A stretch of DNA of 64,000 bases, taken from the NCBI GenBank assembly GCA_963530135.1, contig CAUSBS010000003.1, forward strand, positions 40,373-104,372, written 5' to 3'. Source of the DNA: an uncultured Candidatus Saccharibacteria bacterium. Lineage in GTDB: Bacteria; Patescibacteriota; Saccharimonadia; Saccharimonadales; Saccharimonadaceae. Shown here piece after piece: positions 1-64,000 of this stretch. Position 1 is the first letter of the stretch. The number at the start of each line of letters is the position of its first letter. A program made the position numbers and the translations under genes. Under the pieces are notes generated by a model. That model was given only the letters and a program-made list of their open reading frames with translations. It was not told the DNA's origin and searched no databases.

Positions 1-570
1 GGCCCCCGTTTCTAGCTTCTGGCCAATATCAACCGCCAGACTCCGAATATACGTACCACTCGAAACATGTGCTCGAATTACCAAGCGAGGATACTCATAT
101 GCGACGAGCTCCAAGGCGTAAATTGACACGGTGCGCTCTGGCATCTCAACCGGCTGGCCATGACGCGCCAGCTGATAGGCCCGACGGCCATTGATCTTGA
201 TGGCGCTAAATATCGGTGGGCGCTGTTTAATTTCACCCACAAATGTACCGAGCACCGCTTCAACCTCACTGCGAGACGGCTGCCGCGCCGACACGCGAGT
301 CAGTTCACCCTCAGGATCACCGGTCGTCGATATCTCGCCAAGCATCAACTCCGCTTCATACCACTTATCAAGCTTCGTAAACGTATCAGCCTCACGGCAC
401 TTCTTGCCCGTCACGATAATCATCAGTCCCGTAGCGAACGGATCAAGTGTGCCGGTATGGCCAACTTTCACTTTTTTGCCCGCGGCCTGGCTGAGCACCC
501 GCCGCAACCGCGCTACTACTCCAAAACTCGTCATGCCAGCCGGCTTATCAATGAGCAGCACCTCGTCCAT
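1..570 (-). CDS. truB: tRNA pseudouridine(55) synthase TruB, C-terminal part cut off by the window edge
   Basis: My translation of the minus strand from ATG 570..568 gives MDEVLLIDKPAGMTSFGVVARLRRV..KVGHTGTLDPFATGLMIIVTG..PIFSAIKINGRRAYQLAR. It contains the TruB catalytic GTLDP motif. The frame is open to position 1 and is not in the ORF track because it runs off the edge. Confidence 0.85.
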   Translation of the reverse strand, partial: MDEVLLIDKPAGMTSFGVVARLRRVLSQAAGKKVKVGHTGTLDPFATGLMIIVTGKKCREADTFTKLDKWYEAELMLGEISTTGDPEGELTRVSARQPSRSEVEAVLGTFVGEIKQRPPIFSAIKINGRRAYQLARHGQPVEMPERTVSIYALELVAYEYPRLVIRAHVSSGTYIRSLAVDIGQKLETGA

Positions 571-573
571 GGA

Positions 574-2346
574 CTATTTTTGCCCCGGAATCTGGAACTG
601 CGACGGGTTAAAGGTGCGCGGCTGTGTAGAGGCGGACGGTGCTAAAGGTGATGTGTTCAACGCTGGCAGCCCCCCATCTGCGGCACCGATCGGAGCTGGT
701 GGTAGCGGCGGTAGGCCTGAACCCGAAAAGTCAGAAAAATCAGGCAGTGGCGGTAGGCCATGCATCACACTGGACTCAATATCAGCCAGCGTCGCCGGGG
801 CAGATGACACCGCAGGTAGTGGCGAAGATGGGGCTACCGGAGCGGGTGAAGCTGCAGCTTCAAGCGGTGGCGCGGCAGCCAGTGCCTCGGTAATTGCCGC
901 ACGAGCATCACGCTCAGAATCTGGCAGTGATGGCGACGTAGCAGACTGAGTCTGTTTAGCGGCTAGTGCTTGCGTCTCCTCTTTCAGTGCGGCAATGACC
1001 GCTTCATCTTTGTTAGTTGTCGCAAACGGATCAACACTTGGCGGTTCATCGGACTTTCCCATGACTGCATTTAACGGCGATTCACCGAGGGCTGGACGCG
1101 ATTCACCAACATAGGTACCATGATGCAGGATAGTCTTGTTTTGATCGGTATCAAGATCGCGGCGCTTATCCTCGGCTGCCCGCTCCGTTGTTGCGTTCAA
1201 TGTTCCACCTAGGAGCGGTGCAGCCGTCTCCGGTTCTGCCGATACTGACGCACCAACCGACGGTGGTGTTGACGGCGTACTGTTTCGCCCACTCGCCGCT
1301 GATACTGCTCGGAGGCGATCAAGCTGTGCCGTCGCCGCACGGGCTGCTGCATCCTGCTCCTCGGCCCGAGTCTGCTTGGCTACCTCATCAAGGCTACCCC
1401 GCCGCTCGTGGCTGATTGATAACGCACCATCATCTCTTCTGGGATCAGCTGTTCTTGAGCGCCTCCCCCGCTCAACCTTGAAATTAGAACCATCCCCGCC
1501 ATCGTCATCATCCGTCTTATCATCAGCTGCGTCATCAGTCGCCTGCTGTGATTGCTCTGACTTTGAATGCTCCTCGGCCTTAATCGCCTGCCCCTCGGCC
1601 AACTTGGTAGCGATCAATTGCTGGTTGGCGCCGACCGCCATCAGTTCTGCTGCCAATGTCATGACTCGTGACGAGGTTAGGTTATTGCTAAACCGTTCCG
1701 TCGCTGCCACAACACCGGTTAGTAACGCCGTTGCGATCTGCTCATCCATAGTCACTTTCGGTGTTCGCAGCTCATCGATCAAATCAACCAACATCTCACT
1801 GACACCTGACGCTCTATCATCATGCCAATCAACCGTCCCGAGATTACTCCTCACCATGCCGGCAGTCACCGTCGATACCACCGCATCATGCAAAATCTTG
1901 CCATGAGCCGTCAACGCCTTGTCGAGATGATCCTGACTCTCAACATTAAGCGCAAGCACCAGCTCAATATTATAATCACCCTGCGAGAACTCTAAATCTG
2001 CCTCAGTAATTGTCGCCCGGTACGGTGTGATAAAAATCTTCACCGCATCATCAACCACCTTGTAGCGCAGATGATCGGCTTTTTCCTTATCAAGCGCGAT
2101 GATAAAATCACGCAGGCTGTCCGCCGTGGCCTCAAACGTCTCATCCGGCTCGAGGAATGAAATTGCCGGCGGAATTTTACCACTAAAAACAGCCGTGGCG
2201 TGCTTGCCGAGTTTATTCAGGAAAATTGTTAGTCCCAGTGCCGCCGATAGCTCATCCACCGATGGATTGACACTCACCGTCACCAAAATATTAGTCACAT
2301 CTTTGATGCTCTGAATGATCTGCTGCTTTTGTGACTGGCTCGCCAT
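574..2346 (-). CDS. DHH-fold (NrnA-like) protein with degenerate catalytic motifs and a ~330-aa Ala/Pro/Ser/Asp-rich low-complexity C-terminal half
   Basis: The first ~250 aa align by eye to DHH phosphoesterases (LLTGVVAATERFSNN resembles GIxTDTGxF). The canonical DxD, DHH and GGGH residues are replaced (SVNPSVDE, QDHL). The gene sits directly upstream of truB, as nrnA does in many Gram-positives. Confidence 0.55.
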   Translation of the reverse strand: MASQSQKQQIIQSIKDVTNILVTVSVNPSVDELSAALGLTIFLNKLGKHATAVFSGKIPPAISFLEPDETFEATADSLRDFIIALDKEKADHLRYKVVDDAVKIFITPYRATITEADLEFSQGDYNIELVLALNVESQDHLDKALTAHGKILHDAVVSTVTAGMVRSNLGTVDWHDDRASGVSEMLVDLIDELRTPKVTMDEQIATALLTGVVAATERFSNNLTSSRVMTLAAELMAVGANQQLIATKLAEGQAIKAEEHSKSEQSQQATDDAADDKTDDDDGGDGSNFKVERGRRSRTADPRRDDGALSISHERRGSLDEVAKQTRAEEQDAAARAATAQLDRLRAVSAASGRNSTPSTPPSVGASVSAEPETAAPLLGGTLNATTERAAEDKRRDLDTDQNKTILHHGTYVGESRPALGESPLNAVMGKSDEPPSVDPFATTNKDEAVIAALKEETQALAAKQTQSATSPSLPDSERDARAAITEALAAAPPLEAAASPAPVAPSSPLPAVSSAPATLADIESSVMHGLPPLPDFSDFSGSGLPPLPPAPIGAADGGLPALNTSPLAPSASTQPRTFNPSQFQIPGQK

Positions 2347-2446
2347 TATCTTGTATCCTGTTTATTTTTGTTTATACCTTTGGGTTAGATTATACATAAG
2401 CATTTCAGAAAAGTCAATAGACTGGGCAGTAAAATATGGGCCAGTC

Positions 2447-2475
2447 TTTACTTTTATCGGGTTTTTCTGTATAAT
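2447..2475 (+). promoter_or_regulatory. candidate sigma70 promoter for rpsT (TTTACT-17 nt-TATAAT)
   Basis: Hexamers at 2447..2452 and 2470..2475 with a 17-nt spacer. An SD AAAGGA precedes ATG 2521. Confidence 0.35.
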
Positions 2476-2520
2476 CCATCCTTGATTAGCGAAACAAATT
2501 TATAGAGGTAAAGGAAATCT

Positions 2521-2889
2521 ATGCCAATCATCAAATCCGCCATCAAACGGGCAAAACAAACCCTAAAGCGCCGCGAGCGCAATATCGGCATCAAGCGCGA
2601 CATCAAGTCAGCCGTCAAGGCTTTTATGGCCGAGCCAAGCGCCGCAACGCTGGCTACTGCTCACAGTGAGCTTGACACTGCCGTCAAAAAGAACCTGCTG
2701 AAGAAAAATACTGCCGCTCGGCGCAAAAGTGCCCTCTCAGCTATCGCCAAGGAAGCTGGCGTGAAGCTTGAAGCGACTAAAAAGGCAGCCACCAAAGCCC
2801 CAGCAAAGACGACGGCAAAAACCACCGCGAAATCAACCACTACCAAAAAACCAGCTGCAAAAAAGCCAGCAGCCAAAGAGGCTAACTAG
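2521..2889 (+). CDS. rpsT: 30S ribosomal protein S20 with Lys/Ala/Thr-rich C-terminal extension
   Basis: MPIIKSAIKRAKQTLKRRERN is the typical S20 N-terminus. The tail is ATKKAATKAPAKTTAKTTAKSTTTKKPAAKKPAAKEAN. Confidence 0.9.
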   Translation: MPIIKSAIKRAKQTLKRRERNIGIKRDIKSAVKAFMAEPSAATLATAHSELDTAVKKNLLKKNTAARRKSALSAIAKEAGVKLEATKKAATKAPAKTTAKTTAKSTTTKKPAAKKPAAKEAN

Positions 2890-2940
2890 CCATTCACGGT
2901 TGCATCAACAATACTTCCGTCAGTTGGCGGGAGTATTTTA

Positions 2941-3852
2941 TTATGTTATATGTCTAGCAATATAAACCAGCGCTGCCTCGACCAACAGCCACGGCGATAC
3001 ACGAGTTGTCTTCATCTGTTCATCAGCCTGCGCCAAGGCAGAGTTAATTACCGCAAGTTGCGCTGGTGTGATTCGCGCTGCATACGGCGCTACCTTTCGC
3101 AGCGCATACGGATGGGCCGCAAAATCACGAGCCACCGCCCCCGCGTCACCGCCAGATAGCACCAGCGCGTTCAGCTGCACCAATTGTGAAACCAATAGCC
3201 CCAGCGTCTGGTACGCCCCATCATCACCGCTCTCCGCCTCGAGATAGGCAATGATCGCGCGCACTTTCCCCCGGTCGCCATCCAGCATTGCCGCAAACAA
3301 CTCAAACGCACTTTCAGCCGGAGCCAGCGGCACTAGTGCATCGATCAGCTCATCATTTAATTCACCGGCCAACGCCAACTGCTGCAACACCAAATCAAGC
3401 CGCAGCTGATCAAACCCCAACCGATCAATCAGTGTCGTCGCCTGCCTCACTGTCAACACTGCCCCATGCACCTTGGCTTGCTCAACACACCACGCGCTCA
3501 GCTGCGGTTTTTGGCGTTCAGTGAAATGAGCGTATTCCCTTACCTCGGCATGGTTTTGCAGCCACTTATACGTTTTTGTGCGCTTATCAAGCTTCGTCTC
3601 TAGAAGGACAACCGTGGTCGCCACGCCGCTAAGTAGCTCCGGCAAATCACGCCACAATGCTACATTCTGACTCACATCAGTAATGACCACTGCCTGCTCT
3701 AGCGTGAACAAACTCTGCCCCATCACCACCTCACAGACCTCGGCGGCCGTCAGTTCTTCACCGTCGCGCCGCACCACCGCCATATCACCAACCAGCGCCG
3801 CAAGCGCCGCCCGCTTCTCAAATTTGTTGTCGCCGTGAAAGAGATAGATCAT
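2941..3852 (-). CDS. holA: DNA polymerase III delta subunit
   Basis: MIYLFHGDNKFEKRAALAAL matches a HolA-like N-terminus, and the gene is adjacent to rpsT, as is common. I prefer ATG 3852, which overlaps the fpg stop as ATGA; the ORF track extends to 3879. Confidence 0.7.
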   Translation of the reverse strand: MIYLFHGDNKFEKRAALAALVGDMAVVRRDGEELTAAEVCEVVMGQSLFTLEQAVVITDVSQNVALWRDLPELLSGVATTVVLLETKLDKRTKTYKWLQNHAEVREYAHFTERQKPQLSAWCVEQAKVHGAVLTVRQATTLIDRLGFDQLRLDLVLQQLALAGELNDELIDALVPLAPAESAFELFAAMLDGDRGKVRAIIAYLEAESGDDGAYQTLGLLVSQLVQLNALVLSGGDAGAVARDFAAHPYALRKVAPYAARITPAQLAVINSALAQADEQMKTTRVSPWLLVEAALVYIARHIT

Positions 3853-4817
3853 ATAACTTCCACCTGGCACACCGGACAAATGTGCGTACCGCGGCCGCCG
3901 ACTTTTAACTTGATGACTTCTTGGTCGGGGTGGCGGTGGCAGGCCTGGCCTTCGCGGCGAAACACATGAGCAAATGTCAGATAATTCCCTTTCTGGCCCT
4001 CGGCGTCAACATAATTTTTATCCGTCGAGCCGCCCTGATCAATACTGAGTTGCAAGATGCGCCGCAACTCAGTAAATAATGCATTCAACTGCTGATCACT
4101 GATGTTCTTCACCCGCGTTTGCGGATGAAGACGCGCTGCCCACAGCGCCTCGTCCGCATAAATATTACCAACGCCTGCGATTACCGTCTGGTCAAGAAAC
4201 GCTGGCTTAATCATCGAATTCTGGTGACGACGAATCCGCTGGATGAAATCCTTGGCGCGCGTCTGAGGATCAAGTGGCTCCGGCCCAACTTTTTGCATGA
4301 ACGGCAGGTTTTTTACTTCATCAGTCGGCAGCAATTTTACCCAGCCAAACTTGCGCTGATCATTGAAAAACAGCCGTGACCCATCGGTAAAATCAATCTG
4401 CACCCGCGTCGACCGATCCGGCAGCTCACCAATCAAACTATCATTCGGATGCCCGCCAGCAAAGTCGTCGATCTCGCGAGCGGTATCCGCAGAAAAATTG
4501 TGGGCAACGTTACGTGGGCCCCGAGATTTTTTTGGGGATACCCGAACGCTATGGCGAGAGCCTTGACGAAACACCAACTGCCCCGTCATCTTCAGATGTA
4601 TCACCAACGAATACTGCGTATCCAGATCAATCATCAGCACCTTTGCCCGTCGCCGCACCGCCGTCACGCGCGCGCCATACAAAAATTGCTTAACATCAGC
4701 CGGCGCATTTGGGAAACTTTTTGGCGAGTCAAACACTGCCGTTCGCACCACCACTTGACCTGGCAGTAGCTCCGCCAACCCGCGGCGAACTGTCTCGACT
4801 TCGGGAAGTTCCGGCAT
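3849..4817 (-). CDS. mutM: formamidopyrimidine-DNA glycosylase (Fpg/MutM) with internal insertion
   Basis: MPELPEVETVRRGL is the Fpg N-terminus with catalytic Pro2 and Glu3. The C-terminal zinc finger reads CHRH..CPVC. At 322 aa it is longer than the usual ~270. Confidence 0.88.
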   Translation of the reverse strand: MPELPEVETVRRGLAELLPGQVVVRTAVFDSPKSFPNAPADVKQFLYGARVTAVRRRAKVLMIDLDTQYSLVIHLKMTGQLVFRQGSRHSVRVSPKKSRGPRNVAHNFSADTAREIDDFAGGHPNDSLIGELPDRSTRVQIDFTDGSRLFFNDQRKFGWVKLLPTDEVKNLPFMQKVGPEPLDPQTRAKDFIQRIRRHQNSMIKPAFLDQTVIAGVGNIYADEALWAARLHPQTRVKNISDQQLNALFTELRRILQLSIDQGGSTDKNYVDAEGQKGNYLTFAHVFRREGQACHRHPDQEVIKLKVGGRGTHICPVCQVEVI

Positions 4818-4826
4818 AGGACGCTC

Positions 4827-5474
4827 CTAAAACTTAAACAACGTATCCCGCTGATACAACCCGATAGTGGTAGCCATCTTGTTGCCATCAGGGATTTGCT
4901 TGATAAACATATCGACGATTTCCTCGACATTAGCAACGGCCGAGCCCTTGGAGCCGCCACAATCTGACGTCCACAGCGCCTTGATCGGCGTTCCGTTCAT
5001 CAACAATTCAAATTTATACACCTTGCCCGTTGCACAAATACCACGCAGATCATTCTGCTCGTCGCTCAGCTGCCGGCCCTCCATCATCTTGCGCTTGTCT
5101 AGTGCATACACCAGTTCCTCGTACGCCTTGAAATTATTGTCCAGCTGCTTGGTGTTTAGCTGCTTCTCGATATACCCCTCGTACGTCGTCATTGTTCGCG
5201 AAGCTGGTGCAATAGTTACTTGATATGAACGGAATTTTTCATTAGCGACAATCGGGCCACGCACTGTCAGTCTGACCGATCGGCCTTCGTCAGTTTGTAG
5301 TAAGTCACTTTTTTTCTGTTCAGTTGTCTCTGGTTGCTGCTTTTGCTCATTGCCACCAAATATTGACCGGCTGATGCTGATAATCGCAACAATGGTCACG
5401 ATGGTGATAATGATAACGAGCAAAATTGGCACAAACCGGGAAAAAGAATTAAACGAATTATACGTACGCCTCAT
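4827..5474 (-). CDS. hypothetical N-terminally membrane-anchored protein
   Basis: TM helix FVPILLVIIITIVTIVAIISI followed by a soluble domain. No family recognised. Confidence 0.5.
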   Translation of the reverse strand: MRRTYNSFNSFSRFVPILLVIIITIVTIVAIISISRSIFGGNEQKQQPETTEQKKSDLLQTDEGRSVRLTVRGPIVANEKFRSYQVTIAPASRTMTTYEGYIEKQLNTKQLDNNFKAYEELVYALDKRKMMEGRQLSDEQNDLRGICATGKVYKFELLMNGTPIKALWTSDCGGSKGSAVANVEEIVDMFIKQIPDGNKMATTIGLYQRDTLFKF

Positions 5475-5520
5475 GGGTTGATTATACCATATTCTGCCAG
5501 TTTTGCATTTATTGCCTCGG

Positions 5521-8055
5521 CTATACCTCGTCCCAGTGCAGCCCTACGCCGACATCCACCTTTAGCGCAATTGGTAGTTCCGGACAAATACCTTCCATTT
5601 CTCTGCGCATGATTTCTCCGACTCGCTCGGCGTCCGCTGCTCGACATTCTACCAAAATCGAGTCGTGGACTTGCAGAACCGGCTCGGCTAATCCAGCCAA
5701 TTTGTCCTCCAGCCGAATCATCGCCAGCTTCATCAAATCCGCTTCCGTGCCCTGAATTGGCATATTCATCGCTGCCCGCTCGGCCGCTGAACGCACCATA
5801 AAATTGCTCGACTTAACGTCTGGCGTTGGCCGCCGCCGGCCAAAATAGGTCTCAACAAAACCCTGTTCGCGCGCTTGAACTAAAATTGTATCCAGATATT
5901 GGCGGATTGGCTGGCGCACCGCAAAATAGTGTTCGATAAATTTTTTTGCCTCGGTAAACATCATACCGGTAGCCGCCGCCAGCCCATGCGGGCTCATGCC
6001 ATACAGCACGCCAAAGTTGATCACCTTGGCCGCACGCCGCTGTGCTTTCGTCACCTGATCCATCGGCACGCCGTAGGTCTCGGCCGCCGTCTTGGTATGA
6101 ATATCAACATCGCTATTAAAATCGTTAATCAGCTGCTCATCGCCCGCCAATACTGCCGCCAGTCGCAGTTCAAATTGCGAATAATCCGCACCAACGAAGA
6201 CCTTACCTTCGCTCGGCACAAACGCCTGGCGAATTTTCCGACCCAGTTCCGTTCGCACGGGGATGTTCTGCAGGTTAGGATTGGTACTGCTCAGCCGCCC
6301 GGTGCTGGTGACGTCTTGGTTAAACGTGGTGTGAATCCGCCCGTCCTCAGCCACCAACTTCGGCAGCGCTTCAATGTAGGTGCTGATCAATTTAGTCAGC
6401 TCCCGGTACCGCTCAATCAGCTCAATGATTGGGTGTTGCCCGCGCAACTTATCCAGCTCTTTCTGCCCCGTCGAATAGCCAGTTTTGCCTTTTTTGATAC
6501 CAGTCGTCGGCAGCTGCAACTTGGTAAATAACACCTCGGACAGCTGCGCCGGACTAGCAGCATTAAACTCGCGCCCAGCCATCGCATACATTTGTTGTTC
6601 AAGCTGACTAACCTCCGCCCTCAGTTCCTCACCCATGCGTTCGAGGAGTGCTGTGTCTAGCTTCATACCACGCTTTTCCATCTGAAACAGCGGCCAAATC
6701 ACCGGAAAATCAAACTCGCGAAGCACCCGAGCAATCTGCTGATGCGTCGCCATATAATCCTGCTGCTGACGGTAAATCTGCCGTAGTCGTGCCAACTGCC
6801 GCGACGCGGAATTATCCTCAGAAAAATCACCCGCCAGTGCCGCTAAACTACGGTCGCGCCTCAGCGGATCGATCAAAAATGCCGCCTGCCCAACATCCCA
6901 GACCTCATGAAACCGCACCGTCACGTTATGGGCGTCTAGCGTGTGATACAGTACCTTGACATCCGCCGCGATCACCACACCCTGCGCCAACAGCTGCCAA
7001 ACCGACCAGCCAATTTCACTAATCTTCGCCCGCCACGCCACACCAGGTTTGGAATTGATATACACCGTGTCCGGCTCTAAGGAGTCAATATAGATACTAT
7101 TTTCTGCCTCAAACAGCGGCTCAGCCGGCAAATCTTCGACGCGCGGCAATTCCAGTTCCACCGTCTCTGCTACCTCATCCACCGCTTGCATTGTTCGCGG
7201 CAGCCGCCCAATCAGCGAATGAAACTCCAATTTCCGCAAAATTTCCGCCACCCGGGCAAAATCGCAGTCGTTAACATCAGCCACCTCCCAGTCCAGCTCC
7301 ACCGGTGCATCTGTCCAGATTTCTGCCACCTGCTTGGTCAGATATGCCGACTCGCGGCCACTTGCTAGCTTTGTCCGTAGAGCACCTATTTGCTCATCCA
7401 AGTGCGCGTACACCCCGTCCAGTGTGTCATATGTTTGCAATAATTTCACCGCCGTCTTTTCACCAACGCCCGGCACGCCCGGCAAATTATCACTGGAATC
7501 ACCTTTTAGCGCCTTCAAATCCAAAAACTGGTCCGTCCGAATACCATATTTTTGTTCAAAATATTCCGCCGTGAATTCCTCGATGTTCCTCAGGCCATTT
7601 TTCATGGCGTACACTTTGGTAAGGGGCGACACCAATTGCAGCGCATCCAAATCCGACGTCAGCAAACACGTCTGCACGCCGCGCGCTTCCGCTTGCCGAG
7701 CAAACGCGCCCATGATATCGTCCGCCTCATAATCATCCAGCTCATACAGCGGCCAGCCGAACGCATCCAGCAGTTCCATTAAAATCGGAATTTGCTGATA
7801 GAAATCATCAGGCGCTGGCTTGCGACCCGCCTTGTACTCTGGATATAATTCCCGCCGCTTACGGATATTGGTACCGCGTTTATCCCACGCCACCGCCACA
7901 TAATCCGGCTCCAATTTCTTGATCAGCTCAATTGCCAAACTCACAAACCCATATACTCCGCCGGTCGGCGTACCGTCCGCCGTACTCAGCCCCGGCATAG
8001 CATAATACCCTCGGTAAAACACTGATTTTCCGTCGATGACCGCCAAACGCTTCAT
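5521..8055 (-). CDS. polA: DNA polymerase I
   Basis: Has a 5'-nuclease N-terminus (AVAWDKRGTNIRKRRELYPEYKAGR) and polymerase motifs (DYSQFELRLAA, QVHDSILVE). The middle domain lacks a recognisable DxE 3'-5' exonuclease motif. Confidence 0.95.
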   Translation of the reverse strand: MKRLAVIDGKSVFYRGYYAMPGLSTADGTPTGGVYGFVSLAIELIKKLEPDYVAVAWDKRGTNIRKRRELYPEYKAGRKPAPDDFYQQIPILMELLDAFGWPLYELDDYEADDIMGAFARQAEARGVQTCLLTSDLDALQLVSPLTKVYAMKNGLRNIEEFTAEYFEQKYGIRTDQFLDLKALKGDSSDNLPGVPGVGEKTAVKLLQTYDTLDGVYAHLDEQIGALRTKLASGRESAYLTKQVAEIWTDAPVELDWEVADVNDCDFARVAEILRKLEFHSLIGRLPRTMQAVDEVAETVELELPRVEDLPAEPLFEAENSIYIDSLEPDTVYINSKPGVAWRAKISEIGWSVWQLLAQGVVIAADVKVLYHTLDAHNVTVRFHEVWDVGQAAFLIDPLRRDRSLAALAGDFSEDNSASRQLARLRQIYRQQQDYMATHQQIARVLREFDFPVIWPLFQMEKRGMKLDTALLERMGEELRAEVSQLEQQMYAMAGREFNAASPAQLSEVLFTKLQLPTTGIKKGKTGYSTGQKELDKLRGQHPIIELIERYRELTKLISTYIEALPKLVAEDGRIHTTFNQDVTSTGRLSSTNPNLQNIPVRTELGRKIRQAFVPSEGKVFVGADYSQFELRLAAVLAGDEQLINDFNSDVDIHTKTAAETYGVPMDQVTKAQRRAAKVINFGVLYGMSPHGLAAATGMMFTEAKKFIEHYFAVRQPIRQYLDTILVQAREQGFVETYFGRRRPTPDVKSSNFMVRSAAERAAMNMPIQGTEADLMKLAMIRLEDKLAGLAEPVLQVHDSILVECRAADAERVGEIMRREMEGICPELPIALKVDVGVGLHWDEV

Positions 8056-8089
8056 ATACTCAGTATAGCAAATTTGCTATACTAACAAC

Positions 8090-8677
8090 ATGACACAACC
8101 ACATGCAAACATTATCGCCCTGGTCGGTCTGGCCGGTAGCGGCAAAAGCTCGGCAGTCGAATATTTCACCAAAAAGGGCATTCCGAAAATTTATTTTGGC
8201 GGCATCATCTACAAAGCCATGGAAGAAGCTGGCATCGAACCAACGTGGGATAATCAGCAAAAATTCCGTGAGGAAATTCGCCGGCGTGAAGGCAAAGATT
8301 TTGTCGTCAAACGCGTTATCAAATCCGCGCATGACTTGATTGATGCTGGCCAAAAACTGATCGTCCTGGACGGCTTGTATACCTGGAGTGAATATAAAAT
8401 CCTCAAACACGAATTCCCCGGCCAGATGTCTGTCATCGCCGTCGTCACACCAAAACACCTGCGCTATCAACGCATGGCTAAACGCCCCGAACGGCCGATG
8501 CAGCCGCGCGAAGTTGACCAACGTGATTGGTCGGAAATTGAAAATCTAGAAAAAGGCGGGCCAATTGCCATTGCCGACTATTTCGTGACAAATGACCGCG
8601 GACTGGACGAGCTATACGCACAGCTGGAGGCCGTCACTCACCACGAACATTTTTGCAAGGCGCCTGAGCAGTGCTAA
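8090..8677 (+). CDS. P-loop nucleotide kinase (dephospho-CoA kinase / dNMP kinase-like)
   Basis: Walker A LVGLAGSGKSS within a small kinase-sized protein. Substrate not assignable. Confidence 0.5.
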   Translation: MTQPHANIIALVGLAGSGKSSAVEYFTKKGIPKIYFGGIIYKAMEEAGIEPTWDNQQKFREEIRRREGKDFVVKRVIKSAHDLIDAGQKLIVLDGLYTWSEYKILKHEFPGQMSVIAVVTPKHLRYQRMAKRPERPMQPREVDQRDWSEIENLEKGGPIAIADYFVTNDRGLDELYAQLEAVTHHEHFCKAPEQC

Positions 8678-8713
8678 ACTATCACCATCCATAAACCATC
8701 TTACTGCATATGG

Positions 8714-9082
8714 TTGCAAAAAAGTAAATTATATGCTATATTTACAACCATGGAACACGATAACACTGACAAACTACCACAACAAACATCACCCGTAGAG
8801 CAGCCAGAAGGCGAGTCAAGTCGGGCGGAAATAGACAAGTCAGACAACAACACCACCACACGCAAACTCGGCGAGAAAGGGACGCAAGCAGCACGGTTGA
8901 CTGGTAAGGAAGCAAAGCAAATAGAAGATCGAATGGCAGAGCTCGACGAGTATGACCGCCTTATGAGAGAACCGCCCGAGGGAGTAGATCCAAACGATGT
9001 CAGAGCAATGCAGAATTCAATGGCCCTACAGCGTGATTTGGCGAATGGAGTGAAGCCCCCGCTGGAAGTCGGTGATAAGTAA
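8714..9082 (+). CDS. hypothetical acidic protein (start uncertain; ATG at 8750 is an alternative)
   Basis: ORF only; no recognisable motif. Confidence 0.35.
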   Translation: MQKSKLYAIFTTMEHDNTDKLPQQTSPVEQPEGESSRAEIDKSDNNTTTRKLGEKGTQAARLTGKEAKQIEDRMAELDEYDRLMREPPEGVDPNDVRAMQNSMALQRDLANGVKPPLEVGDK

Positions 9083-9085
9083 CAC

Positions 9086-10051
9086 CTAGCTCAAATACTC
9101 ATATAACTTCTTGGCGTCTTTGTGCTTCCTCAGCTTTGCCAAAGCCTTCGCCTCAATCTGACGAATTCGTTCGCGTGTCACGGCAAATTGTTGGCCGACT
9201 TCCTCGAGCGTATGGCTTTTGCCGCCATTGTCCAGCCCGAACCGCATGCGCACAATTTTTTGCTCGCGATCAGACAGGCTCGACAGCACCTCGGCGACCT
9301 TTTCTTTCAGCAGCTGATTGGTTGCTGATTCTTCTGGCGAAATTGTATCTTCATCCTCGATGAAATCACCCAGCACCGAATCTTCCTCGTCACCATCACG
9401 CCCGATGCCAGCATCCAAACTCGACGTTTCCTGCCGAATTTTGTTGATGTACTCAATCTTTTCCGGCTCCATGTCCATTTCCTTGGACAATTCTTCCATC
9501 GTCGGCTCGCGGTTCAGCTCCTGAGTAAGCCGCCGCTGTGTCCGCACCAGCTTGTTAATCGTCTCAATCATGTGCACGGGGATGCGAATCGTCCGTGCCT
9601 GATCAGCGATCGCCCGGGTAATCGCCTGGCGAATCCACCACGTCGCATAGGTCGAAAACTTAAAGCCCTTGTCCGGATCGAATTTTTCCACGGCGCGTAG
9701 CAAGCCAGTATTGCCCTCCTGGATCAAGTCAAGAAAATCCAACCCACGGCCCGAATACCGCTTGGCAATTGACACCACCAAACGCATGTTCGCCTCAGCC
9801 ATCTTGTCCTTGGCCTTTTTGTCGCCCTCGATGATCCGCCGCGCCAGCTCCATTTCTTCGTCCGAACTTAATAGCGGGATTTTACCAATCTCACGCAGAT
9901 ACAACCGCACCGAATCGTCCGAAATATCATCCAGATACTGGCCAGTACTCAGCGCCTCGAGATCTTCTATCTCCTCGTCATCATGTACCGCCGTTAAATC
10001 TGGCTCGAGTGGATCGTCATTGGTCGGGGTGTATTGCTGGTCGTTGTTCAC
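9086..10051 (-). CDS. rpoD: RNA polymerase sigma factor RpoD (primary sigma70)
   Basis: Region 2 reads [27 protein letters not shown]. Region 4 reads [24 protein letters not shown]. The GTG start overlaps the dnaG stop (GTGA). Confidence 0.95.
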
Positions 10052-11781
10052 ACATTCTCCTTAATCAGTGCGTTCAGCTGCTGCCGCAAGATACGCGCCC
10101 GCACCTCATCGCTGAGCTCCTCAGCCTCACGCAAATCTTCTAATAATTGTTGTTTTTTTGTGTCGCGGTGTTTACGTATCAATTGCTTTACCAAACGCGC
10201 CATTTCACTGTCCAGAGCTTCCGGCTCCCAGTCCATGTAGCGGCGTTCACTTTTTAACTGTACTATTTTCACATACTGCTCAAATTTTTGCAAGGGGCGT
10301 GGCAATTTTTCTCGATCAAGTAGCGACTCGGCTTGCAGCGCCGTCACCACTGCTCGGGCTGGCTCGTCCAAGCTTGCCGCCTCAAGCGCCCCGACCCAGC
10401 GCCGCGTCGATGGTTGACTAAGCGCCAGACCGACGATGATGTCCGCTAATTCGTCACGAGGTTTACTCGGAGTCGCCTTTTCAATCTTTGGTTTTTTAAG
10501 CTGAGCAGGCGGCGTTGATCTCTCAGCACCAAGCTTTGCTCGCAGCGCCGCGAGACTGGCACCGGTTTCTTTAGAAATCACCGCCAAATAATGCTCTTGC
10601 TCCACCGGGTCTTTCAAGCTGCGCACAATTCTCAATGCAGTTGTCGAAAATCGCCGCTTGCCTTCGGCCGTCGCCAAATCTTCCATTTCAGCGTGCCGAG
10701 CAATCACCCAGTCCACCACTGGCTGCGCCCGCTCAACCGCTGCTTGCCACAGCGCCGCGTCTTTTTGGATCAATTCATCCGGATCTTTCACGCCATCAGG
10801 CAGACTCACTACCTCCAGCTCCACGCCAATTCCTTGCGCCAAAGTAATCGCCCGCTCCGTTGCGCTCACGCCCGCCCGATCGCCATCAAACGCCACACGA
10901 ATCCGCCCTGCCAGCCGGCTCAGCGCCTTCAGATGTTGCAGTGTCATCGCTGTCCCCGCCGTCGCCACCACGTTTTTAATGCCAGCTTGGTGGCTGCTAA
11001 CCACATCCAAATTCCCCTCGACAATCACCGCCGCGTCGCTCTTACGAATCGCCTCTTTCGCCTGATACAGCCCAAAAATATGGCGCGATTTATCAAATAG
11101 CAGGGTCTGCGGCGTGTTCAGATACTTTGGCGCCCTGGGGTCGTCATGAATAATTCGTCCCGTAAAGCCAACCACCTCGCCGCTGCCGTCGCTCAAGGCC
11201 ACCATCATCCGCCCCCGAAACAAATCGCCGCCGAACCGATTCACCAGCCCTGCGTCAGCCAGTTCTCGGCGCGAAAACCCCCGCTTCTCCAGCGCTTTCG
11301 TCAGTGCATCGCCCTGATCTGGCGCATAGCCGATGATAAAATCACCGATCGTCTGCCGATTTAGTCGCCGTTTTTTCACCGCGTATTCTCGTGCTGCCGA
11401 ATTTTTCACCAAATTTTGCTGATAAAAATTCGCGGCTAATTTCAACGCCTCCCGTGCCCGGGCTCGCCGCTTGGCTGTCCGTCCGTCACCGCGGGAAAAC
11501 AAGCTCAAGTCCACGCCTGCCTTGCGCGCCAAATGCTCCAACGACTGACGAAAATCCATCCCCTCCACCAGCATCACAAATGAAAATACGTCACCGCCCT
11601 TGCCCGAAGAAAAATCATGCCAAATCTGTTTTTCCGGACTCACCATAAAACTTGGTGTCCGCTCATCAGTGAATGGACTCAGCCCCTTGAGATTACGACC
11701 CGCCCGCTTCAGCTGAACATATTCACCAATCACGTCCTCAATATTCAGCCGCGCCCGCACTTCTTCTTTGGCATCATTCAT
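10048..11781 (-). CDS. dnaG: DNA primase DnaG (zinc-ligand-less N-terminal domain)
   Basis: Has TOPRIM and RNA-polymerase core motifs ([24 protein letters not shown]). The N-terminus is conserved ([12 protein letters not shown]) but CPFH and CFGC are replaced by SPFT and DFSS. Confidence 0.9.
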
Positions 11782-11835
11782 GGTTTTTATTATATCACCC
11801 TTTACCTCTGTTGTTGTTTATGCTTTAATGGGTGT

Positions 11836-12456
11836 ATGCAGCCATATAACGACTATGACGTACCGACCGGTATCGATTATCTCAATCAGATTTCTGCACC
11901 GCCAGCGCCACAAGGCTTTGATAAAAAATCAAAAATTATCTTGCTCATTCTCGGCATCATCGGACTAATCGGTCTGGTCTTTATTATTAACGCCGCCCAG
12001 AATGCTTCCCGTGGCCCTTCATTGAATAATCTCATTGCTCGTCTGCAAAAACTCCAAACCGTCTCCGAGAAATTTACTCCCCGCCTCAAATCCAGCCAAC
12101 TCCAAGACGCTAATAGCTCGCTTACCGCTGTTCTCACCACTGCCAATAAGTCCATCGAAACACCGGCCGCTGCCCAGAACATTGATGTCAAAAAAGACCT
12201 CAAAAACATCACCGCGCTCGACCCGCCGACAAAACTCGAGGAAAAATTCGAAGAGGCCTATCTCAACGCTGACCTCGACAACACTTATGCTTATACCATG
12301 AACACCGAGCTAGCCGACACGCTGTTGATGATGAATCGTATCAAAGAGGGTTCGCGCAGCAAGAGTACAATTGAATTTCTCGAAAAAACTATTTCCGACC
12401 TCACCAATGTGCGCAAACAGCTGATGGCGATCACCGGTGATTCGGAAAAATCATAA
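11836..12456 (+). CDS. hypothetical single-pass membrane protein
   Basis: Start set at ATG 11836, because the upstream part of the track ORF is antisense to dnaG. TM helix KIILLILGIIGLIGLVFII. Confidence 0.5.
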   Translation: MQPYNDYDVPTGIDYLNQISAPPAPQGFDKKSKIILLILGIIGLIGLVFIINAAQNASRGPSLNNLIARLQKLQTVSEKFTPRLKSSQLQDANSSLTAVLTTANKSIETPAAAQNIDVKKDLKNITALDPPTKLEEKFEEAYLNADLDNTYAYTMNTELADTLLMMNRIKEGSRSKSTIEFLEKTISDLTNVRKQLMAITGDSEKS

Positions 12457-12528
12457 GTTCTATTCACTCTGCCACCAGCTAGGGGCGAATCAGCACCACT
12501 TTTCTCAGCGATTAGCCCCACCGTCCTG

Positions 12529-12879
12529 CTACTCAGCCACTAGCCGATAGCTCAGCCGCGCTAAATCAAAAACTTCCTCATCGCTCAGCTGCCCCGAGCA
12601 GATGATGGTATTCCAATGTTTCTTATTCAGATGATAGCCCGGCAAGACCGTCTCGTACTTCTCGCGGAGATTCTCAGCCAGCAATGGATCGCACTTCAGA
12701 CTAACTCTGAGTGGCTTTGAGCCCTCCGTCACTAGCGCCACCATCTTCCCCACACCGTTATTGCTTTTGCCAAATTTATATACCGCGACATCCTCACCAA
12801 ACGGATAATCCAACCACACACCGGGCAAACTCAGGATAAATTCTTCAAATTGTTTGTGGGTCATGCTCTCAGTATACAA
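12529..12879 (-). CDS. MmcQ/YjbR family protein
   Basis: Size and motifs (FEEFILSLPGVWLDYPFGEDVAVYKF .. KKHWNTI) are typical of the YjbR fold. Confidence 0.65.
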   Translation of the reverse strand: MYTESMTHKQFEEFILSLPGVWLDYPFGEDVAVYKFGKSNNGVGKMVALVTEGSKPLRVSLKCDPLLAENLREKYETVLPGYHLNKKHWNTIICSGQLSDEEVFDLARLSYRLVAE

Positions 12880-13599
12880 TCACAATGTCTTAAGAGCAAT
12901 TTTCTCAGCCATACCCCGCGTCGCGCCAAATCGACCTGCGGCATTTACCGCCACAGCCGCCATACCACGAAGCGCTGCTCGTGTTCGCGCCCTGAGAATA
13001 TCTCGCCCCGTCAAGCCCTTTTGCTGATCTCGCTCTGACTGCCACGCTAATCGGATTGCCCGGCCCGCCAACGCCAGGCCTCGCTGCTTGTCACCTATCA
13101 GGCTTTCGACCATACTCCAGCGAGATGCCATATTTATCTCGTACTGGTCAGCATTCTCTTCTTTAGAAAGCTGGTTTACTTGTGCCATGTCCAGCGCAGC
13201 TTGCCGCGTCATGAGTCGCGCCCTGTCTGCCAACGCTTCAGCCCGACCGTCTGCCAATAGATACGCCTTTAATGCAAATATACCAACATATGATGCCGTG
13301 GCCGACCGCTCGCGTAGCGTCAGCGCCTCAGCTTCAGAATTCTTATTGACTGCCATATCATGAACATCATATGCCCGATCAATATATTTAAGCGCCGCAT
13401 CAGTTCGACCCAAACGATCACTCGCGGCGGCCATGTTACGGTATACCTCTCCCAGAAGCAACTCATTACCTTCATCACGCAGCTCCTCCATTGCCAGCGC
13501 TTTCTTACCAAGTTGCACAGCCCTATCAAAATGACCGCGCGAAATCTCATTCGTTAGCCCGGTCGTATATTGCTGTAACTCAGAACTTACTGCACGCAT
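12880..13599 (-). CDS. hypothetical all-alpha (TPR-like) protein
   Basis: Repeated amphipathic helical segments. The stop abuts the start of the YjbR-like gene. Confidence 0.4.
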   Translation of the reverse strand: MRAVSSELQQYTTGLTNEISRGHFDRAVQLGKKALAMEELRDEGNELLLGEVYRNMAAASDRLGRTDAALKYIDRAYDVHDMAVNKNSEAEALTLRERSATASYVGIFALKAYLLADGRAEALADRARLMTRQAALDMAQVNQLSKEENADQYEINMASRWSMVESLIGDKQRGLALAGRAIRLAWQSERDQQKGLTGRDILRARTRAALRGMAAVAVNAAGRFGATRGMAEKIALKTL

Positions 13600-13685
13600 T
13601 TTCCAACTCCTTTTGTCAAGAGAGTATCAGGCAAGCATACTTTTGTCAAATAATTCAGCAGCTGTGGACATGCTGGCTGATAGAC

Positions 13686-14240
13686 CTAGCGTTTCACCTT
13701 TTTCAAATAATATTGCAATTCCATGATACTACCGCGGATGTCCTCCAGCGCCCGATGGTCCTCTGGTTTGGCAAATTTTTTGCCGTATTTGCCTTCAAAC
13801 ACCACTTTCCAAGCACTGACATCCAGCATCCGGTAGTGAAGGCGTTTTGAAAACTTCTTGAACCAATGATCAATAAAGCGCCTGTCTTGGTGAATCGAAT
13901 TACCCGCCAATAAAATCGGCGTGTCATCAAAATGCTCATCTAGAAATGCCAAGATATCGCGCTCGAGCTGCGCCTTGGTCGTCTTGGTGATCTTGTTTTG
14001 CGCTATCAACTGCTCTCGCGCGGCCGCACCATCGCCATACCAAAACGACTTATTCTTATCAAATCGCGCCTGCATTTTCTCGCTACACCAATGCGCCGCA
14101 CCTTCAAAACGAGCAATCTCAGTAAATTCCCAGTCGGTCACGATCATCGCCACCTCAATCGGAAAATCCTCCACCGGATCTAGCCCCGTCATTTCCATAT
14201 CCAACCATAAAACGCGTTGCGGCTTGAATTTCGCTTTCAT
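13686..14240 (-). CDS. orn: oligoribonuclease
   Basis: DEDDh exonuclease motifs are present: LWLDMEMTGLDP, GNSIHQDRRFI, HRALEDIRGSIMEL. Confidence 0.88.
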   Translation of the reverse strand: MKAKFKPQRVLWLDMEMTGLDPVEDFPIEVAMIVTDWEFTEIARFEGAAHWCSEKMQARFDKNKSFWYGDGAAAREQLIAQNKITKTTKAQLERDILAFLDEHFDDTPILLAGNSIHQDRRFIDHWFKKFSKRLHYRMLDVSAWKVVFEGKYGKKFAKPEDHRALEDIRGSIMELQYYLKKVKR

Positions 14241-14283
14241 ATTTCTATTTTACCACTTCCTTGCAGCGTGCTACACTAAAGTT

Positions 14284-14988
14284 ATGACAAAACGTATCCT
14301 TCTCAAACTATCCGGCGAACAATTACAAGGTGAATTTACTAATGGCTTCGACCCTAAGCGAGCTCGCTGGATCGCCGAACAAATCAAACCAGCCCTAGTA
14401 GCCGGCGCCGAGATCGTCATCATGGTTGGCGGCGGCAATTATGTCCGCGGCAACCAAATCATTGGCCACGGCATCCAGCCCGTATCAGCTCACAATATCG
14501 GCATGCTCTCGACATTAATGAACGCCATTGCTCTAGCCGACGTTTTCAACGACGCCGACCTACCGACCCGCGCGCTCTCAACCGTCGAGGTCAATCAATT
14601 TATCGATCAATACACCTATCGCCGGGCTCTCAGTCACATCAAAAAGGGCCGCATCGTCATCGTTGCCTGCGGCACCGGCCGGCCATTCTTGACTACTGAC
14701 ACCGCCGCCCTCAACCTTGCTCTAGAAATGCAGTGTGACGTCGTGATCAAGACAACGAAAGTCGACGGCGTATACGACAAAGACCCGACCAAGTTCCCTG
14801 ACGCCGTTAAGTTTGACCATCTTAATTACGACCAAATCCTCACCAACCCCGATATCACTATCATGGACAAGGCCGCTATTGGACTAGCTGCCGAAGAAAA
14901 TAAACCGGTCATCATCTGCGACCTGCTCACCGACGGCAATATCGCCCGAGCCGCTCGCGGCGAGACGGTCGGCACGCTAATTTCCTAG
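14284..14988 (+). CDS. pyrH: UMP kinase
   Basis: Contains MTKRILLKLSGEQL and MVGGGNYVRG. Start set at ATG 14284, because the track ORF upstream of that is antisense to orn. Confidence 0.9.
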   Translation: MTKRILLKLSGEQLQGEFTNGFDPKRARWIAEQIKPALVAGAEIVIMVGGGNYVRGNQIIGHGIQPVSAHNIGMLSTLMNAIALADVFNDADLPTRALSTVEVNQFIDQYTYRRALSHIKKGRIVIVACGTGRPFLTTDTAALNLALEMQCDVVIKTTKVDGVYDKDPTKFPDAVKFDHLNYDQILTNPDITIMDKAAIGLAAEENKPVIICDLLTDGNIARAARGETVGTLIS

Positions 14989-15056
14989 CCCATTAAGCAC
15001 CATACTCTCGCGCTAGGGGCAGTACGCCTTGTTCTAGCATAAATCATTTCATATAA

Positions 15057-15091
15057 AAATCCGCCGTCATTTATGCGGCGGATTTGTTTTT
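15057..15091. terminator. bidirectional rho-independent terminator between pyrH and mscL
   Basis: Perfect 10-bp stem AAATCCGCCG / CGGCGGATTT with a 9-nt loop, followed by GTTTTT. There is an A-run on the other side. Confidence 0.75.
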
Positions 15092-15100
15092 AAAACCTGA

Positions 15101-15535
15101 TCAGTCTTTCTTCTTGTCTAACTTATCCAGCTTCAAGAAGTGAATAATTGCGTACACCACAAAGGCCACCGCCAACAAGGTAATCAGCGAGCTAACAAAT
15201 GCACCGTACAGAAATTCACCCTTGCGGCCAGCAATCTCAACAGAGAATGATGCTGCCTGCAGGCCTTCCTGCGAACCAACAATCAGCTGAACCAGCGGAT
15301 CGATAAACGCTGTCACCAATTTCTTGACCGTATCACCAGCCGCGGTACCGATCGCCAAACCGACAGCCAGGCCGACCACGCCCTGCTCACGGATAAAGTT
15401 CATAAAACCGCCGCCATGGCCCTTGACCGCCGCTGCCTTTTCTTTCAGTGCCGCGACACTTGGTTTTTTCACAATTGATTTCTTAGCAGGCGTCTGCTTA
15501 GTGGTCGCCTTTTTGGCCACTTTTTTCTCTGCCAT
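15101..15535 (-). CDS. mscL: large-conductance mechanosensitive channel MscL with ~40-aa Lys-rich N-terminal extension
   Basis: The core FMNFIREQGVVGLAVGLAIGTAAG..IDPLV is MscL-like. It is preceded by MAEKKVAKKATTKQTPAKKSIVKKP. Confidence 0.8.
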   Translation of the reverse strand: MAEKKVAKKATTKQTPAKKSIVKKPSVAALKEKAAAVKGHGGGFMNFIREQGVVGLAVGLAIGTAAGDTVKKLVTAFIDPLVQLIVGSQEGLQAASFSVEIAGRKGEFLYGAFVSSLITLLAVAFVVYAIIHFLKLDKLDKKKD

Positions 15536-15581
15536 AAAAACTCCTTTACGTTAAGTAATATATTGATTGTAGCATAAAACT

Positions 15582-16670
15582 TTACAAATTATCTAAAAGT
15601 TTTCTGGCTGCAGTAAGCTTGCCGTTGCGCAGGCTATTTGGTGGATTTTCCTCGTATAGTTTAATAGCCCGCCTGGCAAGCTCCTTGTTTCCTGTCTGTT
15701 TGGCAATTTTTCGTATGATATCTGGCAAAAACAACTTATTTTTCGATTTGTCGTCTGGGACCAAGCTCTCGTCCACCATAGTCGCTAAATCAATTGCTTG
15801 GTCATATTTTCCTGCCAATATTAGCCGACGACACAACTCATCGACTTCCTTCAGGCCATTTCGCGAATCAACATCAAGATATAACCCTGATAATTCTGAT
15901 AGCTTTTTACTCGCTGCTTCAATATCACCCGACCCCGCTTGTCGGGCAGCATTGTACTGCTGAATCAACAACATACGCCCCGGTACTGAAGGCAGCGTTA
16001 AGAATTGTAATATCCGATTTCGAGGCTTATGTTCGTGAGATTGTGCCGCATCGATAGCATCAAATGACAGCCACGGCCTTGAGCTCATAAACCTTTGCCT
16101 ATCAATCGACGGTGGCAGTCGTTTCAAGAGTTCCCCTGAAAAAAATGTATTCACTGCCCGCAACTCACCCATCGCTAGCTGGTCAAGCGGGTTGGGCGCA
16201 CCACTGCCAATCACGCCGGTCATATCACAACATAGCTCCTCCGTCGCCACATCCAGCAAAAAAGCCCGCCTACTACTCCAATCAAACAGTGTCACCATAG
16301 CGTGCTGATTTGCATAACTGACAAAATGCTCAATGCCGAGCTGCTCCAGACATTCTGACGCGATGATGACATGACCAAAACAGTTTGTAGCCTCACGATT
16401 GGCAACTTTAGCTGCATTGAGTGGTGGTGAGTCAGCCGAAGTCGGAGCAAAATCTACCGTTTGTCGCACTACCTGTGCTATATTAACTGCTGCCTTTGTT
16501 GCATCATCATACGTCTGCGGAGACTGTTCATACACCGCACAAATTAATTTCAGCTGCTGCGAGTCTAATAAAAGCTCACGTCGTAGGCCTGGCTCAGCCT
16601 TAACTAATTGCCATTTAGGCGTCATCAAATCAGCAGAAAGATACTTTTCCATCTCTGCCATATCATACAA
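15582..16670 (-). CDS. hypothetical protein; possible transglutaminase-like Cys-His-Asp fold plus a helical C-terminal half (ATG 16661 is the likelier start)
   Basis: NCFGHVIIASECLEQLGIEHFVSYANQHAMVTLFDWSSRRAFLLDV has the C..H..D order and roughly the spacing of transglutaminase-like proteases. This is an eye alignment only. Confidence 0.3.
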   Translation of the reverse strand: MYDMAEMEKYLSADLMTPKWQLVKAEPGLRRELLLDSQQLKLICAVYEQSPQTYDDATKAAVNIAQVVRQTVDFAPTSADSPPLNAAKVANREATNCFGHVIIASECLEQLGIEHFVSYANQHAMVTLFDWSSRRAFLLDVATEELCCDMTGVIGSGAPNPLDQLAMGELRAVNTFFSGELLKRLPPSIDRQRFMSSRPWLSFDAIDAAQSHEHKPRNRILQFLTLPSVPGRMLLIQQYNAARQAGSGDIEAASKKLSELSGLYLDVDSRNGLKEVDELCRRLILAGKYDQAIDLATMVDESLVPDDKSKNKLFLPDIIRKIAKQTGNKELARRAIKLYEENPPNSLRNGKLTAARKLLDNL

Positions 16671-16684
16671 TATTTACTATTCTT

Positions 16685-18316
16685 TTACAATTTATCAGGG
16701 GCAACGATACCAAGAATGGTGAGTCCCGCCTTCAAAATATCGGCATACACCGCCACCAGACCGACGCGATGCGCTTCTTTATCGCTGCCGACAACTTGAT
16801 TTTTCTCATAGTAGCGGTTAAACTCCTGTGCCAACTCAAACAGATAGGCACAGACATGATGCGGCTCTAAGCTTTCGGTAGCACGGTTAACCGCCTCAGC
16901 GTATTCGCTCAGTTTCCTAACGAGCAGCCGATCTTCGTCAAACAATTCTTTCGGGAAAGTAACTGCTTGCTCAGATTTCGCCAAAATACCCCGGGCCCGA
17001 GCGTGTGCGTATTGCAGGTAGCTACCGGTGTTACCCGTCAAACTGACAGCGTCATTGATGTCAAACACGACGTCGCTACCGATTTTCACTTTCAAGAATT
17101 GATAGCGCAGTGCGCCCGCCACCACCTCGTCGGTCGGCTCGCCGCCAGCTTGGATGATAGCTTTCTTGAACTCGTTAAACAACCAACCAATGGTGATCAC
17201 CTCACCGGTACGCGAACTCATTTTGCCGGTCGTTAGTTTAACCAGGCCAGTTGCATAATTAAACAATTTACCTTTCAATTCTGGAATTGCAAGTTCACTA
17301 GCCGCGATCACCCCGCGGAAATACGCCGCCTGCTCTTCGCCATTGACCGTAATCGACAAGTCCAGGTTTGGATAATCTTGATGCTTCAGCTGAATTAGCC
17401 CCATGTCGTGCGCACCGTACAACCCGTTGCCGTGCGAACCGATGAATACATTATCAAACGCACCGTATTGGCTGCCTTTGAAGATATACGCACCGTCTGA
17501 TTTAGTAAAGACTTCTGGGGTTTTTGCTTTGATCAAGGCTTTACCCGGCACTTCAGTCTCGCTCTCAACATAACGCCGCTCAATTGGCACATTTCCCAGC
17601 CGCGCCACATTAACGTCAATTTCATCAAAGCTCCAGGCTTTACAAATCTCATACACCTGCTTGTACAGCGGATCGTCCAGCACAAACGATTGCTTGGCTA
17701 GCTCATCAATTTCTGCCCGCGCTTCTGGCGATTCTTTAGCTGCCCGCGCTCCCTCAACGTACATACGGCTCATAAATTCGTTACGCTTATCAGCCGGAAT
17801 AGCATCTAGTTTGCTGACATCACCGTCAATTTCGCGAAGAATCGCCCACATACTCTTGCCGACGTGCGTGCCGACGTCGCCGTGGTAACTCACTCGGTGT
17901 ACTGACGCACCATCTACCGCCAGCAGATTCGCCATCGTGTCCGCCAAAATCGCATTCAACGCGTGACCAATGTGCATGGCCTTAAACGGATTCGGGCAAT
18001 TGGTCTCAATGACCACTGTTTGCCCTGCACGACTGGTCGCTGGTCGCACTTTCAGTGACTCAAGCACCGCTTGGTCGCTTAACGTCATGTTGATAAAGCC
18101 CGGCCCAGCCACGCTCACCTCGCCCAACTCCTGGTGGCCGCGCAGCTCCTCAGCAATCGCCTCAGCAATCTCGCGCGGATTCTTACCCAGTGGCTTCGCC
18201 AGCTGCAGCGCTACATTCGTCGCAAAGTCACCAAACTTTGGATCGGGGCGCGTTAATTGCACCGATACATCTTGATCAAAAAGTTGCTTCACCGCCTGAG
18301 AAATAATCTGTTCCAT
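16685..18316 (-). CDS. argS: arginine--tRNA ligase
   Basis: HIGH-type motif AMHIGHALN, KMSK-type motif GKMSSRTG, and a C-terminal anticodon-binding domain. Confidence 0.93.
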   Translation of the reverse strand: MEQIISQAVKQLFDQDVSVQLTRPDPKFGDFATNVALQLAKPLGKNPREIAEAIAEELRGHQELGEVSVAGPGFINMTLSDQAVLESLKVRPATSRAGQTVVIETNCPNPFKAMHIGHALNAILADTMANLLAVDGASVHRVSYHGDVGTHVGKSMWAILREIDGDVSKLDAIPADKRNEFMSRMYVEGARAAKESPEARAEIDELAKQSFVLDDPLYKQVYEICKAWSFDEIDVNVARLGNVPIERRYVESETEVPGKALIKAKTPEVFTKSDGAYIFKGSQYGAFDNVFIGSHGNGLYGAHDMGLIQLKHQDYPNLDLSITVNGEEQAAYFRGVIAASELAIPELKGKLFNYATGLVKLTTGKMSSRTGEVITIGWLFNEFKKAIIQAGGEPTDEVVAGALRYQFLKVKIGSDVVFDINDAVSLTGNTGSYLQYAHARARGILAKSEQAVTFPKELFDEDRLLVRKLSEYAEAVNRATESLEPHHVCAYLFELAQEFNRYYEKNQVVGSDKEAHRVGLVAVYADILKAGLTILGIVAPDKL

Positions 18317-18555
18317 ACCTTCCAGTATAGCAGACGACGAGCAGTTTTACTCTTGACTCATTTCTTCCAGCTGCAGCAGCGTCACCGAACTCGGACTTGA
18401 ACCCTTGACGTGACGCAAAACATACCCAAGCGCCGAGGCATCATCATGACTCAACGTCGTCCCGTCAAGCGGATCATGTGTTTCAATTGTTTCTTCAGCC
18501 ATTGTTATTCCTTTTTGTTTTAGGTACTATCTGGCCGTATGTTAGCATAAGTTTT

Positions 18556-20157
18556 TTACTTTGTCAAGGCAGCTCGAATCAGCCCGTCAAATAGCGGATG
18601 CGGTCGGAATGGGCGCGACTTAAATTCAGGGTGAGCTTGCGTAGCCACGAAATACCGATGATACGGCGCTTCGACAAACTCCACCAGCTGACCATCCGGC
18701 GACGTACCGGAAACTACCAAACCGCCCTTCTCAATTGCTTGAATAAAATCTTGATTCACTTCGTAGCGATGGCGATGCCGCTCAATTACCTCTGTTTTAC
18801 CATAAATTTTAGCAACAAGCGAACCAGATTTCAGCACCGCCGGATAATCACCGAGGCGCATCGTGCCGCCGGTCGACTGCTTGCCCTGCTGGCCGTCCAT
18901 GATGTACACCACATTTGCGCCAGGCTCAGCACCGAACTCTTCGCTGTTAGCGTTCGCTACGCCGCCCAGTCGCGCTGCCGCAATCACCGCCGCCTGCAAA
19001 CCCAGGCAAATTCCTAGATACGGCTTGTTGTTTTTTATACAATATTCAGCTGCCTTGATCTTACCCTCCACGCCGCGCGTACCAAAACCACCCGGCACCA
19101 CGATGGCGTCAACGCTGGCAAAATCAGCCTCACCAGCCGTCTCGGCATTAATCCACTTGATAGAAATCTCGCTTTTGTTTGCCCAAGCGGCAGACTTCAG
19201 CGCCTCGGTCACTGACAAGTAGGTATCAGAATTATCAATGTATTTAGCCACCAAACCGACGGTTACCCGCTTGGCATATTCAGTAGTATCGCGCTGAGCC
19301 AGACGTTTCCATCGCTGTAAATTTGGCTCCACTGAATTGTCGGTAAATTCGCCCAATAGCTTGCCCAAATCACGGTGCACCGTCAATGGTACTTCATATA
19401 CGGTGTCAACATTTGGCATCATAATAATTCCCTCGCGGCGCACACCAGATGAAATAGCAATTTTTTCGCCAATACTGCGCGGCGGCTTGTCGTGACCCTC
19501 AGTCCGCACCGCCACCACGTCCGGCATAATGCCAAAACCACGAAGATCCGCCAGCGCATTCTGAGCCGGCTTGGTCTTATACTCATGCGACGCCTCCAAA
19601 AACGGCACATACACCACGTGCACAAATAGACAATTGTCCCGCCCCACATCCAACGCAAAACCGCGGATCGCCTCGATAAAACTCAGGCCCTCGTAGTCGC
19701 CGACGGTGCCGCCAATTTCCACGATGTGAACGTCGCCTTCGGCCGCCTCGCGGATAGCTGCCTTGATAGAATTAGTTAAATGCGGCACCATCTGTACCGT
19801 CTGGCCGCCAAACTTACCGGCCCGCTCATCAGCAATCAAATCACGCAGCAGCCGACCCGACAGCGTGGTGTTTTTCCGCGTCAGTTCCAAATCCAAAAAC
19901 CGCTCGTAATGCCCCAAATCCAAATCAGTCTCAGCGCCATCTTTGGTCACAAAGCACTCACCGTGCTCTTTTGGATTCAGTAGTCCGGCATCAACATTCA
20001 GATACGGATCGCACTTCTGAGCCGACACGACGATGCCTTTAGCCTGTAATACTGCACCGATACTCGCCGCCGTGATGCCCTTACCGACACCGGATAGCAC
20101 ACCACCAGTAACAAAGATGTATTTTTTATTTTTCCTCACAGTTTTATTCGCCTCCAT
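18556..20157 (-). CDS. pyrG: CTP synthase
   Basis: Contains KYIFVTGGVLSGVGKGI and the GATase motif GICLGLQ..HRHRYEVN. Confidence 0.95.
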   Translation of the reverse strand: MEANKTVRKNKKYIFVTGGVLSGVGKGITAASIGAVLQAKGIVVSAQKCDPYLNVDAGLLNPKEHGECFVTKDGAETDLDLGHYERFLDLELTRKNTTLSGRLLRDLIADERAGKFGGQTVQMVPHLTNSIKAAIREAAEGDVHIVEIGGTVGDYEGLSFIEAIRGFALDVGRDNCLFVHVVYVPFLEASHEYKTKPAQNALADLRGFGIMPDVVAVRTEGHDKPPRSIGEKIAISSGVRREGIIMMPNVDTVYEVPLTVHRDLGKLLGEFTDNSVEPNLQRWKRLAQRDTTEYAKRVTVGLVAKYIDNSDTYLSVTEALKSAAWANKSEISIKWINAETAGEADFASVDAIVVPGGFGTRGVEGKIKAAEYCIKNNKPYLGICLGLQAAVIAAARLGGVANANSEEFGAEPGANVVYIMDGQQGKQSTGGTMRLGDYPAVLKSGSLVAKIYGKTEVIERHRHRYEVNQDFIQAIEKGGLVVSGTSPDGQLVEFVEAPYHRYFVATQAHPEFKSRPFRPHPLFDGLIRAALTK

Positions 20158-20198
20158 GAGGCTTTATTGTAGCACCTTTGAAATGCATATACTACTGC

Positions 20199-20603
20199 CT
20201 ACAGATTGCCCTTATTAATCTGCTCATTCAGCCATTTTCTTTCTTCTGTATTTAAATTCGGATAAATATATTTATCCGAACTAGCCGAATATCCGGCCAG
20301 TTCAGCCTCACGAGGTGTGCAAAAAGTTTTACCGGCATTCATAAATGATAGGTTAATTAGAGGATATCGGTCAGTATAGTGAGCAGCTCTCGTTCGATCA
20401 AAAGAAACCACTGCTTTATACGGCTTATGTCCGCATTCAATCCATTTAGCATAGAGCTGGAGGTTCTGACCACCGTAAGGAGAGATATCTATCAGGACTA
20501 CTGCCATGAACAAAATTATGAAGCTTAGGAGTATTCGCTTCTTGTGTTTCATAATTCTTTTTATGATTTGTTTGTCTTTATTTGATATGAGTTCGAAATG
20601 CAT
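20199..20603 (-). CDS. hypothetical small membrane-anchored protein
   Basis: TM helix ILLSFIILFMAVVLI. ATG 20603 has a GGGGGA SD-like box 7 nt upstream and overlaps the end of the SGNH gene by 26 nt. Confidence 0.45.
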   Translation of the reverse strand: MHFELISNKDKQIIKRIMKHKKRILLSFIILFMAVVLIDISPYGGQNLQLYAKWIECGHKPYKAVVSFDRTRAAHYTDRYPLINLSFMNAGKTFCTPREAELAGYSASSDKYIYPNLNTEERKWLNEQINKGNL

Positions 20604-23016
20604 AAAACAATCCCCCGGTTACCATTATTATTAATGCTATGATCAAACCATAGGAATACACCGCCCCGTGGTCACTATTCTTCGCAGTAACTGCCGATTG
20701 CGGCCTTACCCCAAGCCTATCCTCGGGGTTACCTTTACCCGTTCTACCTTGGGCGGCACCGCCATCAGTTCGTTGCTCAACTGTAACAAAGTCATAGTAT
20801 GTAACTCTCTTTCCATCAGGAAGCGCCCCCACGATCACCAGTGTGTGTCTTCCCGGCTGCACCCCACTAGGCAAATTCATTGTTAGATTCAACCGACCAC
20901 TCGCGCCAACCGTATGAGTCCCTAGATCAGTAGGTGTGGAATAAAGCGTCGCCCGTACGGTACTGTGCGGCATGAGCTGATCGCCTACCGAGGATATGCG
21001 TAACTTCTCGCCCAACTTTACGCGTACAGGCGAGGCATTATTGATACGCCGTGTTGTCGGTGCTGCCTGGTAAAAACCTCCCTCCCTGGCGGTGTTGACC
21101 ACATCCCCCTCAAAAGCTTTTTCTATACCCCCAACCTTTTCAGCTATTTGTCTGGCAATTCTTAGGTGTCCATTTGGGTTTGGGTGGTAAAGATTCTGTC
21201 TATCGCTAAGGATATTCGGTGAGGTAATATTATGAAGACCCGTCATATACTTATCACCACCACATAATCGACCACCAGATAGAGCATCTGTAATATCAAC
21301 AAAAGGCACTCCACTATCTGTCGCTGCTCGCCAAAGTACTTCGTTCATTTCTTTCGTCATATCAAATATGGCTTCTCGTTCATGGTGGTTAAGAAGACCG
21401 CCATTGAGAAAACAGTTCTGCTCCCCTTTTTCAATAAACTGCGGATAACCAACAACGTAAATCTTACTCCCCGGTGAAGCCTCCTTCAGCTTTTTAACCA
21501 ATAGTTTCGTAATACCATACTGATTATGAATACTATCCTTCAGTAGCCGCTTAACGCGATCATCTGCCGCACATGAACAGGTAAAAAAGATAGAAGTTTT
21601 CGGATCGTTGCAAGCCTCAAGTATATCACCAAAGCCAACATCATTGCCACCACCAGTCAACGTGATAACTTTCGGCCTGTACTCTCTAACAAACTCTATT
21701 TGTGGTATATAACCCGGTAAGAAGTTATCTCTCACATTTTGAATAACTTCATCTCTGTTTTTAGTGGCAAACACCGACTTGGCTTGCTTGTTTTGCCCCT
21801 GATAATACTTCAAACGTGAAATATAATCATGCACCACCCGTGCACCAGAACAGGCTATTGACTGCATGCGCCCCTCTTTTACATTCCAATATTTTGCCAA
21901 AATAAACGGATAGGACCGATCGCTCAGATGACAGCCATCCTCCCCGCCGGTATTGCGTATATAATTTACTGATTCTCCATTGTAGATATCCCCCTCCCCA
22001 CTTGAATACGAATCACCCATTGCGAGATAGTCGAGCCGAGAGGCTTGAGGTTCATCCTTGGCTATAGATATCGTCACCACTTCGTTGATCGCCTGACCGC
22101 GCAACGCCCGATGTTGGTATGTTAATTCTGTAAAATCATCATTCGCAGATATTCGCTCATGTGATGCCTCAATATTTTTCCACTGCTCACCATAAAACTT
22201 TGGGTATATCATCCTCGTCGGACACGGATCGCGAAATTCATCGTTCATGTTTTCGTGATCAACGAGGCACTCAGGCGTAAGCCGCCATACTTTAAATATC
22301 GCCGTGCCACCGATAACCACCTGCGTTCCATCATTTGACACTGCCACGCTTGGCTGCGGCTCTACGTTGTGCGTGTGATCATAATATCCTCTGCCGAATA
22401 CCTTTCGCTCGCCCGTTTCTAGATCAATACGCGAAAATATATCATAAGCATTAACGTGTCTTGCGCCACCAGAATAGACGAGATACCGTCCATTATTAGA
22501 AATTCCCCAACTGATGGCGTACATAGGTTTTCCTTTATAATCAAGTGAAAATGCTGGATTTGACATATCAAAGTCAAGCGATTTTTTACTACCATTCATC
22601 GTGAAGCGCTTGGTGAAATTATGGTACTTCTTTAGATGAGAGATTTCATCATAACCAAACGCATATCCACGATGCATACCAATGACCGTATCCGTCCCCT
22701 TGAACCAATGAACTGCACTGAGATTATTCACCTTATAAAAGAGACCGCCATTTGAGGCATATACATCATACAATCCATTTGCTTGCCCAAACCGCCAACC
22801 GTTAAACTCATTCAGGCAAAGTGTCAGCTCCATTGTCGGATTTTTATCCTCATACGTTTTTGCCACTGTCACTGTCTCTAACCTGCAATGACCGCGGACA
22901 TTCACGTTTGGATCGACCGCCGAATCAAGCGGCCGCACATGCTTCACCACTGGATCATTATCCATCCAATTAACCCCGGTAGCAGAGGCCGTCACCTGAT
23001 GCACTAAAAACGACAC
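20578..23016 (-). CDS. large exported SGNH/GDSL hydrolase with beta-propeller-like N-terminal region, Ig-like domain and C-terminal TM anchor; the reading frame continues upstream across an in-frame TGA
   Basis: SGNH blocks are LAMGDSYSSGEG, TLTGGGND and HPNPNGH. C-terminal helix LIIALIIMVTGGLFYAF. See the leader fragment at 23020..23091. Confidence 0.75.
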   Translation of the reverse strand: MSFLVHQVTASATGVNWMDNDPVVKHVRPLDSAVDPNVNVRGHCRLETVTVAKTYEDKNPTMELTLCLNEFNGWRFGQANGLYDVYASNGGLFYKVNNLSAVHWFKGTDTVIGMHRGYAFGYDEISHLKKYHNFTKRFTMNGSKKSLDFDMSNPAFSLDYKGKPMYAISWGISNNGRYLVYSGGARHVNAYDIFSRIDLETGERKVFGRGYYDHTHNVEPQPSVAVSNDGTQVVIGGTAIFKVWRLTPECLVDHENMNDEFRDPCPTRMIYPKFYGEQWKNIEASHERISANDDFTELTYQHRALRGQAINEVVTISIAKDEPQASRLDYLAMGDSYSSGEGDIYNGESVNYIRNTGGEDGCHLSDRSYPFILAKYWNVKEGRMQSIACSGARVVHDYISRLKYYQGQNKQAKSVFATKNRDEVIQNVRDNFLPGYIPQIEFVREYRPKVITLTGGGNDVGFGDILEACNDPKTSIFFTCSCAADDRVKRLLKDSIHNQYGITKLLVKKLKEASPGSKIYVVGYPQFIEKGEQNCFLNGGLLNHHEREAIFDMTKEMNEVLWRAATDSGVPFVDITDALSGGRLCGGDKYMTGLHNITSPNILSDRQNLYHPNPNGHLRIARQIAEKVGGIEKAFEGDVVNTAREGGFYQAAPTTRRINNASPVRVKLGEKLRISSVGDQLMPHSTVRATLYSTPTDLGTHTVGASGRLNLTMNLPSGVQPGRHTLVIVGALPDGKRVTYYDFVTVEQRTDGGAAQGRTGKGNPEDRLGVRPQSAVTAKNSDHGAVYSYGLIIALIIMVTGGLFYAFRTHIK

Positions 23017-23019
23017 TCA

Positions 23020-23091
23020 AACGAGTGCCGTCATAGCTACCAGACCGAAAGTTTGCAAATTACCATGTCGCTTTTTACCTGTTAACCCCAT
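23020..23091 (-). other. 24-codon ORF encoding the n-region and half of the h-region of a signal peptide, in frame with the SGNH hydrolase and separated from it only by TGA 23017..23019
   Basis: My translation is MGLTGKKRHGNLQTFGLVAMTALV-TGA-VSFLVHQVTASA|TG. Joined, this reads as a classical Sec signal peptide with an AxA cleavage site. Confidence 0.6.
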
Positions 23092-23153
23092 ACGCCCCTT
23101 TATGTTGTCTTAAGTATAGCACCTAATTGGCAACGGTATTTCTGGCGCCTGCC

Positions 23154-23327
23154 TCATTCACAACCGTCACATATCGTCAGGCTCGCCGGGTCAATGGGTG
23201 CAGCGATGCCACCACTCATTTTCGCCTGCTCATCGGCTACTGCCTGAGCCGCCTGCATTGCCGCATCAATAGCACTCAGCTTTTCCTCTAGAGACATGTC
23301 ATCAGTAATAATTTGACCTGCATTCAT
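23154..23327 (-). CDS. small ORF (57 aa), hypothetical
   Basis: My translation is MNAGQIITDDMSLEEKLSAIDAAMQAAQAVADEQAKMSGGIAAPIDPASLTICDGCE. An AGGGGAA SD lies ~8 nt upstream. It is below the ORF-track size cutoff. Confidence 0.4.
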   Translation of the reverse strand: MNAGQIITDDMSLEEKLSAIDAAMQAAQAVADEQAKMSGGIAAPIDPASLTICDGCE

Positions 23328-23385
23328 TCTTATGTTCCCCTATATTTAGTATAGCCTTATGGTTATTGTACGCTAGTGCTAGTGC

Positions 23386-23790
23386 TTATGCAATAAAATG
23401 CAGCCAATTTTCCGTTGTGGTTTTTTCATCAAGTTGGCCAATCGGCATGGCATAAAACCGCGGCGTGTCGACTTGCGGCATAAAGCCCCCCAGTTTCTTG
23501 GCGTATGCCTTCTGAGTAGCCGCCAACTCCGCTTCATCAACAATTTCCCGGACAGTTGTCGTCAAGAATACTGCATTTTTCTGCTCATCCCAAACGACAA
23601 ATTCCGCTTTACCCGTACGAAAGGCGTTGTGTGCATGACGCGACATTGGGTCTGACACCCAAACAAGCATGTCATCCAGCCGCGCAAAATGCAGCGCCGC
23701 CACCAGCGGTGTACGATCACGATTGACCGTTGCCAGCGCCCCCACTTCTACCGTATCTAAAATCTCTGTTGCTAATTTGTTCATTGTCAC
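23386..23790 (-). CDS. pyridoxamine 5'-phosphate oxidase-family (FMN-binding split-barrel) protein
   Basis: Size and N-terminal pattern (VGALATVNRDRTPLVAALHFA) are typical of the PNPOx-like family. Confidence 0.55.
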   Translation of the reverse strand: MTMNKLATEILDTVEVGALATVNRDRTPLVAALHFARLDDMLVWVSDPMSRHAHNAFRTGKAEFVVWDEQKNAVFLTTTVREIVDEAELAATQKAYAKKLGGFMPQVDTPRFYAMPIGQLDEKTTTENWLHFIA

Positions 23791-23802
23791 TCCTCGCTGA
23801 CC

Positions 23803-24780
23803 CTACTTCGTGGTATTTACTTCATAGCTGGTGTTAGTGCTCTCAAAGAAATTCACCAATTCCAGCGTGTCATTTGCGGTAGCCATCCATTTAGCCGGGT
23901 TGGCTACGTTATATTCCGGCTCAAACCCAAGCTCGACCAAGCGGCGGTCAGTCATGTGCATGACATATTGATTGACATAATCAGCGTTCAGGCCCAAGAT
24001 TCCCTTTGGTAGCATGTCCTTGTTGTACTCTTTCTCCAGTTCAACCGCCTGCAGGATAAGCCCGCGAATCTCTTCAGCAAATTCCTGAGTTTGCAGTTCT
24101 GGATTTTCGTCCAAGATAGTCAGCAGCAAATTGATGCCAAAGGTCAGGTGCAAGTTCTCATCCTTAGTAATCCAGTCCAGCAGCGTACCGACATTACGCA
24201 GCAAGTTGCGCTGACGGAAACTCATGCCGACCATAAAGCCCGAGTAGAACCAAATGCCCTCCAGTACAATGTTATAGGCCACCAGTGAGCGGACAAAATC
24301 TTTCTTGCCCTCCAGAGAGTAAATATCCAAATTTGGATCGAGCATGACGTCGAGGTGCTTGTTCTGGAAATCTGCCTTGTCAGCCAGCGATTTTTTACCA
24401 AAGCCCGCCGCGTAAATTTCCTCGCGATCAAACGGAAAGGTCTCAATGATGTATTCAAAGGTCATGAAGTGGTTGGCCTCTTCCCACATCTGTTTTGACA
24501 GATAGAGCTGCGCTTCAGCGGCGTTAACGTATGGATAAATACCAAAGGCCAGCGACTTGTTGATCAATAGCTCGTTCGGATTGAGATAGCTAATCACCGT
24601 TTTGAGCGCGTGCTTTTCCTCATCGCTGAGTTTTTCAAAATCTGCCAAATCCTGTACCAGCTGCACTTCGTTAGGAAACCACGTGTTCGCCACCGCTTGG
24701 TTGTATAAATCATACGCCCATGGATAGCGGATTGGATGCAGTGATAAACCGTCGCGTAGTCCTGAACCTAAGATTCCCAT
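23803..24780 (-). CDS. nrdB: ribonucleotide reductase small subunit, class Ic-like (Glu first ligand, Phe at radical-Tyr site)
   Basis: Ligand spacing is E70-31-E101-xx-H104 and E-34-E-xx-H, identical to E. coli D84/E115/H118/E204/E238/H241. Residue H104+4 is Phe108 (codon 24457..24459). Confidence 0.85.
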   Translation of the reverse strand: MGILGSGLRDGLSLHPIRYPWAYDLYNQAVANTWFPNEVQLVQDLADFEKLSDEEKHALKTVISYLNPNELLINKSLAFGIYPYVNAAEAQLYLSKQMWEEANHFMTFEYIIETFPFDREEIYAAGFGKKSLADKADFQNKHLDVMLDPNLDIYSLEGKKDFVRSLVAYNIVLEGIWFYSGFMVGMSFRQRNLLRNVGTLLDWITKDENLHLTFGINLLLTILDENPELQTQEFAEEIRGLILQAVELEKEYNKDMLPKGILGLNADYVNQYVMHMTDRRLVELGFEPEYNVANPAKWMATANDTLELVNFFESTNTSYEVNTTK

Positions 24781-24900
24781 TTATTTGTCCTCCTCTATAG
24801 TGGTGGCAAATAGCGCTTCCTGACCGATAGCTCGCTGTGCGGCCTCGTTCGCCAACAGATCAATTCCCGGCAACGTATCCTGTTGATTTTGATATTCCAT
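24781..24900 (-). CDS. 39-aa acidic micro-ORF wedged between nrdA and nrdB
   Basis: MEYQNQQDTLPGIDLLANEAAQRAIGQEALFATTIEEDK. A perfect AAGGAGG SD lies 6 nt upstream, and its TAA stop abuts the nrdB ATG. Confidence 0.45.
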   Translation of the reverse strand: MEYQNQQDTLPGIDLLANEAAQRAIGQEALFATTIEEDK

Positions 24901-24913
24901 ATCGTTCCTCCTT

Positions 24914-27316
24914 TTATTTATTAACCTTGGCAAATCCAAACCCGCGCGTTTTAGCGCCAGTTCGAATCTTCTGTTCTGCTAATTTTTCTACCGACACGGT
25001 GGTCTGCTCTGATTGATGACGCGGCTTGACGTGCAGATAGTAGGTGGTTTTCAAACCGCGACGCCACGCCTCAGAATAAATTTCTACATACTCATCAATA
25101 TCGCGAGTTTCAAGGTACATATTGCGGCTAATCGCCTGGTCAACCCACTTTTGCGCCCGCGCTGCCACTTCGATAAAAGCATACGGGCTAAGCTGGAAGC
25201 TAGTCTTATAGACATCTTTGATATGCTGTGGAATGCCGTCAATGTGCTGAATGTCACCTTGTGCTGCAAATATTTCATCCTTCAGACGATCCCACAAATT
25301 CAGCTCTTTCAAGTCACGAACCAGATTATGATTCACCTCCAAAAACTTACCATTTAAGGTCGAGCGGCTAAAAATCTGCGCAAACTGTGGATCAATACCC
25401 GGCGTCGTACCCGCCACATGACCGATGTTAGCAGTCGGGGCGATAGCCATCAGCGTCGCATTACGCATACCTTTCTTCACTTTTTTGCGCAAACTATCCC
25501 AGTCCAGGCGCGTTTTGCGATCAATCTTTACCTTTAGCTTGCGATCATCAGATAATGCGTCTAATGTATCAACCGGCAGCAGTCCCTTACTCCAGCCGCT
25601 GCCGTTATATGTCGGATAACTGCCGAGCTTGGCTGCCAAATCCGCCGACTGGTCGATGGCGTGGTAGCTGATAAACTCCGTCAATTGATCAATTAACTCA
25701 TACGCTTCGTTCGACTCATAGCAGTAGCCGAGCTTTTCCAGCACATCGGTAAAGCCCATAACGCCGATACCAATTGCCCGCGTCTGCTGATTTGAGTGCA
25801 TCGCCTCTGGAATTGGCGTCTGGGTGATGTCCACCAGGTTATCGAGCTGGCGCGTTGCTGCCCGCGCTGCCTCTTGCAGCCGTTCCCAGTCCCATGTCTT
25901 ATCCTCGCGCAAGAACGCCGACAGATTAATACTAATTAGATTACAGGTAGCGATATTTTTCTCATCCTGTGGCAGGGTAATTTCCGTACAGAGATTAGAC
26001 AGGTGAATCGTACCGGTATTGTTGTTCAGGGCGCGGACGTTAATGGTGTCTTTCCACGTCAGCCATGGGTGGCTAGTGGCTTGCAGGCTGGTCAGGATTT
26101 GCTTGAACTGCTGACGGGCTGGTACTTTGTCAAAGACGCGCAGCTTACCAGCCTCCGCCAGCTTAACGTACTCTTTGTAGCGAGCCGAGAACTCCTCACC
26201 ATATAGCTCGGGCAGATCCGACGTTTCTGCTGGATCGAACAGATACCAATCTTGGTCTTTCTGCACTCGCTTCATAAATTCATCAGAGATAAATACCGCA
26301 GTGTTGGCAAAGCGTGTGCGCATATATGGGTCGCCGGAATTGGAGCGTAGGTCGATGAACTCCTTGAAATCAATGTGCCAATTTTCCATATACACCGCCG
26401 CCGCGCCCATCTTTTTACCCTTGCGTGATACTGCAAATAGCGCCGTGTCGATCATCTTGATAAACGGGATTGGTCCTGTACTCGTTGTATTGGTTGTCTT
26501 GACCGGACTGCCCGATGATCGCAGCTTCGTAAAGCTGATGCCGATACCCCCCGTGCCCTTGGCGATCCACATGGTATCGCGAATCGATTTAGCAATCGAC
26601 TCCATATCATCTTGCACTTCCAGTAAGAAACAGTTACTAAGCTGCGGGAAGGCGCAGCCAGCATTAACCCGAGTCGAACCGCCCGGTACATACTCCAGAT
26701 TGCTCATATGATGATAGAACGAAATTGCTGCGGCTGTAGGATTTTCTTCGTTGTAGCTTAGCCCCATAGCGATACGCATGTGGGTAAACTGCGGCGGTTC
26801 AATTGGCTCACTGCCGTGCTTACGTAGAGCGTAGCGGTTACGGTTGGTAATCACGCCGAGATATTTACTGAGGTCATCTTTAGCAGGATCAAGTGCTTCG
26901 CCAAGCTTCTTTAGATCAAACCGACCATCACCCATCCGCTCATCAAGCAGACCGTCCTTAACCGCTGCTCTAACAAACTTCGGGAACTCCCGCGCGTGCA
27001 ATTTCTTTAACTCAGCTGCTGTCTCATAATCACCTAGTGTATTTTTGTAAATATTTTTTAGCAATAATCGCGCTGCGATCTTATCATAATCTGGATCATC
27101 CTTGACATTTTGCAGTGTCGTCTGAATCACTGCCTCGTCTAGCTGCTCAGTCGTAATCCCGTCAAATAACGTCAGCTGCAACTCGGTCGCTACCTGCACC
27201 ACCTTTGAAACCTGATCCGGCAGCCCGTCGCAGGCCTTTAAAATTGCCGCATTAATTTTATTTGCATCAAACGGCTCTTTCGTCCCATCGCGTTTGACGA
27301 CGTTAATTTGTTGCAC
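24914..27316 (-). CDS. nrdA: ribonucleoside-diphosphate reductase large subunit (class I, with N-terminal ATP-cone)
   Basis: ATP-cone VVKRDGTKEPFDANKI, active-site NLCTEI, and the YY pair in LKTTYYLH. The GTG start follows AAGGAGGG. Confidence 0.93.
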   Translation of the reverse strand: MQQINVVKRDGTKEPFDANKINAAILKACDGLPDQVSKVVQVATELQLTLFDGITTEQLDEAVIQTTLQNVKDDPDYDKIAARLLLKNIYKNTLGDYETAAELKKLHAREFPKFVRAAVKDGLLDERMGDGRFDLKKLGEALDPAKDDLSKYLGVITNRNRYALRKHGSEPIEPPQFTHMRIAMGLSYNEENPTAAAISFYHHMSNLEYVPGGSTRVNAGCAFPQLSNCFLLEVQDDMESIAKSIRDTMWIAKGTGGIGISFTKLRSSGSPVKTTNTTSTGPIPFIKMIDTALFAVSRKGKKMGAAAVYMENWHIDFKEFIDLRSNSGDPYMRTRFANTAVFISDEFMKRVQKDQDWYLFDPAETSDLPELYGEEFSARYKEYVKLAEAGKLRVFDKVPARQQFKQILTSLQATSHPWLTWKDTINVRALNNNTGTIHLSNLCTEITLPQDEKNIATCNLISINLSAFLREDKTWDWERLQEAARAATRQLDNLVDITQTPIPEAMHSNQQTRAIGIGVMGFTDVLEKLGYCYESNEAYELIDQLTEFISYHAIDQSADLAAKLGSYPTYNGSGWSKGLLPVDTLDALSDDRKLKVKIDRKTRLDWDSLRKKVKKGMRNATLMAIAPTANIGHVAGTTPGIDPQFAQIFSRSTLNGKFLEVNHNLVRDLKELNLWDRLKDEIFAAQGDIQHIDGIPQHIKDVYKTSFQLSPYAFIEVAARAQKWVDQAISRNMYLETRDIDEYVEIYSEAWRRGLKTTYYLHVKPRHQSEQTTVSVEKLAEQKIRTGAKTRGFGFAKVNK

Positions 27317-27412
27317 CTATTTCCCTCCTTGATGCTCAGCAAAACTACCGCCGACCTCTCTGCGGTGGCGACTGACACCTCTCGTCTATTTGCTTTTTGT
27401 TTAGTACCCTCT

Positions 27413-27463
27413 ACACATTTAGTGTATGTATACTATGATAAAGCACTAGATGTGGCGCGACAA
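27413..27463 (-). promoter_or_regulatory. candidate nrdA promoter (TTGTCG-17 nt-TATCAT) overlapped by two short palindromes that may be operators
   Basis: ACACATTTAGTGT lies at 27413..27425 and CACTAGATGTG at 27444..27454, with centres 30 bp apart. The second sits in the -35/-10 spacer and the first just downstream of the -10. Confidence 0.35.
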
Positions 27464-27614
27464 GAGGATTTGTGAATTTTACAATGAAAACAGCTCGCTA
27501 ACTGATTACTCTCCACTAACGAGCCACAGAGGCAATCATACAGAGGCAATCATTAGTAGTGACCCCTCGGGCATATCAGCGAGGATATCGTCCGTAGTTG
27601 TGGATGCTAACCAT

Positions 27615-28196
27615 CTAATATCGACGTCTTGTATGAGCAGTATCCATAAAATCATACACAAACTCTCCGCTTCGTGGCAGGAAGCAGAAGGCCTCGCTGC
27701 TAGAGGTAGCGTCTAGCGGTCGGTCGCCGGGAGCATAGCGGAGGATGCATTTAGCATCGCTGCTGGTCGCAGCATCAAACGTCGGTTGTGCTGAGCCAGC
27801 CACTTCGTTACGCATGCCGACAAATGGTAGCTCCACGCCGATTTCTTTGTACGATTTCCAATCCGTACAGCGATATGGCTGAGCGCAGTTGGCGAACGGC
27901 TGGATGGTCAGCAGGCGCTGACGGATGGAGTCATCGGTAATGACACCAAATAGCGAGCCGTACGGATGCTCGCCGCGGGTTATATATAGAAATGGATGCT
28001 CTGAGTGGATAACGCGGGCGGCTTTGACCGTTGACATATCAAAGCGACTGAGGAATACTTCGCGTGGCTCATAAACTTTGTAATTAGGGAGTAGCGTAAC
28101 GAGAAAGCCTGCCCCAACATAAATCAGCACAACAACTGCGGCGGCAATGGCGCACTTGACGAGGCGGCGATGGCGGTGGTAGAAATCTTCGAGCAT
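27615..28196 (-). CDS. hypothetical N-terminally membrane-anchored protein
   Basis: TM helix AIAAAVVVLIYVGAGFLVTLL; no family recognised. Confidence 0.45.
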   Translation of the reverse strand: MLEDFYHRHRRLVKCAIAAAVVVLIYVGAGFLVTLLPNYKVYEPREVFLSRFDMSTVKAARVIHSEHPFLYITRGEHPYGSLFGVITDDSIRQRLLTIQPFANCAQPYRCTDWKSYKEIGVELPFVGMRNEVAGSAQPTFDAATSSDAKCILRYAPGDRPLDATSSSEAFCFLPRSGEFVYDFMDTAHTRRRY

Positions 28197-28285
28197 GGAT
28201 GTTACTATTGTAAATTAATTAGCGTACCTGATCAAGAAACTGATCTCTAGCTACACCCTTATGTGCCGCCTCAAAAAGCTCAGCA

Positions 28286-28786
28286 TCAACCTTCTTTGAT
28301 GTCGTGAAACGCGAGCAAAGACCGGGCATACTGAATTCCTCCTTCGTTACGAGAGATCGTTAGATACTCCTGAAAGAGTTTTACGACTTGGTCGTGCACC
28401 GTTGGCCCATGTACGATAAGTTTATTGGTCAGGCCAGTGTTAATGGCATTGAGAGCATAAACTCCACCGTCAACTGCATCCATACCATAGTACATCTTAG
28501 TAATTCCGGCGTTGATACAGGCTCCAATGCACATCAAGCAAGGCTCAAGAGTTGAGTACAACACGGCGTTTGAAGCCACGCTCCAAATTCGATGTCCAAG
28601 ACATTCGATCATTGAATTCTCTCCGTGACATGCAGGACCTCCGCGAGCAACACGAGTCTCGCCAATAGCAACCACTTTCCCGTCAACTGCCAAGACACAG
28701 CCAATGGGGTTCTCGCCATTCTGCATCGCGCTACGAGCCGCACCTAGCGCATGCTCCATTAACCGAGAATCATATTCATCCATCAT
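28286..28786 (-). CDS. CMP/dCMP-type zinc deaminase (nucleoside or tRNA-adenosine deaminase-like)
   Basis: Zinc motifs are CHGENSMIE (H[AG]E) and EPCLMCIGAC (PCxxC). Confidence 0.7.
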   Translation of the reverse strand: MMDEYDSRLMEHALGAARSAMQNGENPIGCVLAVDGKVVAIGETRVARGGPACHGENSMIECLGHRIWSVASNAVLYSTLEPCLMCIGACINAGITKMYYGMDAVDGGVYALNAINTGLTNKLIVHGPTVHDQVVKLFQEYLTISRNEGGIQYARSLLAFHDIKEG

Positions 28787-29613
28787 TCACCACTATATAG
28801 CTTTCCACAAGTCACTCTTTCAAACCCTAGAGACGAGTACATCTCCTCCACTGGCGAGTCCGCTTCAGTCTGCAGCAGAATTGTAGGATTGTCGTGCTTA
28901 AACCGCGCGTTTACCTCACGCACTATTGCTTTTGTAGCAAGAGAGCCGTAACCTTTTCTTCTGGAATCAGGGGCTGTTCCTACCGAGTAGATCGCCCCAA
29001 AATCTGGCCCAATCAGGGCCGAGCCGACTGCGACACACCGACCGTCTACCGTAACTTTGCTATGTACAGCATGAATCAACGGATGCTTGGGCTCCTGTTG
29101 TGCATACGACCGCACATATGCAAAGGGTAGCCCAGAATAGCCAATCTCCCCACCATCCTCGTCGGGAGTGCCATACGCAGCCTCGAAGACCATCAGCATA
29201 TCCTTATCAGGCCGATTCACAACCGTGACAGAAATCCCTGAGGTATCGACAGTTGAGCAGTCTATTAGCGCTGTGTCATCGGCTAAAACCATCCATGCTT
29301 CACGAGATTCCAGAGAAAAGGACATGTCGTCAAGCGAATCTGTAGTCCAGATGTTGAGAGGATATCCGTACTGCCTACAGTAGGTGGATATCTGCGCCAT
29401 GTCCCCCTTCGAAGGTGCCCTCCCATCAACGCGGTAAGCGTAGTTCCAGTAGCAGTCGTCAATTCCCGACTGCCCTTGGGCATACCACCATCCATTCCCA
29501 ATCGAATGAATCCCACGCAAAAAGACGCCAACGTTTGCTTCATTGTGGAATGTAACGAGTTTTGGTAGGATTATGACTTCCATTCTATCGATGACGCCGA
29601 GGAATAAGTACAC
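28783..29613 (-). CDS. GNAT-family N-acetyltransferase (C-terminal domain) with unknown N-terminal domain
   Basis: GNAT motif A is VGTAPDSRRKGYGSLATKAIV. Its stop overlaps the deaminase start (ATGA). Confidence 0.6.
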   Translation of the reverse strand: MYLFLGVIDRMEVIILPKLVTFHNEANVGVFLRGIHSIGNGWWYAQGQSGIDDCYWNYAYRVDGRAPSKGDMAQISTYCRQYGYPLNIWTTDSLDDMSFSLESREAWMVLADDTALIDCSTVDTSGISVTVVNRPDKDMLMVFEAAYGTPDEDGGEIGYSGLPFAYVRSYAQQEPKHPLIHAVHSKVTVDGRCVAVGSALIGPDFGAIYSVGTAPDSRRKGYGSLATKAIVREVNARFKHDNPTILLQTEADSPVEEMYSSLGFERVTCGKLYSGE

Positions 29614-29615
29614 TC

Positions 29616-29707
29616 TGGCGGAAGGACGGGGATTCGAACCCCGGAGACCCCGTGAAGAGCCTACACACTTTCCAGGCGTGCCAGTTCAACCACTCCTGCA
29701 TCCTTCC
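29616..29707 (-). tRNA. tRNA-Ser(GGA), CCA encoded
   Basis: Hand fold: acceptor GGAAGGA, anticodon stem CACGC/GTGTG with loop CUGGAAA, long variable arm, T-arm CGGGGTTCGAATCCCCG. Confidence 0.85.
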
Positions 29708-29779
29708 GTGATGCATATTATAACAGAAAGTCCGCTAGCGGTTGCAACTAGAGCGGCTTTTTGTCTATAATAAAAAGCA

Positions 29780-30919
29780 ATGATGAACGATCCTTCAACG
29801 CGAATTAAACTTACTAATGTAACGAAACGATTTGGCTTTGGTGACGCCGAGCAGGTGGCGCTGGACAATGTCAATCTCGAGGTCAAAAAGGGCGAGTTTA
29901 TCGCCATCGTCGGCCCGTCTGGCTGCGGCAAGACAACCCTGCTCAACATCCTCGGATTGCTCGACCACCCGTCAGAGGGCGAATATTACCTCGACAACAA
30001 ACCGGTCGAGGATCTGACGGCGACCCATCACGCCACGATTCGTTCGCGCGATATTGGGTTTATTTTTCAACATTTCAATCTCATCCCGCGCCTGACGGTG
30101 ATCGATAACGTTGCCCTGCCGCTTACTTACAAGGGCATTAGCAAGACCAAGCGCCTCCAAGAAGCCAGTCGAATTTTGCGTAATTTCCATCTGGGCGAGC
30201 GCGAATATTATCTGCCGCATCAGCTATCCGGCGGTCAAGTTCAGCGCGTAGCGATTGCCCGTGCACTGGTCAACAGCCCGTCAATCATTCTGGCCGACGA
30301 GCCAACCGGCAACCTTGATTCCAAGTCCAGCCACATCATCATGGAGGAGCTGTCCGACATTCACCGCCGAGGCAACACGATTATCATGGTGACGCACAAT
30401 CCAGAATTATTGTCATATGCCAGCCGCGTGATTTCTATGCTTGATGGGCGCATTGATACCGATACGCACCACATCAAGAAGATCTTTAAGCAAAAGCTGG
30501 GCGGCGATGACCAGCCAACAACTCCAGTGAGTTCAACGCCGACACACACCGCAACCACTAAAGCTGAGAAAGAAGAAAAGGCCGAACCAGCAAAAACCGC
30601 TCCCGAGAAACCGACAACCAAAGAAGCAGCCACAGCCACCACCCCTGACAAACCTGCTGACCCAGTGAAATCCCCGGATGATCTCCCGCCAAAGCGGCCA
30701 CTTGGTGCTCCTTCAACCAAAGCGACCGCAAAAACCCAGAAAGCTGATACCGAACAGAGTAAAAAATCAGCCGACCCTGATACTGCAAAACGTTCTAGCA
30801 CGCCAACCGAAAAGAAGCCCACCCCTAAGTCCGATAAGTCTGACGATACAAAAACCGATGCCGCCAAATCAACCAAGAAACCAGCCAAAAAAGAACGGAA
30901 AGCTACGAAAAAGTCATGA
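29780..30919 (+). CDS. ABC transporter ATP-binding protein (MacB/FtsE-like) with ~150-aa Lys/Pro/Thr/Ala-rich C-terminal tail
   Basis: Walker A GPSGCGKTT, signature LSGGQVQR, Walker B ILADEPT. The tail runs from about residue 235. Confidence 0.88.
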   Translation: MMNDPSTRIKLTNVTKRFGFGDAEQVALDNVNLEVKKGEFIAIVGPSGCGKTTLLNILGLLDHPSEGEYYLDNKPVEDLTATHHATIRSRDIGFIFQHFNLIPRLTVIDNVALPLTYKGISKTKRLQEASRILRNFHLGEREYYLPHQLSGGQVQRVAIARALVNSPSIILADEPTGNLDSKSSHIIMEELSDIHRRGNTIIMVTHNPELLSYASRVISMLDGRIDTDTHHIKKIFKQKLGGDDQPTTPVSSTPTHTATTKAEKEEKAEPAKTAPEKPTTKEAATATTPDKPADPVKSPDDLPPKRPLGAPSTKATAKTQKADTEQSKKSADPDTAKRSSTPTEKKPTPKSDKSDDTKTDAAKSTKKPAKKERKATKKS

Positions 30920-32133
30920 AAATGCTCCTCAATAATCACTTCGAGAACGCAACTGAGTCACTCAAATCAAATAAAGTCCGCACCTACCTGTCGATTTTTG
31001 GCATCATGGTCGGCATCGCCAGTATCACCATTATCCTGTCACTGCTGACCGGCACGAGTCGCCTGTTTGGTGATCAGTCTGCCAAGATCTCTGATACCAC
31101 AGCGTTAATTCGATCTGGTAGCGAGGCGCGGCCAGATTCATTACTGTCACTCAGCTCCGGACACGCTGCTCAGATGGTGAACACACTAACCGAGCAGGAT
31201 GCCCGAGAAATTGCCAAGGCGACCGACAATAGCGCCGCACCGCTGGCAACATTTCATGCAAATCTATCGACACCAGACGGCAAAACAAAGCTAGAACGCA
31301 TCACCGTTATCGGTAGCTCGGGCGAGCTGGCGAAACTCGCCGGCCTCAAGTTGCGCGAAGGACAATTCATCGACGAAGCCAACGGCGTCGTGATCGGCAA
31401 ACAGCTGTCGATTGACCTATTTGGCACTGAAAAATCCCTCGGCAGCGTCCTCAAACTCCGTGGCGAGACACTCACAGTCGTCGGCGTCCTCGACGAGCCG
31501 GAAACTGCACCTAGTTACCTCGGCGTTGATTTTAATCGCTCCATCGTTCTGCCGCTCACGGTCAGCAAAAAGTTCACCCAAAACACCGCCCAGATCCAGC
31601 AGATTCTCATCACTGCCGACAATGGTACAGCGCTGCAAACCAAAATTGACGCAGCCAAAAAAGTCCTCGCCCAACAGCATCAAGGCGATACCGACTACCA
31701 TACCTTGGTCGGCCAAGCCATCACCGCCCCAAATTCCCACCTGGTGAACGCACTCTCGACAGCCATGGCGGTCATCGCCGGCATCTCGCTACTGGTCGGC
31801 GGCATCGGCATCACCAACATCATGCTGGTTTCGGTTGCTGAACGCCAACGCGAAGTCGGTATCCGCAAAGCCGTTGGCGCCACCAACCGCACCATCATTG
31901 CCCAGTTCCTCATCGAATCAGCCATTATCGGTCTGTTTGGCGGTGTTCTCGGCTACGTTATTGGCCTCGGCGCGTCATTCCTCCTTGGTATGTATCTGCC
32001 ATTCACCCCAGTTCTCGAATGGCAAGCAGCCGCCCTGACTATCGGCGGAGCACTCATCATTGGTATGCTCTTTGGCATCTATCCAGCCAGCCGCGCTGCT
32101 GGTAAAGACCCAATTGAAAGCTTACGCCACTAA
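30916..32133 (+). CDS. ABC transporter permease, FtsX/MacB-type
   Basis: N-terminal TM, a large periplasmic-type loop, and a C-terminal FtsX-like 3-TM bundle (RQREVGIRKAVGATNRTI). The start overlaps the ATPase stop (ATGA). Confidence 0.85.
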   Translation: MKMLLNNHFENATESLKSNKVRTYLSIFGIMVGIASITIILSLLTGTSRLFGDQSAKISDTTALIRSGSEARPDSLLSLSSGHAAQMVNTLTEQDAREIAKATDNSAAPLATFHANLSTPDGKTKLERITVIGSSGELAKLAGLKLREGQFIDEANGVVIGKQLSIDLFGTEKSLGSVLKLRGETLTVVGVLDEPETAPSYLGVDFNRSIVLPLTVSKKFTQNTAQIQQILITADNGTALQTKIDAAKKVLAQQHQGDTDYHTLVGQAITAPNSHLVNALSTAMAVIAGISLLVGGIGITNIMLVSVAERQREVGIRKAVGATNRTIIAQFLIESAIIGLFGGVLGYVIGLGASFLLGMYLPFTPVLEWQAAALTIGGALIIGMLFGIYPASRAAGKDPIESLRH

Positions 32134-32176
32134 ATCACACAAATCCGCCATAGCCCCTCAACAGATTCTAAAATAA

Positions 32177-32216
32177 AAGCGACGCCCCATCTGCCTTGGG
32201 CGCCGCTTTTCATTTT
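32177..32216. terminator. bidirectional terminator between the ABC permease and pgi
   Basis: Stem AAGCGACGCCC / GGGCGCCGCTT (one mismatch), flanked by T-runs on both strands. Confidence 0.6.
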
Positions 32217-32231
32217 CTGGTCCAAATGAGC

Positions 32232-33269
32232 CTACGACAATTCCTTCTTTAGCTGCTCCACCAGCGCCACTGGCTCTGGATTGACACCGTTAAGAATACC
32301 CGCATAAATACTGACAATCTCGCCCAGCGCCAGCCCCCACAGCAGCTGCTCAACCAGTGTCTCGCCCTGCAGCTCGATTACTTCAGCCTTCGGGCGCATA
32401 CCCGATAATAACCGATCAGTCAGCTCCATCCGCTCCCGAATCCGCGGACGCTCAAGGCTGCTCCGAAAATCCACGACCTTATACGGCTTATCGACCGGAT
32501 GTGATGACCAGCCGATGAATTCATTGTGGCTGAACTCCGGATATTGATTCCAAAACGCCACGTTTTTCGCTGACTCGTTAAAGCTAATCTTCCACTTATA
32601 CGCTAATGGCCATGTCAATTCGCCCGCATAAAACACCTGTGTCGAGCCAACCAGCTTGAGCGCCAGTTGCTTGGCATAATTATCCGCCGTCGGTACATCT
32701 TCAGCCCATTGGCTCAGCTGGTCCTTCAGCCACGCACCTCTGGCTGCCACTGCGCGGTACAGGCTATCGTCAATCACCTCAAACTGGCTGAGTAACTTCA
32801 ACAACCCGCGCAAATGATAAATCGTTGACATCCGTGGCTGGCCACCCGACGGAACGCGCACCCGCGGCAGACCATCGGCCTCGGCCGCTGCAAACAATTT
32901 CCCACCCGTCGCCATCACCGCCAACTGACAGCCATGCTCACGAGCCTGCTGATAGCAGCTCATCGTCTCCTCGGTATTTCCCGAGTGGCTAATAGCAATG
33001 ACCAAGGTTCTTTCATTCACAAAATGTGGCAACTGGTAGCCCTTTACTACCTCGAGTGGTACCGTGATCTGATCAGCCGTCAGCACCTTGACCATATCTG
33101 CCGCCAGTGCCGAGCCGCCCATGCCAGCCAGCACCACACTGGTTACTTCACCAGGGATCGCCGGTGACTCTACTTCAGCCGCAAAGTCCGTCTGTGTCGT
33201 CACTGCCACTGCACTCATTCGTGTATTACCCGGGTCGCGCTGCGCTAAAAGATTTTTATCGTCAAGCAT
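32232..33269 (-). CDS. pgi: bifunctional phosphoglucose/phosphomannose isomerase (SIS domain)
   Basis: SIS motifs are VLAGMGGSALAADMV and AISHSGNTEET. Confidence 0.75.
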   Translation of the reverse strand: MLDDKNLLAQRDPGNTRMSAVAVTTQTDFAAEVESPAIPGEVTSVVLAGMGGSALAADMVKVLTADQITVPLEVVKGYQLPHFVNERTLVIAISHSGNTEETMSCYQQAREHGCQLAVMATGGKLFAAAEADGLPRVRVPSGGQPRMSTIYHLRGLLKLLSQFEVIDDSLYRAVAARGAWLKDQLSQWAEDVPTADNYAKQLALKLVGSTQVFYAGELTWPLAYKWKISFNESAKNVAFWNQYPEFSHNEFIGWSSHPVDKPYKVVDFRSSLERPRIRERMELTDRLLSGMRPKAEVIELQGETLVEQLLWGLALGEIVSIYAGILNGVNPEPVALVEQLKKELS

Positions 33270-33346
33270 CTTGAAATTCCTCCTTTTCCTGTGTTACAGT
33301 ATAGCATAGCAAGCAAGCGTAACCGTAATGTGAAAAGAGGTGGGGT

Positions 33347-33817
33347 ATGACAATTCAAGATAGCGGACGAGTTAACAACGATCAGGATCTAGCCAGCGTG
33401 TTGGCGGGTGTTTCTGGTGGCAGTGATGACAATCTACGCTTTGAAGAAACCGGCGCACAGGACGCTAATACAACTAACCGCTCGGCTAATCCACAGGCCA
33501 GCACCACGCCAAATACAACCACGCCGGTATCACGACCAACCACCGACAGCACTAGCCGATCATATACCGCTCCGACTGATATGTCGCTTGATGATATCAA
33601 GCAAAATGCCCTCAGCGAGCTTCGCCCACTAGTCGGCAAGCTGAACGTCTCGCCCGAGGAAAAGTTCGACACCTACCTCCTGTTGCTGCGCTCGACTGAT
33701 GACACCTCGCTAATCGGCCCGGCGCATGAAGCTGCCGTTGCTATCCCCGACGAAACCCGTAAAGCCCAGGCGCTGCTTGATATTATCAAGGAAATTGATT
33801 TCTTGTCGCAGAGCTGA
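33347..33817 (+). CDS. hypothetical protein with disordered N-terminal half
   Basis: ORF with a GAGGTGGGG SD; no recognised motif. Confidence 0.45.
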   Translation: MTIQDSGRVNNDQDLASVLAGVSGGSDDNLRFEETGAQDANTTNRSANPQASTTPNTTTPVSRPTTDSTSRSYTAPTDMSLDDIKQNALSELRPLVGKLNVSPEEKFDTYLLLLRSTDDTSLIGPAHEAAVAIPDETRKAQALLDIIKEIDFLSQS

Positions 33818-33881
33818 GACTACAGCTGTAAGGACAATCTAGCACGAACCCAAAGTCATTAAATACTCACGCAAGTAATAA

Positions 33882-33906
33882 TAAAAAGTCCCGCATCAAA
33901 CGGGAC
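33882..33906 (-). terminator. rho-independent terminator of groEL
   Basis: The minus strand reads GTCCCG-TTTGATG-CGGGAC followed by TTTTTAT. Confidence 0.7.
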
Positions 33907-33930
33907 ATTTTATTAGTAAAAGTAAGAGGC

Positions 33931-35574
33931 TTACATCATCCCCATGCCCGGCATGCCGCCAGGTGCAGCTGGAGCTTCTGGCTCTGGTACGTCGACGACC
34001 AGTGCGCCCATGGTTGCTGCGGTTGAGGCGATTGACACCGCGTTCTGCACCGCTTCCTTGGTGACGCGCGCCGGGTCGATGACGCCAGCTTTTTTGACAT
34101 CCACGAGACCTGCTTCCGGATCCATGACGTTAACACCACATCCAGCCTTACCTGCCTCGACTTGCGCCAAAAGCGCGTCAGCGTTCAAGCCAGCATTGCG
34201 CATAATCTGCAGGAATGGCTGCTTCAGGGCGTCCTTTAGAATCTGCCGGCCAGCCGCGATGCTGTCTGCACCAGTCACCTTCAGGCCGCCAGCCAAGTTC
34301 ACCAAGGTTACGCCACCACCAGCGACGATTCCCTCGGCTAAGGCTGCCTTGGTAGCTGCCACGGCGTCGTCCACACGGAACTTCTTTTCATCAATTTCTG
34401 TCTCGGTCGCACCGCCGACTTTGATAACGGCCACCTTGCCAGATAGCGCCGCTGCTCGCTTGTCGAATTGTTCTTTCTCGTATTCGCTTGAGGCATTGTC
34501 AGACAGTGCCTTGATCTGAGCAATCTGCTCCTGCACTGCTGATGGCTTGCCCGCGCCCTCAACGATGGTGGTCTCGTCTTTGCCGACAATCACCTTGCGC
34601 GCCGAACCTAGAACCTCCAAGCCGGCATTCTCAAACGTCAACCCATGATCTTCAGAAATCACCGTTGCGCCGGTCAAGACTGCGATGTCGCGCAAAATCT
34701 CCTTACGGCGGTCGCCAAAGCTTGGCGCCTTGACCGCCACGGTATTAAATACACCCTTGAGCTTGTTCAGCACCAAAATACTCAGCGCTTCACCCTCAAC
34801 CTCATCGGCGATCAACACTACGTCCTTTTTACCAGATTGTGCCAATTTCTCCAGCATTGGTAGGAACTCTTGCACGCTGGAAATCTTCTTATCGGTAATC
34901 AAAATTGCTGGTTTTTCGTAAACCGCCTCTTGCCGACCAGTGTCGGTAACGAAGAACGGACTGACCCAGCCCTTGTCCAAGCTAAAGCCTTCAACGACCT
35001 CAGCTTCTAGCTCCAGGCCCTGGCCGGCCTCGACCGTTACCACGCCGTCTTTGCCAACTTTTTCGATGACATTGGCGATCAATTTGCCAATTTCTGCGTC
35101 ACCGGCCGAAATGGTTGCCACTTCCGCCACGCGCTCAGATTTGCCTTCAATTGGCTCAGCTAATGTGTTCAGCTCTTTGACAATTTCCGCACCAGCCTGC
35201 TCAATACCCTTGCGCAGCTCCATTGGGTTGTGTCCCGCTGCGATCAACCGGTTGGCCTCCTTCAAAATCGAATAGGTGAGCACTGTCACGGTCGTGGTGC
35301 CGTCACCAGCCTGCTTGTTCAAATTCTTGGCTGCCTGCTTGATCAAATCAGCACCAACCTTATAGCCCAGCGTCTCGTCGTCTTGCTCACCCAGCTCAAT
35401 ACCTTCCGCTACCGTCACACCGTCGTGCGTCACGGTTGGCCCGCCAAACCCCTTGGCAATCACCACATTGCGGCCCTTTGGCCCGTAGGTTACCTTAACT
35501 GCGTTATACAGCGCCTCGGCACCGCCCAACACGCGAGCGCGCGCATCATCATCGTAAAAAACTTTTTTTGCCAT
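33931..35574 (-). CDS. groL: chaperonin GroEL
   Basis: Contains MAKKVFYDDDAR and AVKAPSFGDRRK, and ends in GGMPGMGMM. Start set at ATG 35574 behind a GGGGAG SD. Confidence 0.97.
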   Translation of the reverse strand: MAKKVFYDDDARARVLGGAEALYNAVKVTYGPKGRNVVIAKGFGGPTVTHDGVTVAEGIELGEQDDETLGYKVGADLIKQAAKNLNKQAGDGTTTVTVLTYSILKEANRLIAAGHNPMELRKGIEQAGAEIVKELNTLAEPIEGKSERVAEVATISAGDAEIGKLIANVIEKVGKDGVVTVEAGQGLELEAEVVEGFSLDKGWVSPFFVTDTGRQEAVYEKPAILITDKKISSVQEFLPMLEKLAQSGKKDVVLIADEVEGEALSILVLNKLKGVFNTVAVKAPSFGDRRKEILRDIAVLTGATVISEDHGLTFENAGLEVLGSARKVIVGKDETTIVEGAGKPSAVQEQIAQIKALSDNASSEYEKEQFDKRAAALSGKVAVIKVGGATETEIDEKKFRVDDAVAATKAALAEGIVAGGGVTLVNLAGGLKVTGADSIAAGRQILKDALKQPFLQIMRNAGLNADALLAQVEAGKAGCGVNVMDPEAGLVDVKKAGVIDPARVTKEAVQNAVSIASTAATMGALVVDVPEPEAPAAPGGMPGMGMM

Positions 35575-35593
35575 ACTAAAAACTCCCCTTTTC

Positions 35594-35860
35594 TCAAACA
35601 ACCGTTGCTAAAATATCTTCCTCGCGGACGATCAAATATTCCGTGCCGTCTATTTTCAAATCCGTGGTCGAATATTCCTTATACACAATCTTGTCGCCCA
35701 CTTTCACATTCTTGACATCGCCGCCAACTGCTTTAACCTCAGCCACCACCGGCTTCTCCTTCGAGCTATCCGGTAAATATAATCCGCTAGCCGTCTGCGT
35801 CTTCGCCTCCTCGCGCACCGCTACCACGCGGTCGCCGAGAGGCTTGATAGGTGTATCCAT
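35594..35860 (-). CDS. groS: co-chaperonin GroES
   Basis: MDTPIKPLGDRVVAV..GLYLPDSSKEKP. Start set at ATG 35860 behind a GGAGG SD. Confidence 0.93.
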   Translation of the reverse strand: MDTPIKPLGDRVVAVREEAKTQTASGLYLPDSSKEKPVVAEVKAVGGDVKNVKVGDKIVYKEYSTTDLKIDGTEYLIVREEDILATVV

Positions 35861-35906
35861 ATCATCCTCCATTTCGTTAACAATATACCCATTGTACCGC
35901 ACCAAA

Positions 35907-35933
35907 TTAGCACTCGTCAAGGGCGAGTGCTAG
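35907..35933. promoter_or_regulatory. CIRCE operator (HrcA binding site) upstream of groES
   Basis: TTAGCACTC-N9-GAGTGCTAG matches the consensus TTAGCACTC-N9-GAGTGCTAA at 17 of 18 positions. Confidence 0.9.
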
Positions 35934-35964
35934 AAAAATCCACCAAAGCCAACACCAATACTGC

Positions 35965-35993
35965 TTGACTTTATAAATATATTGTGTTAATAT
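35965..35993 (+). promoter_or_regulatory. near-consensus promoter TTGACT-17 nt-TAATAT with TGn extension, 7 nt upstream of ATG 36001
   Basis: Hexamers at 35965..35970 and 35988..35993, with TG at 35985..35986. No SD lies before the ATG. Confidence 0.6.
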
Positions 35994-36000
35994 TCACAAG

Positions 36001-36315
36001 ATGTGTTTAGAAAAAACAACAACCCCAGATGGCAGAAGAGCCCCCAGGTACGTACAGGACGTACTTCGTGTGTTAGAGTATAATGATGATGGTATACCCA
36101 CCAAGGTTCAGACTCGCCTGGGTATCGTAGCGCTCAATGTTACCCACTGGCTACCCATTGAGCACACCACACACTACGAAGGGACTGCACTATTTCCAAA
36201 GGGAGATAACGATGAGACTAGCGACACAACCAATCCCCAAGCCTTCTCTCTGACGATGTATGACACCAAGCACAATAATGTAGTGGGAGAATTAAGACCT
36301 CTTTTTCTCTACTAA
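36001..36315 (+). CDS. hypothetical 104-aa protein
   Basis: ORF immediately downstream of a strong promoter. It is convergent with the next gene, with a 24-nt 3' overlap. Confidence 0.45.
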   Translation: MCLEKTTTPDGRRAPRYVQDVLRVLEYNDDGIPTKVQTRLGIVALNVTHWLPIEHTTHYEGTALFPKGDNDETSDTTNPQAFSLTMYDTKHNNVVGELRPLFLY

Positions 36316-37470
36316 TGGAAAGGTTCTCTCTCCTTGTTTCTTCTTAATACGGCGGTTGTGCTCCTGCAGTAGTGTCATACTACTCTTACCCGCAGAGGAT
36401 GCTCCTTGTTTATTCCTTAGAAATTCCATTATCATCCCTGTCCTCGTATCGCTCTTTGCCATCATAAAATCATTAATACTTAAGTAGCTTAAGGCGGCGA
36501 TGTCCCTCTTAAGTCGCTTTGTTCTTTCATCAACATCAGCACCAACATCTTCTGGGGTTACACTTTCAACAAACCACGCTATCCGCCTTCTCAGGTTTTC
36601 TTGCGTAGGATTTTCGCGGTATAATCTATCCATCACGCCGGGAGAGGGGTCTGACACCTCTCTCCCATCAGGTTTGTGCTTGTCATACCATACCGGTATA
36701 TTATACATCCGGCGTTGTACTGATCTTGTACCATCTTTGTTGTCAATCTCCACAGATTTTCCCTCATTATAGGGTGCGGACCAAAAATATACACTCTCAA
36801 ACGTAGCGCTCGGCACTGCACGAGATAGTAATTTCGTAGCCATATAGGTCGTCGCGCCGCTACTTCTAATCTCATCCACGATCAATACATTTTTACCATC
36901 AAGCGTAGTAGGTAATTTCCACACCTCATTTTCATAATTATCAGGTGTCAGGTCACCAATGACAAACTTAGCACGAATAGCATTAATGGTATCCTCAGAG
37001 ACGTCCTTGATGTTAAATTCAAAAGGGTCACGATTTTCCTCCCCAACCAATGGAAGCTTCACGCGTGACCACCAGTCTTTACGATCAATATGAATAAAGC
37101 CAAGATGAGGCTTTTTTGCTCCCTTGTCGGCCATTACTTCCCATAGTGAATCAACGAGCCACGCAACAGGTCTAGCCGATTTATCTAGAAACAGTACCTC
37201 ATCTGGCACAAAAGCTGGCTGTTCATTCTCATAACCACCAAGATGCTGAATCATTGCATCTGTAAGATCAAGGTAGGCTGACAATATCCATTCTCTGCTC
37301 CACCGACCATTGAGTTCACTGCCACTAGGGGCGTCCCAAGTTCCTTGTTGCTCAAGTACCCCCCCATTGAGATAGCTTAAAACTGCTTCATTATCCTCTA
37401 AACCAGTTGTAATAGCATCATTGTGACTTGTTAATTTTTCTTTATTACCCATCGTAACGAATATTAGCAT
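36292..37470 (-). CDS. phosphoribosyltransferase-domain protein of unknown function
   Basis: PRPP-binding loop NVLIVDEIRSSGATTYMATKLL sits in the middle of a 392-aa protein. The flanking domains are unrecognised. Confidence 0.5.
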   Translation of the reverse strand: MLIFVTMGNKEKLTSHNDAITTGLEDNEAVLSYLNGGVLEQQGTWDAPSGSELNGRWSREWILSAYLDLTDAMIQHLGGYENEQPAFVPDEVLFLDKSARPVAWLVDSLWEVMADKGAKKPHLGFIHIDRKDWWSRVKLPLVGEENRDPFEFNIKDVSEDTINAIRAKFVIGDLTPDNYENEVWKLPTTLDGKNVLIVDEIRSSGATTYMATKLLSRAVPSATFESVYFWSAPYNEGKSVEIDNKDGTRSVQRRMYNIPVWYDKHKPDGREVSDPSPGVMDRLYRENPTQENLRRRIAWFVESVTPEDVGADVDERTKRLKRDIAALSYLSINDFMMAKSDTRTGMIMEFLRNKQGASSAGKSSMTLLQEHNRRIKKKQGERTFPLVEKKRS

Positions 37471-37533
37471 AAACTTGATAAAAAATCAAGTTCCTGACTC
37501 ACTACTCATATCAAAAGATGCTATACTATACTC

Positions 37534-38820
37534 ATGAGACTCTTCAAAACCCTCATCTCGCGCATTCTTGCCCGCTCTGTCACTACATTCTTCCTGCATA
37601 ATCCACACGTCAAGCTCGTTGCCGTCGTCGGCAGCGTCGGTAAAACCACCACCAAATCAACCCTCGTCAGCATCCTAAACTCCAGCTATAAAGTCCGCAC
37701 CAACCGCGGCAACTTCAACGCCGAGTTTAGCGCGCCGCTGGAAATTCTCGGTGTCGATTCACCACAGAATCCCCGCTCGGTATGGAATTGGTTATCGGTC
37801 TTGGGCCGAGCCCGCCGCGCTGCCCGTCGCCAGCACGACCTCGACGTTGTCGTCCAGGAGTTCGGCATTGATCACCCCGGCGAAATGGCTGCGTTTGGCC
37901 GCTATATTCGCCCCGACATTACCATCGTCACCGCCATCGCACCCGAGCACATGGAGTTTTTTGGCTCACTAGAAACCGTCGCCCGCGAGGAGTTCGCCCT
38001 CGCTGAATATAGCGAAAAAGTGATCTACAACCGCGATGACATTCGCCCCGAGTTCGTGGACTTCGCCGATTGCGGCCAAATCATTTCCTACGGCACCGAG
38101 CCGGGCGCCGACTACCAGATGGCTATCGGTAAATTTACCAGCGGCAAGGGCTTCCGCTGCCAGCTCATCCACGCTGACCAAACCTCGCGTCCATTCATTA
38201 TCCCTGTTGTCGGCGTGCATCAACTCCGCGTTGCCGGCGGCGCAGCGGCGGTGGCGTTAGAGCTTGGACTTGACATTGAGTGTGTGATGACCATGCTCGA
38301 GAATTTCACACCAGTCAGCGGCCGCATGAATATCTTGCCCGGCATCAACGACGCAACCATCATCGACGACTCGTATAATTCCAGTCCCCTCGCCGTAAAA
38401 TCCGCCCTGACGACACTCTACCGGCTGCCCGCCAAAACTAAAATCGCTGTCCTCGGCGATATGAACGAGCTGGGCGAAACCACGGCCGCCGAACACGCCG
38501 CCGTTGGCGCACTATGCGACCCAAAGCAGCTCGATCACGTCATCACCATCGGCCGCTTGGCCGAGCAATTCCTCGCTCCAGCTGCCCGCCAAAACGGTTG
38601 CGCTGTCACTTCGTTTACTAAAGCCACTGATACTACTGAGTTCCTCACCCACTTGGCCAATAAAGACACCACTTTCCTCTTCAAAGGCTCCCAGGGCGGC
38701 ATCTACCTCGAAGAAGCCATCAAGCCACTCCTCAAAAACCCCGCCGACCGCCAAAAGCTTGTCCGCCAATCAGACGCGTGGCTCGAAAAGAAACGGCAGT
38801 TTTTTGAAAGCGACCATTGA
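37534..38820 (+). CDS. murF: UDP-N-acetylmuramoyl-tripeptide--D-alanyl-D-alanine ligase
   Basis: Contains VVGSVGKTTTKS and NRGNFNAEFSAPLEILG, with Mur ligase middle and C-terminal domains. Confidence 0.85.
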   Translation: MRLFKTLISRILARSVTTFFLHNPHVKLVAVVGSVGKTTTKSTLVSILNSSYKVRTNRGNFNAEFSAPLEILGVDSPQNPRSVWNWLSVLGRARRAARRQHDLDVVVQEFGIDHPGEMAAFGRYIRPDITIVTAIAPEHMEFFGSLETVAREEFALAEYSEKVIYNRDDIRPEFVDFADCGQIISYGTEPGADYQMAIGKFTSGKGFRCQLIHADQTSRPFIIPVVGVHQLRVAGGAAAVALELGLDIECVMTMLENFTPVSGRMNILPGINDATIIDDSYNSSPLAVKSALTTLYRLPAKTKIAVLGDMNELGETTAAEHAAVGALCDPKQLDHVITIGRLAEQFLAPAARQNGCAVTSFTKATDTTEFLTHLANKDTTFLFKGSQGGIYLEEAIKPLLKNPADRQKLVRQSDAWLEKKRQFFESDH

Positions 38821-39350
38821 TGAGCGAAAATGCCACATCAAAAAAATCAATTACCACCCACATTGTGCGCTGGCTTATTTACGGTCTGACGATTCTTGTT
38901 TTCGTGCTTGCAACTGCCCATAACGACCACCTACACAAGCTCAACTCCGACCAATTTGGTCCGCCTGACTATTATTATGACTATCATCTAAATGACTCCG
39001 CCTGGTTCATTATAGCTATGCTTATCACCCTACTGATGATTAAGCTAACGGACTGGTCAATTACCGCCGCCCACCACCGGAATCTGCGCAATCGATGGCC
39101 GCTTGTCATAACAGGCATCTTGTTTTACCTCACAATACTGATACTGCTCCTCGATGTGACAATCGGCGGGTGGGGCATCCCGGGGCGCTGCGGCAGCGGA
39201 TTTTCCACCGGTAACTGCTTTCTGGCTGATGGACTCGGGGAATTCGTATACCTGTTCTGTATGCCGCCGCTTTTCATCTGCGGAACATCTCTTATGATTA
39301 TCAATCGCCGCACCAAGTACCGCGAGAGCCGTAAAAAATCACTGCGATAG
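38820..39350 (+). CDS. hypothetical 4-TM membrane protein
   Basis: Four hydrophobic helices and a Cys-containing loop GRCGSGFSTGNC. The ATG overlaps the murF TGA by 1 nt. Confidence 0.5.
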   Translation: MSENATSKKSITTHIVRWLIYGLTILVFVLATAHNDHLHKLNSDQFGPPDYYYDYHLNDSAWFIIAMLITLLMIKLTDWSITAAHHRNLRNRWPLVITGILFYLTILILLLDVTIGGWGIPGRCGSGFSTGNCFLADGLGEFVYLFCMPPLFICGTSLMIINRRTKYRESRKKSLR

Positions 39351-39638
39351 CTTATAAAGGAACGCCAGCCAGAACAACGCCGCTACCGCGAGGCTACTGA
39401 ACGCACAGAGTTTATATACACCCCTCAGCCACACTACCATCCACACTCCCGCCGCCGACAGCAGCATCGGTAGCGCCATTGCTGCTATCTCAGTAACATG
39501 ATATTCACGAATCCACCACGTATCCCACCTCGCCACAACAAAGAGCAGCGCGCACAAAGCTATCGGTGCAACTACCAGCAAAATCACGACCGTATCGCTT
39601 AAATATGGCTTATCCGTCGTCGCTATATCGTCTTTCAT
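39339..39638 (-). CDS. hypothetical 3-TM membrane protein
   Basis: ORF made almost entirely of hydrophobic helices. Confidence 0.45.
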   Translation of the reverse strand: MKDDIATTDKPYLSDTVVILLVVAPIALCALLFVVARWDTWWIREYHVTEIAAMALPMLLSAAGVWMVVWLRGVYKLCAFSSLAVAALFWLAFLYKLSQ

Positions 39639-39791
39639 AACCTACCCTTCATGATAAATCGGCTGTGTTAGTTAATCAACCTATCACTGCGACCAAGTAG
39701 CCGCCAAATAGTAATGAAATCCCTTGGTCACATCCTTGAGGCTTTGACGTACTTGTTGACTATTCTTCACAATTAACCCCGTCAAGCTCCA

Positions 39792-40154
39792 TCAGCGATT
39801 CACTCTGAACAGCTGAATACTTGTCAATATTATAGCGACGATACCAACTATGAGTCCGGTTCTCGCCCAATTAAAAAGCCCTTCAAAACCACTCCCAAAC
39901 AAGGATGTCTGCAGCAGAAACAAAAATGACACGGGGATAAATAGCCATAAAATAGCCGCCAGATGTGAAAGTGGAAAATTCTTTCTTCTATTCGCAGAAG
40001 TAAACAATAATAACAGACTAATCACGGCGGCAATACATTCTATAATCAGCCCTATCTGATATGTATCACCTCGCACCACGAGTAACGGCATGGTAGCCAT
40101 AACGGCCGTCAATAATATATTCTGCGTTATCTTTATCTTTTTATTCTTTTTCAC
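39792..40154 (-). CDS. hypothetical 4-TM membrane protein
   Basis: Hydrophobic helices throughout. Its start lies 3 nt after the stop of the 59-aa ORF. Confidence 0.45.
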   Translation of the reverse strand: MKKNKKIKITQNILLTAVMATMPLLVVRGDTYQIGLIIECIAAVISLLLLFTSANRRKNFPLSHLAAILWLFIPVSFLFLLQTSLFGSGFEGLFNWARTGLIVGIVAIILTSIQLFRVNR

Positions 40155-40157
40155 AAC

Positions 40158-40337
40158 TTACCCCCCTTCGGTAGTGTACTTTACGAATCCTCGTAGCTTA
40201 TAGTCTTTTGCTCTAGGTTTGAGTGCTGGTGATAGATGGTCTTCTGGTTTTAGGGCGTAGCATTTTTCGCTTACGTCTTTGGCGAGAATAATTGGTGTTC
40301 CTTTTTTGATGTCACCACAATCTATTAACCAGATCAT
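40158..40337 (-). CDS. small ORF (59 aa) directly downstream of the Pnkp-like gene
   Basis: My translation is MIWLIDCGDIKKGTPIILAKDVSEKCYALKPEDHLSPALKPRAKDYKLRGFVKYTTEGG. A GGAG SD lies 5 nt upstream, and the gap after the Pnkp stop is 14 nt. Confidence 0.4.
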   Translation of the reverse strand: MIWLIDCGDIKKGTPIILAKDVSEKCYALKPEDHLSPALKPRAKDYKLRGFVKYTTEGG

Positions 40338-40351
40338 CGTACTCCACTAGC

Positions 40352-42508
40352 CTACTCAAACCGTCGCCGCAGCGTGATAATGTCCATCCGCGCTAAGTCC
40401 TCGGTGGGCAGCTGCCGCATATATTCAATTACCCGGGCTGCCAGCGCCGGATCAGGACAATCATCCCTGATTGACGGCTGCCGACCAGTCTGCAGTGCCG
40501 CCAGCGCTGTTCGCATCTGCCGCCAAAAGGTATAATAATCAAGCTTAATCTTGACGTGATGACCACCAGCATCTTCGAGCACAAAGCCCTCAACTCGCTC
40601 ACCCTGCCACCGATACGCCATGCCGTGAAGCTGGCCAAACCACGTCATAAACTCCCTCCACGACGAAAACTCCGCCGCCAGACGCTTGCTGTTCGCCCCG
40701 ATCTCGCGTGCAAATCGCTCCCGCTCCTGCCGATCGACCGCTTCGTATGCAACCTGACGCTTGACGATATCGAGCAGCACCAACTTGTCTGACTCATACG
40801 CGATAATATGCGGATCAAATCGCGGCAACACAACCTCAAACAATAGGCACGCATTATGACGGCGCAGATAATCAGTAATATACGGTAGTTTGTCTCGAAA
40901 TTGCTCCAAAAACTCTCGCCGAAAGGCTGCTGCATAGTCACCCTCGGTCGTCGACTTTGACGCGATCACCAACCCGCCCGCCGCCGAATCATACCCGACC
41001 AACCCCAAAAAGCCATTCTCCTTCACCCACGCCCGCACCGGAAAGGCCATCGTCTGCTCCAGTGCCGCTAGTTCAGTATCGCGCCGCTCGCCGATGTTAA
41101 AAAACTTATCATAGGCCCGAATCACGATTTCGTTTGTCAGCGTATTGAGAAACAGTCCGCGCGCTCGCATCGTCTGCGTCGTCCATGCTTGGCGATAAAA
41201 TGCCTCGGGCTTGAAATTAAACGAGCTGATATCACCCGGCAGAATTGATTCACGAATGTAGCGATTCTGCCGCAGCTGGCTTAGGAACGCTGCGTTTTCT
41301 GGATACAGCCGCGCTGCTGCCTGTTGATTTTGAATAGCGATCGGTGTCATGCCATTCTCGTCCAGCCGCACTGTTCGCAGCTCGCCGCCAAACTCAACCT
41401 TTCCCTCCAAATTGTAGCACCGTTCGTTGTACCGCGTAGGGTAATTTTGCCTATTGCGATGTCCATGAACCTGAAACGTCGCATCATCAGTCTGCGCCAT
41501 AAATGCATTATCCACCGCCCCAACCTCATCATACGCCCCCACGCCATGGATCAGCTGGCTGGTCGCCACCAATGGTAACCGCTCCGGCAGCATACTAAGT
41601 CCACCATGCGTCACCAACACTGTTTGCCCTCGAAATTGGTACAAAATATATTGATCCATCCGCCGCATCAGCCGTGCTACCTTACGCTTATCAATACCTG
41701 CCGCCTCCAGCTGTGGCTGCGTTTGTTCGCTAAATACCCGCGCCGCAACCGGCTGATCGGTTGCCCACTGCCAGAGATACAGCTCGTGATTACCCTCGAC
41801 GAACCGCACGTTTGGCCGGTCAAGCAACTCGTCACAAACAAATCGCATCACCGCATCATTCTCCGTGCCGCGATCTAATAGATCACCGACAAAAATATAC
41901 AGTTCATCATCCCGAAGCGGATACCGCTCGAAATATTCCTTCAGCGGCGTAAAGCACCCCTGCACATCGCCGATATGATGAATCGCCCGATACCTATCAA
42001 CGTTCTCTGGCTGATTGGTAAGCAGCTGATTCACCTCCTCAGCCGTCCGCACCACCGTCACCCATTTCGGCAGTGAACTTCGCTGCAGTCGCCGATGCAT
42101 ACGCTCAAGCACACTACTCGGCACCACCTTATGGCTCGGCCGCTCCCTGTTACGCTCTTGACACACCGCCAGCGGTACATCGGCAAAATCAATCACCACC
42201 AGCCGGTAGCGATATTTCCGACATAGCTCGCCGTACGTCTTGAAATAATTTGGCGTCGTGTGTGTTGCATCAACCACCGTCGTCTCACCCCGCGTCATCC
42301 GCTGCTCCAGCATCTCGTGTAATAGCCGCCACACCATTGCATCCTGACGCGACGGCATGGTCGTTTGTCCGTCAATCATCAGCTGCGGCGACGCCAGCAT
42401 CAGCCGTATCATGTCCGGCGACAGCGTATAATTATCAAGCCCCTGTTCCGCGAGAAACGTCGACTTACCAGAGCCGGGAATCCCTCTGGTTACCAGTAAC
42501 AGCCGCAT
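40352..42508 (-). CDS. trifunctional polynucleotide 5'-kinase / 2',3'-phosphatase / ligase-type nucleotidyltransferase (bacterial Pnkp-like RNA repair enzyme)
   Basis: P-loop GIPGSGKST. Calcineurin-type motifs GDVQGC, GDLLDRG, GNHE, THGG and HGH. Ligase motifs I VKENG, III LLFEVV, IV EGFVLE and V HVKIK. Confidence 0.7.
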   Translation of the reverse strand: MRLLLVTRGIPGSGKSTFLAEQGLDNYTLSPDMIRLMLASPQLMIDGQTTMPSRQDAMVWRLLHEMLEQRMTRGETTVVDATHTTPNYFKTYGELCRKYRYRLVVIDFADVPLAVCQERNRERPSHKVVPSSVLERMHRRLQRSSLPKWVTVVRTAEEVNQLLTNQPENVDRYRAIHHIGDVQGCFTPLKEYFERYPLRDDELYIFVGDLLDRGTENDAVMRFVCDELLDRPNVRFVEGNHELYLWQWATDQPVAARVFSEQTQPQLEAAGIDKRKVARLMRRMDQYILYQFRGQTVLVTHGGLSMLPERLPLVATSQLIHGVGAYDEVGAVDNAFMAQTDDATFQVHGHRNRQNYPTRYNERCYNLEGKVEFGGELRTVRLDENGMTPIAIQNQQAAARLYPENAAFLSQLRQNRYIRESILPGDISSFNFKPEAFYRQAWTTQTMRARGLFLNTLTNEIVIRAYDKFFNIGERRDTELAALEQTMAFPVRAWVKENGFLGLVGYDSAAGGLVIASKSTTEGDYAAAFRREFLEQFRDKLPYITDYLRRHNACLLFEVVLPRFDPHIIAYESDKLVLLDIVKRQVAYEAVDRQERERFAREIGANSKRLAAEFSSWREFMTWFGQLHGMAYRWQGERVEGFVLEDAGGHHVKIKLDYYTFWRQMRTALAALQTGRQPSIRDDCPDPALAARVIEYMRQLPTEDLARMDIITLRRRFE

Positions 42509-42511
42509 GCC

Positions 42512-43810
42512 TCACGCCGCCCGTTCCTGACCAACGATCTCGCGCACCACCTGACCATCATTCCACGGCAGCCGTTGACCATTGACGATCCGATATTGCT
42601 CGTGACCCATGCCGGTGATCAGCACCATATCGCCCTTCTTGGCGCAGCCAAGCGCTCGCTCAATCGCCTGGCGCCGGTCGGCAATTTCCGTCGTTTTCGC
42701 GTCGCCGCGACCGCGCTCAATTCCCTCCATCAACATTCGCCGGATTTGTTCTGGATCTTCGTTATAACTCTCCTCGTCAGTCAGGAAAATCCGATCCGCT
42801 CCACGCGCCGCGATCTCGCCCATAGTCGGTCGCTTGCCCTGATCACGATCACCACACGCCCCGAACACCAAGATCACCCGCTGCTTGGTGATGCCGCGGG
42901 CCGCCGCCAGCAGTTTTTCCAGCGCATCTGGCGTATGAGCATAATCAACGATCACATCATAGCCCAGGCCCTCGACCGCCCGCTCAAACCGCCCCGGCAC
43001 AGCCTCGACATTAGCCACCCCCTCCTGGATATCCTCCAGCTTAACGCCCAATAAATACGCCAGCGTCGTCGCAGCCGTCATGTTCATCACATTGAACTCG
43101 CCCGGCAGATTCGTCGCTAGCTCCAAATGCGTCTGATGATCCAGCACGACGTCGGCCTCGGTACCCTTGCGATACAACTTGACGTGGGTAATTTTTGCCT
43201 CAGCCTCGGCGCTTCGGCCATACGTCATCTTTTGCTCGCTGGCGACAAACTGATTGAAATAGTCATACCACTCATCGTCGCGATTGAGCACGATAAACCG
43301 TGGGCGCAGTTGGAAGAGTTTACTCTTGGCCGCGGCATACTCTTCCATCGTCTTGTGATAATCGAGGTGATCCTGCGTCAAATTCGTCATCACCGCCGCC
43401 TCAATCGGCACGCCGTCCAGCTTGTGCTGATCCAGCGCATGACTCGTCACCTCCAGCACCACATAGTCGGCGTTCGCCCGCTTGGCGTCGCGGAAAAACC
43501 GCTGCATCCGCGCCGTACTCGCCACTGTAGCATTGAGGTCGTTAAGTTTTCGCTCGCCCGCCACCTCGATCACCGCCGTGGTAAACATCGCCGTCGTGAA
43601 GTGAGCCTCTTTCAAAATCTCATTGATATAGCACGACGTTGTCGTCTTGCCATTCGTCCCCGTCACCGCGATCACCCTGAGGTGCTTTGACGGATTACCA
43701 TACCGCGCGCTAACCAGCTTGACGCGCAGCCGCCGATACCCATTCTCTAGCCACCGGAGCATCCCGACAGGCAACACTTTTCTCACAAACTTCACCAATA
43801 TGGCTTTCAT
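42512..43810 (-). CDS. murE: UDP-N-acetylmuramoyl-L-alanyl-D-glutamate--(diamino acid) ligase MurE, without the DNPR DAP-recognition motif
   Basis: Contains VTGTNGKTTT, EVTSHALDQHK and NLTQDHLDYH. The position of DNPR reads EESY (FLTDEESYNEDP). Confidence 0.85.
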   Translation of the reverse strand: MKAILVKFVRKVLPVGMLRWLENGYRRLRVKLVSARYGNPSKHLRVIAVTGTNGKTTTSCYINEILKEAHFTTAMFTTAVIEVAGERKLNDLNATVASTARMQRFFRDAKRANADYVVLEVTSHALDQHKLDGVPIEAAVMTNLTQDHLDYHKTMEEYAAAKSKLFQLRPRFIVLNRDDEWYDYFNQFVASEQKMTYGRSAEAEAKITHVKLYRKGTEADVVLDHQTHLELATNLPGEFNVMNMTAATTLAYLLGVKLEDIQEGVANVEAVPGRFERAVEGLGYDVIVDYAHTPDALEKLLAAARGITKQRVILVFGACGDRDQGKRPTMGEIAARGADRIFLTDEESYNEDPEQIRRMLMEGIERGRGDAKTTEIADRRQAIERALGCAKKGDMVLITGMGHEQYRIVNGQRLPWNDGQVVREIVGQERAA

Positions 43811-43846
43811 GTGTATTATTTTAACACCTTAAGTGGTGAATAACCA

Positions 43847-44485
43847 CTATATCACCACAAAATAAAACGTCCAGTGCAGCGCCAATGTCATATAAATCGT
43901 TCCTGTTTTTTGACGCAACGCGGCACACACCACCCCCATCGCCAGAATCGCCAACGCAGCGAGCCAGTGTGTCGGTGCAAACTTATGTGGCAACATGACC
44001 GCATGTACCGCATAGAACGTGAGACCAGTGGCTATTACTGTCCAAACTGGACTAGCAACGACACGCTGTATATATGATTGCAACAATCCGAACGTCAAGT
44101 ACTGCTGCATAAAGACATTCACCACCGCCATCAGCACATACGCCCAAGCTGGTAAGTCAAAAATAATGCCATCCAACCCACCAGTTCGTAGTGGCAGCAC
44201 CGCCAACGCTAGCAAGACCAAAACAAACAGATAAGCGCTCCAGTGTCGTTTTGCCAACTCTCGATTGATCGATCGCTGGGTCAGTATGAGCGGTACCAGC
44301 AACAAGCAGCTCGCAATTACCCCAACTATAATTTGCTTTACCGCATCATCCGGAAACACCCACTTGCCAATTGGCGTCACGCCAACCCCCGGAATAATAG
44401 ACCACCCAAACACCCAGACCATGATCATCAGCATCAATTCTCGTAGCGGTGAAGGTTTTGCGGTTGCAGTAGTAGCTTGATTCAT
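43847..44485 (-). CDS. polytopic membrane protein, CPBP (CAAX protease/Abi)-like with Gln-Gln in place of the catalytic Glu-Glu
   Basis: Motif order is FMQQYLTFG (versus EExxxR), TFYAVH (FxxxH) and LALHWTFY (Hxxx[ND]). Confidence 0.35.
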   Translation of the reverse strand: MNQATTATAKPSPLRELMLMIMVWVFGWSIIPGVGVTPIGKWVFPDDAVKQIIVGVIASCLLLVPLILTQRSINRELAKRHWSAYLFVLVLLALAVLPLRTGGLDGIIFDLPAWAYVLMAVVNVFMQQYLTFGLLQSYIQRVVASPVWTVIATGLTFYAVHAVMLPHKFAPTHWLAALAILAMGVVCAALRQKTGTIYMTLALHWTFYFVVI

Positions 44486-44518
44486 AATCCATGTCCCTTT
44501 TTGCTATAATACTAGAGT

Positions 44519-45589
44519 ATGAGGATTTTGGGAATCGAGTCCAGCTGCGACGAAACGGCAGCGGCGGTGGTTGAAGATGGCGAACGCTTGCTTTCTAATG
44601 TGGTCAATTCCCAGATTGACATCCATGCTGAGTATGGTGGCGTCATCCCGGAAATTGCCGCCCGCAGCCATCTAGAGGTTATTAACCCGGTTATCAACAA
44701 AGCACTATCTGATGCTGATTGCACCTGGGGCGATATCGATACCATCGCCGTCACCTACGCACCTGGCCTGATCGGCTCGCTGCTCATCGGCACGCTCGCT
44801 GCCCGTACCCTCGCTATTATTCGCAATAAGCCGCTCTACAAGATACACCACGTCGAGGCGCATGTGTATGCCAATTTCATCAGTCAGCAGACTAACAACT
44901 TATCTTTAACCCTACCCAAAAGCCAACCTGCCTTCCCTCTCCTTGCCCTCATCGTCTCTGGTGGCCATTCACAGCTCGTTCTTTTCCAAGCTCACGGCAA
45001 CTACCAGCTCATCGGCCAGACCCAGGACGACGCCGTCGGCGAGGCGTTCGATAAGGTTGCTAAAATCATTGGCCTGCCCTACCCTGGCGGCCCTGCCATC
45101 GCCAAAGCAGCCGAGCTCGGCGATCCCCACGCCTTTCACCTGCCCATCGCCAAGCTCGCCGGTGAGTACGATTTTTCCTTCTCCGGCCTCAAGACAGCCG
45201 TTCTGAGGACCGTTCAGCGCGAGGTGGGCAAAGACTTCACCTTTCCGTCGCACGAGCTTCCAGAGCTAGTAAACGACAGTCTAAGGCATAACATGGCAGC
45301 CAGTTTCCAATACACCGCCATCAAAACCTTGGTCGATAAGACCAAGAAAGCCTATGACAATTTCCAGCCCACCTCCGTCGTCATCGCTGGTGGCGTCGCC
45401 GCCAACCAAGAATTACGCCGCCAATTGCGCCAAGCCTTGCCCATCACTATCGAATACGCACCCGTTCAGCTCTGCACCGACAACGCCGCCATGATCGCCG
45501 CGCTCGGCTATTTCCGCGCCCACATTGACCAGCCCACCGACCCATACGACCTAGAAGTCCAACCAAGTTTATCAATGACAGCAATCTAA
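44519..45589 (+). CDS. tsaD: tRNA N6-adenosine threonylcarbamoyltransferase
   Basis: Contains MRILGIESSCDETAAAVV, HHVEAHV and SGGHSQL. Confidence 0.93.
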   Translation: MRILGIESSCDETAAAVVEDGERLLSNVVNSQIDIHAEYGGVIPEIAARSHLEVINPVINKALSDADCTWGDIDTIAVTYAPGLIGSLLIGTLAARTLAIIRNKPLYKIHHVEAHVYANFISQQTNNLSLTLPKSQPAFPLLALIVSGGHSQLVLFQAHGNYQLIGQTQDDAVGEAFDKVAKIIGLPYPGGPAIAKAAELGDPHAFHLPIAKLAGEYDFSFSGLKTAVLRTVQREVGKDFTFPSHELPELVNDSLRHNMAASFQYTAIKTLVDKTKKAYDNFQPTSVVIAGGVAANQELRRQLRQALPITIEYAPVQLCTDNAAMIAALGYFRAHIDQPTDPYDLEVQPSLSMTAI

Positions 45590-45607
45590 CGTTGTGAGGA
45601 TTACAAC

Positions 45608-46531
45608 ATGAACCAACATTTTTTACAATCAACCGCCTGGCAAGCTTTTCAGGAATCGCTCGGCCGCACTACCTTTCGCGATAGTGGCCCAGACTGGGAA
45701 TACTTGGCTATTTTGGAGCGCAGCACCGGCAATTCCCGCCTCTACTGCCCGTACGGTCCGGCCGCTGATGACGAACATTCACTGGCAGCGGCCCTTGATT
45801 CTCTCATTCACCTTGGCAAAAAACACCGCGCTACCTTCCTGCGCGTCGAGCCAACCAACCTTGATTTTGCCGCCTATCTCCAAGCTCACGGCTGGAAAAA
45901 GGTCACCTACCAAAAGCTCCAGCCCGAGCATTCACACGTCATCGACCTGACTCAGCCACGAGACCAGCTGATCGCCCATATGGCGCAGCCAGTTCGCAAT
46001 GTGTACCGCAATTATCATAAAAAAGGCGTCTCCGTCCACCGCTCAACCGACCCACATGACATTGATATCTTGCTAAAATTTGTTCACCACGTCGCCCGGC
46101 AGCGCGGCATCACACCACATCCCGATAGTTATTTCCGCCAGCAAGCCGCCACCCTCTTCCCGCTCGGCGCAGCCACATTGTACTACGCCACCCTTGACAA
46201 CCAGCTCATCGCCGCTGCCCTGTTTTATCACAGCAGCGATACGCTATATTACGCTCATGCCGGCGCTTCATCGGACCCAGCCCATCGCAAACTCAACGCC
46301 GGCACTGCCCTGCTGGCCGAAGCGATCGTTGATGCTCAGCAGCGCGGATTAACCAAAGCTGACCTCTACGGCATCGCCCCGGACGGCGCCGACAAGAATC
46401 ATCCATGGGCTGGCTTCACCAAATTCAAGCGCTCATTCGGTGGACACGACGTTACTTTTGCCGGTGCTTGGGATTTGCCATTACAGCGCAGTCGCTACTG
46501 GCTGTACCGCGCCTACCAAACGCTGCGTTAA
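45608..46531 (+). CDS. FemAB-family peptidoglycan interpeptide-bridge aminoacyltransferase (FemX-like)
   Basis: MNQHFLQSTAWQAFQESLG is the typical FemAB N-terminus. Also has YYAHAGAS and the right two-GNAT-lobe size. Confidence 0.7.
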   Translation: MNQHFLQSTAWQAFQESLGRTTFRDSGPDWEYLAILERSTGNSRLYCPYGPAADDEHSLAAALDSLIHLGKKHRATFLRVEPTNLDFAAYLQAHGWKKVTYQKLQPEHSHVIDLTQPRDQLIAHMAQPVRNVYRNYHKKGVSVHRSTDPHDIDILLKFVHHVARQRGITPHPDSYFRQQAATLFPLGAATLYYATLDNQLIAAALFYHSSDTLYYAHAGASSDPAHRKLNAGTALLAEAIVDAQQRGLTKADLYGIAPDGADKNHPWAGFTKFKRSFGGHDVTFAGAWDLPLQRSRYWLYRAYQTLR

Positions 46532-46638
46532 ATGCCCCCAATCGGCCATCATCCGCGGTTTTGTCACCCCTTTTTCTGTGATATAATTGGCTTGGTAATA
46601 TAACCGCGTGGAGAGAGAATTTACGCCTATTGTCTGAG

Positions 46639-46652
46639 TTTTCACGTGAAAA
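46639..46652. promoter_or_regulatory. perfect 14-bp palindrome TTTTCACGTGAAAA (copy 1) in the valS leader
   Basis: Read directly from the sequence. Confidence 0.6.
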
Positions 46653-46675
46653 ATCTCAACAATGGCGGTGCTTGC

Positions 46676-46689
46676 TTTTCACGTGAAAA
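46676..46689. promoter_or_regulatory. perfect 14-bp palindrome TTTTCACGTGAAAA (copy 2), ending 2 nt before the valS SD
   Basis: Read directly. It is 37 bp centre-to-centre from copy 1. A 12/14 third copy lies at 47012..47023 inside valS. Confidence 0.6.
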
Positions 46690-46702
46690 GTAGGAATTAT
46701 TC

Positions 46703-49258
46703 ATGCAGCTAGCCAAACAATACACCCCAAACGATTACGAACCAAACGTTTACGCCATGTGGGAAACCAGCGGCGCACTAGAGCCAACCGGTGTCGGCCA
46801 ACCATACTCCATCATCATGCCGCCGCCCAACGCCAACGGCAATCTACACATTGGCCATGCCCTAGACATGAATTTAAAGGATATCTTGATTCGTTATCAC
46901 AGGTTAAAGGGTGATGATGCGGTGTTTATTCCTGGGGCAGATCACGCCGGCTTTGAGACATGGGTAGTCTACGAAAAAGAACTGGCAAAACAGGGAAAAA
47001 GCCGCTTTGACTTTTCACGTGAACAACTGTACGACCAAGTTTGGCAGTTTGTCGAGGAAAAACGCGGCAACATGGAATTGCAGCTGCGAGCTCTGGGCGT
47101 CAGCGCCTCATGGCCACATCTAACCTTTACATTGGACGATAAAGTCATTGCCACGGTATATGAAACATTCAAAAAACTATGGGATGATGGGCTGGTTTAC
47201 CGCGGTGAGCGGATTGTTAATTATTGCACCAAACACCAAACTAGCTTTGCTGATATTGAGGTTGAACATAAAAATGAAAAAGGGAAGTTGTGGCAAATCG
47301 CCTACCCAACGCTGGATAAAATTGGCGAGATTGTCATTGCCACCACACGACCAGAAACCATGCTTGGCGATGTAGCAGTGGCTGTTCACCCAGATGACGA
47401 GCGTTACAAACACCTCATCGGTACGCGAATTCTCCTACCAATCACCAACGAGGAAATCCCGATCATCGCCGACGAGTATGTCGATATGAATTATGGTACT
47501 GGCGCAGTGAAAATTACACCAGCGCATGACCCGAACGACTTTGAAATGGCCGGGCGCCACAACCTACCGCTCAAGCAGATCATTAGCCAAAAGGGCACCA
47601 TGATCAATGTGCCAGAGCAATTTGTGGGTCTGACACCAGCAGAAGCCCGCACCCGCGTGCTGGCAGCCCTAGAGTCGCTCGAACTACGCCGCGGCGAGAC
47701 AGACATTGAGCATGCTGTCGGACACTGCTACAAATGTGGCAGTGTCATCGAGCCCATCGTCAAAGAACAATGGTTCATCAAGATGCAGCCACTAGCACAA
47801 CCAGCCATTGAAGCGCTCGAAAGGGAAGAGATTACCTTTTACCCAGCTGCTAAACGCAAAGAGCTCATCGCTTATCTCAAGCAGCTGAAAGACTGGAACA
47901 TCTCCCGGCAAATCCCGTGGGGCATTCCGATTCCGGCGTTTGTCAATGAGAATGATCCGCGTGATTGGATATTTGATATTCGCACCGGTGAACAAAAGAT
48001 TGTTGTAAATAGCACAACATATATCAGGGAAGAGGATACCTTTGACACCTGGTTCTCATCTGGACAGTGGCCATATATCGTTACCGATTATCTAAATGGC
48101 GGGGAACTAGCCAAATATTTCCCAACCAGCCTGATGGAAACCGGCATGGACATTATGCGGGCGTGGGTAGCGCGCATGATTATGCTCAGCCTGTACCGCA
48201 CTGGCAAACTACCGTTCAAGGACGTCTATCTGCACGGCATGGTGAATGATGAGCATAATCAAAAAATGTCTAAATCCAAGGGTAATGTCATCAATCCAAT
48301 GGAACTGGTTTCACAATTTGGCTCAGACGCTACCCGCATGGGTATTATCACTGGTCGTGCACCGGCACAACACCAAGCCTTCAACAAGGGCGCGGTCATC
48401 GCTGCTCGCAACTTCTGCAATAAACTATGGAATATCGCACGCTTCGTCGAGGCGCAAATTGGCGATGAACATCAAATCGTTGACCTGGAGCCGCAAACGC
48501 CGGCCGACCACTGGATTATCCGCCAGCTGAACGACGCCGCCAATAACGTCGCTATCCGCCTAGAGCAGTACCGCTTTTCTGAAGCTGCTGACACGGTCTA
48601 TCACGCTATCTGGGACGACTTAGCCGATTGGTACATCGAGTCATCAAAAACTGCCATCAACCGCCCACTGCTGTCATGGGCACTGGCAACCAGCTTAAAA
48701 ATCGCTCATCCGTTCGCGCCATTCGTCACCGAGACGATTTGGCAGACACTTAATTACACCGACGGTATCTTGATGCGTGATCACTGGCCAACACCAGAAA
48801 AATTCGACCCCATCGCTGCCGAGCAGTTTGAGCAGCTAAAGACGCTGGTCGCCGAAGGCCGCTGGGTAATTGCTGAGCTGCCGGGCAATAAGAAATATCG
48901 CTTGTTATACGGCAATGATAGCCTCATCGCCGATAATCAAGACACCATCAAACACCTTATGCGCCTGGAATCAATTGCACACACCGACCAGCCACGTGGC
49001 CTTAGGCTGGCAGCAGCAAACAGGGAAGCATGGCTCGATATTGATGAGGAAACGCTCTATCAGCACCAAACCGACCTCGAGGTGCGGCTAGGTGAAGCGC
49101 GGCAAACCTTGTCAACTCTCCAAGCACGACTGGATAACCCAACCTACATCGAAAAGGCACCAGCCCATCTCGTTGAGGAGACTCGCCAGCAACTAGCCGA
49201 GCAAGAAAAGCTCATCCAGCGCTTTATCAGCGAACTCGACGTTATCAGCTCACGCTAA
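46703..49258 (+). CDS. valS: valine--tRNA ligase
   Basis: Contains PPPNANGNLHIGHAL and KMSKSKGN, plus a CP1 editing domain and a C-terminal coiled coil. Confidence 0.96.
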   Translation: MQLAKQYTPNDYEPNVYAMWETSGALEPTGVGQPYSIIMPPPNANGNLHIGHALDMNLKDILIRYHRLKGDDAVFIPGADHAGFETWVVYEKELAKQGKSRFDFSREQLYDQVWQFVEEKRGNMELQLRALGVSASWPHLTFTLDDKVIATVYETFKKLWDDGLVYRGERIVNYCTKHQTSFADIEVEHKNEKGKLWQIAYPTLDKIGEIVIATTRPETMLGDVAVAVHPDDERYKHLIGTRILLPITNEEIPIIADEYVDMNYGTGAVKITPAHDPNDFEMAGRHNLPLKQIISQKGTMINVPEQFVGLTPAEARTRVLAALESLELRRGETDIEHAVGHCYKCGSVIEPIVKEQWFIKMQPLAQPAIEALEREEITFYPAAKRKELIAYLKQLKDWNISRQIPWGIPIPAFVNENDPRDWIFDIRTGEQKIVVNSTTYIREEDTFDTWFSSGQWPYIVTDYLNGGELAKYFPTSLMETGMDIMRAWVARMIMLSLYRTGKLPFKDVYLHGMVNDEHNQKMSKSKGNVINPMELVSQFGSDATRMGIITGRAPAQHQAFNKGAVIAARNFCNKLWNIARFVEAQIGDEHQIVDLEPQTPADHWIIRQLNDAANNVAIRLEQYRFSEAADTVYHAIWDDLADWYIESSKTAINRPLLSWALATSLKIAHPFAPFVTETIWQTLNYTDGILMRDHWPTPEKFDPIAAEQFEQLKTLVAEGRWVIAELPGNKKYRLLYGNDSLIADNQDTIKHLMRLESIAHTDQPRGLRLAAANREAWLDIDEETLYQHQTDLEVRLGEARQTLSTLQARLDNPTYIEKAPAHLVEETRQQLAEQEKLIQRFISELDVISSR

Positions 49259-49601
49259 CTGGATCAACCATCAACCGATGCCCATCAATATCGCCATCGC
49301 CGCCGCGACTAACGAGCTTGGTATGCAGATGCTTGCGGTCAGTGCTGCGCGGCGTTGTCCGTGGATTGGTCTGTCCGTCCTTTAGCACCCCCGAAAAATC
49401 ATGATGGTCAGAGTGGGTATGTGGCGAGGAGTGGGGCTTGGTGTGATGATGATCATCATCGACCTGATACACATCACTCATAATCCGCCAGGCGGAAACA
49501 ACCGCTTTATCAATATTTGTATCGTGTAAAAATACGCCGAGGCTAGTTGATACGCCAAACGCCATGGTGGCAGTGGTGATAATTTGTGGTAAATATTTCA
49601 T
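49245..49601 (-). CDS. hypothetical exported His-rich protein
   Basis: Signal-like N-terminus, then DDDHHHTKPHSSPHTHSDHHDF. It has a 14-nt convergent overlap with valS. Confidence 0.4.
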   Translation of the reverse strand: MKYLPQIITTATMAFGVSTSLGVFLHDTNIDKAVVSAWRIMSDVYQVDDDHHHTKPHSSPHTHSDHHDFSGVLKDGQTNPRTTPRSTDRKHLHTKLVSRGGDGDIDGHRLMVDPVSVS

Positions 49602-49797
49602 ATTCTATTTGTGTTTACTTCTATGGAGTTGAGCCATAGCAATGTTAGGATAATAGCATAAGGTTTTTATTTTGTCAATAATATTTCCTTATTTGTATGG
49701 TGTGACCCACCTAAAATCATTATTCAACACCCATTTCATACGCCAACAAAACAATAAAATAAGCCTCGGACAAACCGAGACTATAGCGACATAACTC

Positions 49798-49890
49798 TGG
49801 CGGAGGAGGGGAGATTCGAACTCCCGCTACAGGTCTCCCCGTACTAACGATTTAGCAAACCGTCCCCTTCAGCCACTTGGGTACTCCTCC
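49798..49890 (-). tRNA. tRNA-Ser(GCU), CCA encoded
   Basis: Hand fold: acceptor GGAGGAG, anticodon loop UUGCUAA, long variable arm, T-arm GGGAGTTCGAATCTCCC. Confidence 0.85.
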
Positions 49891-49998
49891 ATGAGCCAAA
49901 AATAGTGTATCATAGAAGCAGCGGTCTGGCTAGCCCCGCAATTGGTAGGCGGATTGCAAAACTTGACAATGATTATAAGAAAGAGGATAATAACGCGC

Positions 49999-50406
49999 AT
50001 GAAGAGGTTTTTCGCAGGTATCACTAGCATCATGTTGACCATCGCTGTCGGCACGGTGGTTTTGGGCACTCCGGTATTCGCACTCGGCGAGGGCGGCGTC
50101 ACTCGCGGCATCAATGATGCGCGTGGCGACGGCGTACCAACCAACCTAACCAATGGCGATAGTTCGCTGGTGAGAAAGATTATCAACATCATGCTCTATT
50201 TCATCGGTATCCTTGCCGTAGTTATGTTAATCTTTGGTGGTTTTCGCTATGTTGTTTCCAGTGGCAACAAGGATGCTGTCACCTCGGCAAAGAATACAAT
50301 CCTCTATGCCATCATTGGTCTACTCGTCGCCCTGTTCGCCTACGCCATTATTCAATTTGTCCTCAATACCGTCGTTGGTCTCAGCGGTAACTCTACTGAC
50401 GTATAG
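49999..50406 (+). CDS. T4SS-type pilin-like protein (VirB2/TrbC-like), unlinked seventh paralog
   Basis: Signal peptide MKRFFAGITSIMLTIAVGTVVLGTPVFA. C-terminal two-helix module reads LYFIGILAVVMLIFGGFRYVVSSGNKDAVTSAKNTILYAIIGLLVALFAYAI. Confidence 0.65.
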   Translation: MKRFFAGITSIMLTIAVGTVVLGTPVFALGEGGVTRGINDARGDGVPTNLTNGDSSLVRKIINIMLYFIGILAVVMLIFGGFRYVVSSGNKDAVTSAKNTILYAIIGLLVALFAYAIIQFVLNTVVGLSGNSTDV

Positions 50407-50437
50407 CGGATCATGCCGCTCATGGTATACTAGACAT

Positions 50438-50968
50438 ATGGAAGAGCAGCCACACGTAACCGATACCGAAAATACTCAACAAGATGCGGCCCAGCCGACA
50501 ACTGATTTATCGCAGCCTATCGCCTGGCAAGCCCCTGAGGGTATGCAAATCCACCGCACAACGGGCTGGTATATCGCTGTTGGTTTCGTGGTGCTCGCTC
50601 TGATGGCACTGGCGATTTTTGTTTTTAATAGCTGGACATTCGCAATTTTGCTACCGATTATGGCGGCGGCACTCATATTGCTGCGGTCGCGACCATCGGT
50701 AATGGTTAATTACGCCATCAGCCCCAAGGGAGTTTACGTCGCCGACCGCTTGTATGATTTTAGTGAGTTTCGAGCCTTTGGGCTGGGTCAAGACGGCGAT
50801 CAGCACTCGGCAGTGTTACTGCCGGTCAAGCGGTTCTCGCCAGCACTGACCATCTATTTTTCTGAGGCCGAAGGTGAAGCGATCGTTGACATGCTGGGGG
50901 CGCGGCTACCAATGCAGGAAATTGCGCCGGATGCGCTCGAGAAGCTCATTCGGATCATCAGGCTATAG
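50438..50968 (+). CDS. hypothetical 2-TM membrane protein
   Basis: Start set at ATG 50438. Two adjacent TM helices are followed by a small soluble domain. Confidence 0.45.
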   Translation: MEEQPHVTDTENTQQDAAQPTTDLSQPIAWQAPEGMQIHRTTGWYIAVGFVVLALMALAIFVFNSWTFAILLPIMAAALILLRSRPSVMVNYAISPKGVYVADRLYDFSEFRAFGLGQDGDQHSAVLLPVKRFSPALTIYFSEAEGEAIVDMLGARLPMQEIAPDALEKLIRIIRL

Positions 50969-51077
50969 CTTGCCCCGAGCTAACAGGTGTGCTAGAATAC
51001 AAAAGTTCATTGCCGCTGGCATTGAAAGCACTTTATATTTTTGTTATAGCCAATCGGACTTGTCTGAAAGGCTGTAT

Positions 51078-51154
51078 GCACCCGTAGCTCAGCTGGATAG
51101 AGCGTTGGCTTGCGGAGCCAAAGGTCGTACGTTCGAATCGTGCCGGGTGTACCA
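51078..51154 (+). tRNA. tRNA-Arg(GCG), CCA encoded
   Basis: Hand fold: GCACCCG acceptor, D-arm GCTCAGCTGGATAGAGC, anticodon loop UUGCGGA, T-arm GTACGTTCGAATCGTGC. Confidence 0.8.
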
Positions 51155-51166
51155 CATTAGCTTTAT

Positions 51167-51254
51167 GGAGAGATGCAGGAGTGGTTGAACTGGCCGCTCT
51201 CGAAAAGCGGTATGGGGCAACCCATCGAGGGTTCGAATCCCTCTCTCTCCGCCA
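51167..51254 (+). tRNA. tRNA-Ser(CGA), CCA encoded
   Basis: Hand fold: anticodon stem CCGCT/AGCGG with loop CUCGAAA, and a long variable arm. Confidence 0.85.
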
Positions 51255-51277
51255 GAATCCAGTCGCTACGATTAATT

Positions 51278-51367
51278 GGAAGGGTGACCGAGTGGTTGAA
51301 GGTACCGGTCTTGAAAACCGGCGTGCGGTAACACGTACCGAGGGTTCGAATCCCTCCCCTTCCGCCA
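51278..51367 (+). tRNA. tRNA-Ser(UGA), CCA encoded
   Basis: Hand fold: anticodon stem CCGGT/ACCGG with loop CUUGAAA, and a long variable arm. Confidence 0.85.
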
Positions 51368-51509
51368 GACACGATATCATGAAAGAAAGATTAGAAATAG
51401 TAACCAAGCAGGGGGTCGCTACGATAGCAACCCTCGTTTCATTAGCGCTATCAGCGTCCAGCCGCCAGGGCCATCCTGAAAATACGAACACTCCGACAGA
51501 GCACCATGT

Positions 51510-51962
51510 ATGAAAATCACCATTCTTACCATCGGCAAGCGACACGAACCCTGGGTAGAGCCGGGCATTGGACGCTTTTTAGAGCGCCTCAGAGCACCGT
51601 TCGCCGCAGAAATGATCATCATCCCACATTCTGGCCAAACTGGCGACAGAGCACGCCAGGACGAGTCGGAACGCTTGATATCTCGCCTCAAGCCGCACGA
51701 CTTCGTCATCCTACTCGACGAACGTGGCCGCAACCTGAGTTCGCCAGAACTATCACGGCTCATCCTTGATCATACCGATCAGCACATCGTCATCATCATT
51801 GGCGGAGCATATGGCGTCACCGAGATACTTCACCAGCGAGCCGACGTCGTTTGGTCGCTATCGCGCCTGGTATTTCCACATCAACTGGTGCGGCTCATAC
51901 TCGCCGAGCAGCTGTACCGCGCCCAAGAGATCGCTCGGGGCAGTGCGTATCATCACAACTAG
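51510..51962 (+). CDS. rlmH: 23S rRNA (pseudouridine1915-N3)-methyltransferase
   Basis: Contains MKITILTIGKRHEPWV and IIGGAYG, with a SPOUT C-terminus FPHQLVRLILAEQLYRA. Confidence 0.88.
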   Translation: MKITILTIGKRHEPWVEPGIGRFLERLRAPFAAEMIIIPHSGQTGDRARQDESERLISRLKPHDFVILLDERGRNLSSPELSRLILDHTDQHIVIIIGGAYGVTEILHQRADVVWSLSRLVFPHQLVRLILAEQLYRAQEIARGSAYHHN

Positions 51963-52659
51963 GGTTCGATTTATCATTTGTAGTGGCCTTTTTGTCGTTC
52001 CCCTGACGAGCGATAATCCCCACGCGAATATCCTTGGCACCAGCATCCCGCAGGGTTTGAGCTGCCGCCTTAATCGTTGAGCCAGTAGTGAAAATATCAT
52101 CCAAGATCAGATAGGGGACATCGGCCCGAGCGCCACGCACCCGGAAAAACTGCTGCGCCTGCGCTCTGCGCTCAGCTGCCGAGCGAGCATAATGCTGCGT
52201 CACATTTGTCTGCCTGATCAGTGGCCGTTCGACCCTCAGTCCTCGTCGCCGAGCAAACTGCCGAGCGATCAGCAACATATGATCATAGCCACGCTTACGG
52301 ATATTGGCAGGGGCAGTTGGCACTGGTACAACCACTGTTGAGGTATCGTACTCAGGGAGCAACTCATCTAAGAACCAGGCTAACACCCCACTAGCAGCAC
52401 GCACGCGGTGAAACTTATAATCATCAATCAGCCGCGCCACCGCACCTCGTCGCCACAACGCACAATTGAGCGCCCCATAGGGCAGGGCATGCCGCCGACA
52501 CACATTACCGTTGGTGCATGGCTGCTCACAAATCACGCAGACCCGACAGCGATGTTGTTTCACCGCCTCAAGACACGACTGACACAAAAGCGAGCCAGTT
52601 ATACCGCAACGATAGCAATAATGCGGCGCGATATATGACAGTAACGTATCAATAGGCAT
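51895..52659 (-). CDS. comFC: ComF-family competence protein (phosphoribosyltransferase domain)
   Basis: N-terminal zinc finger CYRCG..CQSC..CRVC, and PRT loop YLILDDIFTTGSTI. The 3' end overlaps rlmH by 68 nt. Confidence 0.8.
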   Translation of the reverse strand: MPIDTLLSYIAPHYCYRCGITGSLLCQSCLEAVKQHRCRVCVICEQPCTNGNVCRRHALPYGALNCALWRRGAVARLIDDYKFHRVRAASGVLAWFLDELLPEYDTSTVVVPVPTAPANIRKRGYDHMLLIARQFARRRGLRVERPLIRQTNVTQHYARSAAERRAQAQQFFRVRGARADVPYLILDDIFTTGSTIKAAAQTLRDAGAKDIRVGIIARQGNDKKATTNDKSNPSCDDTHCPERSLGRGTAARRV

Positions 52660-52754
52660 TTTTCGCTTTTTCGCCTTTCACTCTTGATTATAGCGCACAT
52701 AACCGTTATACTAACAAGTGATATTGTCAATCAGCCTATAAAGGCGGAGGAAAC

Positions 52755-53249
52755 ATGGCACGCAAAAATGACGACTTGTTAATCGAAGATGAGCTAACCG
52801 CAGCTTTTTTGAATGATGATCTGGCTAACGACGCACCGCAACCAGCCGCAGCTACACCCGCAGCAGCACCAGCTACTGCAGCGCCCGCTCCTGATGATAA
52901 TTGGGAGGATGAGGCCGATGATTTGATGGGGCAGCTGGCGGTTGATGTATTTGAATCAGAAACTGAACTTATCATCAAGGCACGGACTGCCGGTGTTGAT
53001 CGTAATGACCTAGATGTCAGCATCTCTGACGGCATCCTTACAATCAGCGGCACCCTATCAAGTGGTGATGAGACCGATGTTAAGAACTGGCATATCCAAG
53101 AATGCTACTGGGGTGAGTTCAGCCGAACCCTCGCGCTGCCAGTTGCGGTCAACGAGGAAGGCGTCAAGGCCGAGCTCAAGGATGGTGTGCTCACTATTAC
53201 CTTCGAAAAGATTAAACAAGAACGCGCCAAGAAGATTCAAGTTCTCTAG
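52755..53249 (+). CDS. Hsp20/alpha-crystallin small heat-shock protein
   Basis: Contains AVDVFESETELIIKARTAGV and GVLTITFEK. TTGATT-17 nt-TATACT lies at 52684..52712. Confidence 0.88.
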   Translation: MARKNDDLLIEDELTAAFLNDDLANDAPQPAAATPAAAPATAAPAPDDNWEDEADDLMGQLAVDVFESETELIIKARTAGVDRNDLDVSISDGILTISGTLSSGDETDVKNWHIQECYWGEFSRTLALPVAVNEEGVKAELKDGVLTITFEKIKQERAKKIQVL

Positions 53250-53300
53250 CCCATAGAGGCGAAAAGCACGAAACTATCAAATCAAACTACTGTAAAAACT

Positions 53301-53323
53301 AACCCCCGGAAACACCGGGGGTT
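53301..53323. terminator. bidirectional terminator between hsp20 and the pilin operon
   Basis: AACCCCCGG-AAACA-CCGGGGGTT forms a perfect 9-bp stem. Confidence 0.7.
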
Positions 53324-53344
53324 ATAAAGATCCTGGCTTATATC

Positions 53345-53725
53345 CTACGAGCCAACACCAGTAGAGGTGATCAGGACGAAGTTAACAATAGCATAGGCAA
53401 AGATTGCAATCACCAGACCAATCACCGCGTACATAATGGTGTTTTTGGCAGTAGTTACCTTACTTGAGTCGCCAGATGAAGTCGTGTAAAGGATACCACC
53501 CCAGATCAACATCACCACCGACAGAATACCGACAAAGTAGAGAATACCGTTGACGACATTCTTGACGAGATCATTCGGACGATCAATACCAGCGGCCGCA
53601 CCCTCGCCCTTAGCGGCTTCTGCACCATTCCTGAGCGTATATTGTGCGTTCGCTACTGGTACTGTTGCAAACGCCAGCACCGTCATAGCGAGTACGCCAG
53701 CGATCATAACTTTGAGTTTATTCAT
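53345..53725 (-). CDS. T4SS-type pilin-like protein, paralog 1
   Basis: Signal peptide ..TVPVANA|Q. Module reads LYFVGILSVVMLIWGGILYTTSSGDSSKVTTAKNTIMYAVIGLVIAIFAYAI. Confidence 0.7.
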   Translation of the reverse strand: MNKLKVMIAGVLAMTVLAFATVPVANAQYTLRNGAEAAKGEGAAAGIDRPNDLVKNVVNGILYFVGILSVVMLIWGGILYTTSSGDSSKVTTAKNTIMYAVIGLVIAIFAYAIVNFVLITSTGVGS

Positions 53726-53783
53726 GTATTACTTCCTTGTTTAGGGTTAATGTCACTTCAGCTGTTATTCTATCATTATTTAG

Positions 53784-54158
53784 CTACTTAAACAAGCCAA
53801 AGACCCAGTTAACAATAGCATACGACAGCACCACCACAATGATACCAATCACCGCGTACATGATGGTGTTTTTGGCAGTAGTTGCTTTTTGGCTATCGCC
53901 CGACGAGGTGATATATTGAAAGCCGCCCCAGATCATGATAATAACTGCTATCGCACCAACAAAATAGAGAAAGATATTCACTACATCACCGATAGTAGTG
54001 CCGATAGGCTTCGTGCTCATCTCCGGTGTTCGAGCTGCCTCAACACCCTTAGTAAACTGAGCCGAGGCGGATGGCAGAGCAACTGGCGTTACGGCCGCCA
54101 CAATAGCGACCACCAGTGATAGAGCAGCGGCTATAAGGGGGTTTTTATATCGTTTCAT
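53784..54158 (-). CDS. T4SS-type pilin-like protein, paralog 2
   Basis: Start set at ATG 54158 behind an AAGGAG SD. Signal peptide ..LPSASA|Q. Module reads MIWGGFQYITSSGDSQKATTAKNTIMYAVIG. Confidence 0.7.
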   Translation of the reverse strand: MKRYKNPLIAAALSLVVAIVAAVTPVALPSASAQFTKGVEAARTPEMSTKPIGTTIGDVVNIFLYFVGAIAVIIMIWGGFQYITSSGDSQKATTAKNTIMYAVIGIIVVVLSYAIVNWVFGLFK

Positions 54159-54174
54159 ACATTTCTCCTTTTTC

Positions 54175-54540
54175 TTATATTTTGCCAAATACGAAGTCAA
54201 CAATAGCGTAGGACAGCAGCGCGACTGCAACACCAATCACTGCGTACATGATCGTTGACTTAGCAGCCTTGACCTTGCTCGAGTCGCCAGCCGAGGTTAC
54301 GTACTGAAAACCGCCAACAATAATCATGATAACGGAAACTGCGCCGAGAATTAATAGAACGGCATCGACAAGATTCTTAAACAACGGCTGTATCGTTGCG
54401 CCACGGTTTTTACAAACCTCACCACTAGAGCCCGAGCAGGCACCGTAAATATCGACGCTCTGGGCAGATGCGCTTGATGCTACGACTAGCGGAGCAATGA
54501 GCGCTGCCATCATACCGATAATCACTACGAGTTTTTTCAT
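54175..54540 (-). CDS. T4SS-type pilin-like protein, paralog 3 (Cys pair in variable region)
   Basis: Signal peptide ..ASSASA|Q, Cys pair in GACSGSSGEVCKN, and module IIVGGFQYVTSAGDSSKVKAAKSTIMYAVIG. Confidence 0.7.
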   Translation of the reverse strand: MKKLVVIIGMMAALIAPLVVASSASAQSVDIYGACSGSSGEVCKNRGATIQPLFKNLVDAVLLILGAVSVIMIIVGGFQYVTSAGDSSKVKAAKSTIMYAVIGVAVALLSYAIVDFVFGKI

Positions 54541-54842
54541 ATTGCCGATCCTTTCATGCCACTAATGACAAAGTTAGTTATGAGAAACGCAGAGAGAATG
54601 ATGATGATGCCGATTATTGTGCCAAGGATGGTATTTTTCGCCTTCACAACATTATTGCTATCACCACCAGCCCGAACATAATTAATACCAGCAATCACTA
54701 GCATCAAAATTGCAATTGCCCCGGCAAAGAAATACACCGTATTGAGGATACTGCTAAGCGCATCCGTCGAGGCATTATTTGTCGGAATGCCGAGTGAGTC
54801 TGGCGATCCCAATAATCCAGCCACAAAGCGCATCAACGTCAT
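54537..54842 (-). CDS. T4SS-type pilin-like protein, paralog 4 (no evident signal peptide)
   Basis: Module reads LVIAGINYVRAGGDSNNVVKAKNTILGTIIG. ATGA overlaps occur at both ends. Confidence 0.6.
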   Translation of the reverse strand: MTLMRFVAGLLGSPDSLGIPTNNASTDALSSILNTVYFFAGAIAILMLVIAGINYVRAGGDSNNVVKAKNTILGTIIGIIIILSAFLITNFVISGMKGSAI

Positions 54843-55297
54843 GATCGCGGTAACCCCAATCCGTCGGCTATAATGTTCACCAAGGCAACTGAAGCAATCG
54901 CAATCACCAGACCGATAGCCGCATTGATTACTGTTTTCATACCATTCGCCATTTGGTTTGCATCACCGCCACTTGTCAGATACAGGAAGCCGCCATAGAT
55001 CACAAAACCAACCGTCACAAAACCAGCCAACTGCAATAAATCCTCGACAACGTTCAAGATGACCCGCCAGATGAAACCGCTGAGTGTCGTGTGATTGTTT
55101 GGGTCATTTTGGGCGCGCTTATCACTATTGTCAACGACCGCCTTGATACTACAGTCGTCCTTGGTTAGTCCGTCATACCACGGCTTGAGCGTTAGAATAT
55201 TGCCGCCACAGGCCGCATTGGCTGGCGTTGCCTGAAGCATCGACATCATCAACGACCCCGCAATCATCAGCCCAAGTGCAATCACAAGGTGCTTCAT
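54839..55297 (-). CDS. T4SS-type pilin-like protein, paralog 5 (Cys pair, longest variable region)
   Basis: Signal peptide ..ATPANA|A, Cys pair in CGGN..DDCSIK, and module VIYGGFLYLTSGGDANQMANGMKTVINAAIG. Confidence 0.65.
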   Translation of the reverse strand: MKHLVIALGLMIAGSLMMSMLQATPANAACGGNILTLKPWYDGLTKDDCSIKAVVDNSDKRAQNDPNNHTTLSGFIWRVILNVVEDLLQLAGFVTVGFVIYGGFLYLTSGGDANQMANGMKTVINAAIGLVIAIASVALVNIIADGLGLPRS

Positions 55298-55674
55298 CAG
55301 AACACTCCTCCCGGGATCAGGAAATTAGTGATGGCTACAAAAAATGCAAAGATAAGGAGGCCGATAGCAGTGTTAGCCCAGAGATCTTTGGCCTTTTTAA
55401 TATTTTCTGGGCTACCACCGGCAGCAGAGTAGAGAATACCACCAAAGATAACCGCGCCAACCGCCAGAATACCGATACCGGCAGACATGATTTGGATGAC
55501 AATTTTAATAATGCCGAGAATGGCAGCGTCACCAGTTGCACCGCCACAATTAATGATCGAGGTCGGTGCATCGCCACATTTACTCTCGGCAAATGCAACA
55601 CCGCCAGATAACATGGCGCCGCAGGTAATAGTCGTGAGGAGGGCAGTAGTGATGAGAATATTTCTTTTTGTCAT
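55297..55674 (-). CDS. T4SS-type pilin-like protein, paralog 6 (Cys pair)
   Basis: Start set at ATG 55674. Signal peptide ..GGVAFA|E, Cys pair in KCGDAPTSIINCGG, and module VIFGGILYSAAGGSPENIKKAKDLWANTAIG. Confidence 0.65.
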   Translation of the reverse strand: MTKRNILITTALLTTITCGAMLSGGVAFAESKCGDAPTSIINCGGATGDAAILGIIKIVIQIMSAGIGILAVGAVIFGGILYSAAGGSPENIKKAKDLWANTAIGLLIFAFFVAITNFLIPGGVF

Positions 55675-55695
55675 ATACGGATCTCTTACCCTTAA

Positions 55696-55724
55696 ATTGT
55701 AAAATAGCGGCAGGAAAAATGCAA
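55696..55724 (-). promoter_or_regulatory. candidate promoter of the pilin operon (TTGCAT-17 nt-TACAAT)
   Basis: Minus-strand hexamers at 55724..55719 and 55701..55696. Confidence 0.45.
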
Positions 55725-55732
55725 ACGATTTC

Positions 55733-55761
55733 TTGAAAAAGTCATAAAAGTTTGCTATCAT
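55733..55761 (+). promoter_or_regulatory. candidate promoter of tRNA-Asp (TTGAAA-17 nt-TATCAT), back-to-back with the pilin promoter
   Basis: Hexamers at 55733..55738 and 55756..55761. The tRNA 5' end lies 12 nt downstream. Confidence 0.5.
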
Positions 55762-55773
55762 ACGAAAAGTTAT

Positions 55774-55851
55774 GCGCCCGTAGTGAAGTTGGCCTATCAC
55801 GCCTCCCTGTCACGGAGGAGATCGCCGGTTCGAATCCGGTCGGGCGCGCCA
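55774..55851 (+). tRNA. tRNA-Asp(GUC), CCA encoded
   Basis: Hand fold: GCGCCCG acceptor, anticodon stem CCTCC/GGAGG with loop CUGUCAC, T-arm GCCGGTTCGAATCCGGT. Confidence 0.88.
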
Positions 55852-56048
55852 GAATGAGAATGTTACTACCCGAGCAGCCCATCTTTGTAGAGCAGGGGCT
55901 GTTTTTGTTTACTTTATTGCCGTTAGGGTATTGCTAAATATACAGAATGTGTTACAATAATATTATTCAGAGTTCCAATTATCTACTCTGAGGTGGATTA
56001 AAACTATCATGTGACTGGCCACCGGCCAGAGAAAGGACTCCAAGCGTT

Positions 56049-57020
56049 ATGGAAAGACACGACCATGACCCAAGTAGTTCATTAGAAGGAAACAGATTAA
56101 CTCGTCGCGGAGTGTTAGCTGGGGTTGTCGGCGGAGCAACAATGCTGATTGTTGGCTGCGGTAAGGATCGTATGGCTGTTCCCCCTGATTACTCTACACG
56201 AAGTGCTTCACCATCAGAATCACCATCCACCTCACCATCACCATCTGAGACTGTTGATCCGGAAGTGGCGGCACGAATGCGGGCCAGAGAAGAATACGAA
56301 GAACAAGTAAAAAAAATTGATGAAATACCGTACGACGAATTCATTAAGCTACCGCCAGAGGAGAGAAACAAGATTCTCCAAGCAGAAATCAACTACATGG
56401 AGAAGTCTGGCCGCGCAAAAGATAAAACAGATCATATACTCTACCCAAAAGACAGTCTGCCCTTTGGTGACTATTATAAGAAGTCACCTGCGGACCAAGA
56501 CCCAAAAAAGATGCTCACTGATCCGTTTCTTGCTGTCCAATTTGCCCTCTATGGAAGGTTTACTTACACAGATGACGATATAAAACAAAACTACGAGGAT
56601 TATGCTAAAAAGTTAGTCTCAGAAGCCTTTTTGAATCCCCAAATGGACATGGATAAGCTGCTTGAGGAGATGCGGGCCGGCAAAGTCTCGGATGAAGAGT
56701 ATTTCGCTAAACGTAAAGTAATGGAGCTCATTCATAAAAGAGCAGAGCAGATTAGGTCTAACTCCGGTAGTTCCGAAGACGACGTCGAGCTCTGGAAAAT
56801 GAAAGACATTGAGGGCTTTCCTGTCGATCAGTCGGATGTAGTGGTTGACCCCAAAACGGGCAAGCCGCTTGAGACACATATCACACACTTCTATTCCTAC
56901 GACGGGGATAAAAGAGGCTCTACTCCAGATGGCCAATTCTACACAATTGCTTCGGATCCAACAGTGAATAGGTGGAAGATTGCAGGATCTTCACACTCAG
57001 GCCCCGTTCTCTCTAGATAG
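56049..57020 (+). CDS. predicted Tat-signal lipoprotein of unknown function
   Basis: The N-terminus has a twin-arginine motif TRRGVLAG followed by the lipobox LIVGC and a Ser/Pro-rich linker. Confidence 0.55.
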   Translation: MERHDHDPSSSLEGNRLTRRGVLAGVVGGATMLIVGCGKDRMAVPPDYSTRSASPSESPSTSPSPSETVDPEVAARMRAREEYEEQVKKIDEIPYDEFIKLPPEERNKILQAEINYMEKSGRAKDKTDHILYPKDSLPFGDYYKKSPADQDPKKMLTDPFLAVQFALYGRFTYTDDDIKQNYEDYAKKLVSEAFLNPQMDMDKLLEEMRAGKVSDEEYFAKRKVMELIHKRAEQIRSNSGSSEDDVELWKMKDIEGFPVDQSDVVVDPKTGKPLETHITHFYSYDGDKRGSTPDGQFYTIASDPTVNRWKIAGSSHSGPVLSR

Positions 57021-57040
57021 TGTCAATAACGCGTCCAACA

Positions 57041-57068
57041 AAAGAAGAGCTAAATTAGCTCTTCTTTT
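57041..57068 (+). terminator. rho-independent terminator after the lipoprotein gene
   Basis: Perfect 12-bp stem AAAGAAGAGCTA / TAGCTCTTCTTT with a 3-nt loop and a T-tract. Confidence 0.7.
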
Positions 57069-57095
57069 GAATTACTAACAATAGCGTGGTAATAT
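57067..57095 (+). promoter_or_regulatory. promoter TTGAAT-17 nt-TGgTAATAT, 9 nt upstream of ATG 57105
   Basis: Hexamers at 57067..57072 and 57090..57095, with TG at 57087..57088. No SD. Confidence 0.6.
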
Positions 57096-57104
57096 ATTCT
57101 CATA

Positions 57105-60100
57105 ATGCTTACGCAAAAAAAGACCCTGCATCAACGCATTCGCATTACCTTGGTTGGGCTTGCTGCACTATTGATCATTCCGATGCTCATGACGTTTTTT
57201 GTATTGTCGCCGACCGCTAGTGCGGCTCGAACTCCGCTTGATTATTCACCACAGCTCACACAGGTAAAGCAGCTTCTACTTGCTCGTGCCATGAGAATGT
57301 GTATCATTAATGGTAATGGCGGCCCCGGATTTGGCGGAAATCTTACTGCAGAACGGATAGCACGCGGTGACTGGGGTGGGAGCTTTACCACCACCGTCGG
57401 CCCGATTCTTGATGGTGATAATGATGGACAGTTTGACTGTAAAGAAGTGGTATCCGCTACTCGAGATGTATTCGGCTATAGCTCTTTTATCGATATGTTT
57501 TGCGCCCTAAAGGGTGAGTGGCGAGATGATGCCAATCTCGATTGTCTCAGTAACATAGGCAAACCAGAATATAGTGGAGACAAGTGGAATATACCGAAAG
57601 ACAGAGGTGTATACGCAATTCAAGTTCTTGAAAAAAAGGGCGGCAGAAGTCTCAAGTTTGATTCAGCACTGGTCAACTATTCACTAGCTATGTCAGTACT
57701 CTTATCAGGCCAAAATCTTGGCTGCAAGGCTGAGTGGCGAGGATTTACTAGTGGTGAAGGTGCGCCAGATAACATTAGGGATCTTTTAAGGGGTGAGAAT
57801 AATAGGCCGGTGAATATTGCTTTAGCTGATGGCACATCGGCAGAGGGGCTTTATTATATCCCAAACCTAAATAAAAAAGTGAGGTTATCTTCCAAAGTTG
57901 AATCACCCTATGACCTTCCCGATGGCGTAAAGCCAGATATGTCGTGTGAAGAGATTGCAGCATGGGCATCAAGGAGTGCCGAGGGAGCGGCGCAATCAGC
58001 AAAAACCGACTCTACTGAAAATACCCGTAAGGCTATCCGTAGCGCCCTTATAAAAAGGTGTGTCCAGTCACGAGGTGGAGGACCTGCACAACAAATTTGC
58101 GAAAGTCAGGTTGACGGCTGGATGAACGCATGTAAAGACAAGATGCCGTCAAGCGGCGCTGTGGCAAACTCCAGCGAATATATTAAATGTATTGCTGATC
58201 AGTCTGGGTATAATGAAAAAGAGATTAAAGACACCCTCTCTAACGTCTCTGCCGATCCCCCTGCTGCCCAGAATAAGAGTGATGAAAAAAAACCAGAGTG
58301 TGCCGTCAAGGACCTTGGCTGGCTCATTTGTCCGGTCGTTAATTTCTTAGCTGATATTTCGGATGCAGCTTTTGCCATGATCGCCGACAATTTCCTAAAG
58401 ATTGAACCAGGCATCGCCTCTGGAGGCGAGGTACAGGCAGCCTGGGGAATTATGCGCAACATTGCCAATGGTGCATTTATCATCATGTTCCTGGCAATTA
58501 TCATATCTCAGCTCACTGGCTTTGGAATCTCAAACTACGGCATTAAAAAGATGCTACCGCGACTCATTATCGCCGCAATCCTCGTGAACTTATCGATTTA
58601 TATCTGTCAAATTGCCGTCGACCTGTCTAATATCCTTGGCTATGGTCTGCGCGCTGGGCTCGGTAATGTTGGTGACGAAATTGCCCGGGCAAATGAAATT
58701 TTTCAATCAGGTCAAGGGCGTGGTACATGGGGAGGGTTTGCACTAACTATCCTCGCCGCAGGCACCGCCGGGATTCTCGCCCTCGCAGTCTTGATAGGAG
58801 CACTCGTTTCGGGGCTAGTTGTTATGGCAACCATTGCCGTATTGCTAATCGCCCGCAAAGCACTTATTGTCATCCTTATTGTCATCTCGCCGCTTGCTTT
58901 TGTCGCCTTTCTACTACCAAACACCGAAAAATTCTTTAGTAAATGGCGCTCCATCTTTGTGGGGCTACTCATGGTCTTTCCAACAATCGGCCTACTGTTC
59001 GGTGGTGGTATACTGGCAGGAGCCATTGTTAAGGCCGGAGGTGGCAATGACACAATCATGCAGATTGTCGGTGAGCTAATCAAAGTCCTGCCGCTCATCG
59101 CCGTATGGAGTGTTCTCAAAAAAGCCATTGATGTCGCTGGATCAATCAGCCAACACATCAATAATGCCGGCGGCCGCCTCAGTGGCGGCGCCAGAAATTG
59201 GGCAAAGGGTGCATATGACAACTCCCGACTTGGTGAAATGGAAAAATTCCGCAAACAGCGGCGACAACGCCGCAAGGCCCTCATGCGAGCCGGGGCATGG
59301 AAGGGTGATGGGGCTATTGATAGAATACCCGTCATCGGAAGAAATGCAAGAGCCAGACGCAGCAAGGCATTCAACGAAAGTGTCTTTGCAAACAATCGCT
59401 TCCTCGGAGGAGACTATGGTATTCGTAGTGCTGCAGAGGGACAGGACGCGGTCGACGATGAAGAACGCAAGACAGCAGAGCGTATGCTCGACTATCGATA
59501 CAATGGCGATGCAGCTGCTGCGCTGAGGAGTGCAGGGGATAATGAAATGCTCAAGTATGTTGCTTCTAAAAAGCTTGCATCAACCGGCAAGCATGGCGCT
59601 CAGCAGATGTATGACTATCTCCAAAGCGGTGGAACTATCAGTACCCGCCGCATGGCAGAATCCCTCGTTAGTATGGAGCAGTACCATGCCGGACTATTTG
59701 AGATGGGTACAAGCGCTATTGACCAAATGGAGCAGCATGGAGCAACAACCGTCAGCTTTAGTCCACAGCAAATGGCCGAGTTGACCGCCAAGGGACTTAA
59801 TGGGTTGAGTGATGAAAAGCTAGCACGACAAGCATCTGGTGCAGTTAAGATTGCTGGTGAGACTGAGTTTACCAAGGGCGGCCAGAGAATGGTCGGTATT
59901 TCTGCCGAGCGGGCAGGCTCACTGCTAGATAATAAGCGTGTTAATACCTCAATATCAAGTAGTACACGTGCTGAGTTTGAGAATATACGAAACGGTGGCG
60001 GTAGAGCAGCCGAACCTCAGGAGCTACGAGTGCCACATGATATGAGCGGTGTCTCAGCAGCTGATGTTAAGAATACGATCAACGCCACAACGGAAATTCA

Positions 60101-60266
60101 TAACATCACCGAGGCAGTCCCGTCAGACACCCCAACGGGGCGAACGTTTGTCGCCGGAACAGGGAGGGGGCCAGCTCCACCACAACCACAATCTCCATCC
60201 CCAGCACCAGCTGATAATCAAAATAACCGTAACAATCGGAATAATAATCCGCCGACAACCAGCTAA
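57105..60266 (+). CDS. giant VirB6/TrbL-like polytopic membrane protein, paralog A (Cys-rich ectodomain, cytoplasmic C-terminal domain)
   Basis: N-terminal signal/anchor, a ~380-aa domain with ~14 Cys, then a multi-TM core (GISNYGIKKMLPRLIIAAILVNLS) and a long soluble C-terminus ending in a Pro/Asn-rich tail. Confidence 0.55.
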   Translation: MLTQKKTLHQRIRITLVGLAALLIIPMLMTFFVLSPTASAARTPLDYSPQLTQVKQLLLARAMRMCIINGNGGPGFGGNLTAERIARGDWGGSFTTTVGPILDGDNDGQFDCKEVVSATRDVFGYSSFIDMFCALKGEWRDDANLDCLSNIGKPEYSGDKWNIPKDRGVYAIQVLEKKGGRSLKFDSALVNYSLAMSVLLSGQNLGCKAEWRGFTSGEGAPDNIRDLLRGENNRPVNIALADGTSAEGLYYIPNLNKKVRLSSKVESPYDLPDGVKPDMSCEEIAAWASRSAEGAAQSAKTDSTENTRKAIRSALIKRCVQSRGGGPAQQICESQVDGWMNACKDKMPSSGAVANSSEYIKCIADQSGYNEKEIKDTLSNVSADPPAAQNKSDEKKPECAVKDLGWLICPVVNFLADISDAAFAMIADNFLKIEPGIASGGEVQAAWGIMRNIANGAFIIMFLAIIISQLTGFGISNYGIKKMLPRLIIAAILVNLSIYICQIAVDLSNILGYGLRAGLGNVGDEIARANEIFQSGQGRGTWGGFALTILAAGTAGILALAVLIGALVSGLVVMATIAVLLIARKALIVILIVISPLAFVAFLLPNTEKFFSKWRSIFVGLLMVFPTIGLLFGGGILAGAIVKAGGGNDTIMQIVGELIKVLPLIAVWSVLKKAIDVAGSISQHINNAGGRLSGGARNWAKGAYDNSRLGEMEKFRKQRRQRRKALMRAGAWKGDGAIDRIPVIGRNARARRSKAFNESVFANNRFLGGDYGIRSAAEGQDAVDDEERKTAERMLDYRYNGDAAAALRSAGDNEMLKYVASKKLASTGKHGAQQMYDYLQSGGTISTRRMAESLVSMEQYHAGLFEMGTSAIDQMEQHGATTVSFSPQQMAELTAKGLNGLSDEKLARQASGAVKIAGETEFTKGGQRMVGISAERAGSLLDNKRVNTSISSSTRAEFENIRNGGGRAAEPQELRVPHDMSGVSAADVKNTINATTEIHNITEAVPSDTPTGRTFVAGTGRGPAPPQPQSPSPAPADNQNNRNNRNNNPPTTS

Positions 60267-60290
60267 GACTATTGACTTTTCTCTATAAAA

Positions 60291-62921
60291 ATGCTACCAT
60301 TTCTAGTAATGGAGTGGTTACGTTCACAAGGGCGATCATCAATGCGATGGTTGCAGTGGTTCATATTGCTGGCGGCAGGTCTCCTAGTCAGTATTTTTTT
60401 GAGTACAGTCATAACCTCGAGCCAGGTATCGGCGGCAGATGCAAAGTGGGATAGCAGTAAAATATCCTACGACAACGAGACGTTTGAACGGGTTTCTGAT
60501 GCTGACAAACTAAAAGCCCTCGATTTAGGTGCGGACCAGATGGTCTACATGCCTAAGAAAACTGTGGCCAATAACCAAGATATTCGGGTTGTCCACTTTC
60601 CATCAACGGGCGACCTTGGGTCAATGACCTCGGTGTCCCTGACGACATTTACGTATACTTCGCCAAACACTTACACAAAGAAAGAATCGACTACACTATC
60701 AATTGACCCACCGAGCCAAAACTCTGCATCTTCATGTGAGGTTGCTGGCGGTATCGGCTGGATTCTTTGTCCTGTTTCGGCGTGGCTGGCCAGCTCCATC
60801 GACTGGATGTTTGGGGTGCTTAAAGGGTTTCTTGTAGTGCCACCACTTCAGACGGGCAATCAAGCTAGCGGTATTTTTCTAGCCTGGAACATTGTTCGCA
60901 ATATCGCCAACAGCATTTTTATTATCATGTTCATAGTCATTATTTATTCACAAATTACTTCTATGGGCATCTCCAATTATGGTATCAAAAAAATGTTGCC
61001 TCGTTTGATTATCGCGGCACTACTGGTTAACCTATCATTCCACATATGCGCCATACTTCTCGATCTGTCAAACATCGCCGGAAGCGCACTTCAGGACATG
61101 TTCATGAACATTCGTAACACGGTCGCTACCCTGGGCGGGTCAGCGCCACCATCCGACCCCATGACCTGGCAAGAGGTTACTTTCCAGATTTTGGGCGGAG
61201 CTGCCGGTGGTACAGCACTGGCCGCCGGGCTGATTATGCGGGCTGAGCTACTTCCTTTTGTTGTGCCACTTTTAACCGGGCTCAGTTTGGCGCTTCTTCT
61301 CGTGGTCGTTATCATGGCCGCTCGACAAGCACTAATTATCATTTTAATCATTGTTTCGCCGCTAGCTTTTGTGGCTTACTTACTGCCGGGGACAGAAAAG
61401 TGGTTTGATAAATGGAAGGATGTCTTCTTGACGATGCTGATATTCTTCCCGGGTTTTGCGGCAGCCTTTGGTGGGGCACAGCTCGCAGGCTCAGTCATTA
61501 TGCAAAACGCCGCGGGACCGAACGGGGCGGTGATGTACATCCTCGGTATGGCAGTTCAGATTGCGCCACTCGCTCTAACGCCGTTGATGATCAAGTTAGG
61601 TGGTGGGCTCCTCGGTAAATTCACCGGCCTGGTTAACGACCGCAGCAAGGGATTGTTCGACCGATCTAAGAACTGGGCAAAAGAGCGAAGCGAGATTACT
61701 AAGCGTAAAAAACTCAACAAACGTCCAAACAGCAAGTTTACCCCAACGGCATGGCGACGCAGACTGGCGCAGTCGTCTCAAAATCGTAAGGATATGCTCA
61801 AAGAGTTGCAAGATGAATCTGATGTTATACGAAGGGGGACTGGTTCCTATGCTAAGATTGATCAATACCGACGAATGGTTAACGAAGATAAAAAGGCTAA
61901 TGAGGGTCGGCTAGAGGACGCTTGGGGCAATCATCTGATGTCTAATTCTGCCGCCTTTGACCGATATGCACAAGCACAATCATGGTCTGAGCAGGCTGAG
62001 GCTTCTAAGGGAGCGGTTGATACTCATTATAAGTCGATGCGGGCACTCAAGCCTACCCAGACTAATGAGTTGTCTTCGTCGTTCCAAGAAAGCCTGGAGC
62101 GTGCCCGAGGAGCAGCGCAGCAAGTGGCTCTCCAGGGCCTGCAGAACGCTTCATCGCAGCGTGTTGCTGATGATCGATGGGCAAATGAATTGAAAGAAAA
62201 CGAGACGATGCGCGATCTGGCTGGACAGGTCGAACAAATATACTTCGGTGACAGTCGCGGTGCCGATCGAGCGATTGCCATGGCAGAACAAACGCTCAGC
62301 AATGCCTACAACGAAGGCGTCGAGAGCGCAAATCGCTTACTTGATCGATACAATGCCGATGAGTTTGACATGGTAGACATGGCTCTTGGTACTGTTGGCA
62401 GCGAGGTCAAAGGCATTACTGTCACCAGAGATGTCAAGGCTGCATCACTTCGCCGCGTTCTTGGCGGTAAGAACATTAAAGCCATTAAGTCGTTAACAAG
62501 CCAGCTTGACTTTGCTCACCTTGACGATGCCCTCGCCCAAGAAGCTGGCGACGCTCTCAAGAACAACCCAGCACGACCGTTCTGGATCGGATCTTCAATT
62601 GCTAATAAGATTAAGATTAATAATATGCCGTGGTCTGGCCAAGAGTTTATCACCCAAACGACCATTAAGGCACTTAGCGAGGATAAATTGTCGACCGAAG
62701 GCCTGGTCACGCAAGACGCTGTCTATCTTAATACCTTGGCCGATATGATTGAAAATTCAAACTTCCGAGGACAAATTTCACAACAGCATCTTCAGATTCT
62801 GCGCGACCGACTAAATGAGGTACAGACGGTTCCGCAGTACAGCGGTCGTATAGGTGAAAGTATCGGTGCAATTAAGCGAATGGAGGCGGCTCTTTCGTAT
62901 CTGCCGCCAACAGAAACCTAA
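60291..62921 (+). CDS. giant VirB6/TrbL-like polytopic membrane protein, paralog B (ATG 60342 behind AAGGG is the likelier start)
   Basis: Shares the core with paralog A (GISNYGIKKMLPRLIIAALLVNLS; GWILCPV versus GWLICPV). The ecto- and C-terminal domains differ. Confidence 0.55.
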   Translation: MLPFLVMEWLRSQGRSSMRWLQWFILLAAGLLVSIFLSTVITSSQVSAADAKWDSSKISYDNETFERVSDADKLKALDLGADQMVYMPKKTVANNQDIRVVHFPSTGDLGSMTSVSLTTFTYTSPNTYTKKESTTLSIDPPSQNSASSCEVAGGIGWILCPVSAWLASSIDWMFGVLKGFLVVPPLQTGNQASGIFLAWNIVRNIANSIFIIMFIVIIYSQITSMGISNYGIKKMLPRLIIAALLVNLSFHICAILLDLSNIAGSALQDMFMNIRNTVATLGGSAPPSDPMTWQEVTFQILGGAAGGTALAAGLIMRAELLPFVVPLLTGLSLALLLVVVIMAARQALIIILIIVSPLAFVAYLLPGTEKWFDKWKDVFLTMLIFFPGFAAAFGGAQLAGSVIMQNAAGPNGAVMYILGMAVQIAPLALTPLMIKLGGGLLGKFTGLVNDRSKGLFDRSKNWAKERSEITKRKKLNKRPNSKFTPTAWRRRLAQSSQNRKDMLKELQDESDVIRRGTGSYAKIDQYRRMVNEDKKANEGRLEDAWGNHLMSNSAAFDRYAQAQSWSEQAEASKGAVDTHYKSMRALKPTQTNELSSSFQESLERARGAAQQVALQGLQNASSQRVADDRWANELKENETMRDLAGQVEQIYFGDSRGADRAIAMAEQTLSNAYNEGVESANRLLDRYNADEFDMVDMALGTVGSEVKGITVTRDVKAASLRRVLGGKNIKAIKSLTSQLDFAHLDDALAQEAGDALKNNPARPFWIGSSIANKIKINNMPWSGQEFITQTTIKALSEDKLSTEGLVTQDAVYLNTLADMIENSNFRGQISQQHLQILRDRLNEVQTVPQYSGRIGESIGAIKRMEAALSYLPPTET

Positions 62922-62945
62922 GCTAATCTGCTATAATAATACTCA

Positions 62946-63839
62946 ATGGCTGTCTACAAAGTTCCTCAGGATGTGGAAGCTGATGACAAGCTGCTCGGGC
63001 CGTTTAGTTTCAAGCAGTTTGTTTTCCTGATCGTTGCGGTCGGTATGATTGCGCTGGCATGGGGACTGTTCTCGGTGCTGCCGCCACTAGCGATTATCCC
63101 GGTGCCGATTGCGCTGTTTTTTGGGGCATTAGCCTTGCCGCTGCGCAAGGATCAACCGATGGAGGTTTACCTCGCGGCAGTCATTTCGTTTATGCTCAAA
63201 CCCAAGCAACGGCTGTGGCGAGCCGATGGTACCGAACGAATGGTCGAGGTGATCGCCCCGCGGGTTGAGGAAAAACAATACGGTAAGGGGTATGATCAGG
63301 CTGAGGTTAATCGCCGGCTATCATACCTGGCGACACTGGTCGATACACACGGCTGGTCGGTGCGCGGCGTTGATAATCCAAACAGTTCGGTAAGGGGTAG
63401 CTCGATGCAGGCGGACTGGTATAATGAAGCCCAAGCCGCTCAGGATCCACTCGACCCAAGCAGCAAGACCGCACGCGCCTTTGAAACACTGATTGAGCGG
63501 GCTGACGAAAAGCGCCATGATGACATTGTCCAGCAAATGCAGCGAGCTCAAACCGCCCAGCCAGCCACACCCGCTCAAGATGACCAAGCCTACTCTCTAC
63601 AAACCTCAACCTTCAACCCATATCCAACTATGCAGCAGTCTATTATCACCCCTATCGGCGAGCAATCGGCTACACCTGCCCAAGATGACCAAGCCGCGCC
63701 CCCTAGCACATCACCCGTGTCGCCTGCTATAATGGACTTAGCGCGTAATCACAGCGACCTATCAGTCGCCTCGTTGCAACGAGAGGCTGGCCGTATCCAG
63801 AAAGAACACGATAAGGAAGTAGTGATTTCGCTTCACTAG
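62946..63839 (+). CDS. PrgI/VirB3-like T4SS membrane protein with long disordered C-terminal tail
   Basis: MAVYKVPQDVEADDKLLGPFSFKQFVFLIVAVGMIALAWGLF resembles the PrgI-family N-terminus plus a TM hairpin. The tail carries two ATPAQDDQA repeats. Confidence 0.55.
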   Translation: MAVYKVPQDVEADDKLLGPFSFKQFVFLIVAVGMIALAWGLFSVLPPLAIIPVPIALFFGALALPLRKDQPMEVYLAAVISFMLKPKQRLWRADGTERMVEVIAPRVEEKQYGKGYDQAEVNRRLSYLATLVDTHGWSVRGVDNPNSSVRGSSMQADWYNEAQAAQDPLDPSSKTARAFETLIERADEKRHDDIVQQMQRAQTAQPATPAQDDQAYSLQTSTFNPYPTMQQSIITPIGEQSATPAQDDQAAPPSTSPVSPAIMDLARNHSDLSVASLQREAGRIQKEHDKEVVISLH

Positions 63840-63850
63840 GTGGGATATCT

Positions 63851-64000
63851 ATGCAGCCGAATCAACAGCAATCATATCAATATCCATCAGATGCAGCTGC
63901 TGCATCACAGTTTGGTGCGCCGTCAAATCCGCCGACCATGCCGGGAGTTATTGCCTCTGGGCCCGACCCAGTCTCCGCAGAACCAACATCGCCGTACGCC
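63851..64000 (+). CDS. 5' end of a further ORF (Gln/Pro/Ser-rich N-terminus), truncated by the window edge
   Basis: My translation is MQPNQQQSYQYPSDAAAASQFGAPSNPPTMPGVIASGPDPVSAEPTSPYA, behind an AGGTGGG SD and with no stop. By position it could be a VirB4/PrgJ-type ATPase, but that cannot be seen from the sequence. Confidence 0.4.
   Translation, partial: MQPNQQQSYQYPSDAAAASQFGAPSNPPTMPGVIASGPDPVSAEPTSPYA

Follow-up and report, generated by a model that had tools for sequence, protein, structure and literature searches.

A kinase-phosphoesterase-ligase protein of Saccharibacteria and phages with a fungal Trl1-type sealing module, probably a self-sufficient RNA repair enzyme

In conflicts between phages and their hosts and among bacteria, RNA heal-and-seal enzymes are the answer to ribotoxins and anticodon nucleases. 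In the bacterial Pnkp/Hen1 system, the Rnl4 ligase of Pnkp comes without a competent partner domain and becomes a ligase only together with the N-domain of Hen1, which is why Pnkp needs Hen1. The clade of Trl1-type ligases has, to our knowledge, hitherto been described in fungi, with kinetoplastids suggested as further members, and the purpose of the widespread bacterial Tpt1/KptA is a long-standing question. Saccharibacteria are tiny, mouth-dwelling, ultra-small bacteria that depend on a host.

The defining feature of the Rnl6 clade is an all-helical C-terminal domain (PMC6379707), and a His-Arg-Arg triad of Trl1 (His227, Arg334 and Arg337) binds the terminal 2'-PO4 or its mimic (PMC11404444; PMC12440814). 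Ends of this kind are not sealed by T4 Rnl1 (PMC12440814). In the phosphoesterase of Clostridium thermocellum Pnkp (CthPnkp), His189 is required for the phosphomonoesterase step (PMC2190708). Its replacement by Gln abolished the phosphomonoesterase and left a cyclic phosphodiesterase below the 17% kept by H189A, H189Q and H189N both losing the monoesterase and most of the diesterase (PMC2190708; PMC3675462). The engineered H189D variant acted as a cyclic phosphodiesterase only, and its 3'-OH/2'-PO4 product was sealed by the yeast Trl1 ligase (Keppetipola, Nandakumar & Shuman 2007; PMC1920235).

The stretch analysed here (the window, 64,000 nucleotides from an uncultured Candidatus Saccharibacteria bacterium) contains a complete gene at 40352..42508 on the minus strand, the strand of all features described below, which opens with ATG and encodes 718 aa. 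The protein and its family (PHROG 8238) are called KPL here, for kinase-phosphoesterase-ligase. From the N- to the C-terminus, Pfam assigned AAA_33 (residues 4-143, E 7.9e-22), Metallophos (176-350, E 2e-13) and RNA_lig_T4_1 (449-659, E 5e-37), matching the proposal of an earlier note, made from the sequence alone, that a P-loop kinase, a phosphoesterase and a nucleotidyltransferase follow one another in that order on one polypeptide; every motif quoted there, including DVQG in place of DxHG, was found by translation. The AlphaFold2 model has a mean pLDDT of 92.3. The gene is real and maintained under purifying selection: in comparisons with six orthologues that are about 94-95% identical, dN/dS is 0.09-0.15 (0.02-0.04 for murE). 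Its G+C content, 0.546 overall and 0.61 at third codon positions, is near that of the adjoining murE (0.573 and 0.70) and slightly higher than the window mean of 0.506. The catalytic residues of all three modules are invariant or nearly so among 277 homologues and also in a set of 146 sequences, consisting of the window protein and 145 cluster representatives at 50% identity.

The 5'-OH polynucleotide kinase module (aa 1-165, 42014..42508, AAA_33) contains the P-loop GIPGSGKST (residues 9-17, 42458-42484) and D32/R35 (42404-42415); K15, D32 and R35 are invariant or nearly so across the family. Its closest solved relative is the kinase domain of CthPnkp (4jst, E 1.3e-9; Foldseek TM 0.71-0.74), and the top NCBIfam match of the whole protein is TIGR04075, the Pnkp equivalog. 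This match scores 99.2 bits, where the curated equivalog threshold is 750, and aligns residues 4-394 with positions 10-415 of the 851 of the profile, covering the kinase and phosphatase and stopping before the ligase. Neither did the Pnkp ligase structure (4e6n/4drf) appear among the top 50 Foldseek matches or among the PDB sequence matches. Three results, namely the sub-threshold score, the partial match and the ligase fold, thus ruled out orthology to Pnkp: the architecture of bacterial Pnkp that the earlier note had recognized stands as a domain order, and the HMM and structure comparison that it had proposed gave a Pnkp-like kinase but no Pnkp orthologue.

Both sequence and fold assign the ATP-dependent RNA ligase module (aa 400-718, 40355..41311, RNA_lig_T4_1), together with its C-terminal helical domain, to the fungal Trl1 (Rnl6) type. 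The best solved sequence match is Trl1-LIG (7.6e-13), and a profile of the ligase domain aligned its positions 32-325 with residues 39-352 of the Candida glabrata Trl1 chain (9qw7; E 4.4e-33) and matched the Trl1 of Chaetomium thermophilum (6n0v, 6n67, 8rbj; 3.3e-26) up to chain residue 396, the LIG C-domain there spanning 328-406. Trl1-LIG was also the best Foldseek match of the KPL model (E 8e-19, TM 0.66-0.70, 350-368 columns, targets of 383-395 residues), followed by T4 Rnl1, the CthPnkp kinase and lambda phosphatase. Motifs I (KENG, 496-499, with Lys496 at 41021-41023 as the predicted adenylylation site), III (FEVV, 557-560, 40829-40840), IV (EGFVLE, 640-645, 40574-40591) and V (VKIK, 652-655, 40544-40555) align with those of Chaetomium in HMMER and are invariant within the family. 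The all-helical C-terminal domain (aa 657-718, 40355..40540), homologous to that of Trl1 by profile alignment and model, has helices at 657-673, 687-698, 702-707 and 710-717. In the HMMER alignment, W-R663-Q-M-R666 (40511-40525) is paired with YR334QWR337 of Chaetomium, giving the counterparts of Trl1 Arg334 and Arg337, and His567 (40808-40810) is the counterpart of His227, the DPH567 sequence lying 9 residues past the motif III Glu (E558) with the spacing found in Trl1 (PMC11404444). K655 of motif V is followed by R663-x-x-R666; across the family, H567 and R666 do not vary, and residue 663 is always K or R.

The resemblance to T4 Rnl1 is weaker than that to Trl1 (Foldseek E 3e-12, TM 0.56). 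The ligase-domain profile matched T4 Rnl1 at 2.5e-9 in its N-terminal part only (query 54-193), and hhalign, with a probability of 96.6%, ended at T4 residue 256 and placed a gap at the position of the Trl1 His. Membership of the T4 Rnl1 family proper was rejected, the C-terminal tRNA-specificity domain of Rnl1 being unmatched in both comparisons. The assignment to the Trl1 type bears on Hen1. As the earlier note had stated, no Hen1 or other methyltransferase is encoded nearby (nine neighbouring ORFs, Pfam); a motif screen of 62 window ORFs, which is a weak test, yielded no class-I SAM motif, and no methyltransferase was found among the called neighbours of the homologues in other Saccharibacteria and Actinomycetaceae. 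Since the KPL ligase is of the Trl1 type with its own C-domain, and not an Rnl4, the absence of Hen1 is to be expected and is no anomaly.

The central module (aa 170-395, 41324..42001, Metallophos) is a binuclear metallophosphoesterase with the motifs GDVQG (residues 180-184, 41957-41971), GDLLDRG (41867-41887), GNHE (41783-41794), THGG (41600-41611) and HGHR (41456-41467). By sequence, ApaH and lambda phosphatase are its nearest solved relatives, closer than the phosphatase of Pnkp; by Foldseek, lambda phosphatase (TM 0.67) is followed by that of CthPnkp (TM 0.64). Gln183 (codon at 41960..41962) occupies the place of the DxH metal-ligand His, a replacement already pointed out in the earlier note, and corresponds to His189 of CthPnkp and His22 of lambda phosphatase. 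All other metal and phosphate ligands are invariant in 277/277 homologues, of which 127 have Q and 150 have H at position 183, a split accounted for by one parsimony change on the tree; the set of 146 sequences has H in 101, Q in 43 and R and N once each. Within the Gln clade, Gln183 is 100% conserved, even though the clade includes pairs only about 40-57% identical, and D181, D209, R213, N240, H241, H301, H348 and H350 are invariant in all 127 sequences. On the sequences compared, the change from His to Gln is a single, clade-wide and fixed one, which contradicts the view of DVQG as an idiosyncratic loss. Since H189Q crippled CthPnkp, 3'-healing in the Gln clade could be weak or different.

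Altogether, this evidence suggests that KPL is most probably an autonomous heal-and-seal RNA repair enzyme of a family of its own, which is not orthologous to Pnkp and needs no Hen1 because it has its own C-terminal helical RNA-end-binding domain; its three catalytic activities and its substrate we infer from homology. The N-terminal kinase would phosphorylate the 5'-OH end of a broken RNA, at the opposite terminus the two-metal phosphoesterase of lambda-phosphatase/ApaH type would open the 2',3'-cyclic phosphate, and the ATP-dependent ligase, adenylylated on Lys496, would join the healed ends. The likely substrates would be tRNAs, or other RNAs of the translation machinery, that have been cleaved by ribotoxins, for example anticodon nucleases, RNases of toxin-antitoxin systems or contact-dependent toxins. 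A role in ribotoxin defence is plausible; the substrate is a guess, because the KPL gene is not linked to any RNA-damaging toxin, tRNA cluster or gene for defence. Membership in a known anti-phage defence system was rejected, PADLOC giving only a weak P-loop match. If this reading holds, a large family of phages and bacteria, so far listed under no other name than "RNA ligase", would consist of self-sufficient three-step repair enzymes, with a sealing module equivalent, in bacteria and phages, to the tRNA-splicing ligase of fungi. The searchable literature contained no assay of any family member, and no description of a kinase-phosphoesterase-ligase fusion with a Trl1-type ligase or of bacterial Rnl6 ligases was found in it.

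A further reading, which we consider possible though doubtful, is that the Gln-type enzymes, perhaps the whole KPL family, run a fungal/plant-type (2'-PO4) repair pathway in bacteria. Lacking the His on which the monoesterase step depends, the phosphoesterase would halt once the cyclic phosphate is open and would leave 3'-OH/2'-PO4 ends; these are the very ends that the Trl1-like ligase and its conserved His-Lys/Arg-Arg pocket would prefer, and a Tpt1/KptA phosphotransferase would later remove the 2'-PO4 of the junction. Since H189D redirects healing to the 2'-PO4 ends that Trl1 seals and the KPL ligase keeps the 2'-PO4-binding residues, yeast-type repair in bacteria is possible, albeit unproven. 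The mutational data on H189 (PMC1920235; PMC2190708), the conservation of the triad, the single fixed H/Q split and one chromosomal operon in which KPL and Tpt1 overlap by 4 nt (L066) argue for it. This operon, however, carries a His-type KPL, H189Q itself is poorly active in CthPnkp, and the Chaetomium LIG prefers 2'-PO4 and does not strictly require it. Moreover, tblastn with E. coli KptA against the window and the KPL loci examined detected Tpt1 in L066 only, and 0/80 Tpt1 loci from IMG/VR had a KPL gene within 10 kb, Tpt1 lying there beside NAD-salvage genes. A general linkage of Tpt1 and KPL was rejected on these results. Among GenBank phages, the carriers of Tpt1 (jumbo phages of Erwinia, Dickeya and Klebsiella; phages of Clostridioides) have other host genera than the carriers of KPL. 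In phiCD211 and one Erwinia phage the Tpt1 neighbourhoods were uninformative. If the 2'-PO4 reading were true, a source of 2'-PO4 RNA junctions would be identified in bacteria for the first time, the widespread bacterial Tpt1/KptA would have a substrate, and the tRNA-splicing ligase of eukaryotes would seem to originate from phages or bacteria. The combination of Gln and a Trl1-type ligase makes the question of bacterial 2'-PO4 junctions, and hence of the role of Tpt1/KptA, concretely testable.

The gene starts 3 nt after murE (42512..43810; TIGR01085, E 1.4e-123), the murE stop TGA being followed by "ggc" and the ATG of KPL. A promoter-like site lies upstream of murE (43873..43846) and none between the two genes, which are probably co-transcribed; promoter-like sites number 16 (shuffle mean 6.3), and terminator-like sites are no commoner than in shuffled sequence. 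The adjacency to murE, described in the earlier note as embedding in a murE operon, is kept only in loci L001-L011, so that the spacing was confirmed and a general functional link to murE was ruled out; the position of KPL behind murE is an accident of genome history in this Saccharibacteria lineage, and murE a neighbour rather than a functional part. Downstream, 14 nt with a GGAG separate the KPL stop TAG from the ATG of a 59-aa ORF (40158..40337), past whose stop a 120-aa membrane ORF opens after 3 nt; this order of genes had been described in the earlier note. The suggestion of that note that the 59-aa protein might be a partner or activator of the ligase did not survive. From about residue 9, this ORF matches the C-terminus of a 1070-aa protein of locus L006 (8233-11445; Pfam Lipase_GDSL_2, E 5.6e-14), the gene of which is intact in relatives, and a blastn comparison of window positions 39700-40500 with related loci placed a deletion junction at 40317..40343, where 27 nt replace about 3.08 kb (8166-11244 in L005). 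The ORF is thus the relic 3' end of a GDSL-lipase-like gene; neither L011 nor any of the more distant loci has it beside KPL, and it was discarded as a repair partner.

KPL matches phrog_8238 ("RNA ligase") at E 2e-196, residues 1-717 aligning with positions 1-729 of the 737 of the profile. A word-indexed search detected more than 2400 homologues; 959 clusters at 50% identity match at E<=1e-30, and the best 150 of these are mostly full-length matches (about 720-760 aa). The family has one fixed architecture and is common in large Firmicutes phages and on many Saccharibacteria chromosomes, with members in a few other bacteria. Full-length KPL is encoded by 113 GenBank phages, and 510 IMG/VR stretches match; phage members are annotated by homology only, as "RNA ligase", "polynucleotide kinase", "phosphatase" or "hypothetical", and in SPbeta-like, Alicyclobacillus and Staphylococcus phages KPL stands alone among neighbours all labelled "hypothetical". 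In cells the distribution is patchy (299 matching stretches in 185,579 species genomes), with members in Firmicutes and a strong over-representation of Saccharibacteria; the closest relatives are chromosomal Saccharibacteria genes, from at least 50 species-representative genomes. Neighbours are unrelated from lineage to lineage, as seen in other Saccharibacteria, an Actinomycetaceae MAG and phages (three other lineages and phages). Many Saccharibacteria species retain KPL, and a related copy is present in a genome of Actinomycetaceae, the host lineage of Saccharibacteria, so that RNA damage seems to exert real selection within this symbiosis.

The abundance in phages and the patchy cellular distribution would also suit a recent phage counter-defence gene or prophage remnant, with a function in phages, namely undoing host anticodon-nuclease damage as T4 Pnkp and Rnl1 do, and none for the bacterium. 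This is unlikely for the window gene, since phage members reach no more than about 42% identity, every phage or viral KPL examined carries His at position 183 and the Gln clade is found on chromosomes, housekeeping genes (murE, murF-like, tsaD and valS) lie around it, the position is conserved over L001-L011, the composition fits the neighbourhood and dN/dS is about 0.1.

Insertions in rRNA genes are reported for the candidate phyla radiation, and KPL might join exons after protein-catalysed excision of such rRNA or tRNA insertions, as Trl1 does in tRNA splicing. The homology of the ligase to the eukaryotic tRNA-splicing ligase over its whole length and the excess of Saccharibacteria among cellular carriers favour this role. 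It is nevertheless very unlikely, as the gene is missing from most Saccharibacteria-sized lineages and present in phages and Firmicutes without such introns, 0/6 tRNA genes of the window were called with an intron, the window has no rRNA gene and no splicing endonuclease is linked. It is just as improbable that the phosphoesterase of the Gln clade is dead or repurposed (e.g., for RNA binding or regulation), leaving a kinase-ligase that seals ends already bearing 3'-OH: the losses caused by H189Q and H189N in CthPnkp would agree with this, but the full conservation of Gln and of the other ligands in 127/127 Gln-clade sequences argues for a selected active site rather than decay. That KPL is the known Pnkp/Hen1 system with Hen1 lost or encoded elsewhere, as the earlier note had framed it, is extremely improbable despite the shared domain order, the related kinase and the top NCBIfam match, given the score far below the cut-off over half a profile, the Trl1-like ligase, a phosphatase closer to ApaH and lambda phosphatase, and neighbourhoods without a methyltransferase.

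Compared with the described systems, KPL, the probable autonomous repair enzyme, shares with Pnkp/Hen1 (C. thermocellum; TIGR04075/TIGR04074) the order of kinase, metallophosphoesterase and ligase on one polypeptide, as well as the kinase type; it differs in being about 130 aa shorter, in having Gln for the DxH His, in its ligase clade (Trl1-like instead of Rnl4) and in the lack of a Hen1 partner nearby. With T4 Pnkp and Rnl1 it has in common the general scheme (a 5' kinase, healing of the 3' end and ATP-dependent joining of single-stranded RNA ends), an association with phages and an Rnl1-like adenylyltransferase core in the ligase; in T4, however, the functions reside on two proteins, the phosphatase is of the DxDxT (HAD) type, and Rnl1 has an unrelated C-domain, so that the match stops after motif V; Rnl1 also lacks the Trl1 His and has Asp instead of Asn in motif I. 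The PHROG 8238 phage proteins (Staphylococcus Twortvirinae, SPbeta-like Bacillus, Lactobacillus and Alicyclobacillus phages) show the same full-length three-domain architecture at 34-42% identity and differ from the window protein in the His of DxH, with no Gln in the members examined. With Trl1 the whole ligase module agrees (Rnl1-like N sub-domain, motifs I with its Asn, III, IV with EGFV and V, and helical C-domain), H567, R663 and R666 standing for the 2'-PO4-binding His227, Arg334 and Arg337, at only about 21-24% identity; Trl1, in contrast, is a eukaryotic ligase-kinase-CPD protein that heals 3' ends by a 2H cyclic phosphodiesterase, whereas KPL has a binuclear metallophosphoesterase and no 2H domain (Pfam), and its kinase is nearest to that of Pnkp and not to the GTP-specific Trl1 kinase. 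Finally, in CthPnkp H189D the same metal-ligand His is replaced, and the type of ligase that seals its product is fused in KPL, although the natural residue is Gln, not Asp, and H189Q is poorly active in CthPnkp. The Gln clade thus presents a natural change at the very active-site His that Shuman's laboratory engineered to turn Pnkp from the phage-type to the yeast-type route, here fused to a yeast-type ligase.

The kinase-phosphoesterase-ligase protein (KPL) encoded at window positions 40352-42508 on the minus strand is probably a self-contained heal-and-seal RNA repair enzyme belonging to a large family, its catalytic steps being assigned by homology and residue conservation. It would combine a Pnkp-like kinase, a lambda-phosphatase-like module for 3'-end healing and a Trl1-type ligase. 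The open reading frame runs for 718 codons without interruption and its product matches three Pfam domains, AAA_33 (P-loop kinase, residues 4-143, E 7.9e-22), Metallophos (residues 176-350, E 2e-13) and RNA_lig_T4_1 (residues 449-659, E 5e-37), in the order kinase, phosphoesterase, ligase proposed in an earlier note on this DNA. Translation of the exact codons gave the P-loop GIPGSGKST in the kinase, GDVQG, GDLLDRG, GNHE, THGG and HGHR in the phosphoesterase and KENG, FEVV, EGFVLE and VKIK in the ligase, confirming each motif quoted there. AlphaFold2, given 25 homologues, yielded a model of high confidence along its whole length (mean pLDDT 92.3), and dN/dS, calculated with six orthologues that are ~94-95% identical, was 0.09-0.15 (0.02-0.04 for the adjoining murE). 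The gene is real and maintained. The observation made in the earlier note was confirmed as a whole and its interpretation in part: the domain order and the lack of Hen1 among the neighbours stood, but the Pnkp identity and the partnership with a 59-aa ORF did not.

Concerning Pnkp, the equivalog model TIGR04075 is the best NCBIfam match of KPL, yet it scored 99 bits where 750 are required, and the alignment stops at profile position 415 of 851, short of the ligase. By this score, the extent of the match and its Trl1-type ligase, the protein is not a bacterial Pnkp. The modules have different closest relatives. The kinase is nearest to that of Clostridium thermocellum Pnkp (CthPnkp; 4jst, E 1.3e-9; Foldseek TM 0.71-0.74). 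The phosphoesterase is closest by sequence to ApaH and lambda phosphatase and by fold about equally to lambda phosphatase (TM 0.67) and Pnkp phosphatase (TM 0.64). The predicted ligase structure is clearly closest to the ligase domain of the fungal tRNA ligase Trl1 (Trl1-LIG), six entries of which headed the Foldseek matches (E 8e-19 to 1e-15, TM 0.66-0.70, 350-368 columns), followed by T4 Rnl1 (E 3e-12, TM 0.56). No Pnkp ligase structure appeared among the best 50 matches. A profile of eleven KPL-family ligase domains matched Trl1 of Candida glabrata (4.4e-33) and Chaetomium (3.3e-26), extending through the C-terminal helical domains; its match to T4 Rnl1 (2.5e-9) was limited to the N-terminal half of the adenylyltransferase. 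The C-terminal helical domain is the feature that defines Trl1-LIG as the 'Rnl6' clade (Banerjee et al., PMC6379707).

KPL matches PHROG 8238 ('RNA ligase') over its full length (E 2e-196). A word-indexed search returned more than 2400 homologues, the best 120 of which have the three Pfam domains in common and measure ~720-750 aa; the few named among these 120, from MAGs of Saccharimonadales, Actinomycetaceae and Verrucomicrobiae, are called 'RNA ligase'. Searching 1.84 billion cluster representatives exhaustively gave 959 clusters at E<=1e-30, with mostly full-length matches among the best 150, and 299 matching stretches were detected in a species-level genome collection, the best 80 being mostly from Saccharibacteria. 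Full-length KPL is present in 113 GenBank phage records (identity up to about 42%), namely Staphylococcus Twortvirinae, SPbeta-like Bacillus, Lactobacillus and Alicyclobacillus phages, and IMG/VR contains 510 relatives (identity <=42%). A ligase-only form of 314 aa also occurs in phages (BFVD A0A8S5TYL2, TM 0.88; phrog_21952). No published characterisation of the fusion, nor mention of bacterial or phage Rnl6 ligases, was found in the literature covered, which excludes Burroughs & Aravind 2016, the likeliest earlier computational survey. The family is already catalogued but uncharacterised; what is new is the unstudied combination of modules and a natural switch in the active site.

The genomes nearest to the window are oral Saccharibacteria (TM7/Nanosynbacter), among them the complete 856-kb genome CP128407.1 ('oral taxon 488'; KPL protein identity 94%). 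Window KPL is surrounded by housekeeping genes (murE, a murF-like ligase, tsaD, a FemAB-like protein and valS). As previously noted, its ATG lies 3 nt past the murE stop and, since no promoter-like site was found between the two genes in the window sequence, co-transcription with murE is likely in this lineage. This adjacency is confined to the closest relatives plus a single lineage at 66% identity (comparison loci L001-L011). In a large group of oral Saccharibacteria with 57% identity, KPL is flanked by a polysaccharide deacetylase and an ArsP permease, in an Actinomycetaceae MAG by an acetyltransferase and an aldolase, and in phages by unrelated genes. Because the neighbours are unrelated between lineages, KPL is a stand-alone unit and its linkage to murE is historical.

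Other features of the region were recorded. The murE gene (42512-43810, minus strand) is short (432 aa), its TIGR01085 match starts only at profile position 68, and it lacks a Pfam match to the N-terminal Mur ligase domain. Over the first ~46 kb of the window GC skew has a strongly negative value of about -0.2; from there on it lies near zero or just above. The prevailing gene orientation changes from minus to plus at ~44.5 kb. Six tRNA genes are located at 29616-29707, 49798-49890, 51078-51367 and 55774-55851; four are tRNA-Ser (GGA, GCU, CGA, UGA), Ser(GGA) being an ARAGORN call below the Rfam gathering score.

Past the KPL stop, GGAG is followed 4 nt on by the ATG of the 59-codon ORF, after which comes a 120-codon ORF whose product resembles, by inspection, a four-span membrane protein. 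In the relatives L001 and L005-L010, the gene after KPL encodes a 1070-aa protein that contains a GDSL-lipase/SGNH domain (Pfam E 5.6e-14), and the 59-aa ORF is homologous to the final ~50 residues of this protein. According to blastn, the window and L003 lack ~3.08 kb (L005 8166-11244) and have 27 nt at 40317-40343 instead; by this alignment the 59-aa ORF is the relic 3' end of the 1070-aa GDSL-lipase/SGNH-like gene. As it is also absent from L011 and the more distant loci, it is not a candidate activator of the ligase, the possibility raised in the earlier note. The relic region spans 40158-40343 (minus strand), and the intact secreted 1070-aa protein is encoded at L006 8233-11445; its C-terminal motif KPED.LSPALKPG.KDYK.RG recurs in an L006 ORF at 12624-12893. 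The stretch between KPL and the murF-like gene (window 39339-40154; L006 11435-13236) is a variable island encoding paralogous small membrane proteins of 95-120 aa with several spans; they have no Pfam, PHROG or PADLOC match, and their copy number varies among closely related genomes.

In an alignment of 277 KPL members the catalytic residues of the three modules are invariant or nearly so, the sole exception being position 183 in the DxH motif of the phosphoesterase, which is Gln in 127 members, as in the window, and His in 150. A single change accounts for this split on a neighbour-joining tree computed from 186 non-redundant sequences. In a set comprising the window protein and 145 cluster representatives at 50% identity, position 183 was H in 101, Q in 43, and R and N in one each. 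Members of the Gln clade are chromosomal genes (Saccharibacteria, Actinomycetaceae, Verrucomicrobiota and others), and every viral or phage member examined has His. With each side of a deep split carrying its own residue in 100% of members, within an otherwise invariant active site, the alignment identifies Gln183 as a selected functional state rather than decay. Only three further positions are fixed differently between the clades: kinase residues 83/84 (Gln clade H-T, His clade N-S) and residue 494, two before the ligase lysine (W and Y, respectively), which may reflect co-adaptation or mere shared ancestry.

Position 183 is the counterpart of CthPnkp His189, a residue studied by Shuman's laboratory. 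His189 is a ligand of one Mn2+ (PMC3675462), needed for phosphomonoesterase activity and dispensable for Mn2+-dependent phosphodiesterase activity. Mutants H189D, H189A and H189E are diesterase-only enzymes, and H189D converts 2',3'-cyclic phosphate to 2'-phosphate, thereby redirecting tRNA repair from T4 Rnl1 to the yeast Trl1 ligase; as a caution, the cyclic phosphodiesterase activity of H189Q and H189N is lower than that of H189A (PMC1920235, PMC2190708).

A tentative and rather unlikely proposal is that Gln-type KPL, perhaps the whole family, would use the fungal and plant chemistry, with a 3'-OH/2'-PO4 intermediate and a 2'-PO4 junction removed by the RNA 2'-phosphotransferase Tpt1/KptA; the significance of KPL would be high if this were true. 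In Chaetomium Trl1-LIG, His227 (at +9 from the motif III Glu) and Arg334 and Arg337 (an RxxR directly after motif V) hold a sulfate mimicking the terminal 2'-PO4, with the motif I Asn as a further ligand, and mutating His227, Arg334 and Arg337 slows RNA adenylylation 60- to 580-fold (PMC11404444). The preference of Trl1-LIG for 2'-P ends is mediated by these two arginines, and T4 Rnl1 cannot seal such ends (PMC12440814). Window KPL has H567 at +9 from E558 and, after K655, W-R663-Q-M-R666, which HMMER pairs with Y-R334-Q-W-R337; family-wide, H567, R666 and the motif I Asn do not vary, and residue 663 is either Lys or Arg. Also in favour, a Bacteroidaceae MAG (L066, CAVDRP010000010.1, 2800-11677) carries KPL and Tpt1 genes (PF01885, E 9.4e-43) overlapping by 4 nt in the chromosomal row IleRS-KPL-Tpt1-DEAD-box helicase-PGI, but this KPL is His-type, which counts against the proposal. 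So do the lack of Tpt1 in the window and in every other locus fetched around a KPL gene, L066 being the sole linkage, the lack of overlap between phage genera with Tpt1 and those with KPL, and the absence of KPL from all 80 loci around viral Tpt1. These viral Tpt1/KptA genes (L170-L249, IMG/VR; e.g., L176 6006-13859) lie among NAD+ salvage genes (NAMPT, a PRPP-synthetase-like protein, NAD synthase) and not beside RNA ligases, which tentatively points to a role centred on NAD, not on RNA repair, in large viral contigs.

Regarding biological role, T4 Pnkp and Rnl1 act against tRNA cleavage by PrrC, and by analogy phage KPL members probably undo tRNA cleavage by the host. The neighbourhood of window KPL indicates no specific RNA-damaging agent, and PADLOC gave no defence-system match for it. 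The chromosomal Saccharibacteria protein plausibly shields the cell's own tRNAs or rRNA from ribotoxins encountered in the crowded oral biofilm and on Actinomycetaceae, the host lineage of oral Saccharibacteria. The Actinomycetaceae MAG (L041/L084 8001-10220; JAUMUM010000001.1, a high-GC contig of 437 kb) encodes a Gln-type KPL that shares 56% identity with the Saccharibacteria genes and shows full compositional adaptation (gene GC 0.66, GC3 0.92), which suggests exchange between the epibiont and host lineages. Splicing of intervening sequences, reported in rRNA or tRNA genes of the candidate phyla radiation, is a minor alternative to this protective repair.

Compared with known systems, KPL differs from bacterial Pnkp in its ligase. 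No methyltransferase was found in the KPL neighbourhoods of the window, other Saccharibacteria, the Actinomycetaceae MAG or phages, in agreement with the earlier statement that Hen1 is missing beside the gene; this absence, then considered anomalous, is expected, because a Trl1-type ligase carries its own C-domain, unlike the Rnl4 ligase of Pnkp, which needs the N-domain of Hen1. T4 Rnl1 shows a gap at the Trl1 His position and KEDG as motif I, whereas KPL has H567 and KENG. KPL keeps counterparts of Trl1-LIG His227, Arg334 (Lys/Arg), Arg337 and the motif I Asn.

Follow-up and report, generated by a model that had tools for sequence, protein, structure and literature searches.

The window analysed here is a stretch of 64 kb; together with 10 kb of downstream sequence, read from contigs that are 99.9-100% identical to it across an 11-kb overlap, the region covered amounts to 74 kb. 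It holds a genuine type IV secretion system (T4SS) cluster of a human-oral Saccharibacterium, located near the replication origin. Six VirB2-like pilin genes on the minus strand are followed by a tRNA-Asp gene and then by a plus-strand operon encoding a lipoprotein, two VirB6-like proteins and a PrgI/VirB3-like protein. When the window and the near-identical contigs are joined, the full cluster extends from the pilin array through to dnaN and comprises the six arrayed pilins and, a few kb away, one further pilin, two extended VirB6 proteins, VirB3/PrgI, a TrsD-like protein, one VirB4, two membrane-anchored peptidoglycan hydrolases and lineage-specific accessory proteins. The main features are as follows:

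49942..50406, plus strand: seventh, solitary VirB2-like pilin (PF18895, E 2e-9)
50438..50968, plus strand: 176-aa protein with a two-TM hairpin, partner of the seventh pilin (adjacency and TM scan)
53300..53324, minus strand: terminator-like hairpin of 10 pairs (7 G-C) with a T tail (consensus scan)
53345..53725, minus strand: pilin 1, 126 aa (PF18895, E 1.6e-13; TrbC, E 1.1e-5)
53784..54158, minus strand: pilin 2, 124 aa (PF18895, E 2.7e-15)
54175..54540, minus strand: pilin 3, 121 aa (PF18895, E 2.3e-11)
54537..54842, minus strand: pilin 4, 101 aa, the shortest (PF18895, E 3.7e-10)
54839..55297, minus strand: pilin 5, 152 aa, the longest (PF18895, E 1.3e-8)
55297..55674, minus strand: pilin 6, 125 aa, the most divergent (PF18895, E 6.4e-6)
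55774..55851, plus strand: tRNA-Asp(GTC), in the spacer between the divergent operons
56049..57020, plus strand: lipoprotein, 323 aa (RRGVLAG motif and lipobox LIVGC)
57105..60266, plus strand: extended VirB6-like protein A, 1053 aa (TrbL, E 6e-4; precomputed PF19590 TrbL_3)
60291..62921, plus strand: extended VirB6-like protein B, 876 aa (paralogue of protein A)
62946..63839, plus strand: PrgI/VirB3-like protein, 297 aa (PF12666, E 4.4e-12)
63851..64000, plus strand: 5' end of a TrsD/TraC-N-like gene (precomputed PF26593 TraC-like)
Contig L001, 11948-13831, beyond the window: VirB4 (P-loop_TraG, E 1.4e-27)

All six minus-strand ORFs match the Pfam T4SS_pilin family PF18895 (E 2.7e-15 to 6.4e-6), pilin 6 exactly at the gathering score, in agreement with the six VirB2/TrbC-like pilins proposed by an earlier, sequence-only reading of this DNA. 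Pairwise identity among the pilins ranges from 21 to 53%. In the TM scan pilin 1 displays a signal peptide and two TM helices and pilin 4 two TM segments without an N-terminal signal-like segment, while pilin 5 has an additional Cys-containing N-terminal region. The candidate terminator comes after the final gene of the pilin operon, which converges with hsp20, and lies between the two. Pilin 2 also matches the NCBIfam family NF045849 (Mbov_0395 pilin-like conjugal transfer protein) with 51.6 bits for a cut-off of 40, the remaining pilins scoring 18-38 bits; a sequence search of the PDB with pilin 2 gave no match. Since this match to a Mycoplasma ICE pilin-like family lies above the curated cut-off, pilin-like genes may already have been present in the system's monoderm ancestor.

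The array is positionally orthologous and stable from species to species. Pilins 5 and 6 each have a positional orthologue in 50 of 50 loci, and for positions 4-6, as for the solitary pilin, orthology between species is one-to-one. Between strains, a recombination patch covering pilins 2-5 carries 56 nucleotide changes and only 9 amino-acid changes, which points to purifying selection on the pilins; diversifying selection at this hot spot was considered and rejected, 47 of the 56 changes being synonymous. A stable array under purifying selection is easier to explain by pilins with separate, non-redundant roles than by antigenic variation. The sequence-only reading placed the six pilins correctly, but the span it gave for the locus left out the seventh pilin and its two-TM partner (49942-50968). 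The true start of the seventh pilin may be an ATG near 50002. A plus-strand pilin lies upstream in most loci extending that far, and for the six-pilin loci that have one (n=42) the best match in the window is the gene at 49942-50406 in every case (42/42). The two-TM protein is always paired with the seventh pilin and adjoins the upstream pilin in ~40 loci; its hydrophobic segment spans residues ~50-95, counted on the 185-aa translation of 50411-50968, and the protein encoded at 50438-50968 has no significant Pfam match.

As had been described from the sequence, the pilin operon diverges from the membrane-component genes around tRNA-Asp(GTC). The tRNA gene has its own promoter-like site (55733-55761), is followed by a hairpin and a T run, and occurs in the same spacer in 47 of 63 related loci. 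The GC skew turns at ~55-56 kb, and a replication origin at the spacer was rejected: DnaA boxes are at chance level (16 for 13.2 expected) with none inside the spacer, so that the skew turn follows the gene-strand switch. The 323-aa protein encoded next combines the RR motif and lipobox with a Ser/Pro linker and an alpha+beta domain. The lipobox Cys37 is invariant across 19 homologues, while the RR is missing from several of them, the closest ones included. From these alignments the assignment as a lipoprotein is solid, and the Tat part of the earlier claim of a Tat lipoprotein holds only partly. With only 21 homologue clusters, it is a lineage-restricted accessory protein that may correspond to SEML1_0012, a non-essential Tat/NTF2-like protein of Southlakia epibionticum ML1. 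A VirB8/NTF2-like fold was sought by searching PDB structures with its AF2 model (pLDDT 70.8), without a significant match; DotI, IcmL-like, TraK and NTF2-like entries were returned at a non-significant E of 1.6-3.5.

Protein A displays a signal anchor, a ~400-aa external domain, a polytopic TM core (~448-672) and a ~380-aa C-terminal hydrophilic domain, with 5-6 TM segments predicted for the VirB6-like protein. Its match to the TrbL/VirB6 Pfam family is weak (E 6e-4, 20 bits, below the cut-off of 25.9). The protein A family comprises >1300 homologue clusters, and 17 of 19 members match TrbL individually. Protein B, for which no Pfam match was obtained, shares 38% identity with protein A across 381 residues of the membrane domain (E 2e-54), and the tandem pair is kept in most related loci. 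The AF2 model of protein A is poor (pLDDT 58.7, pTM 0.35), with low confidence in the membrane core; a Foldseek search of the PDB with this model returned TrwI/VirB6 chains as its top five, at non-significant E-values, and PDB searches with the protein A sequence and with a 19-sequence VirB6 profile gave no match. Judged by paralogy, homologues and Foldseek ranking, both giants belong to the VirB6/TrbL family, as first read from the sequence, rather than being unrelated to it, although the case is weak for the window proteins taken alone.

The PrgI/VirB3-like assignment was borne out as well: PF12666 matches residues 5-90 with 46.8 bits (cut-off 27), beyond which the protein continues as a Q/P/A-rich tail with internal repeats (D5, D6). 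The ORF noted as running off the window is a putative TrsD-like gene, which starts at 63851, encodes 356 aa on the full contig and lies directly upstream of virB4, a position kept in nearly all loci; a fresh Pfam scan and a PDB sequence search with its product gave no match. A split version of this gene on contig L003 is an artefact of a 10-N scaffold gap. Past the window the order is TrsD-like, VirB4, two hydrolases (M23/lysozyme), two small anchored proteins and dnaN. VirB4 has intact Walker motifs (P-loop AKSGAGKS, Walker B MLIVDE) and matches the monoderm Thermoanaerobacter VirB4 domain (4AG5) at E 1.8e-49, compared to 1e-4 for the diderm TrwK, so that it can be classed, by sequence, with the monoderm/Patescibacteria type. 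The hydrolases carry M23 and Phage_lysozyme2+M23 domains, respectively, each behind an N-terminal TM anchor, within operon proteins of 1023 and 579 aa; the distal small anchored proteins measure 142 and 435 aa.

No relaxase, coupling protein (T4CP) or integrase was found among the large proteins of the window, the remainder of which are housekeeping, or in the 10 kb downstream, which extends what had been claimed for the window. No VirD4/TcpA coupling protein was found within the 74 kb, the sole AAA_10/P-loop_TraG protein being VirB4. Att-like repeats were absent around tRNA-Asp and around the cluster, and the direct repeats that were found trace only to pilin paralogy and tRNA arms. Thus, none of the hallmarks of a conjugative T4SS or ICE (MOB relaxase with oriT, VirD4/TcpA, integrase with att repeats, variable presence) was found for the 74 kb, and the locus is not an ordinary ICE. 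VirD4-like genes are located elsewhere in many Patescibacteria genomes, and the ML1 copy is non-essential; a coupling protein may thus be encoded farther away in the present genome as well. About 50 species representatives have the gene order in common at the same origin-proximal site, including two complete chromosomes in which the locus lies 2.4-28.6 kb from the record start; dnaN abuts the cluster. This constant position speaks against a mobile element. The flanks had been taken for plain housekeeping genes; hsp20, comFC and rlmH are not arbitrary neighbours, being syntenic with the cluster in ~40 species and part of a conserved neighbourhood. The ancestry of the system is monoderm (MPF-FATA) conjugation machinery, with relaxase and coupling protein absent nearby.

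Altogether, we consider it highly probable that the cluster is a Patescibacterial chromosomal T4SS, MPF-FATA-derived and non-conjugative, that acts, powered by VirB4, as a pilus or conduit reaching the host. The missing mobility genes and the fixed site support the sequence-only reading, which had favoured an apparatus for host contact or exchange over a conjugative element. A non-conjugative host-interaction apparatus is also what Wang et al. 2023 (PMC10633639), Quiñonero-Coronel et al. 2025 (PMC12102498) and a 2025 FEMS review (PMC12857230) describe. The system is therefore a previously published one, and the window contributes a further orthologous copy from an uncultured oral species.

In such an apparatus, Sec would insert the pilins into the membrane. 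T4SS pilus assembly requires VirB4 and not VirD4; on this established biology, VirB4, docked on a platform of PrgI and VirB6, would extract the pilins and polymerise a pilus or tube. The hydrolases would open the cell wall for its passage, and the tube would touch the host Actinobacterium and serve as a conduit. As a coupling protein that would recruit substrates is absent, we are inclined to see a system for taking up or exchanging host material rather than one that exports effectors or DNA in the classical way. A 2026 preprint describes tubular structures, possibly T4SS pili, at a parasite-host interface. A more daring version, which we regard as doubtful, is that the six fixed pilin paralogues build one heteropolymeric VirB2 tube, an import conduit for host macromolecules driven by VirB4 alone, with the seventh pilin dispensable. 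The imported cargo might be RNA, nucleotides or lipids, for example, and the six pilins are individually essential in ML1. If true, a T4SS would here work as a feeding tube, and the architecture of its filament would set it apart from the homopolymeric conjugative pili known so far.

As a rival explanation, the apparatus could export effectors: toxins, hydrolases or host-manipulating factors would be injected or released into the host bacterium, much as by the 89K system of Streptococcus suis or the Xanthomonas T4SS that kills other bacteria. Protein export is among the options suggested by Wang et al. (PMC10633639), exporters without a T4CP exist (Ptl, Brucella VirB), and the two hydrolase-containing proteins of the operon could act on the host wall; their N-terminal membrane anchors, however, resemble VirB1-type assembly factors of Gram-positive systems. 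With no coupling protein nearby to recruit cytoplasmic substrates and no effector or immunity pairs recognised as candidates, we consider export possible but rather less probable than not. The locus might instead be what is left of an ICE, or a cryptic portion of one, with relaxase, T4CP and integrase elsewhere or degraded; this would suit the descent of the machinery from conjugative MPF-FATA systems, the tRNA gene inside the locus and the match of the pilins to the Mycoplasma ICE family. It is very hard to reconcile with the constant site beside dnaN/dnaA in ~50 species, with the lack of att repeats, integrase, relaxase and T4CP within 74 kb, with a GC content (0.46-0.52) inside the range of the window (0.44-0.56), and with genes that are under purifying selection and essential in ML1; we regard it as highly improbable.

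The conduit reading also has a narrower form, namely uptake of nucleic acids in the manner of H. pylori ComB, in which imported host DNA or RNA would supply nucleotides or serve for transformation. ComB lacks both T4CP and relaxase. Besides, the conserved neighbourhood includes comFC in ~50 loci, these organisms are without nucleotide synthesis, and a 2026 preprint, in which T4SS-like pili are mentioned, connects host RNA with parasitism by Patescibacteria. In contrast, deletion of comEC in ML1 abolished competence and left viability intact while the T4SS is essential, comFC is likewise non-essential there, and competence has been ascribed to type IV pili rather than to the T4SS. On balance, import of nucleic acids seems unlikely as the specific role of the system, and the broader reading, a pilus or host conduit powered by VirB4, remains the one that we prefer.

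Among known systems, the Gram-positive MPF-FATA machineries (pCF10 PrgH/I/J/K/L, pGO1 Trs, ICEBs1 Con/CwlT) share VirB3 (PrgI), VirB4 (PrgJ), a VirB6-like and probably a TrsD-like component with the window system. Both have membrane-anchored bifunctional wall hydrolases and no outer-membrane core, and the VirB4 found here is closest to a monoderm VirB4 structure. The window system differs from them in having 6+1 VirB2-like pilins and a VirB6 gene that is duplicated and greatly extended, in having no coupling protein, relaxase, oriT or surface adhesin, and in being chromosomal, origin-proximal and vertically inherited. A clear homologue of VirB8 was not found in it. The Mycoplasma ICE family (NF045849, Mbov_0395) likewise consists of small VirB2-like proteins from a conjugative system of a wall-less monoderm; there the genes are single and lie in mobile ICEs with relaxase and T4CP functions, whereas the window has a fixed multi-gene chromosomal array. 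H. pylori ComB and Bordetella Ptl resemble the window system in having neither coupling protein nor relaxase, and ComB, which imports material, also has homologues of VirB2, 3, 4 and 6. Both are, however, diderm systems with a VirB7/9/10 core, families of which none was found among the window and downstream proteins; ComB moreover acts together with ComEC, and ML1 can grow without ComEC while its T4SS is essential.

Closer relatives lie within the Saccharibacteria. Nanosynbacter lyticus TM7x likewise has VirB4, VirB6 and PrgI (McLean et al. 2020, PMC7427843), and Nanosynbacter genomes (L022, L064, L069, L072, L074) share the synteny of the window locus. The TM7x 'Sec-secreted array' of 4-6 small signal-peptide proteins kept across Saccharibacteria (PMC7427843) was interpreted in 2020, with pertussis toxin as the model, as a set of proteins that might be secreted effectors; these proteins now read as VirB2-like pilins. 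The S. epibionticum ML1 T4SS (SEML1_0004/0006-0019; PMC10633639), compared by order and annotation, has the same map gene for gene: dnaN, small anchored proteins, a lysozyme protein, a large M23-type protein, VirB4, TrsD-like, PrgI, two VirB6-like giants, six pilins, hsp20, comFC, tRNA-Ser and the solitary pilin. Pilin lengths agree too, the fourth being the shortest (312 bp in ML1) and the fifth the longest, and neither cluster has a relaxase or T4CP. The differences concern the lipoprotein gene, ahead of both VirB6 genes here while SEML1_0012 lies between the two of ML1; the distal small genes, whose products measure 142 and 435 aa here, whereas ML1 has a PEGA-domain protein of 211 aa and another protein of 249 aa; and recF, which in ML1 separates dnaN from the cluster and on contig L001 is not found at that place. 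The Tn-seq test that the sequence-only reading proposed has already been done in this related species: SEML1_0004-0011 and 0013-0019 were called essential (Wang 2023, PMC10633639), while the counterpart of the solitary pilin, the 'pilin' SEML1_0024, was non-essential (PMC10633639). By analogy with ML1, which belongs to another genus, the cluster described here would be needed for epibiotic growth. The Patescibacterial T4SS is the first reported T4SS essential to its own carrier bacterium, and it gives one of only a few molecular footholds for understanding how ultra-small epibionts sustain themselves on their hosts.

Six consecutive minus-strand ORFs matched the Pfam family T4SS_pilin (PF18895), the E-values lying between 2.7e-15 and 6.4e-6, while a solitary seventh pilin lies outside the locus as delimited by the sequence-only reading. 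The arrayed pilins and the plus-strand operon diverge around a tRNA gene.

Features of the locus (window positions)
49942-50406: pilin 7, solitary; PF18895, E 2e-9
53345-53725, minus: pilin 1; PF18895
53784-54158, minus: pilin 2; PF18895, and NF045849 above curated cut-off
54175-54540, minus: pilin 3; PF18895
54537-54842, minus: pilin 4; PF18895
54839-55297, minus: pilin 5; PF18895
55297-55674, minus: pilin 6; PF18895
55774-55851: tRNA-Asp(GTC), in the divergent spacer between the two operons
plus: lipoprotein, 323 aa; RRGVLAG motif and LIVGC lipobox
plus: VirB6-like protein A, 1053 aa; polytopic core (20 bits against TrbL/VirB6, cut-off 25.9) between large N- and C-terminal domains
plus: VirB6-like protein B, 876 aa; paralogue of A, 38% identity over 381 residues, E 2e-54
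plus: PrgI/VirB3-like protein, 297 aa; PF12666, E 4.4e-12
63851 (start), plus: TrsD-like ORF running off the window

Three of the six arrayed pilins also matched TrbC/VirB2, more weakly, and transmembrane scans showed in five of them two hydrophobic helices, the VirB2 hairpin, preceded by a signal-like segment, with pilin 4 having the hairpin alone. The T4SS-like locus with six VirB2/TrbC-like pilins claimed from sequence is thus confirmed, although the seventh pilin and a partner protein had been missed. All six matched NF045849, an NCBIfam pilin-like family of Mycoplasma ICEs (only pilin 2 above the cut-off), which shows that one conjugative lineage of monoderms, at least, has small VirB2-like proteins and is relevant to where the Saccharibacteria pilins originated. 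We scored each pilin of 50 loci with six arrayed pilins for its best window counterpart: positions 5 and 6 were matched in all 50 and positions 1 and 4 in 39, with positions 2 and 3 mixed inside a pil1/2/3/7 subgroup; the solitary pilin was matched in 42 of 42 loci. By these positional matches the array is old and largely fixed in order.

Compared with L002, a near-identical overlapping contig, 56 of 59 substitutions fall inside pilins 2-5 (window 53784-55297, L002 887-2400), the strains being 99.96% identical elsewhere and pilins 2 and 3 diverging by about 5-6%. Just 9 of the 56 alter an amino acid, which argues against diversifying selection on these pilins; the patch looks like an imported homologous recombination tract of ~1.5 kb under purifying selection. 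Since the array is stable and the patch mostly silent, non-redundant pilin roles fit better than antigenic variation. VirB6-A of L002 also differs by an indel of 48 nt in its external domain.

The spacer, with promoter-like sites in both directions and, following the tRNA, a hairpin and a T run, bears out the proposed divergence of the pilin operon from the membrane-component genes around tRNA-Asp, which occupies the spacer in 47 of 63 related loci; a strong terminator-like hairpin is predicted after the last pilin gene. Cumulative GC skew is lowest here (55000-56000), dnaN lying ~10 kb past the window end. Because DnaA-box matches are at chance level overall, with none inside the spacer, the turn most likely reflects the coding-strand switch. 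Several mechanical ORFs of 100-170 aa at 51033-51545 (minus) and overlapping it, over a tRNA-Arg/Ser/Ser cluster (51078-51367), are spurious.

The predicted Tat lipoprotein stands as a lipoprotein, its lipobox Cys being invariant among homologues, and as a Tat substrate only in part, the RR being present here but not conserved; its homologues form only 21 clusters, and it is restricted to the clade of the window. We accept the assignment of the two giants to the VirB6 family, which is weak for the window proteins alone: VirB6-A fell below the cut-off, VirB6-B matched no family on the Pfam scan, and the AF2 model of VirB6-A is poor (pLDDT 58.7), its best five Foldseek hits among 350,000 PDB chains being TrwI/VirB6 of the R388 T4SS at non-significant E-values (0.16-0.8). 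Over 1300 VirB6-A homologue clusters, named oral Saccharibacteria among them, all carry precomputed TrbL_3, and 17 of 19 diverse family members matched Pfam TrbL individually. The PrgI/VirB3-like protein was correctly recognised; its Q/P/A-rich C-terminal tail, two thirds of the protein, has no known domain, repeats the peptide ATPAQDDQA and is encoded with direct repeats of 20-27 nt in two pairs (63273-63399 and 63564-63695, spacing 105-107 nt).

An exact-protein look-up with PrgI returned six metagenomic contigs, from sources including human and oral samples, which share 98.9-100% identity with the window across the common ~11 kb. They extend the cluster and complete the ORF leaving the window, which is probably TrsD-like.

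Genes downstream on the overlapping contigs
1st: TrsD/TraC-N-like protein, 356 aa; precomputed PF26593
2nd: VirB4, 627 aa; P-loop_TraG, E 1.4e-27
3rd: 1023-aa protein; M23 peptidase at its end
4th: 579-aa protein; Phage_lysozyme2 and M23
after the hydrolases: anchored proteins, 142 and 435 aa; no family matched
last: dnaN, convergent

VirB4 matched 4AG5, a VirB4 domain structure from the monoderm Thermoanaerobacter, at E 1.8e-49, diderm TrwK giving 1e-4, and both Walker A (AKSGAGKS) and Walker B (MLIVDE) are intact. On the HMP-derived contig L006, the TrsD-like gene lacks CCAG (4 nt) near 11184 (L001 coordinates 11184-11187), in its low-complexity 5' part, which shortens the ORF call to 224 aa; this is either a natural allele with a frameshift or a mistake of assembly. 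An apparent split of this gene on contig L003 was rejected as a 10-N scaffold gap.

A VirB6-alignment scan of species-representative genomes yielded 372 relatives and 78 kept loci, nearly all from Saccharibacteria or Saccharimonadales, the closest being an uncultured Saccharibacteria MAG (97% identity). In two complete genomes (oral taxon 488 strain 106.1.1 and Nanosynbacter sp. TM7-008) the locus lies within ~30 kb of the record start. About 40-50 loci share the order solitary pilin, two-TM protein, rlmH, comFC, hsp20, six pilins, VirB6-A, VirB6-B, PrgI, TrsD, VirB4 and hydrolases. Given this order, the hsp20, comFC and rlmH flanks, previously taken as housekeeping, belong to a neighbourhood that is itself conserved.

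Broad synteny links the window to the first ~65 kb of the chromosome of Southlakia epibionticum ML1, a cultured relative; in the ArgRS/CTP synthase/RNR/ABC-transporter block (16685-32133, SEML1_0027-0036), however, the three genes compared for strand, ArgRS, CTP synthase and RNR, are inverted relative to the T4SS cluster. A Saccharibacteria-type VirB6, 38% identical to the window's, lies at 10001-11383 of 'Arthrobacter sp. SW1' scaffold_1 (NZ_MJLT01000001.1, 674,119 bp). This scaffold is as long as a complete Saccharibacteria genome, so it may stem from an epibiont that was assembled together with its Actinobacterial host and not recognised. Saccharibacteria-type VirB6/PrgI/TrsD/VirB4 on short contigs of Sphingobacteriales (L048), Spirochaetia (L049) and Chloroflexi (L083) MAGs probably represent mis-binned CPR contigs. 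Elsewhere in the window, a 718-aa protein (40352-42508, minus) combines AAA_33 kinase, Metallophos phosphoesterase and T4-type RNA ligase domains, the architecture of the bacterial RNA-repair enzyme Pnkp, notable for a reduced genome. A minus-strand 812-aa protein (20578-23016) has a GDSL lipase/acylhydrolase domain; three further minus-strand proteins of 362-590 aa (574-2346, 15582-16670, 36292-37470) matched no Pfam family.

Pilus biogenesis in T4SSs requires VirB4, not VirD4, and the component set here is of the full pilus-assembly type, with a single ATPase and two wall hydrolases; no DNA-processing or substrate-recruiting module lies nearby in the window or the downstream contigs. By established T4SS biology, Sec would insert the pilins, VirB4 would extract them and polymerise them on a platform of PrgI and VirB6, and the polymer would cross the wall through a gap made by the hydrolases as a tube engaging the host. 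We lean towards uptake or exchange through this tube. Effector export and nucleic-acid import are both live alternatives. That the cluster is an ICE remnant is very unlikely: the pilins do resemble a Mycoplasma ICE family, but, as the sequence-only reading had held, no relaxase, coupling protein or integrase was found, here across the 64-kb window and the 10 kb downstream, a repeat search found no att-like repeats bracketing the cluster, and the 20 other largest window proteins are housekeeping (PolA, DnaG, RpoD, ArgRS, CTP synthase, RNR, GroEL, Mur ligases, TsaD, ValRS and similar).

An apparatus for host contact or exchange rather than a conjugative element is therefore supported, a conclusion already published. 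McLean et al. 2020 (PMC7427843) reported that VirB4, VirB6 and PrgI lie in a conserved region together with 4-6 small secreted proteins encoded as an array. A Patescibacteria survey (Quiñonero-Coronel et al. 2025, PMC12102498) found a distinct VirB4 clade allied to MPF-FATA, the monoderm conjugation machinery class, together with TrsD, PrgI, VirB6, VirB2 arrays of 2-11 genes, proximity to dnaA/dnaN and almost no relaxases, and a 2025 FEMS review (PMC12857230) speculates that system and pilus together act as a conduit, either for signals or for uptake. By Tn-seq, Wang et al. 2023 (PMC10633639) found the ML1 cluster essential for epibiotic growth, pointed out both the pilins and the lack of coupling and relaxase proteins, and judged DNA transfer improbable; their table corresponds gene for gene with the window locus.

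ML1 genes and Tn-seq outcome (Wang et al. 2023, PMC10633639)
dnaA, dnaN: replication; essential at T1-T2
recF: replication and repair; non-essential, growth defect at T2
SEML1_0004-0005: small proteins; essential
SEML1_0006: lysozyme protein; essential
SEML1_0007: large protein; essential
SEML1_0008: VirB4; essential
SEML1_0009: TrsD-like; essential
SEML1_0010: PrgI; essential
SEML1_0011: VirB6-like; essential
SEML1_0012: Tat signal, NTF2-like; non-essential
SEML1_0013: VirB6; essential at T1-T2
SEML1_0014-0019: six pilins; essential
SEML1_0020: hsp20; essential
SEML1_0021: comFC; non-essential
SEML1_0024: solitary pilin; non-essential

The T4SS of the window is an already known system, and experiments in a related genus have tested whether it is essential.

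Follow-up and report, generated by a model that had tools for sequence, protein, structure and literature searches.

The closest described relatives of the locus considered here are arrays of small genes located beside the T4SS genes of Saccharibacteria. Such an array was reported in Nanosynbacter lyticus TM7x as a 'Sec-secreted array' and its products were read as effectors (McLean 2020; PMC7427843); several of these genes are transcribed in TM7x, and the transcriptome paper still refers to them as 'effector genes'. In Southlakia epibionticum ML1 the genes were named pilins (Wang 2023; PMC10633639), and SEML1_0014 to SEML1_0019 were all called GD/ES/ES (essential) by Tn-seq, whereas the unlinked SEML1_0024 was non-essential (PMC10633639). 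The essentiality of the upstream array genes of ML1 may in part reflect polar effects on genes downstream in the operon. A survey has since catalogued 441 VirB2 arrays of 2–11 genes in Patescibacteria, in which the members of an array are on average about 25% and at most 54% identical (Quiñonero-Coronel 2025; PMC12102498). The arrays have also been reviewed (PMC12857230), and reviews call a pilus a 'possibility'; monoderm T4SSs are generally without a pilus, and no T4SS-dependent filament has been reported in the literature from any Patescibacterium (PMC12857230). The multi-pilin array has been described since 2020 and its essentiality, in a cultivated relative, since 2023, and the locus analysed here is a further member of this catalogued family.

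Only a few functions have been shown to be essential to Saccharibacteria as epibionts, and these include the T4SS and its pilin array; VirB2-like pilins are known from no other monoderm T4SS. The cargo suggested to pass between parasite and host includes DNA, proteins and nutrients, and nucleotide uptake has also been suggested. As far as we are aware, the positional classes that we describe below are not mentioned in the papers cataloguing the arrays.

Our analyses of a stretch of 64,000 nucleotides (hereafter the window) have identified six tandem small ORFs on the minus strand, running from 55674 to 53345, and a seventh, unlinked copy on the plus strand at 49999..50406. These genes and the putative signals flanking the array are as follows:

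a1, 55297..55674, minus strand: 125 aa; signal peptide, C-x9-C tip, two-helix module, C-terminus IPGGVF
a2, 54839..55297, minus strand: 152 aa; signal peptide, tip longest of all (about 47 aa) and containing a Cys pair and a 'P-x-W-Y' motif, module
a3, 54537..54842, minus strand: 101 aa; leaderless, short N-terminal tail with a 'GIPT' motif, module
a4, 54175..54540, minus strand: 121 aa; signal peptide, C-x7-C-K-N tip, module
a5, 53784..54158, minus strand: 124 aa; canonical, major-like pilin preceded by a strong SD of its own (AAGGAG)
a6, 53345..53725, minus strand: 126 aa; canonical major-like pilin that ends the operon
x1, 49999..50406, plus strand: 135 aa; unlinked seventh pilin of the a5/a6 type
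Promoter candidate, 55696..55725, minus strand: sigma-70-like TTTGCA-18-TACAAT, a match from a consensus scan only, 22 nt before the start codon of a1 (ATG at 55674)
Terminator candidate, 53300..53324, minus strand: intrinsic-terminator-like hairpin with a 10-bp stem (7 GC pairs) and a T-run, starting 20 nt past the a6 stop

The array is syntenic with that of ML1. Both consist of six tandem PF18895 genes in the same length order (132/185/103/126/127/138 aa in ML1 vs. 125/152/101/121/124/126 aa in the window), both diverge from a VirB6-like/PrgI/VirB4 cluster, and both are followed by Hsp20, a ComF-like gene, tRNA-Ser and the unlinked seventh pilin on the opposite strand, with valS, FemAB, TsaD and MurE nearby. 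The two loci differ in genus, the nearest genomes to the window being those of oral Saccharibacteria and Nanosynbacter-like MAGs (81–95% identity), in the order of the small TAT-signal gene and the VirB6-like gene beside the array, which is reversed, and in the a1/a2 junction, where ML1 has a 26-nt gap and the window a 1-nt overlap. The experimental data are those of ML1, whereas the array of the window is known from its sequence alone. The essentiality of six members of the syntenic ML1 array, and not of the seventh, supports the conclusion that the array members are not redundant copies. The TM7x array and the 441 catalogued arrays resemble that of the window in having 4–6 small signal-peptide proteins beside VirB4 and VirB6 and in their matches to PF18895/PF04956; in our alignment the paralogues within the array are 27–49% identical, compared with the reported mean of about 25% and maximum of 54% (PMC12102498), and they differ most in their exposed N-terminal segments. 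The readings differ: effectors in 2020, or a possible aid in host-strain adaptation by analogy with antigenic variation in 2025, whereas the conservation of positional classes and the purifying selection described below point to fixed, distinct roles.

The preliminary description of this locus, which took the seven proteins for pilins, had offered a match to T4SS pilin profiles as one test of that reading, and all seven score at or above the gathering threshold of PF18895 T4SS_pilin (26.6 bits). The scores are 26.6 bits for a1, exactly on the threshold, 35.3 for a2, 40.2 for a3, 44.0 for a4, 56.7 for a5, 50.9 for a6 and 38.3 for x1, with E-values from 6e-6 to 3e-15. Against PF04956 TrbC/VirB2 (cut-off 27.9 bits) a5 scores above the cut-off (28.3 bits), a6 (25.9) and a3 (23.3) fall below it and the other four give no match, and against NF045849 (cut-off 40) a5 reaches 51.6 bits and the six others, at 17.7–38.1 bits, remain below. 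An HMM of the shared module matches exactly seven ORFs in the 64-kb window, which are a1–a6 and x1, and because it picks out exactly these the family match is far beyond chance. A database search with a6 returned 501 relatives, and 119 of the 120 matches listed carry PF18895. The common two-helix module recognised earlier is evident in an alignment of the seven proteins, with G66, G77, Y80, G85, I102 and G103 invariant, and its two hydrophobic helices make up about 70 of the 100–150 residues of each protein. In an AF2 model of a6 they are predicted to span residues 50–81 and 87–123 in a helix-loop-helix hairpin (block-mean pLDDT about 80–89). A Foldseek comparison of this model with the PDB gave no match with E<1, the best being generic helical hairpins (CnrX, ATP synthase subunit c), and a profile search of PDB sequences gave a single non-significant match (ubiquinol oxidase, E = 0.36); structure adds little here, because a helical hairpin is not discriminating. 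The profile and alignment results support the assignment of the seven predicted proteins to the T4SS (VirB2-type) pilin family.

The four upstream genes of the array are chained by stop/start overlaps, as the preliminary description had noted, of 1 nt between a1 and a2 (TGATG) and of 4 nt each between a2 and a3 and between a3 and a4 (ATGA); spacers of 16 nt (a4/a5) and 58 nt (a5/a6), together with their own SD sequences, precede a5 and a6. The codons for the class-specific IPGGVF end of a1 have a GGAGG-type SD for a2 embedded in them, and the overlap with its embedded SD is kept in 19/19 related loci with an intact junction. Translational coupling within the array is plausible on this arrangement, and for a1 and a2 the predicted coupling is conserved. 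The suggestion that the overlaps imply fixed-ratio co-translation went further than this evidence allows, since overlaps imply coupling and not a defined stoichiometry. The six VirB2-like genes are probably carried on a single transcript, from the candidate promoter near 55700 to the terminator-like hairpin at 53300.

The intergenic region upstream of a1 (55675..56048), where the cumulative GC skew has its minimum, was also considered as a replication origin but is not proposed as one; it has no DnaA-box cluster, and the rightward skew is weak and noisy. Beyond it, diverging from the array, lie the T4SS genes of the window:

56049..57020, plus strand: first gene of the divergent T4SS operon, 323 aa with a TAT-like RR motif and a lipobox; no Pfam match
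57105..60266, plus strand: extended VirB6/TrbL-like polytopic membrane protein, 1053 aa; PF04610 TrbL at E=6e-4, below the cut-off
60291..62921, plus strand: large T4SS-cluster protein, 876 aa; no Pfam match; position corresponding to SEML1_0011
62946..63839, plus strand: PrgI-family (VirB3-like) protein; PF12666 at E=4e-12

The first of these genes occupies the same position in three loci that come from contigs of the same organism and have an identical PrgI protein (L021–L023), and we infer that it is equivalent to SEML1_0012 of ML1, which has a TAT signal and lies one gene further from the array. A gene identical to that at 57105..60266 bears the precomputed annotation PF19590 TrbL_3, and SEML1_0011 was called essential in ML1 (PMC10633639). 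In L021–L023 the PrgI gene is followed by TraC-like, VirB4-like ATPase, M23 peptidase and lysozyme+M23 genes, the VirB4-like ATPase lying about 8.6 kb from the array, at a distance that would fall beyond the end of the window. No coupling protein or relaxase was seen in the gene cluster of L021–L023, and the VirB5 and VirB7–10 Pfam families were not found in the T4SS cluster of the window and L021–L023. The architecture is of monoderm type, because the components are VirB6-like, PrgI, TraC-like, VirB4-like and M23/lysozyme proteins, and the gene order supports the linkage of the array to a monoderm-type T4SS cluster. Patescibacterial VirB2 arrays have been defined by at least two PF18895/PF04956 genes, in tandem or one gene apart, near virB4; the window has six in tandem. 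The locus is thus very likely the pilin operon of a chromosomal monoderm-type (MPF-FATA-related) T4SS that is conserved throughout the Saccharibacteria, its bearer here being an oral, Nanosynbacter-like member of the group.

A search with a single protein, a5, yielded the related loci, of which 20 from different genomes were compared; all are labelled Saccharibacteria except one labelled Parcubacteria. In 19 of the 20 there are 5–7 tandem pilins in the same length order, and the twentieth locus ends at a contig end. Among ten close relatives the pilins are 1:1 orthologous by array position (71–100% identity), and x1 keeps its relative location in all 7 of these 10 loci that reach that far. Across more distant lineages, a1 is the reciprocal best match at its position in nearly all and a2 in all but one clade. 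In the most distant loci the scores are dominated by the shared module, so that BLAST reciprocal best matches for a3–a6 fall on one or another of the canonical copies; there, motifs and the lack of a signal peptide serve to assign a3–a6 to their classes. The class signatures themselves are well conserved. PGG[VIL][FLIV] and CxnC are both present in 117 of the 120 database matches listed for a1, the a2 motif C..LLG.P.WY.GL..DC.I is kept from L011 through L015, with large Cys-rich inserts in L017–L020, and the Cys pair of a4 is found in every locus, as C-x7-12-C across lineages and C-x7-C-K-N in the window; in a6 the tip occurs as two allele types among close oral relatives. By these sequence comparisons, the genes at any one array position are orthologues that form a class of their own, recognisable by its signature and conserved across deep lineages of the Saccharimonadia.

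The N-terminal segments are the most distinctive parts of these proteins. Signal peptides, predicted together with their cleavage sites by a hydropathy/AXA heuristic and not by SignalP, are present on five of the six array proteins and on x1. The remaining protein, a3, is leaderless, as the preliminary description had proposed, its best 12-residue Kyte-Doolittle mean being 1.5 compared with 1.9–3.0 in the other six, and 0 of 20 sequences at the a3 position have a signal-peptide-like segment, with a (G/N/D)IP motif conserved there. A start-codon artefact was considered for the missing leader of a3 and rejected, as there is no in-frame start upstream of 54842 and the leaderless state is conserved in all lineages. 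The single Cys pairs ascribed to three of the paralogues were also found: the mature N-terminal segments of a1, a2 and a4 contain exactly two Cys apiece, and a third Cys of a1 lies within its signal peptide. The span from cleavage site to module had been given as 20–70 residues unrelated between paralogues; it is about 16–47 residues long, and the tips of a5, a6 and x1 share the motif G-x-[EN]-[AD]-A-[KR]. Likewise, the tips are hypervariable, as claimed, between paralogues but not between orthologues, in which the class signatures are conserved under purifying selection. Entropy is 1.2 bits in the tips and 0.6–0.7 bits in the module.

In the modules dN/dS is 0.02–0.09. In the tips it is 0.006–0.07 for a2 (0.07), a3, a4 (0.02) and x1, and 0.19–0.57 for a1, a6 and a5 (0.57, the highest), these values being rough, as the tips comprise only 15–47 codons and several comparisons come close to saturation in dS. 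All regions have dN/dS < 1. The tips thus differ between paralogues yet, on these estimates, evolve under purifying selection.

These results bear directly on the idea that the paralogues are exchangeable versions of one exposed pilin, serving antigenic variation or host-range switching, as proposed for the VirB2 proteins of Anaplasma and Bartonella and suggested for Patescibacteria (PMC12102498). According to the same source, Anaplasma phagocytophilum and Bartonella also have diverged tandem virB2 copies beside a host-interaction, non-conjugation T4SS, and the copies are thought to serve antigenic variation or broader host interactions. The low identity of the paralogues in the window and the concentration of their differences in the exposed segments would agree with such a role, as would a tip entropy about twice that of the module, the two a6 tip alleles, the value of 0.57 for the a5 tip, the variation in copy number among lineages and the inserts in a2. 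However, the orthologous class at every position, with its characteristic signature, is conserved into deep lineages, dN/dS is below 1 everywhere with four of the seven tips at or below 0.07, the genes form one translationally coupled operon and not separately switched cassettes, and all six array genes of ML1 were called essential, which is unexpected for exchangeable copies. The copies in the window, by contrast, are positional orthologues of ancient origin on which purifying selection acts, and the rapid lineage-specific turnover with diversifying exposed regions that such a role would suggest was not found among the loci compared, the orthologues being kept with tip dN/dS of 0.006–0.57. 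Class conservation and purifying selection, as estimated from the sequences, favour fixed, non-interchangeable subunits over antigenic variation. We regard exchangeable variants as improbable, and the antigenically diversified filament of the preliminary description fails on the same two grounds. The effector reading, under which the proteins are Sec-exported effectors or toxin-like subunits secreted by the T4SS in the manner of the pertussis toxin ptx/ptl locus (McLean 2020; PMC7427843), is far less probable still. It draws on the signal peptides of five of the six array proteins and x1, on the adjoining T4SS genes and on the wording retained in the TM7x transcriptome paper, but all seven proteins match pilin profiles and none matches a toxin-family profile, two long hydrophobic helices amounting to about 70 of 100–150 residues are incompatible with soluble toxin subunits, a3 has no signal peptide at all, and the similarity cited to pertussis S1 is 11% identity (PMC7427843).

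A stronger competitor, which we nevertheless consider rather unlikely, is that no extended pilus is formed and that the proteins are structural components of the T4SS channel embedded in the membrane or spanning the wall, for instance a short pseudopilus, a stalk or VirB6-associated subunits. The general absence of a pilus from monoderm T4SSs (PMC12857230) and of any reported filament speak for it, as does the build of each protein, which is little more than a pair of transmembrane helices and a small ectodomain. The related Mycoplasma ICE family Mbov_0395/MMCAP2_0565 (NF045849), whose profile all seven proteins match, consists of an 80-residue hairpin from wall-less organisms, in a monoderm system of MPF-FATA type; its members are the bare module, without the signal peptide or tip of the window's pilins, and we know of no report of multi-gene arrays of Mbov_0395-type proteins. 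Against a purely channel-forming role stand the homology to the TrbC/VirB2 pilins, a family that resides in the membrane before polymerisation, and the presence of six classes, including ectodomains bearing disulfides, which exceeds any obvious need of a channel lining. The channel-part explanation and the polymer proposed below differ mainly in polymer length.

As a tentative mechanism, with a somewhat less than even chance of being correct, we propose a heteropolymer of major and minor pilins. Five of the six array proteins would be made with Sec signal peptides and a3 without a leader, and each would form a two-helix hairpin in the membrane and expose its variable N-terminal segment on the outside of the cell. 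Helped by wall hydrolases of M23/lysozyme type, the divergently encoded VirB4/VirB6/VirB3-like machine would extract the pilins and polymerise them into a tube or short pilus that passes through the envelope toward the actinobacterial host. As the most canonical members with their own ribosome-binding sites, a5 and a6 may be the bulk ('major') subunits, and x1 a dispensable spare of the same type; a1–a4, with their coupling and lineage-wide signatures, may be low-abundance specialised subunits with a tip, initiation or adaptor role, and could substitute for VirB5, which is absent from the system. This division into major and minor subunits is drawn solely from gene order, SD strength and sequence canonicity. 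Polymerisation, the mixed composition of the polymer, the roles and stoichiometry of its subunits and a transported substrate are all features that we infer.

The likeness of the seven proteins to the TrbC/VirB2/TraA pilins of diderm bacteria includes a signal or leader peptide, the two-helix hairpin, a short polar Lys-containing loop, a weak but real PF04956 similarity and linkage to VirB3, VirB4 and VirB6 homologues. Canonical systems, however, combine one pilin gene with a VirB5 tip protein and an outer-membrane core of VirB7–10, whereas the window has six or seven pilin classes in a monoderm envelope, without VirB5 or VirB7–10 and with no coupling protein or relaxase nearby (PMC12102498). 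The comparative result, which comprises conserved subunit classes, purifying selection, conserved coupling of a1 to a2 and a conserved leaderless member, argues against the published idea of antigenic or host-range variation; it predicts a defined multi-subunit assembly and narrows the hypotheses on what the machine moves between parasite and host. It is possible, although slightly less probable than the major/minor mechanism as such, that the array encodes the first heteropolymeric VirB2-type pilus, with at least five fixed, non-interchangeable classes (viz. a1, a2, a3, a4 and a5/a6) and a coupled a1–a4 tip or initiation complex in place of VirB5.

In T2SS pseudopili and type IV pili, one abundant subunit is accompanied by conserved, co-encoded paralogues of low abundance that prime assembly or cap the fibre, and some of these minor pilins carry disulfides. 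The resemblance would be one of function only; fold and assembly machinery are unrelated, those systems using a T4P-type pilin and a prepilin peptidase and that of the window a VirB2-type hairpin with Sec and SPase I. If the proposal for a1–a4 is true, their complex would parallel the minor-pilin complexes of T2SS and type IV pili in an unrelated fibre system.

Six tandem minus-strand pilin genes (a1-a6) and an unlinked seventh on the plus strand (x1), which the preliminary description had reported as an array of diverged paralogues, were confirmed in the window by both the ORF listing and direct translation.

Pilin genes of the window
55297..55674, minus strand, a1
54839..55297, minus strand, a2
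54537..54842, minus strand, a3
54175..54540, minus strand, a4
53784..54158, minus strand, a5
53345..53725, minus strand, a6
49999..50406, plus strand, x1, seventh pilin gene

The longest ORF for a1 (minus strand, 55297..55800, GTG start at 55800) enters the opposite-strand tRNA-Asp gene (55774..55851, plus), and a promoter-like site precedes the ATG at 55674; this ATG is the credible start of a1. A longer, 154-aa form of a1 is used by some gene callers, e.g. in L021, one of the contigs with an identical PrgI protein.

All seven proteins reach the gathering score of the T4SS pilin profile PF18895 (T4SS_pilin), and a5 also lies above the cut-off for TrbC/VirB2 (PF04956). Their alignment bears out the shared module, a two-helix hairpin consisting of a hydrophobic helix, GG-x-x-Y-x-(T/S)-x-G-D, AK-x-T-I, IG and a second hydrophobic helix; an HMM of this module matched exactly a1-a6 and x1 among the ORFs of the window, and the AF2 model is the expected hairpin. 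A fold search and a PDB sequence search were uninformative. The NCBIfam model NF045849, for a pilin-like conjugal transfer protein of Mycoplasma ICEs, is matched by all seven proteins, with a5 exceeding its cut-off. These matches bear on the statement, made in a passage of PMC12102498, that MPF-FATA systems are without VirB2 homologues, and they suggest that VirB2-like hairpins do occur in a monoderm system of the MPF-FATA type.

The pilin genes stand next to a T4SS cluster, which diverges from them with the tRNA-Asp gene in between.

T4SS cluster and sites flanking the six-gene array
56049..57020, plus strand, TAT/lipobox protein, first gene of the T4SS operon, no Pfam match
57105..60266, plus strand, extended VirB6/TrbL-like protein (profile search)
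60291..62921, plus strand, 876-aa T4SS-cluster protein without family assignment
62946..63839, plus strand, PrgI (VirB3-like) protein (profile search)
55725-55696, minus strand, promoter-like site
53324-53300, minus strand, strong terminator-like hairpin

At its N-terminus the 56049..57020 protein has LTRRGVLAG, which resembles a twin-arginine motif, and then the lipobox LIVGC; its gene is probably equivalent to SEML1_0012 of Southlakia epibionticum ML1, with a different place in the cluster. SEML1_0012 has a TAT-signal match and an NTF2-like (possibly VirB8-like) fold assignment, and is non-essential (PMC10633639). Past the end of the window, the cluster can be followed in contigs with an identical PrgI protein, where PrgI is succeeded by a TraC-like gene, a VirB4-like ATPase, an M23 peptidase of 1023 aa, a lysozyme+M23 protein and, after these, dnaN; neither a coupling protein nor a relaxase was found in them.

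The start/stop overlaps described earlier are present (1 nt for a1/a2, 4 nt each for a2/a3 and a3/a4), and they are followed by gaps of 16 nt (a4/a5) and 58 nt (a5/a6), a5 and a6 each having their own Shine-Dalgarno sequence. The promoter-like site and the terminator-like hairpin bracket a1-a6 as one putative operon. The C-terminus of a1 is IPGGVF, of which PGGVF and the stop are encoded by CCG GGA GGA GTG TTC TGA (minus strand, 55297..55320), running into the TG of the a2 start, so that the two Gly codons place a Shine-Dalgarno sequence (GGAGG or G-rich) immediately before the overlapping start. The double use of these codons is kept in the window and in 19/19 related loci with an intact junction (L001-L015, L017-L020), and the embedded Shine-Dalgarno is direct sequence evidence for a conserved coupling of a1 to a2.

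The nearest genomes are those of oral Saccharibacteria and Nanosynbacter-like MAGs, including a complete oral taxon 488 genome (81-95% identity). Arrays of 5-7 tandem pilins with the length order kept are found in 19 of the 20 related loci, the remaining one (L016) ending at a contig edge. In ten close relatives the overlaps are identical to those of the window and best matches are strictly positional (71-100% identity). Among the deep lineages, reciprocal best matches stay positional for a1 in nearly all cases, and for a2 everywhere except in the L017-L020 clade. The positions can be demarcated by the following characteristics.

Signatures of the pilin classes
a1: signal peptide, C-x8-10-C tip, C-terminal PGG(V/I)(F/L)
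a2: signal peptide, C..LLG.P.WY.GL..DC.I
a3: signal peptide never, (G/N/D)IP motif always
a4: signal peptide, C-x7-12-C loop, (Q/K)N usually next
a5, a6, x1: canonical type

Database matches (120 listed each for a1 and a6) cleanly tell these two classes apart, the PGG tail and CxnC occurring together in 117/120 listed a1 matches and either feature in 0/120 listed a6 matches. In one Saccharibacteria clade (including TM7-H1), a Cys-rich stretch of 160-230 residues (4-10 Cys) is inserted into the a2-class pilin before a conserved FLGFPAWNRD; this insertion looks like an ectodomain grafted onto the pilin.

a2-class genes with the Cys-rich insertion
L017, 8316..9107
L018, 7469..8464
L019, 7499..8467
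L020, 7476..8468

As had been noted, the tips, i.e. the mature N-terminal segments ahead of the module, contain one Cys pair each in a1, a2 and a4, and a3 lacks a signal-peptide-like segment; upstream of the a3 start there is no further in-frame start. With pilin cleavage sites predicted heuristically and not by SignalP, the tips measure ~16-47 residues instead of the 20-70 first given, and the view that they are mutually unrelated fails for a5, a6 and x1, whose tips are related to one another. In Nei-Gojobori comparisons of the window with nine related species, dN/dS is 0.02-0.09 for the modules of all seven, and for the tips it is 0.006 (x1), 0.02 (a4), 0.05 (a3), 0.07 (a2), 0.19 (a1), 0.23 (a6) and 0.57 (a5); only the tips of the major-like a5 and a6 look relaxed. 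Tip column entropy is ~2x that of the module and similar to that of signal peptides. Hence, the tips are not hypervariable, as was proposed, but paralogue-specific, with positional signatures, a dN/dS of 0.006-0.57 and entropy near signal-peptide level. The a6 tip occurs as two allele types, QYNLRNGADAAKGDGAANGV and QYNLDRGISDSKGDRVAEKV, in oral relatives that are otherwise very similar; the orthologues in L007 (10434..10814) and L009 (10434..10814) have 73% overall identity to the window, and those in the other seven oral-clade loci of L002-L010 have 90-92%. This split is the only sign of diversification in the array, and no more than a hint.

Related arrays have been reported before. The array proteins of TM7x were interpreted as Ptx-like effectors (McLean et al., 2020; PMC7427843), the array genes of ML1 were annotated as pilins (Wang et al., 2023; PMC10633639), and 441 VirB2 arrays of 2-11 genes were described from 383 assemblies (Quiñonero-Coronel et al., 2025; PMC12102498); hence, the pilin array was already known and its finding here is a correct rediscovery. 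A reading as secreted toxin-like effectors is rejected on account of the pilin profile matches and the presence of two transmembrane helices. The ML1 locus resembles the window in its identical gene-length order and in its neighbours (Hsp20, a ComF-like gene, tRNA-Ser, the seventh pilin, valS, FemAB and TsaD). The essentiality of array genes is a literature result for ML1, subject to a polarity caveat on Tn-seq: SEML1_0014-0019 are scored GD/ES/ES, i.e. essential, and the unlinked pilin SEML1_0024 is non-essential (Wang et al., 2023, Table S1; PMC10633639).

The interpretation given in the preliminary description is upheld in part. The best supported reading is that of a VirB2-type assembly with a fixed set of distinct subunits, built by the adjacent monoderm T4SS; the present analysis establishes membership of the family, linkage to the T4SS, conservation and selection, and from these we infer polymerisation, a heteropolymer, the subunit roles and a substrate. 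In such an assembly the bulk would consist of a5 and a6, with a1-a4 as coupled, low-abundance specialised subunits and x1 as a dispensable spare. Its fuller form, in which the VirB2 fibre would be an ancient heteropolymer of several subunit classes with a complex resembling that of minor pilins, is put forward tentatively, as somewhat less than probable. It has been proposed, on the model of antigenic variation in Bartonella and Anaplasma, that the paralogues might help adapt to different host strains (Quiñonero-Coronel et al., 2025; PMC12102498); that they are exchangeable antigenic or host-range variants is disfavoured by their positional conservation, purifying selection and per-gene essentiality, and we regard it as improbable. 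That the pilins form a non-pilus component of the membrane or wall is unlikely, to a lesser degree.

Over most of 1-46 kb of the window, the GC skew has strongly negative values (-0.1 to -0.23); it weakens to -0.09 to -0.015 at 46-56 kb, and past 56 kb it is slightly positive to nearly zero. The change at ~56 kb coincides with the divergence point of the pilin and T4SS operons, at which no DnaA-box cluster was found; dnaN lies ~10 kb past the window end (L022). Between valS and the tRNA-Ser gene, a 118-aa ORF (49245..49601, minus strand) with no Pfam match contains the His-rich stretch DDDHHHTKPHSSPHTHSDHHD. A 718-aa protein (40352..42508, minus strand) of this very small genome combines AAA_33 kinase, calcineurin-like phosphoesterase and T4-type RNA ligase domains, a layout which we take to be that of Pnkp-type RNA repair enzymes.
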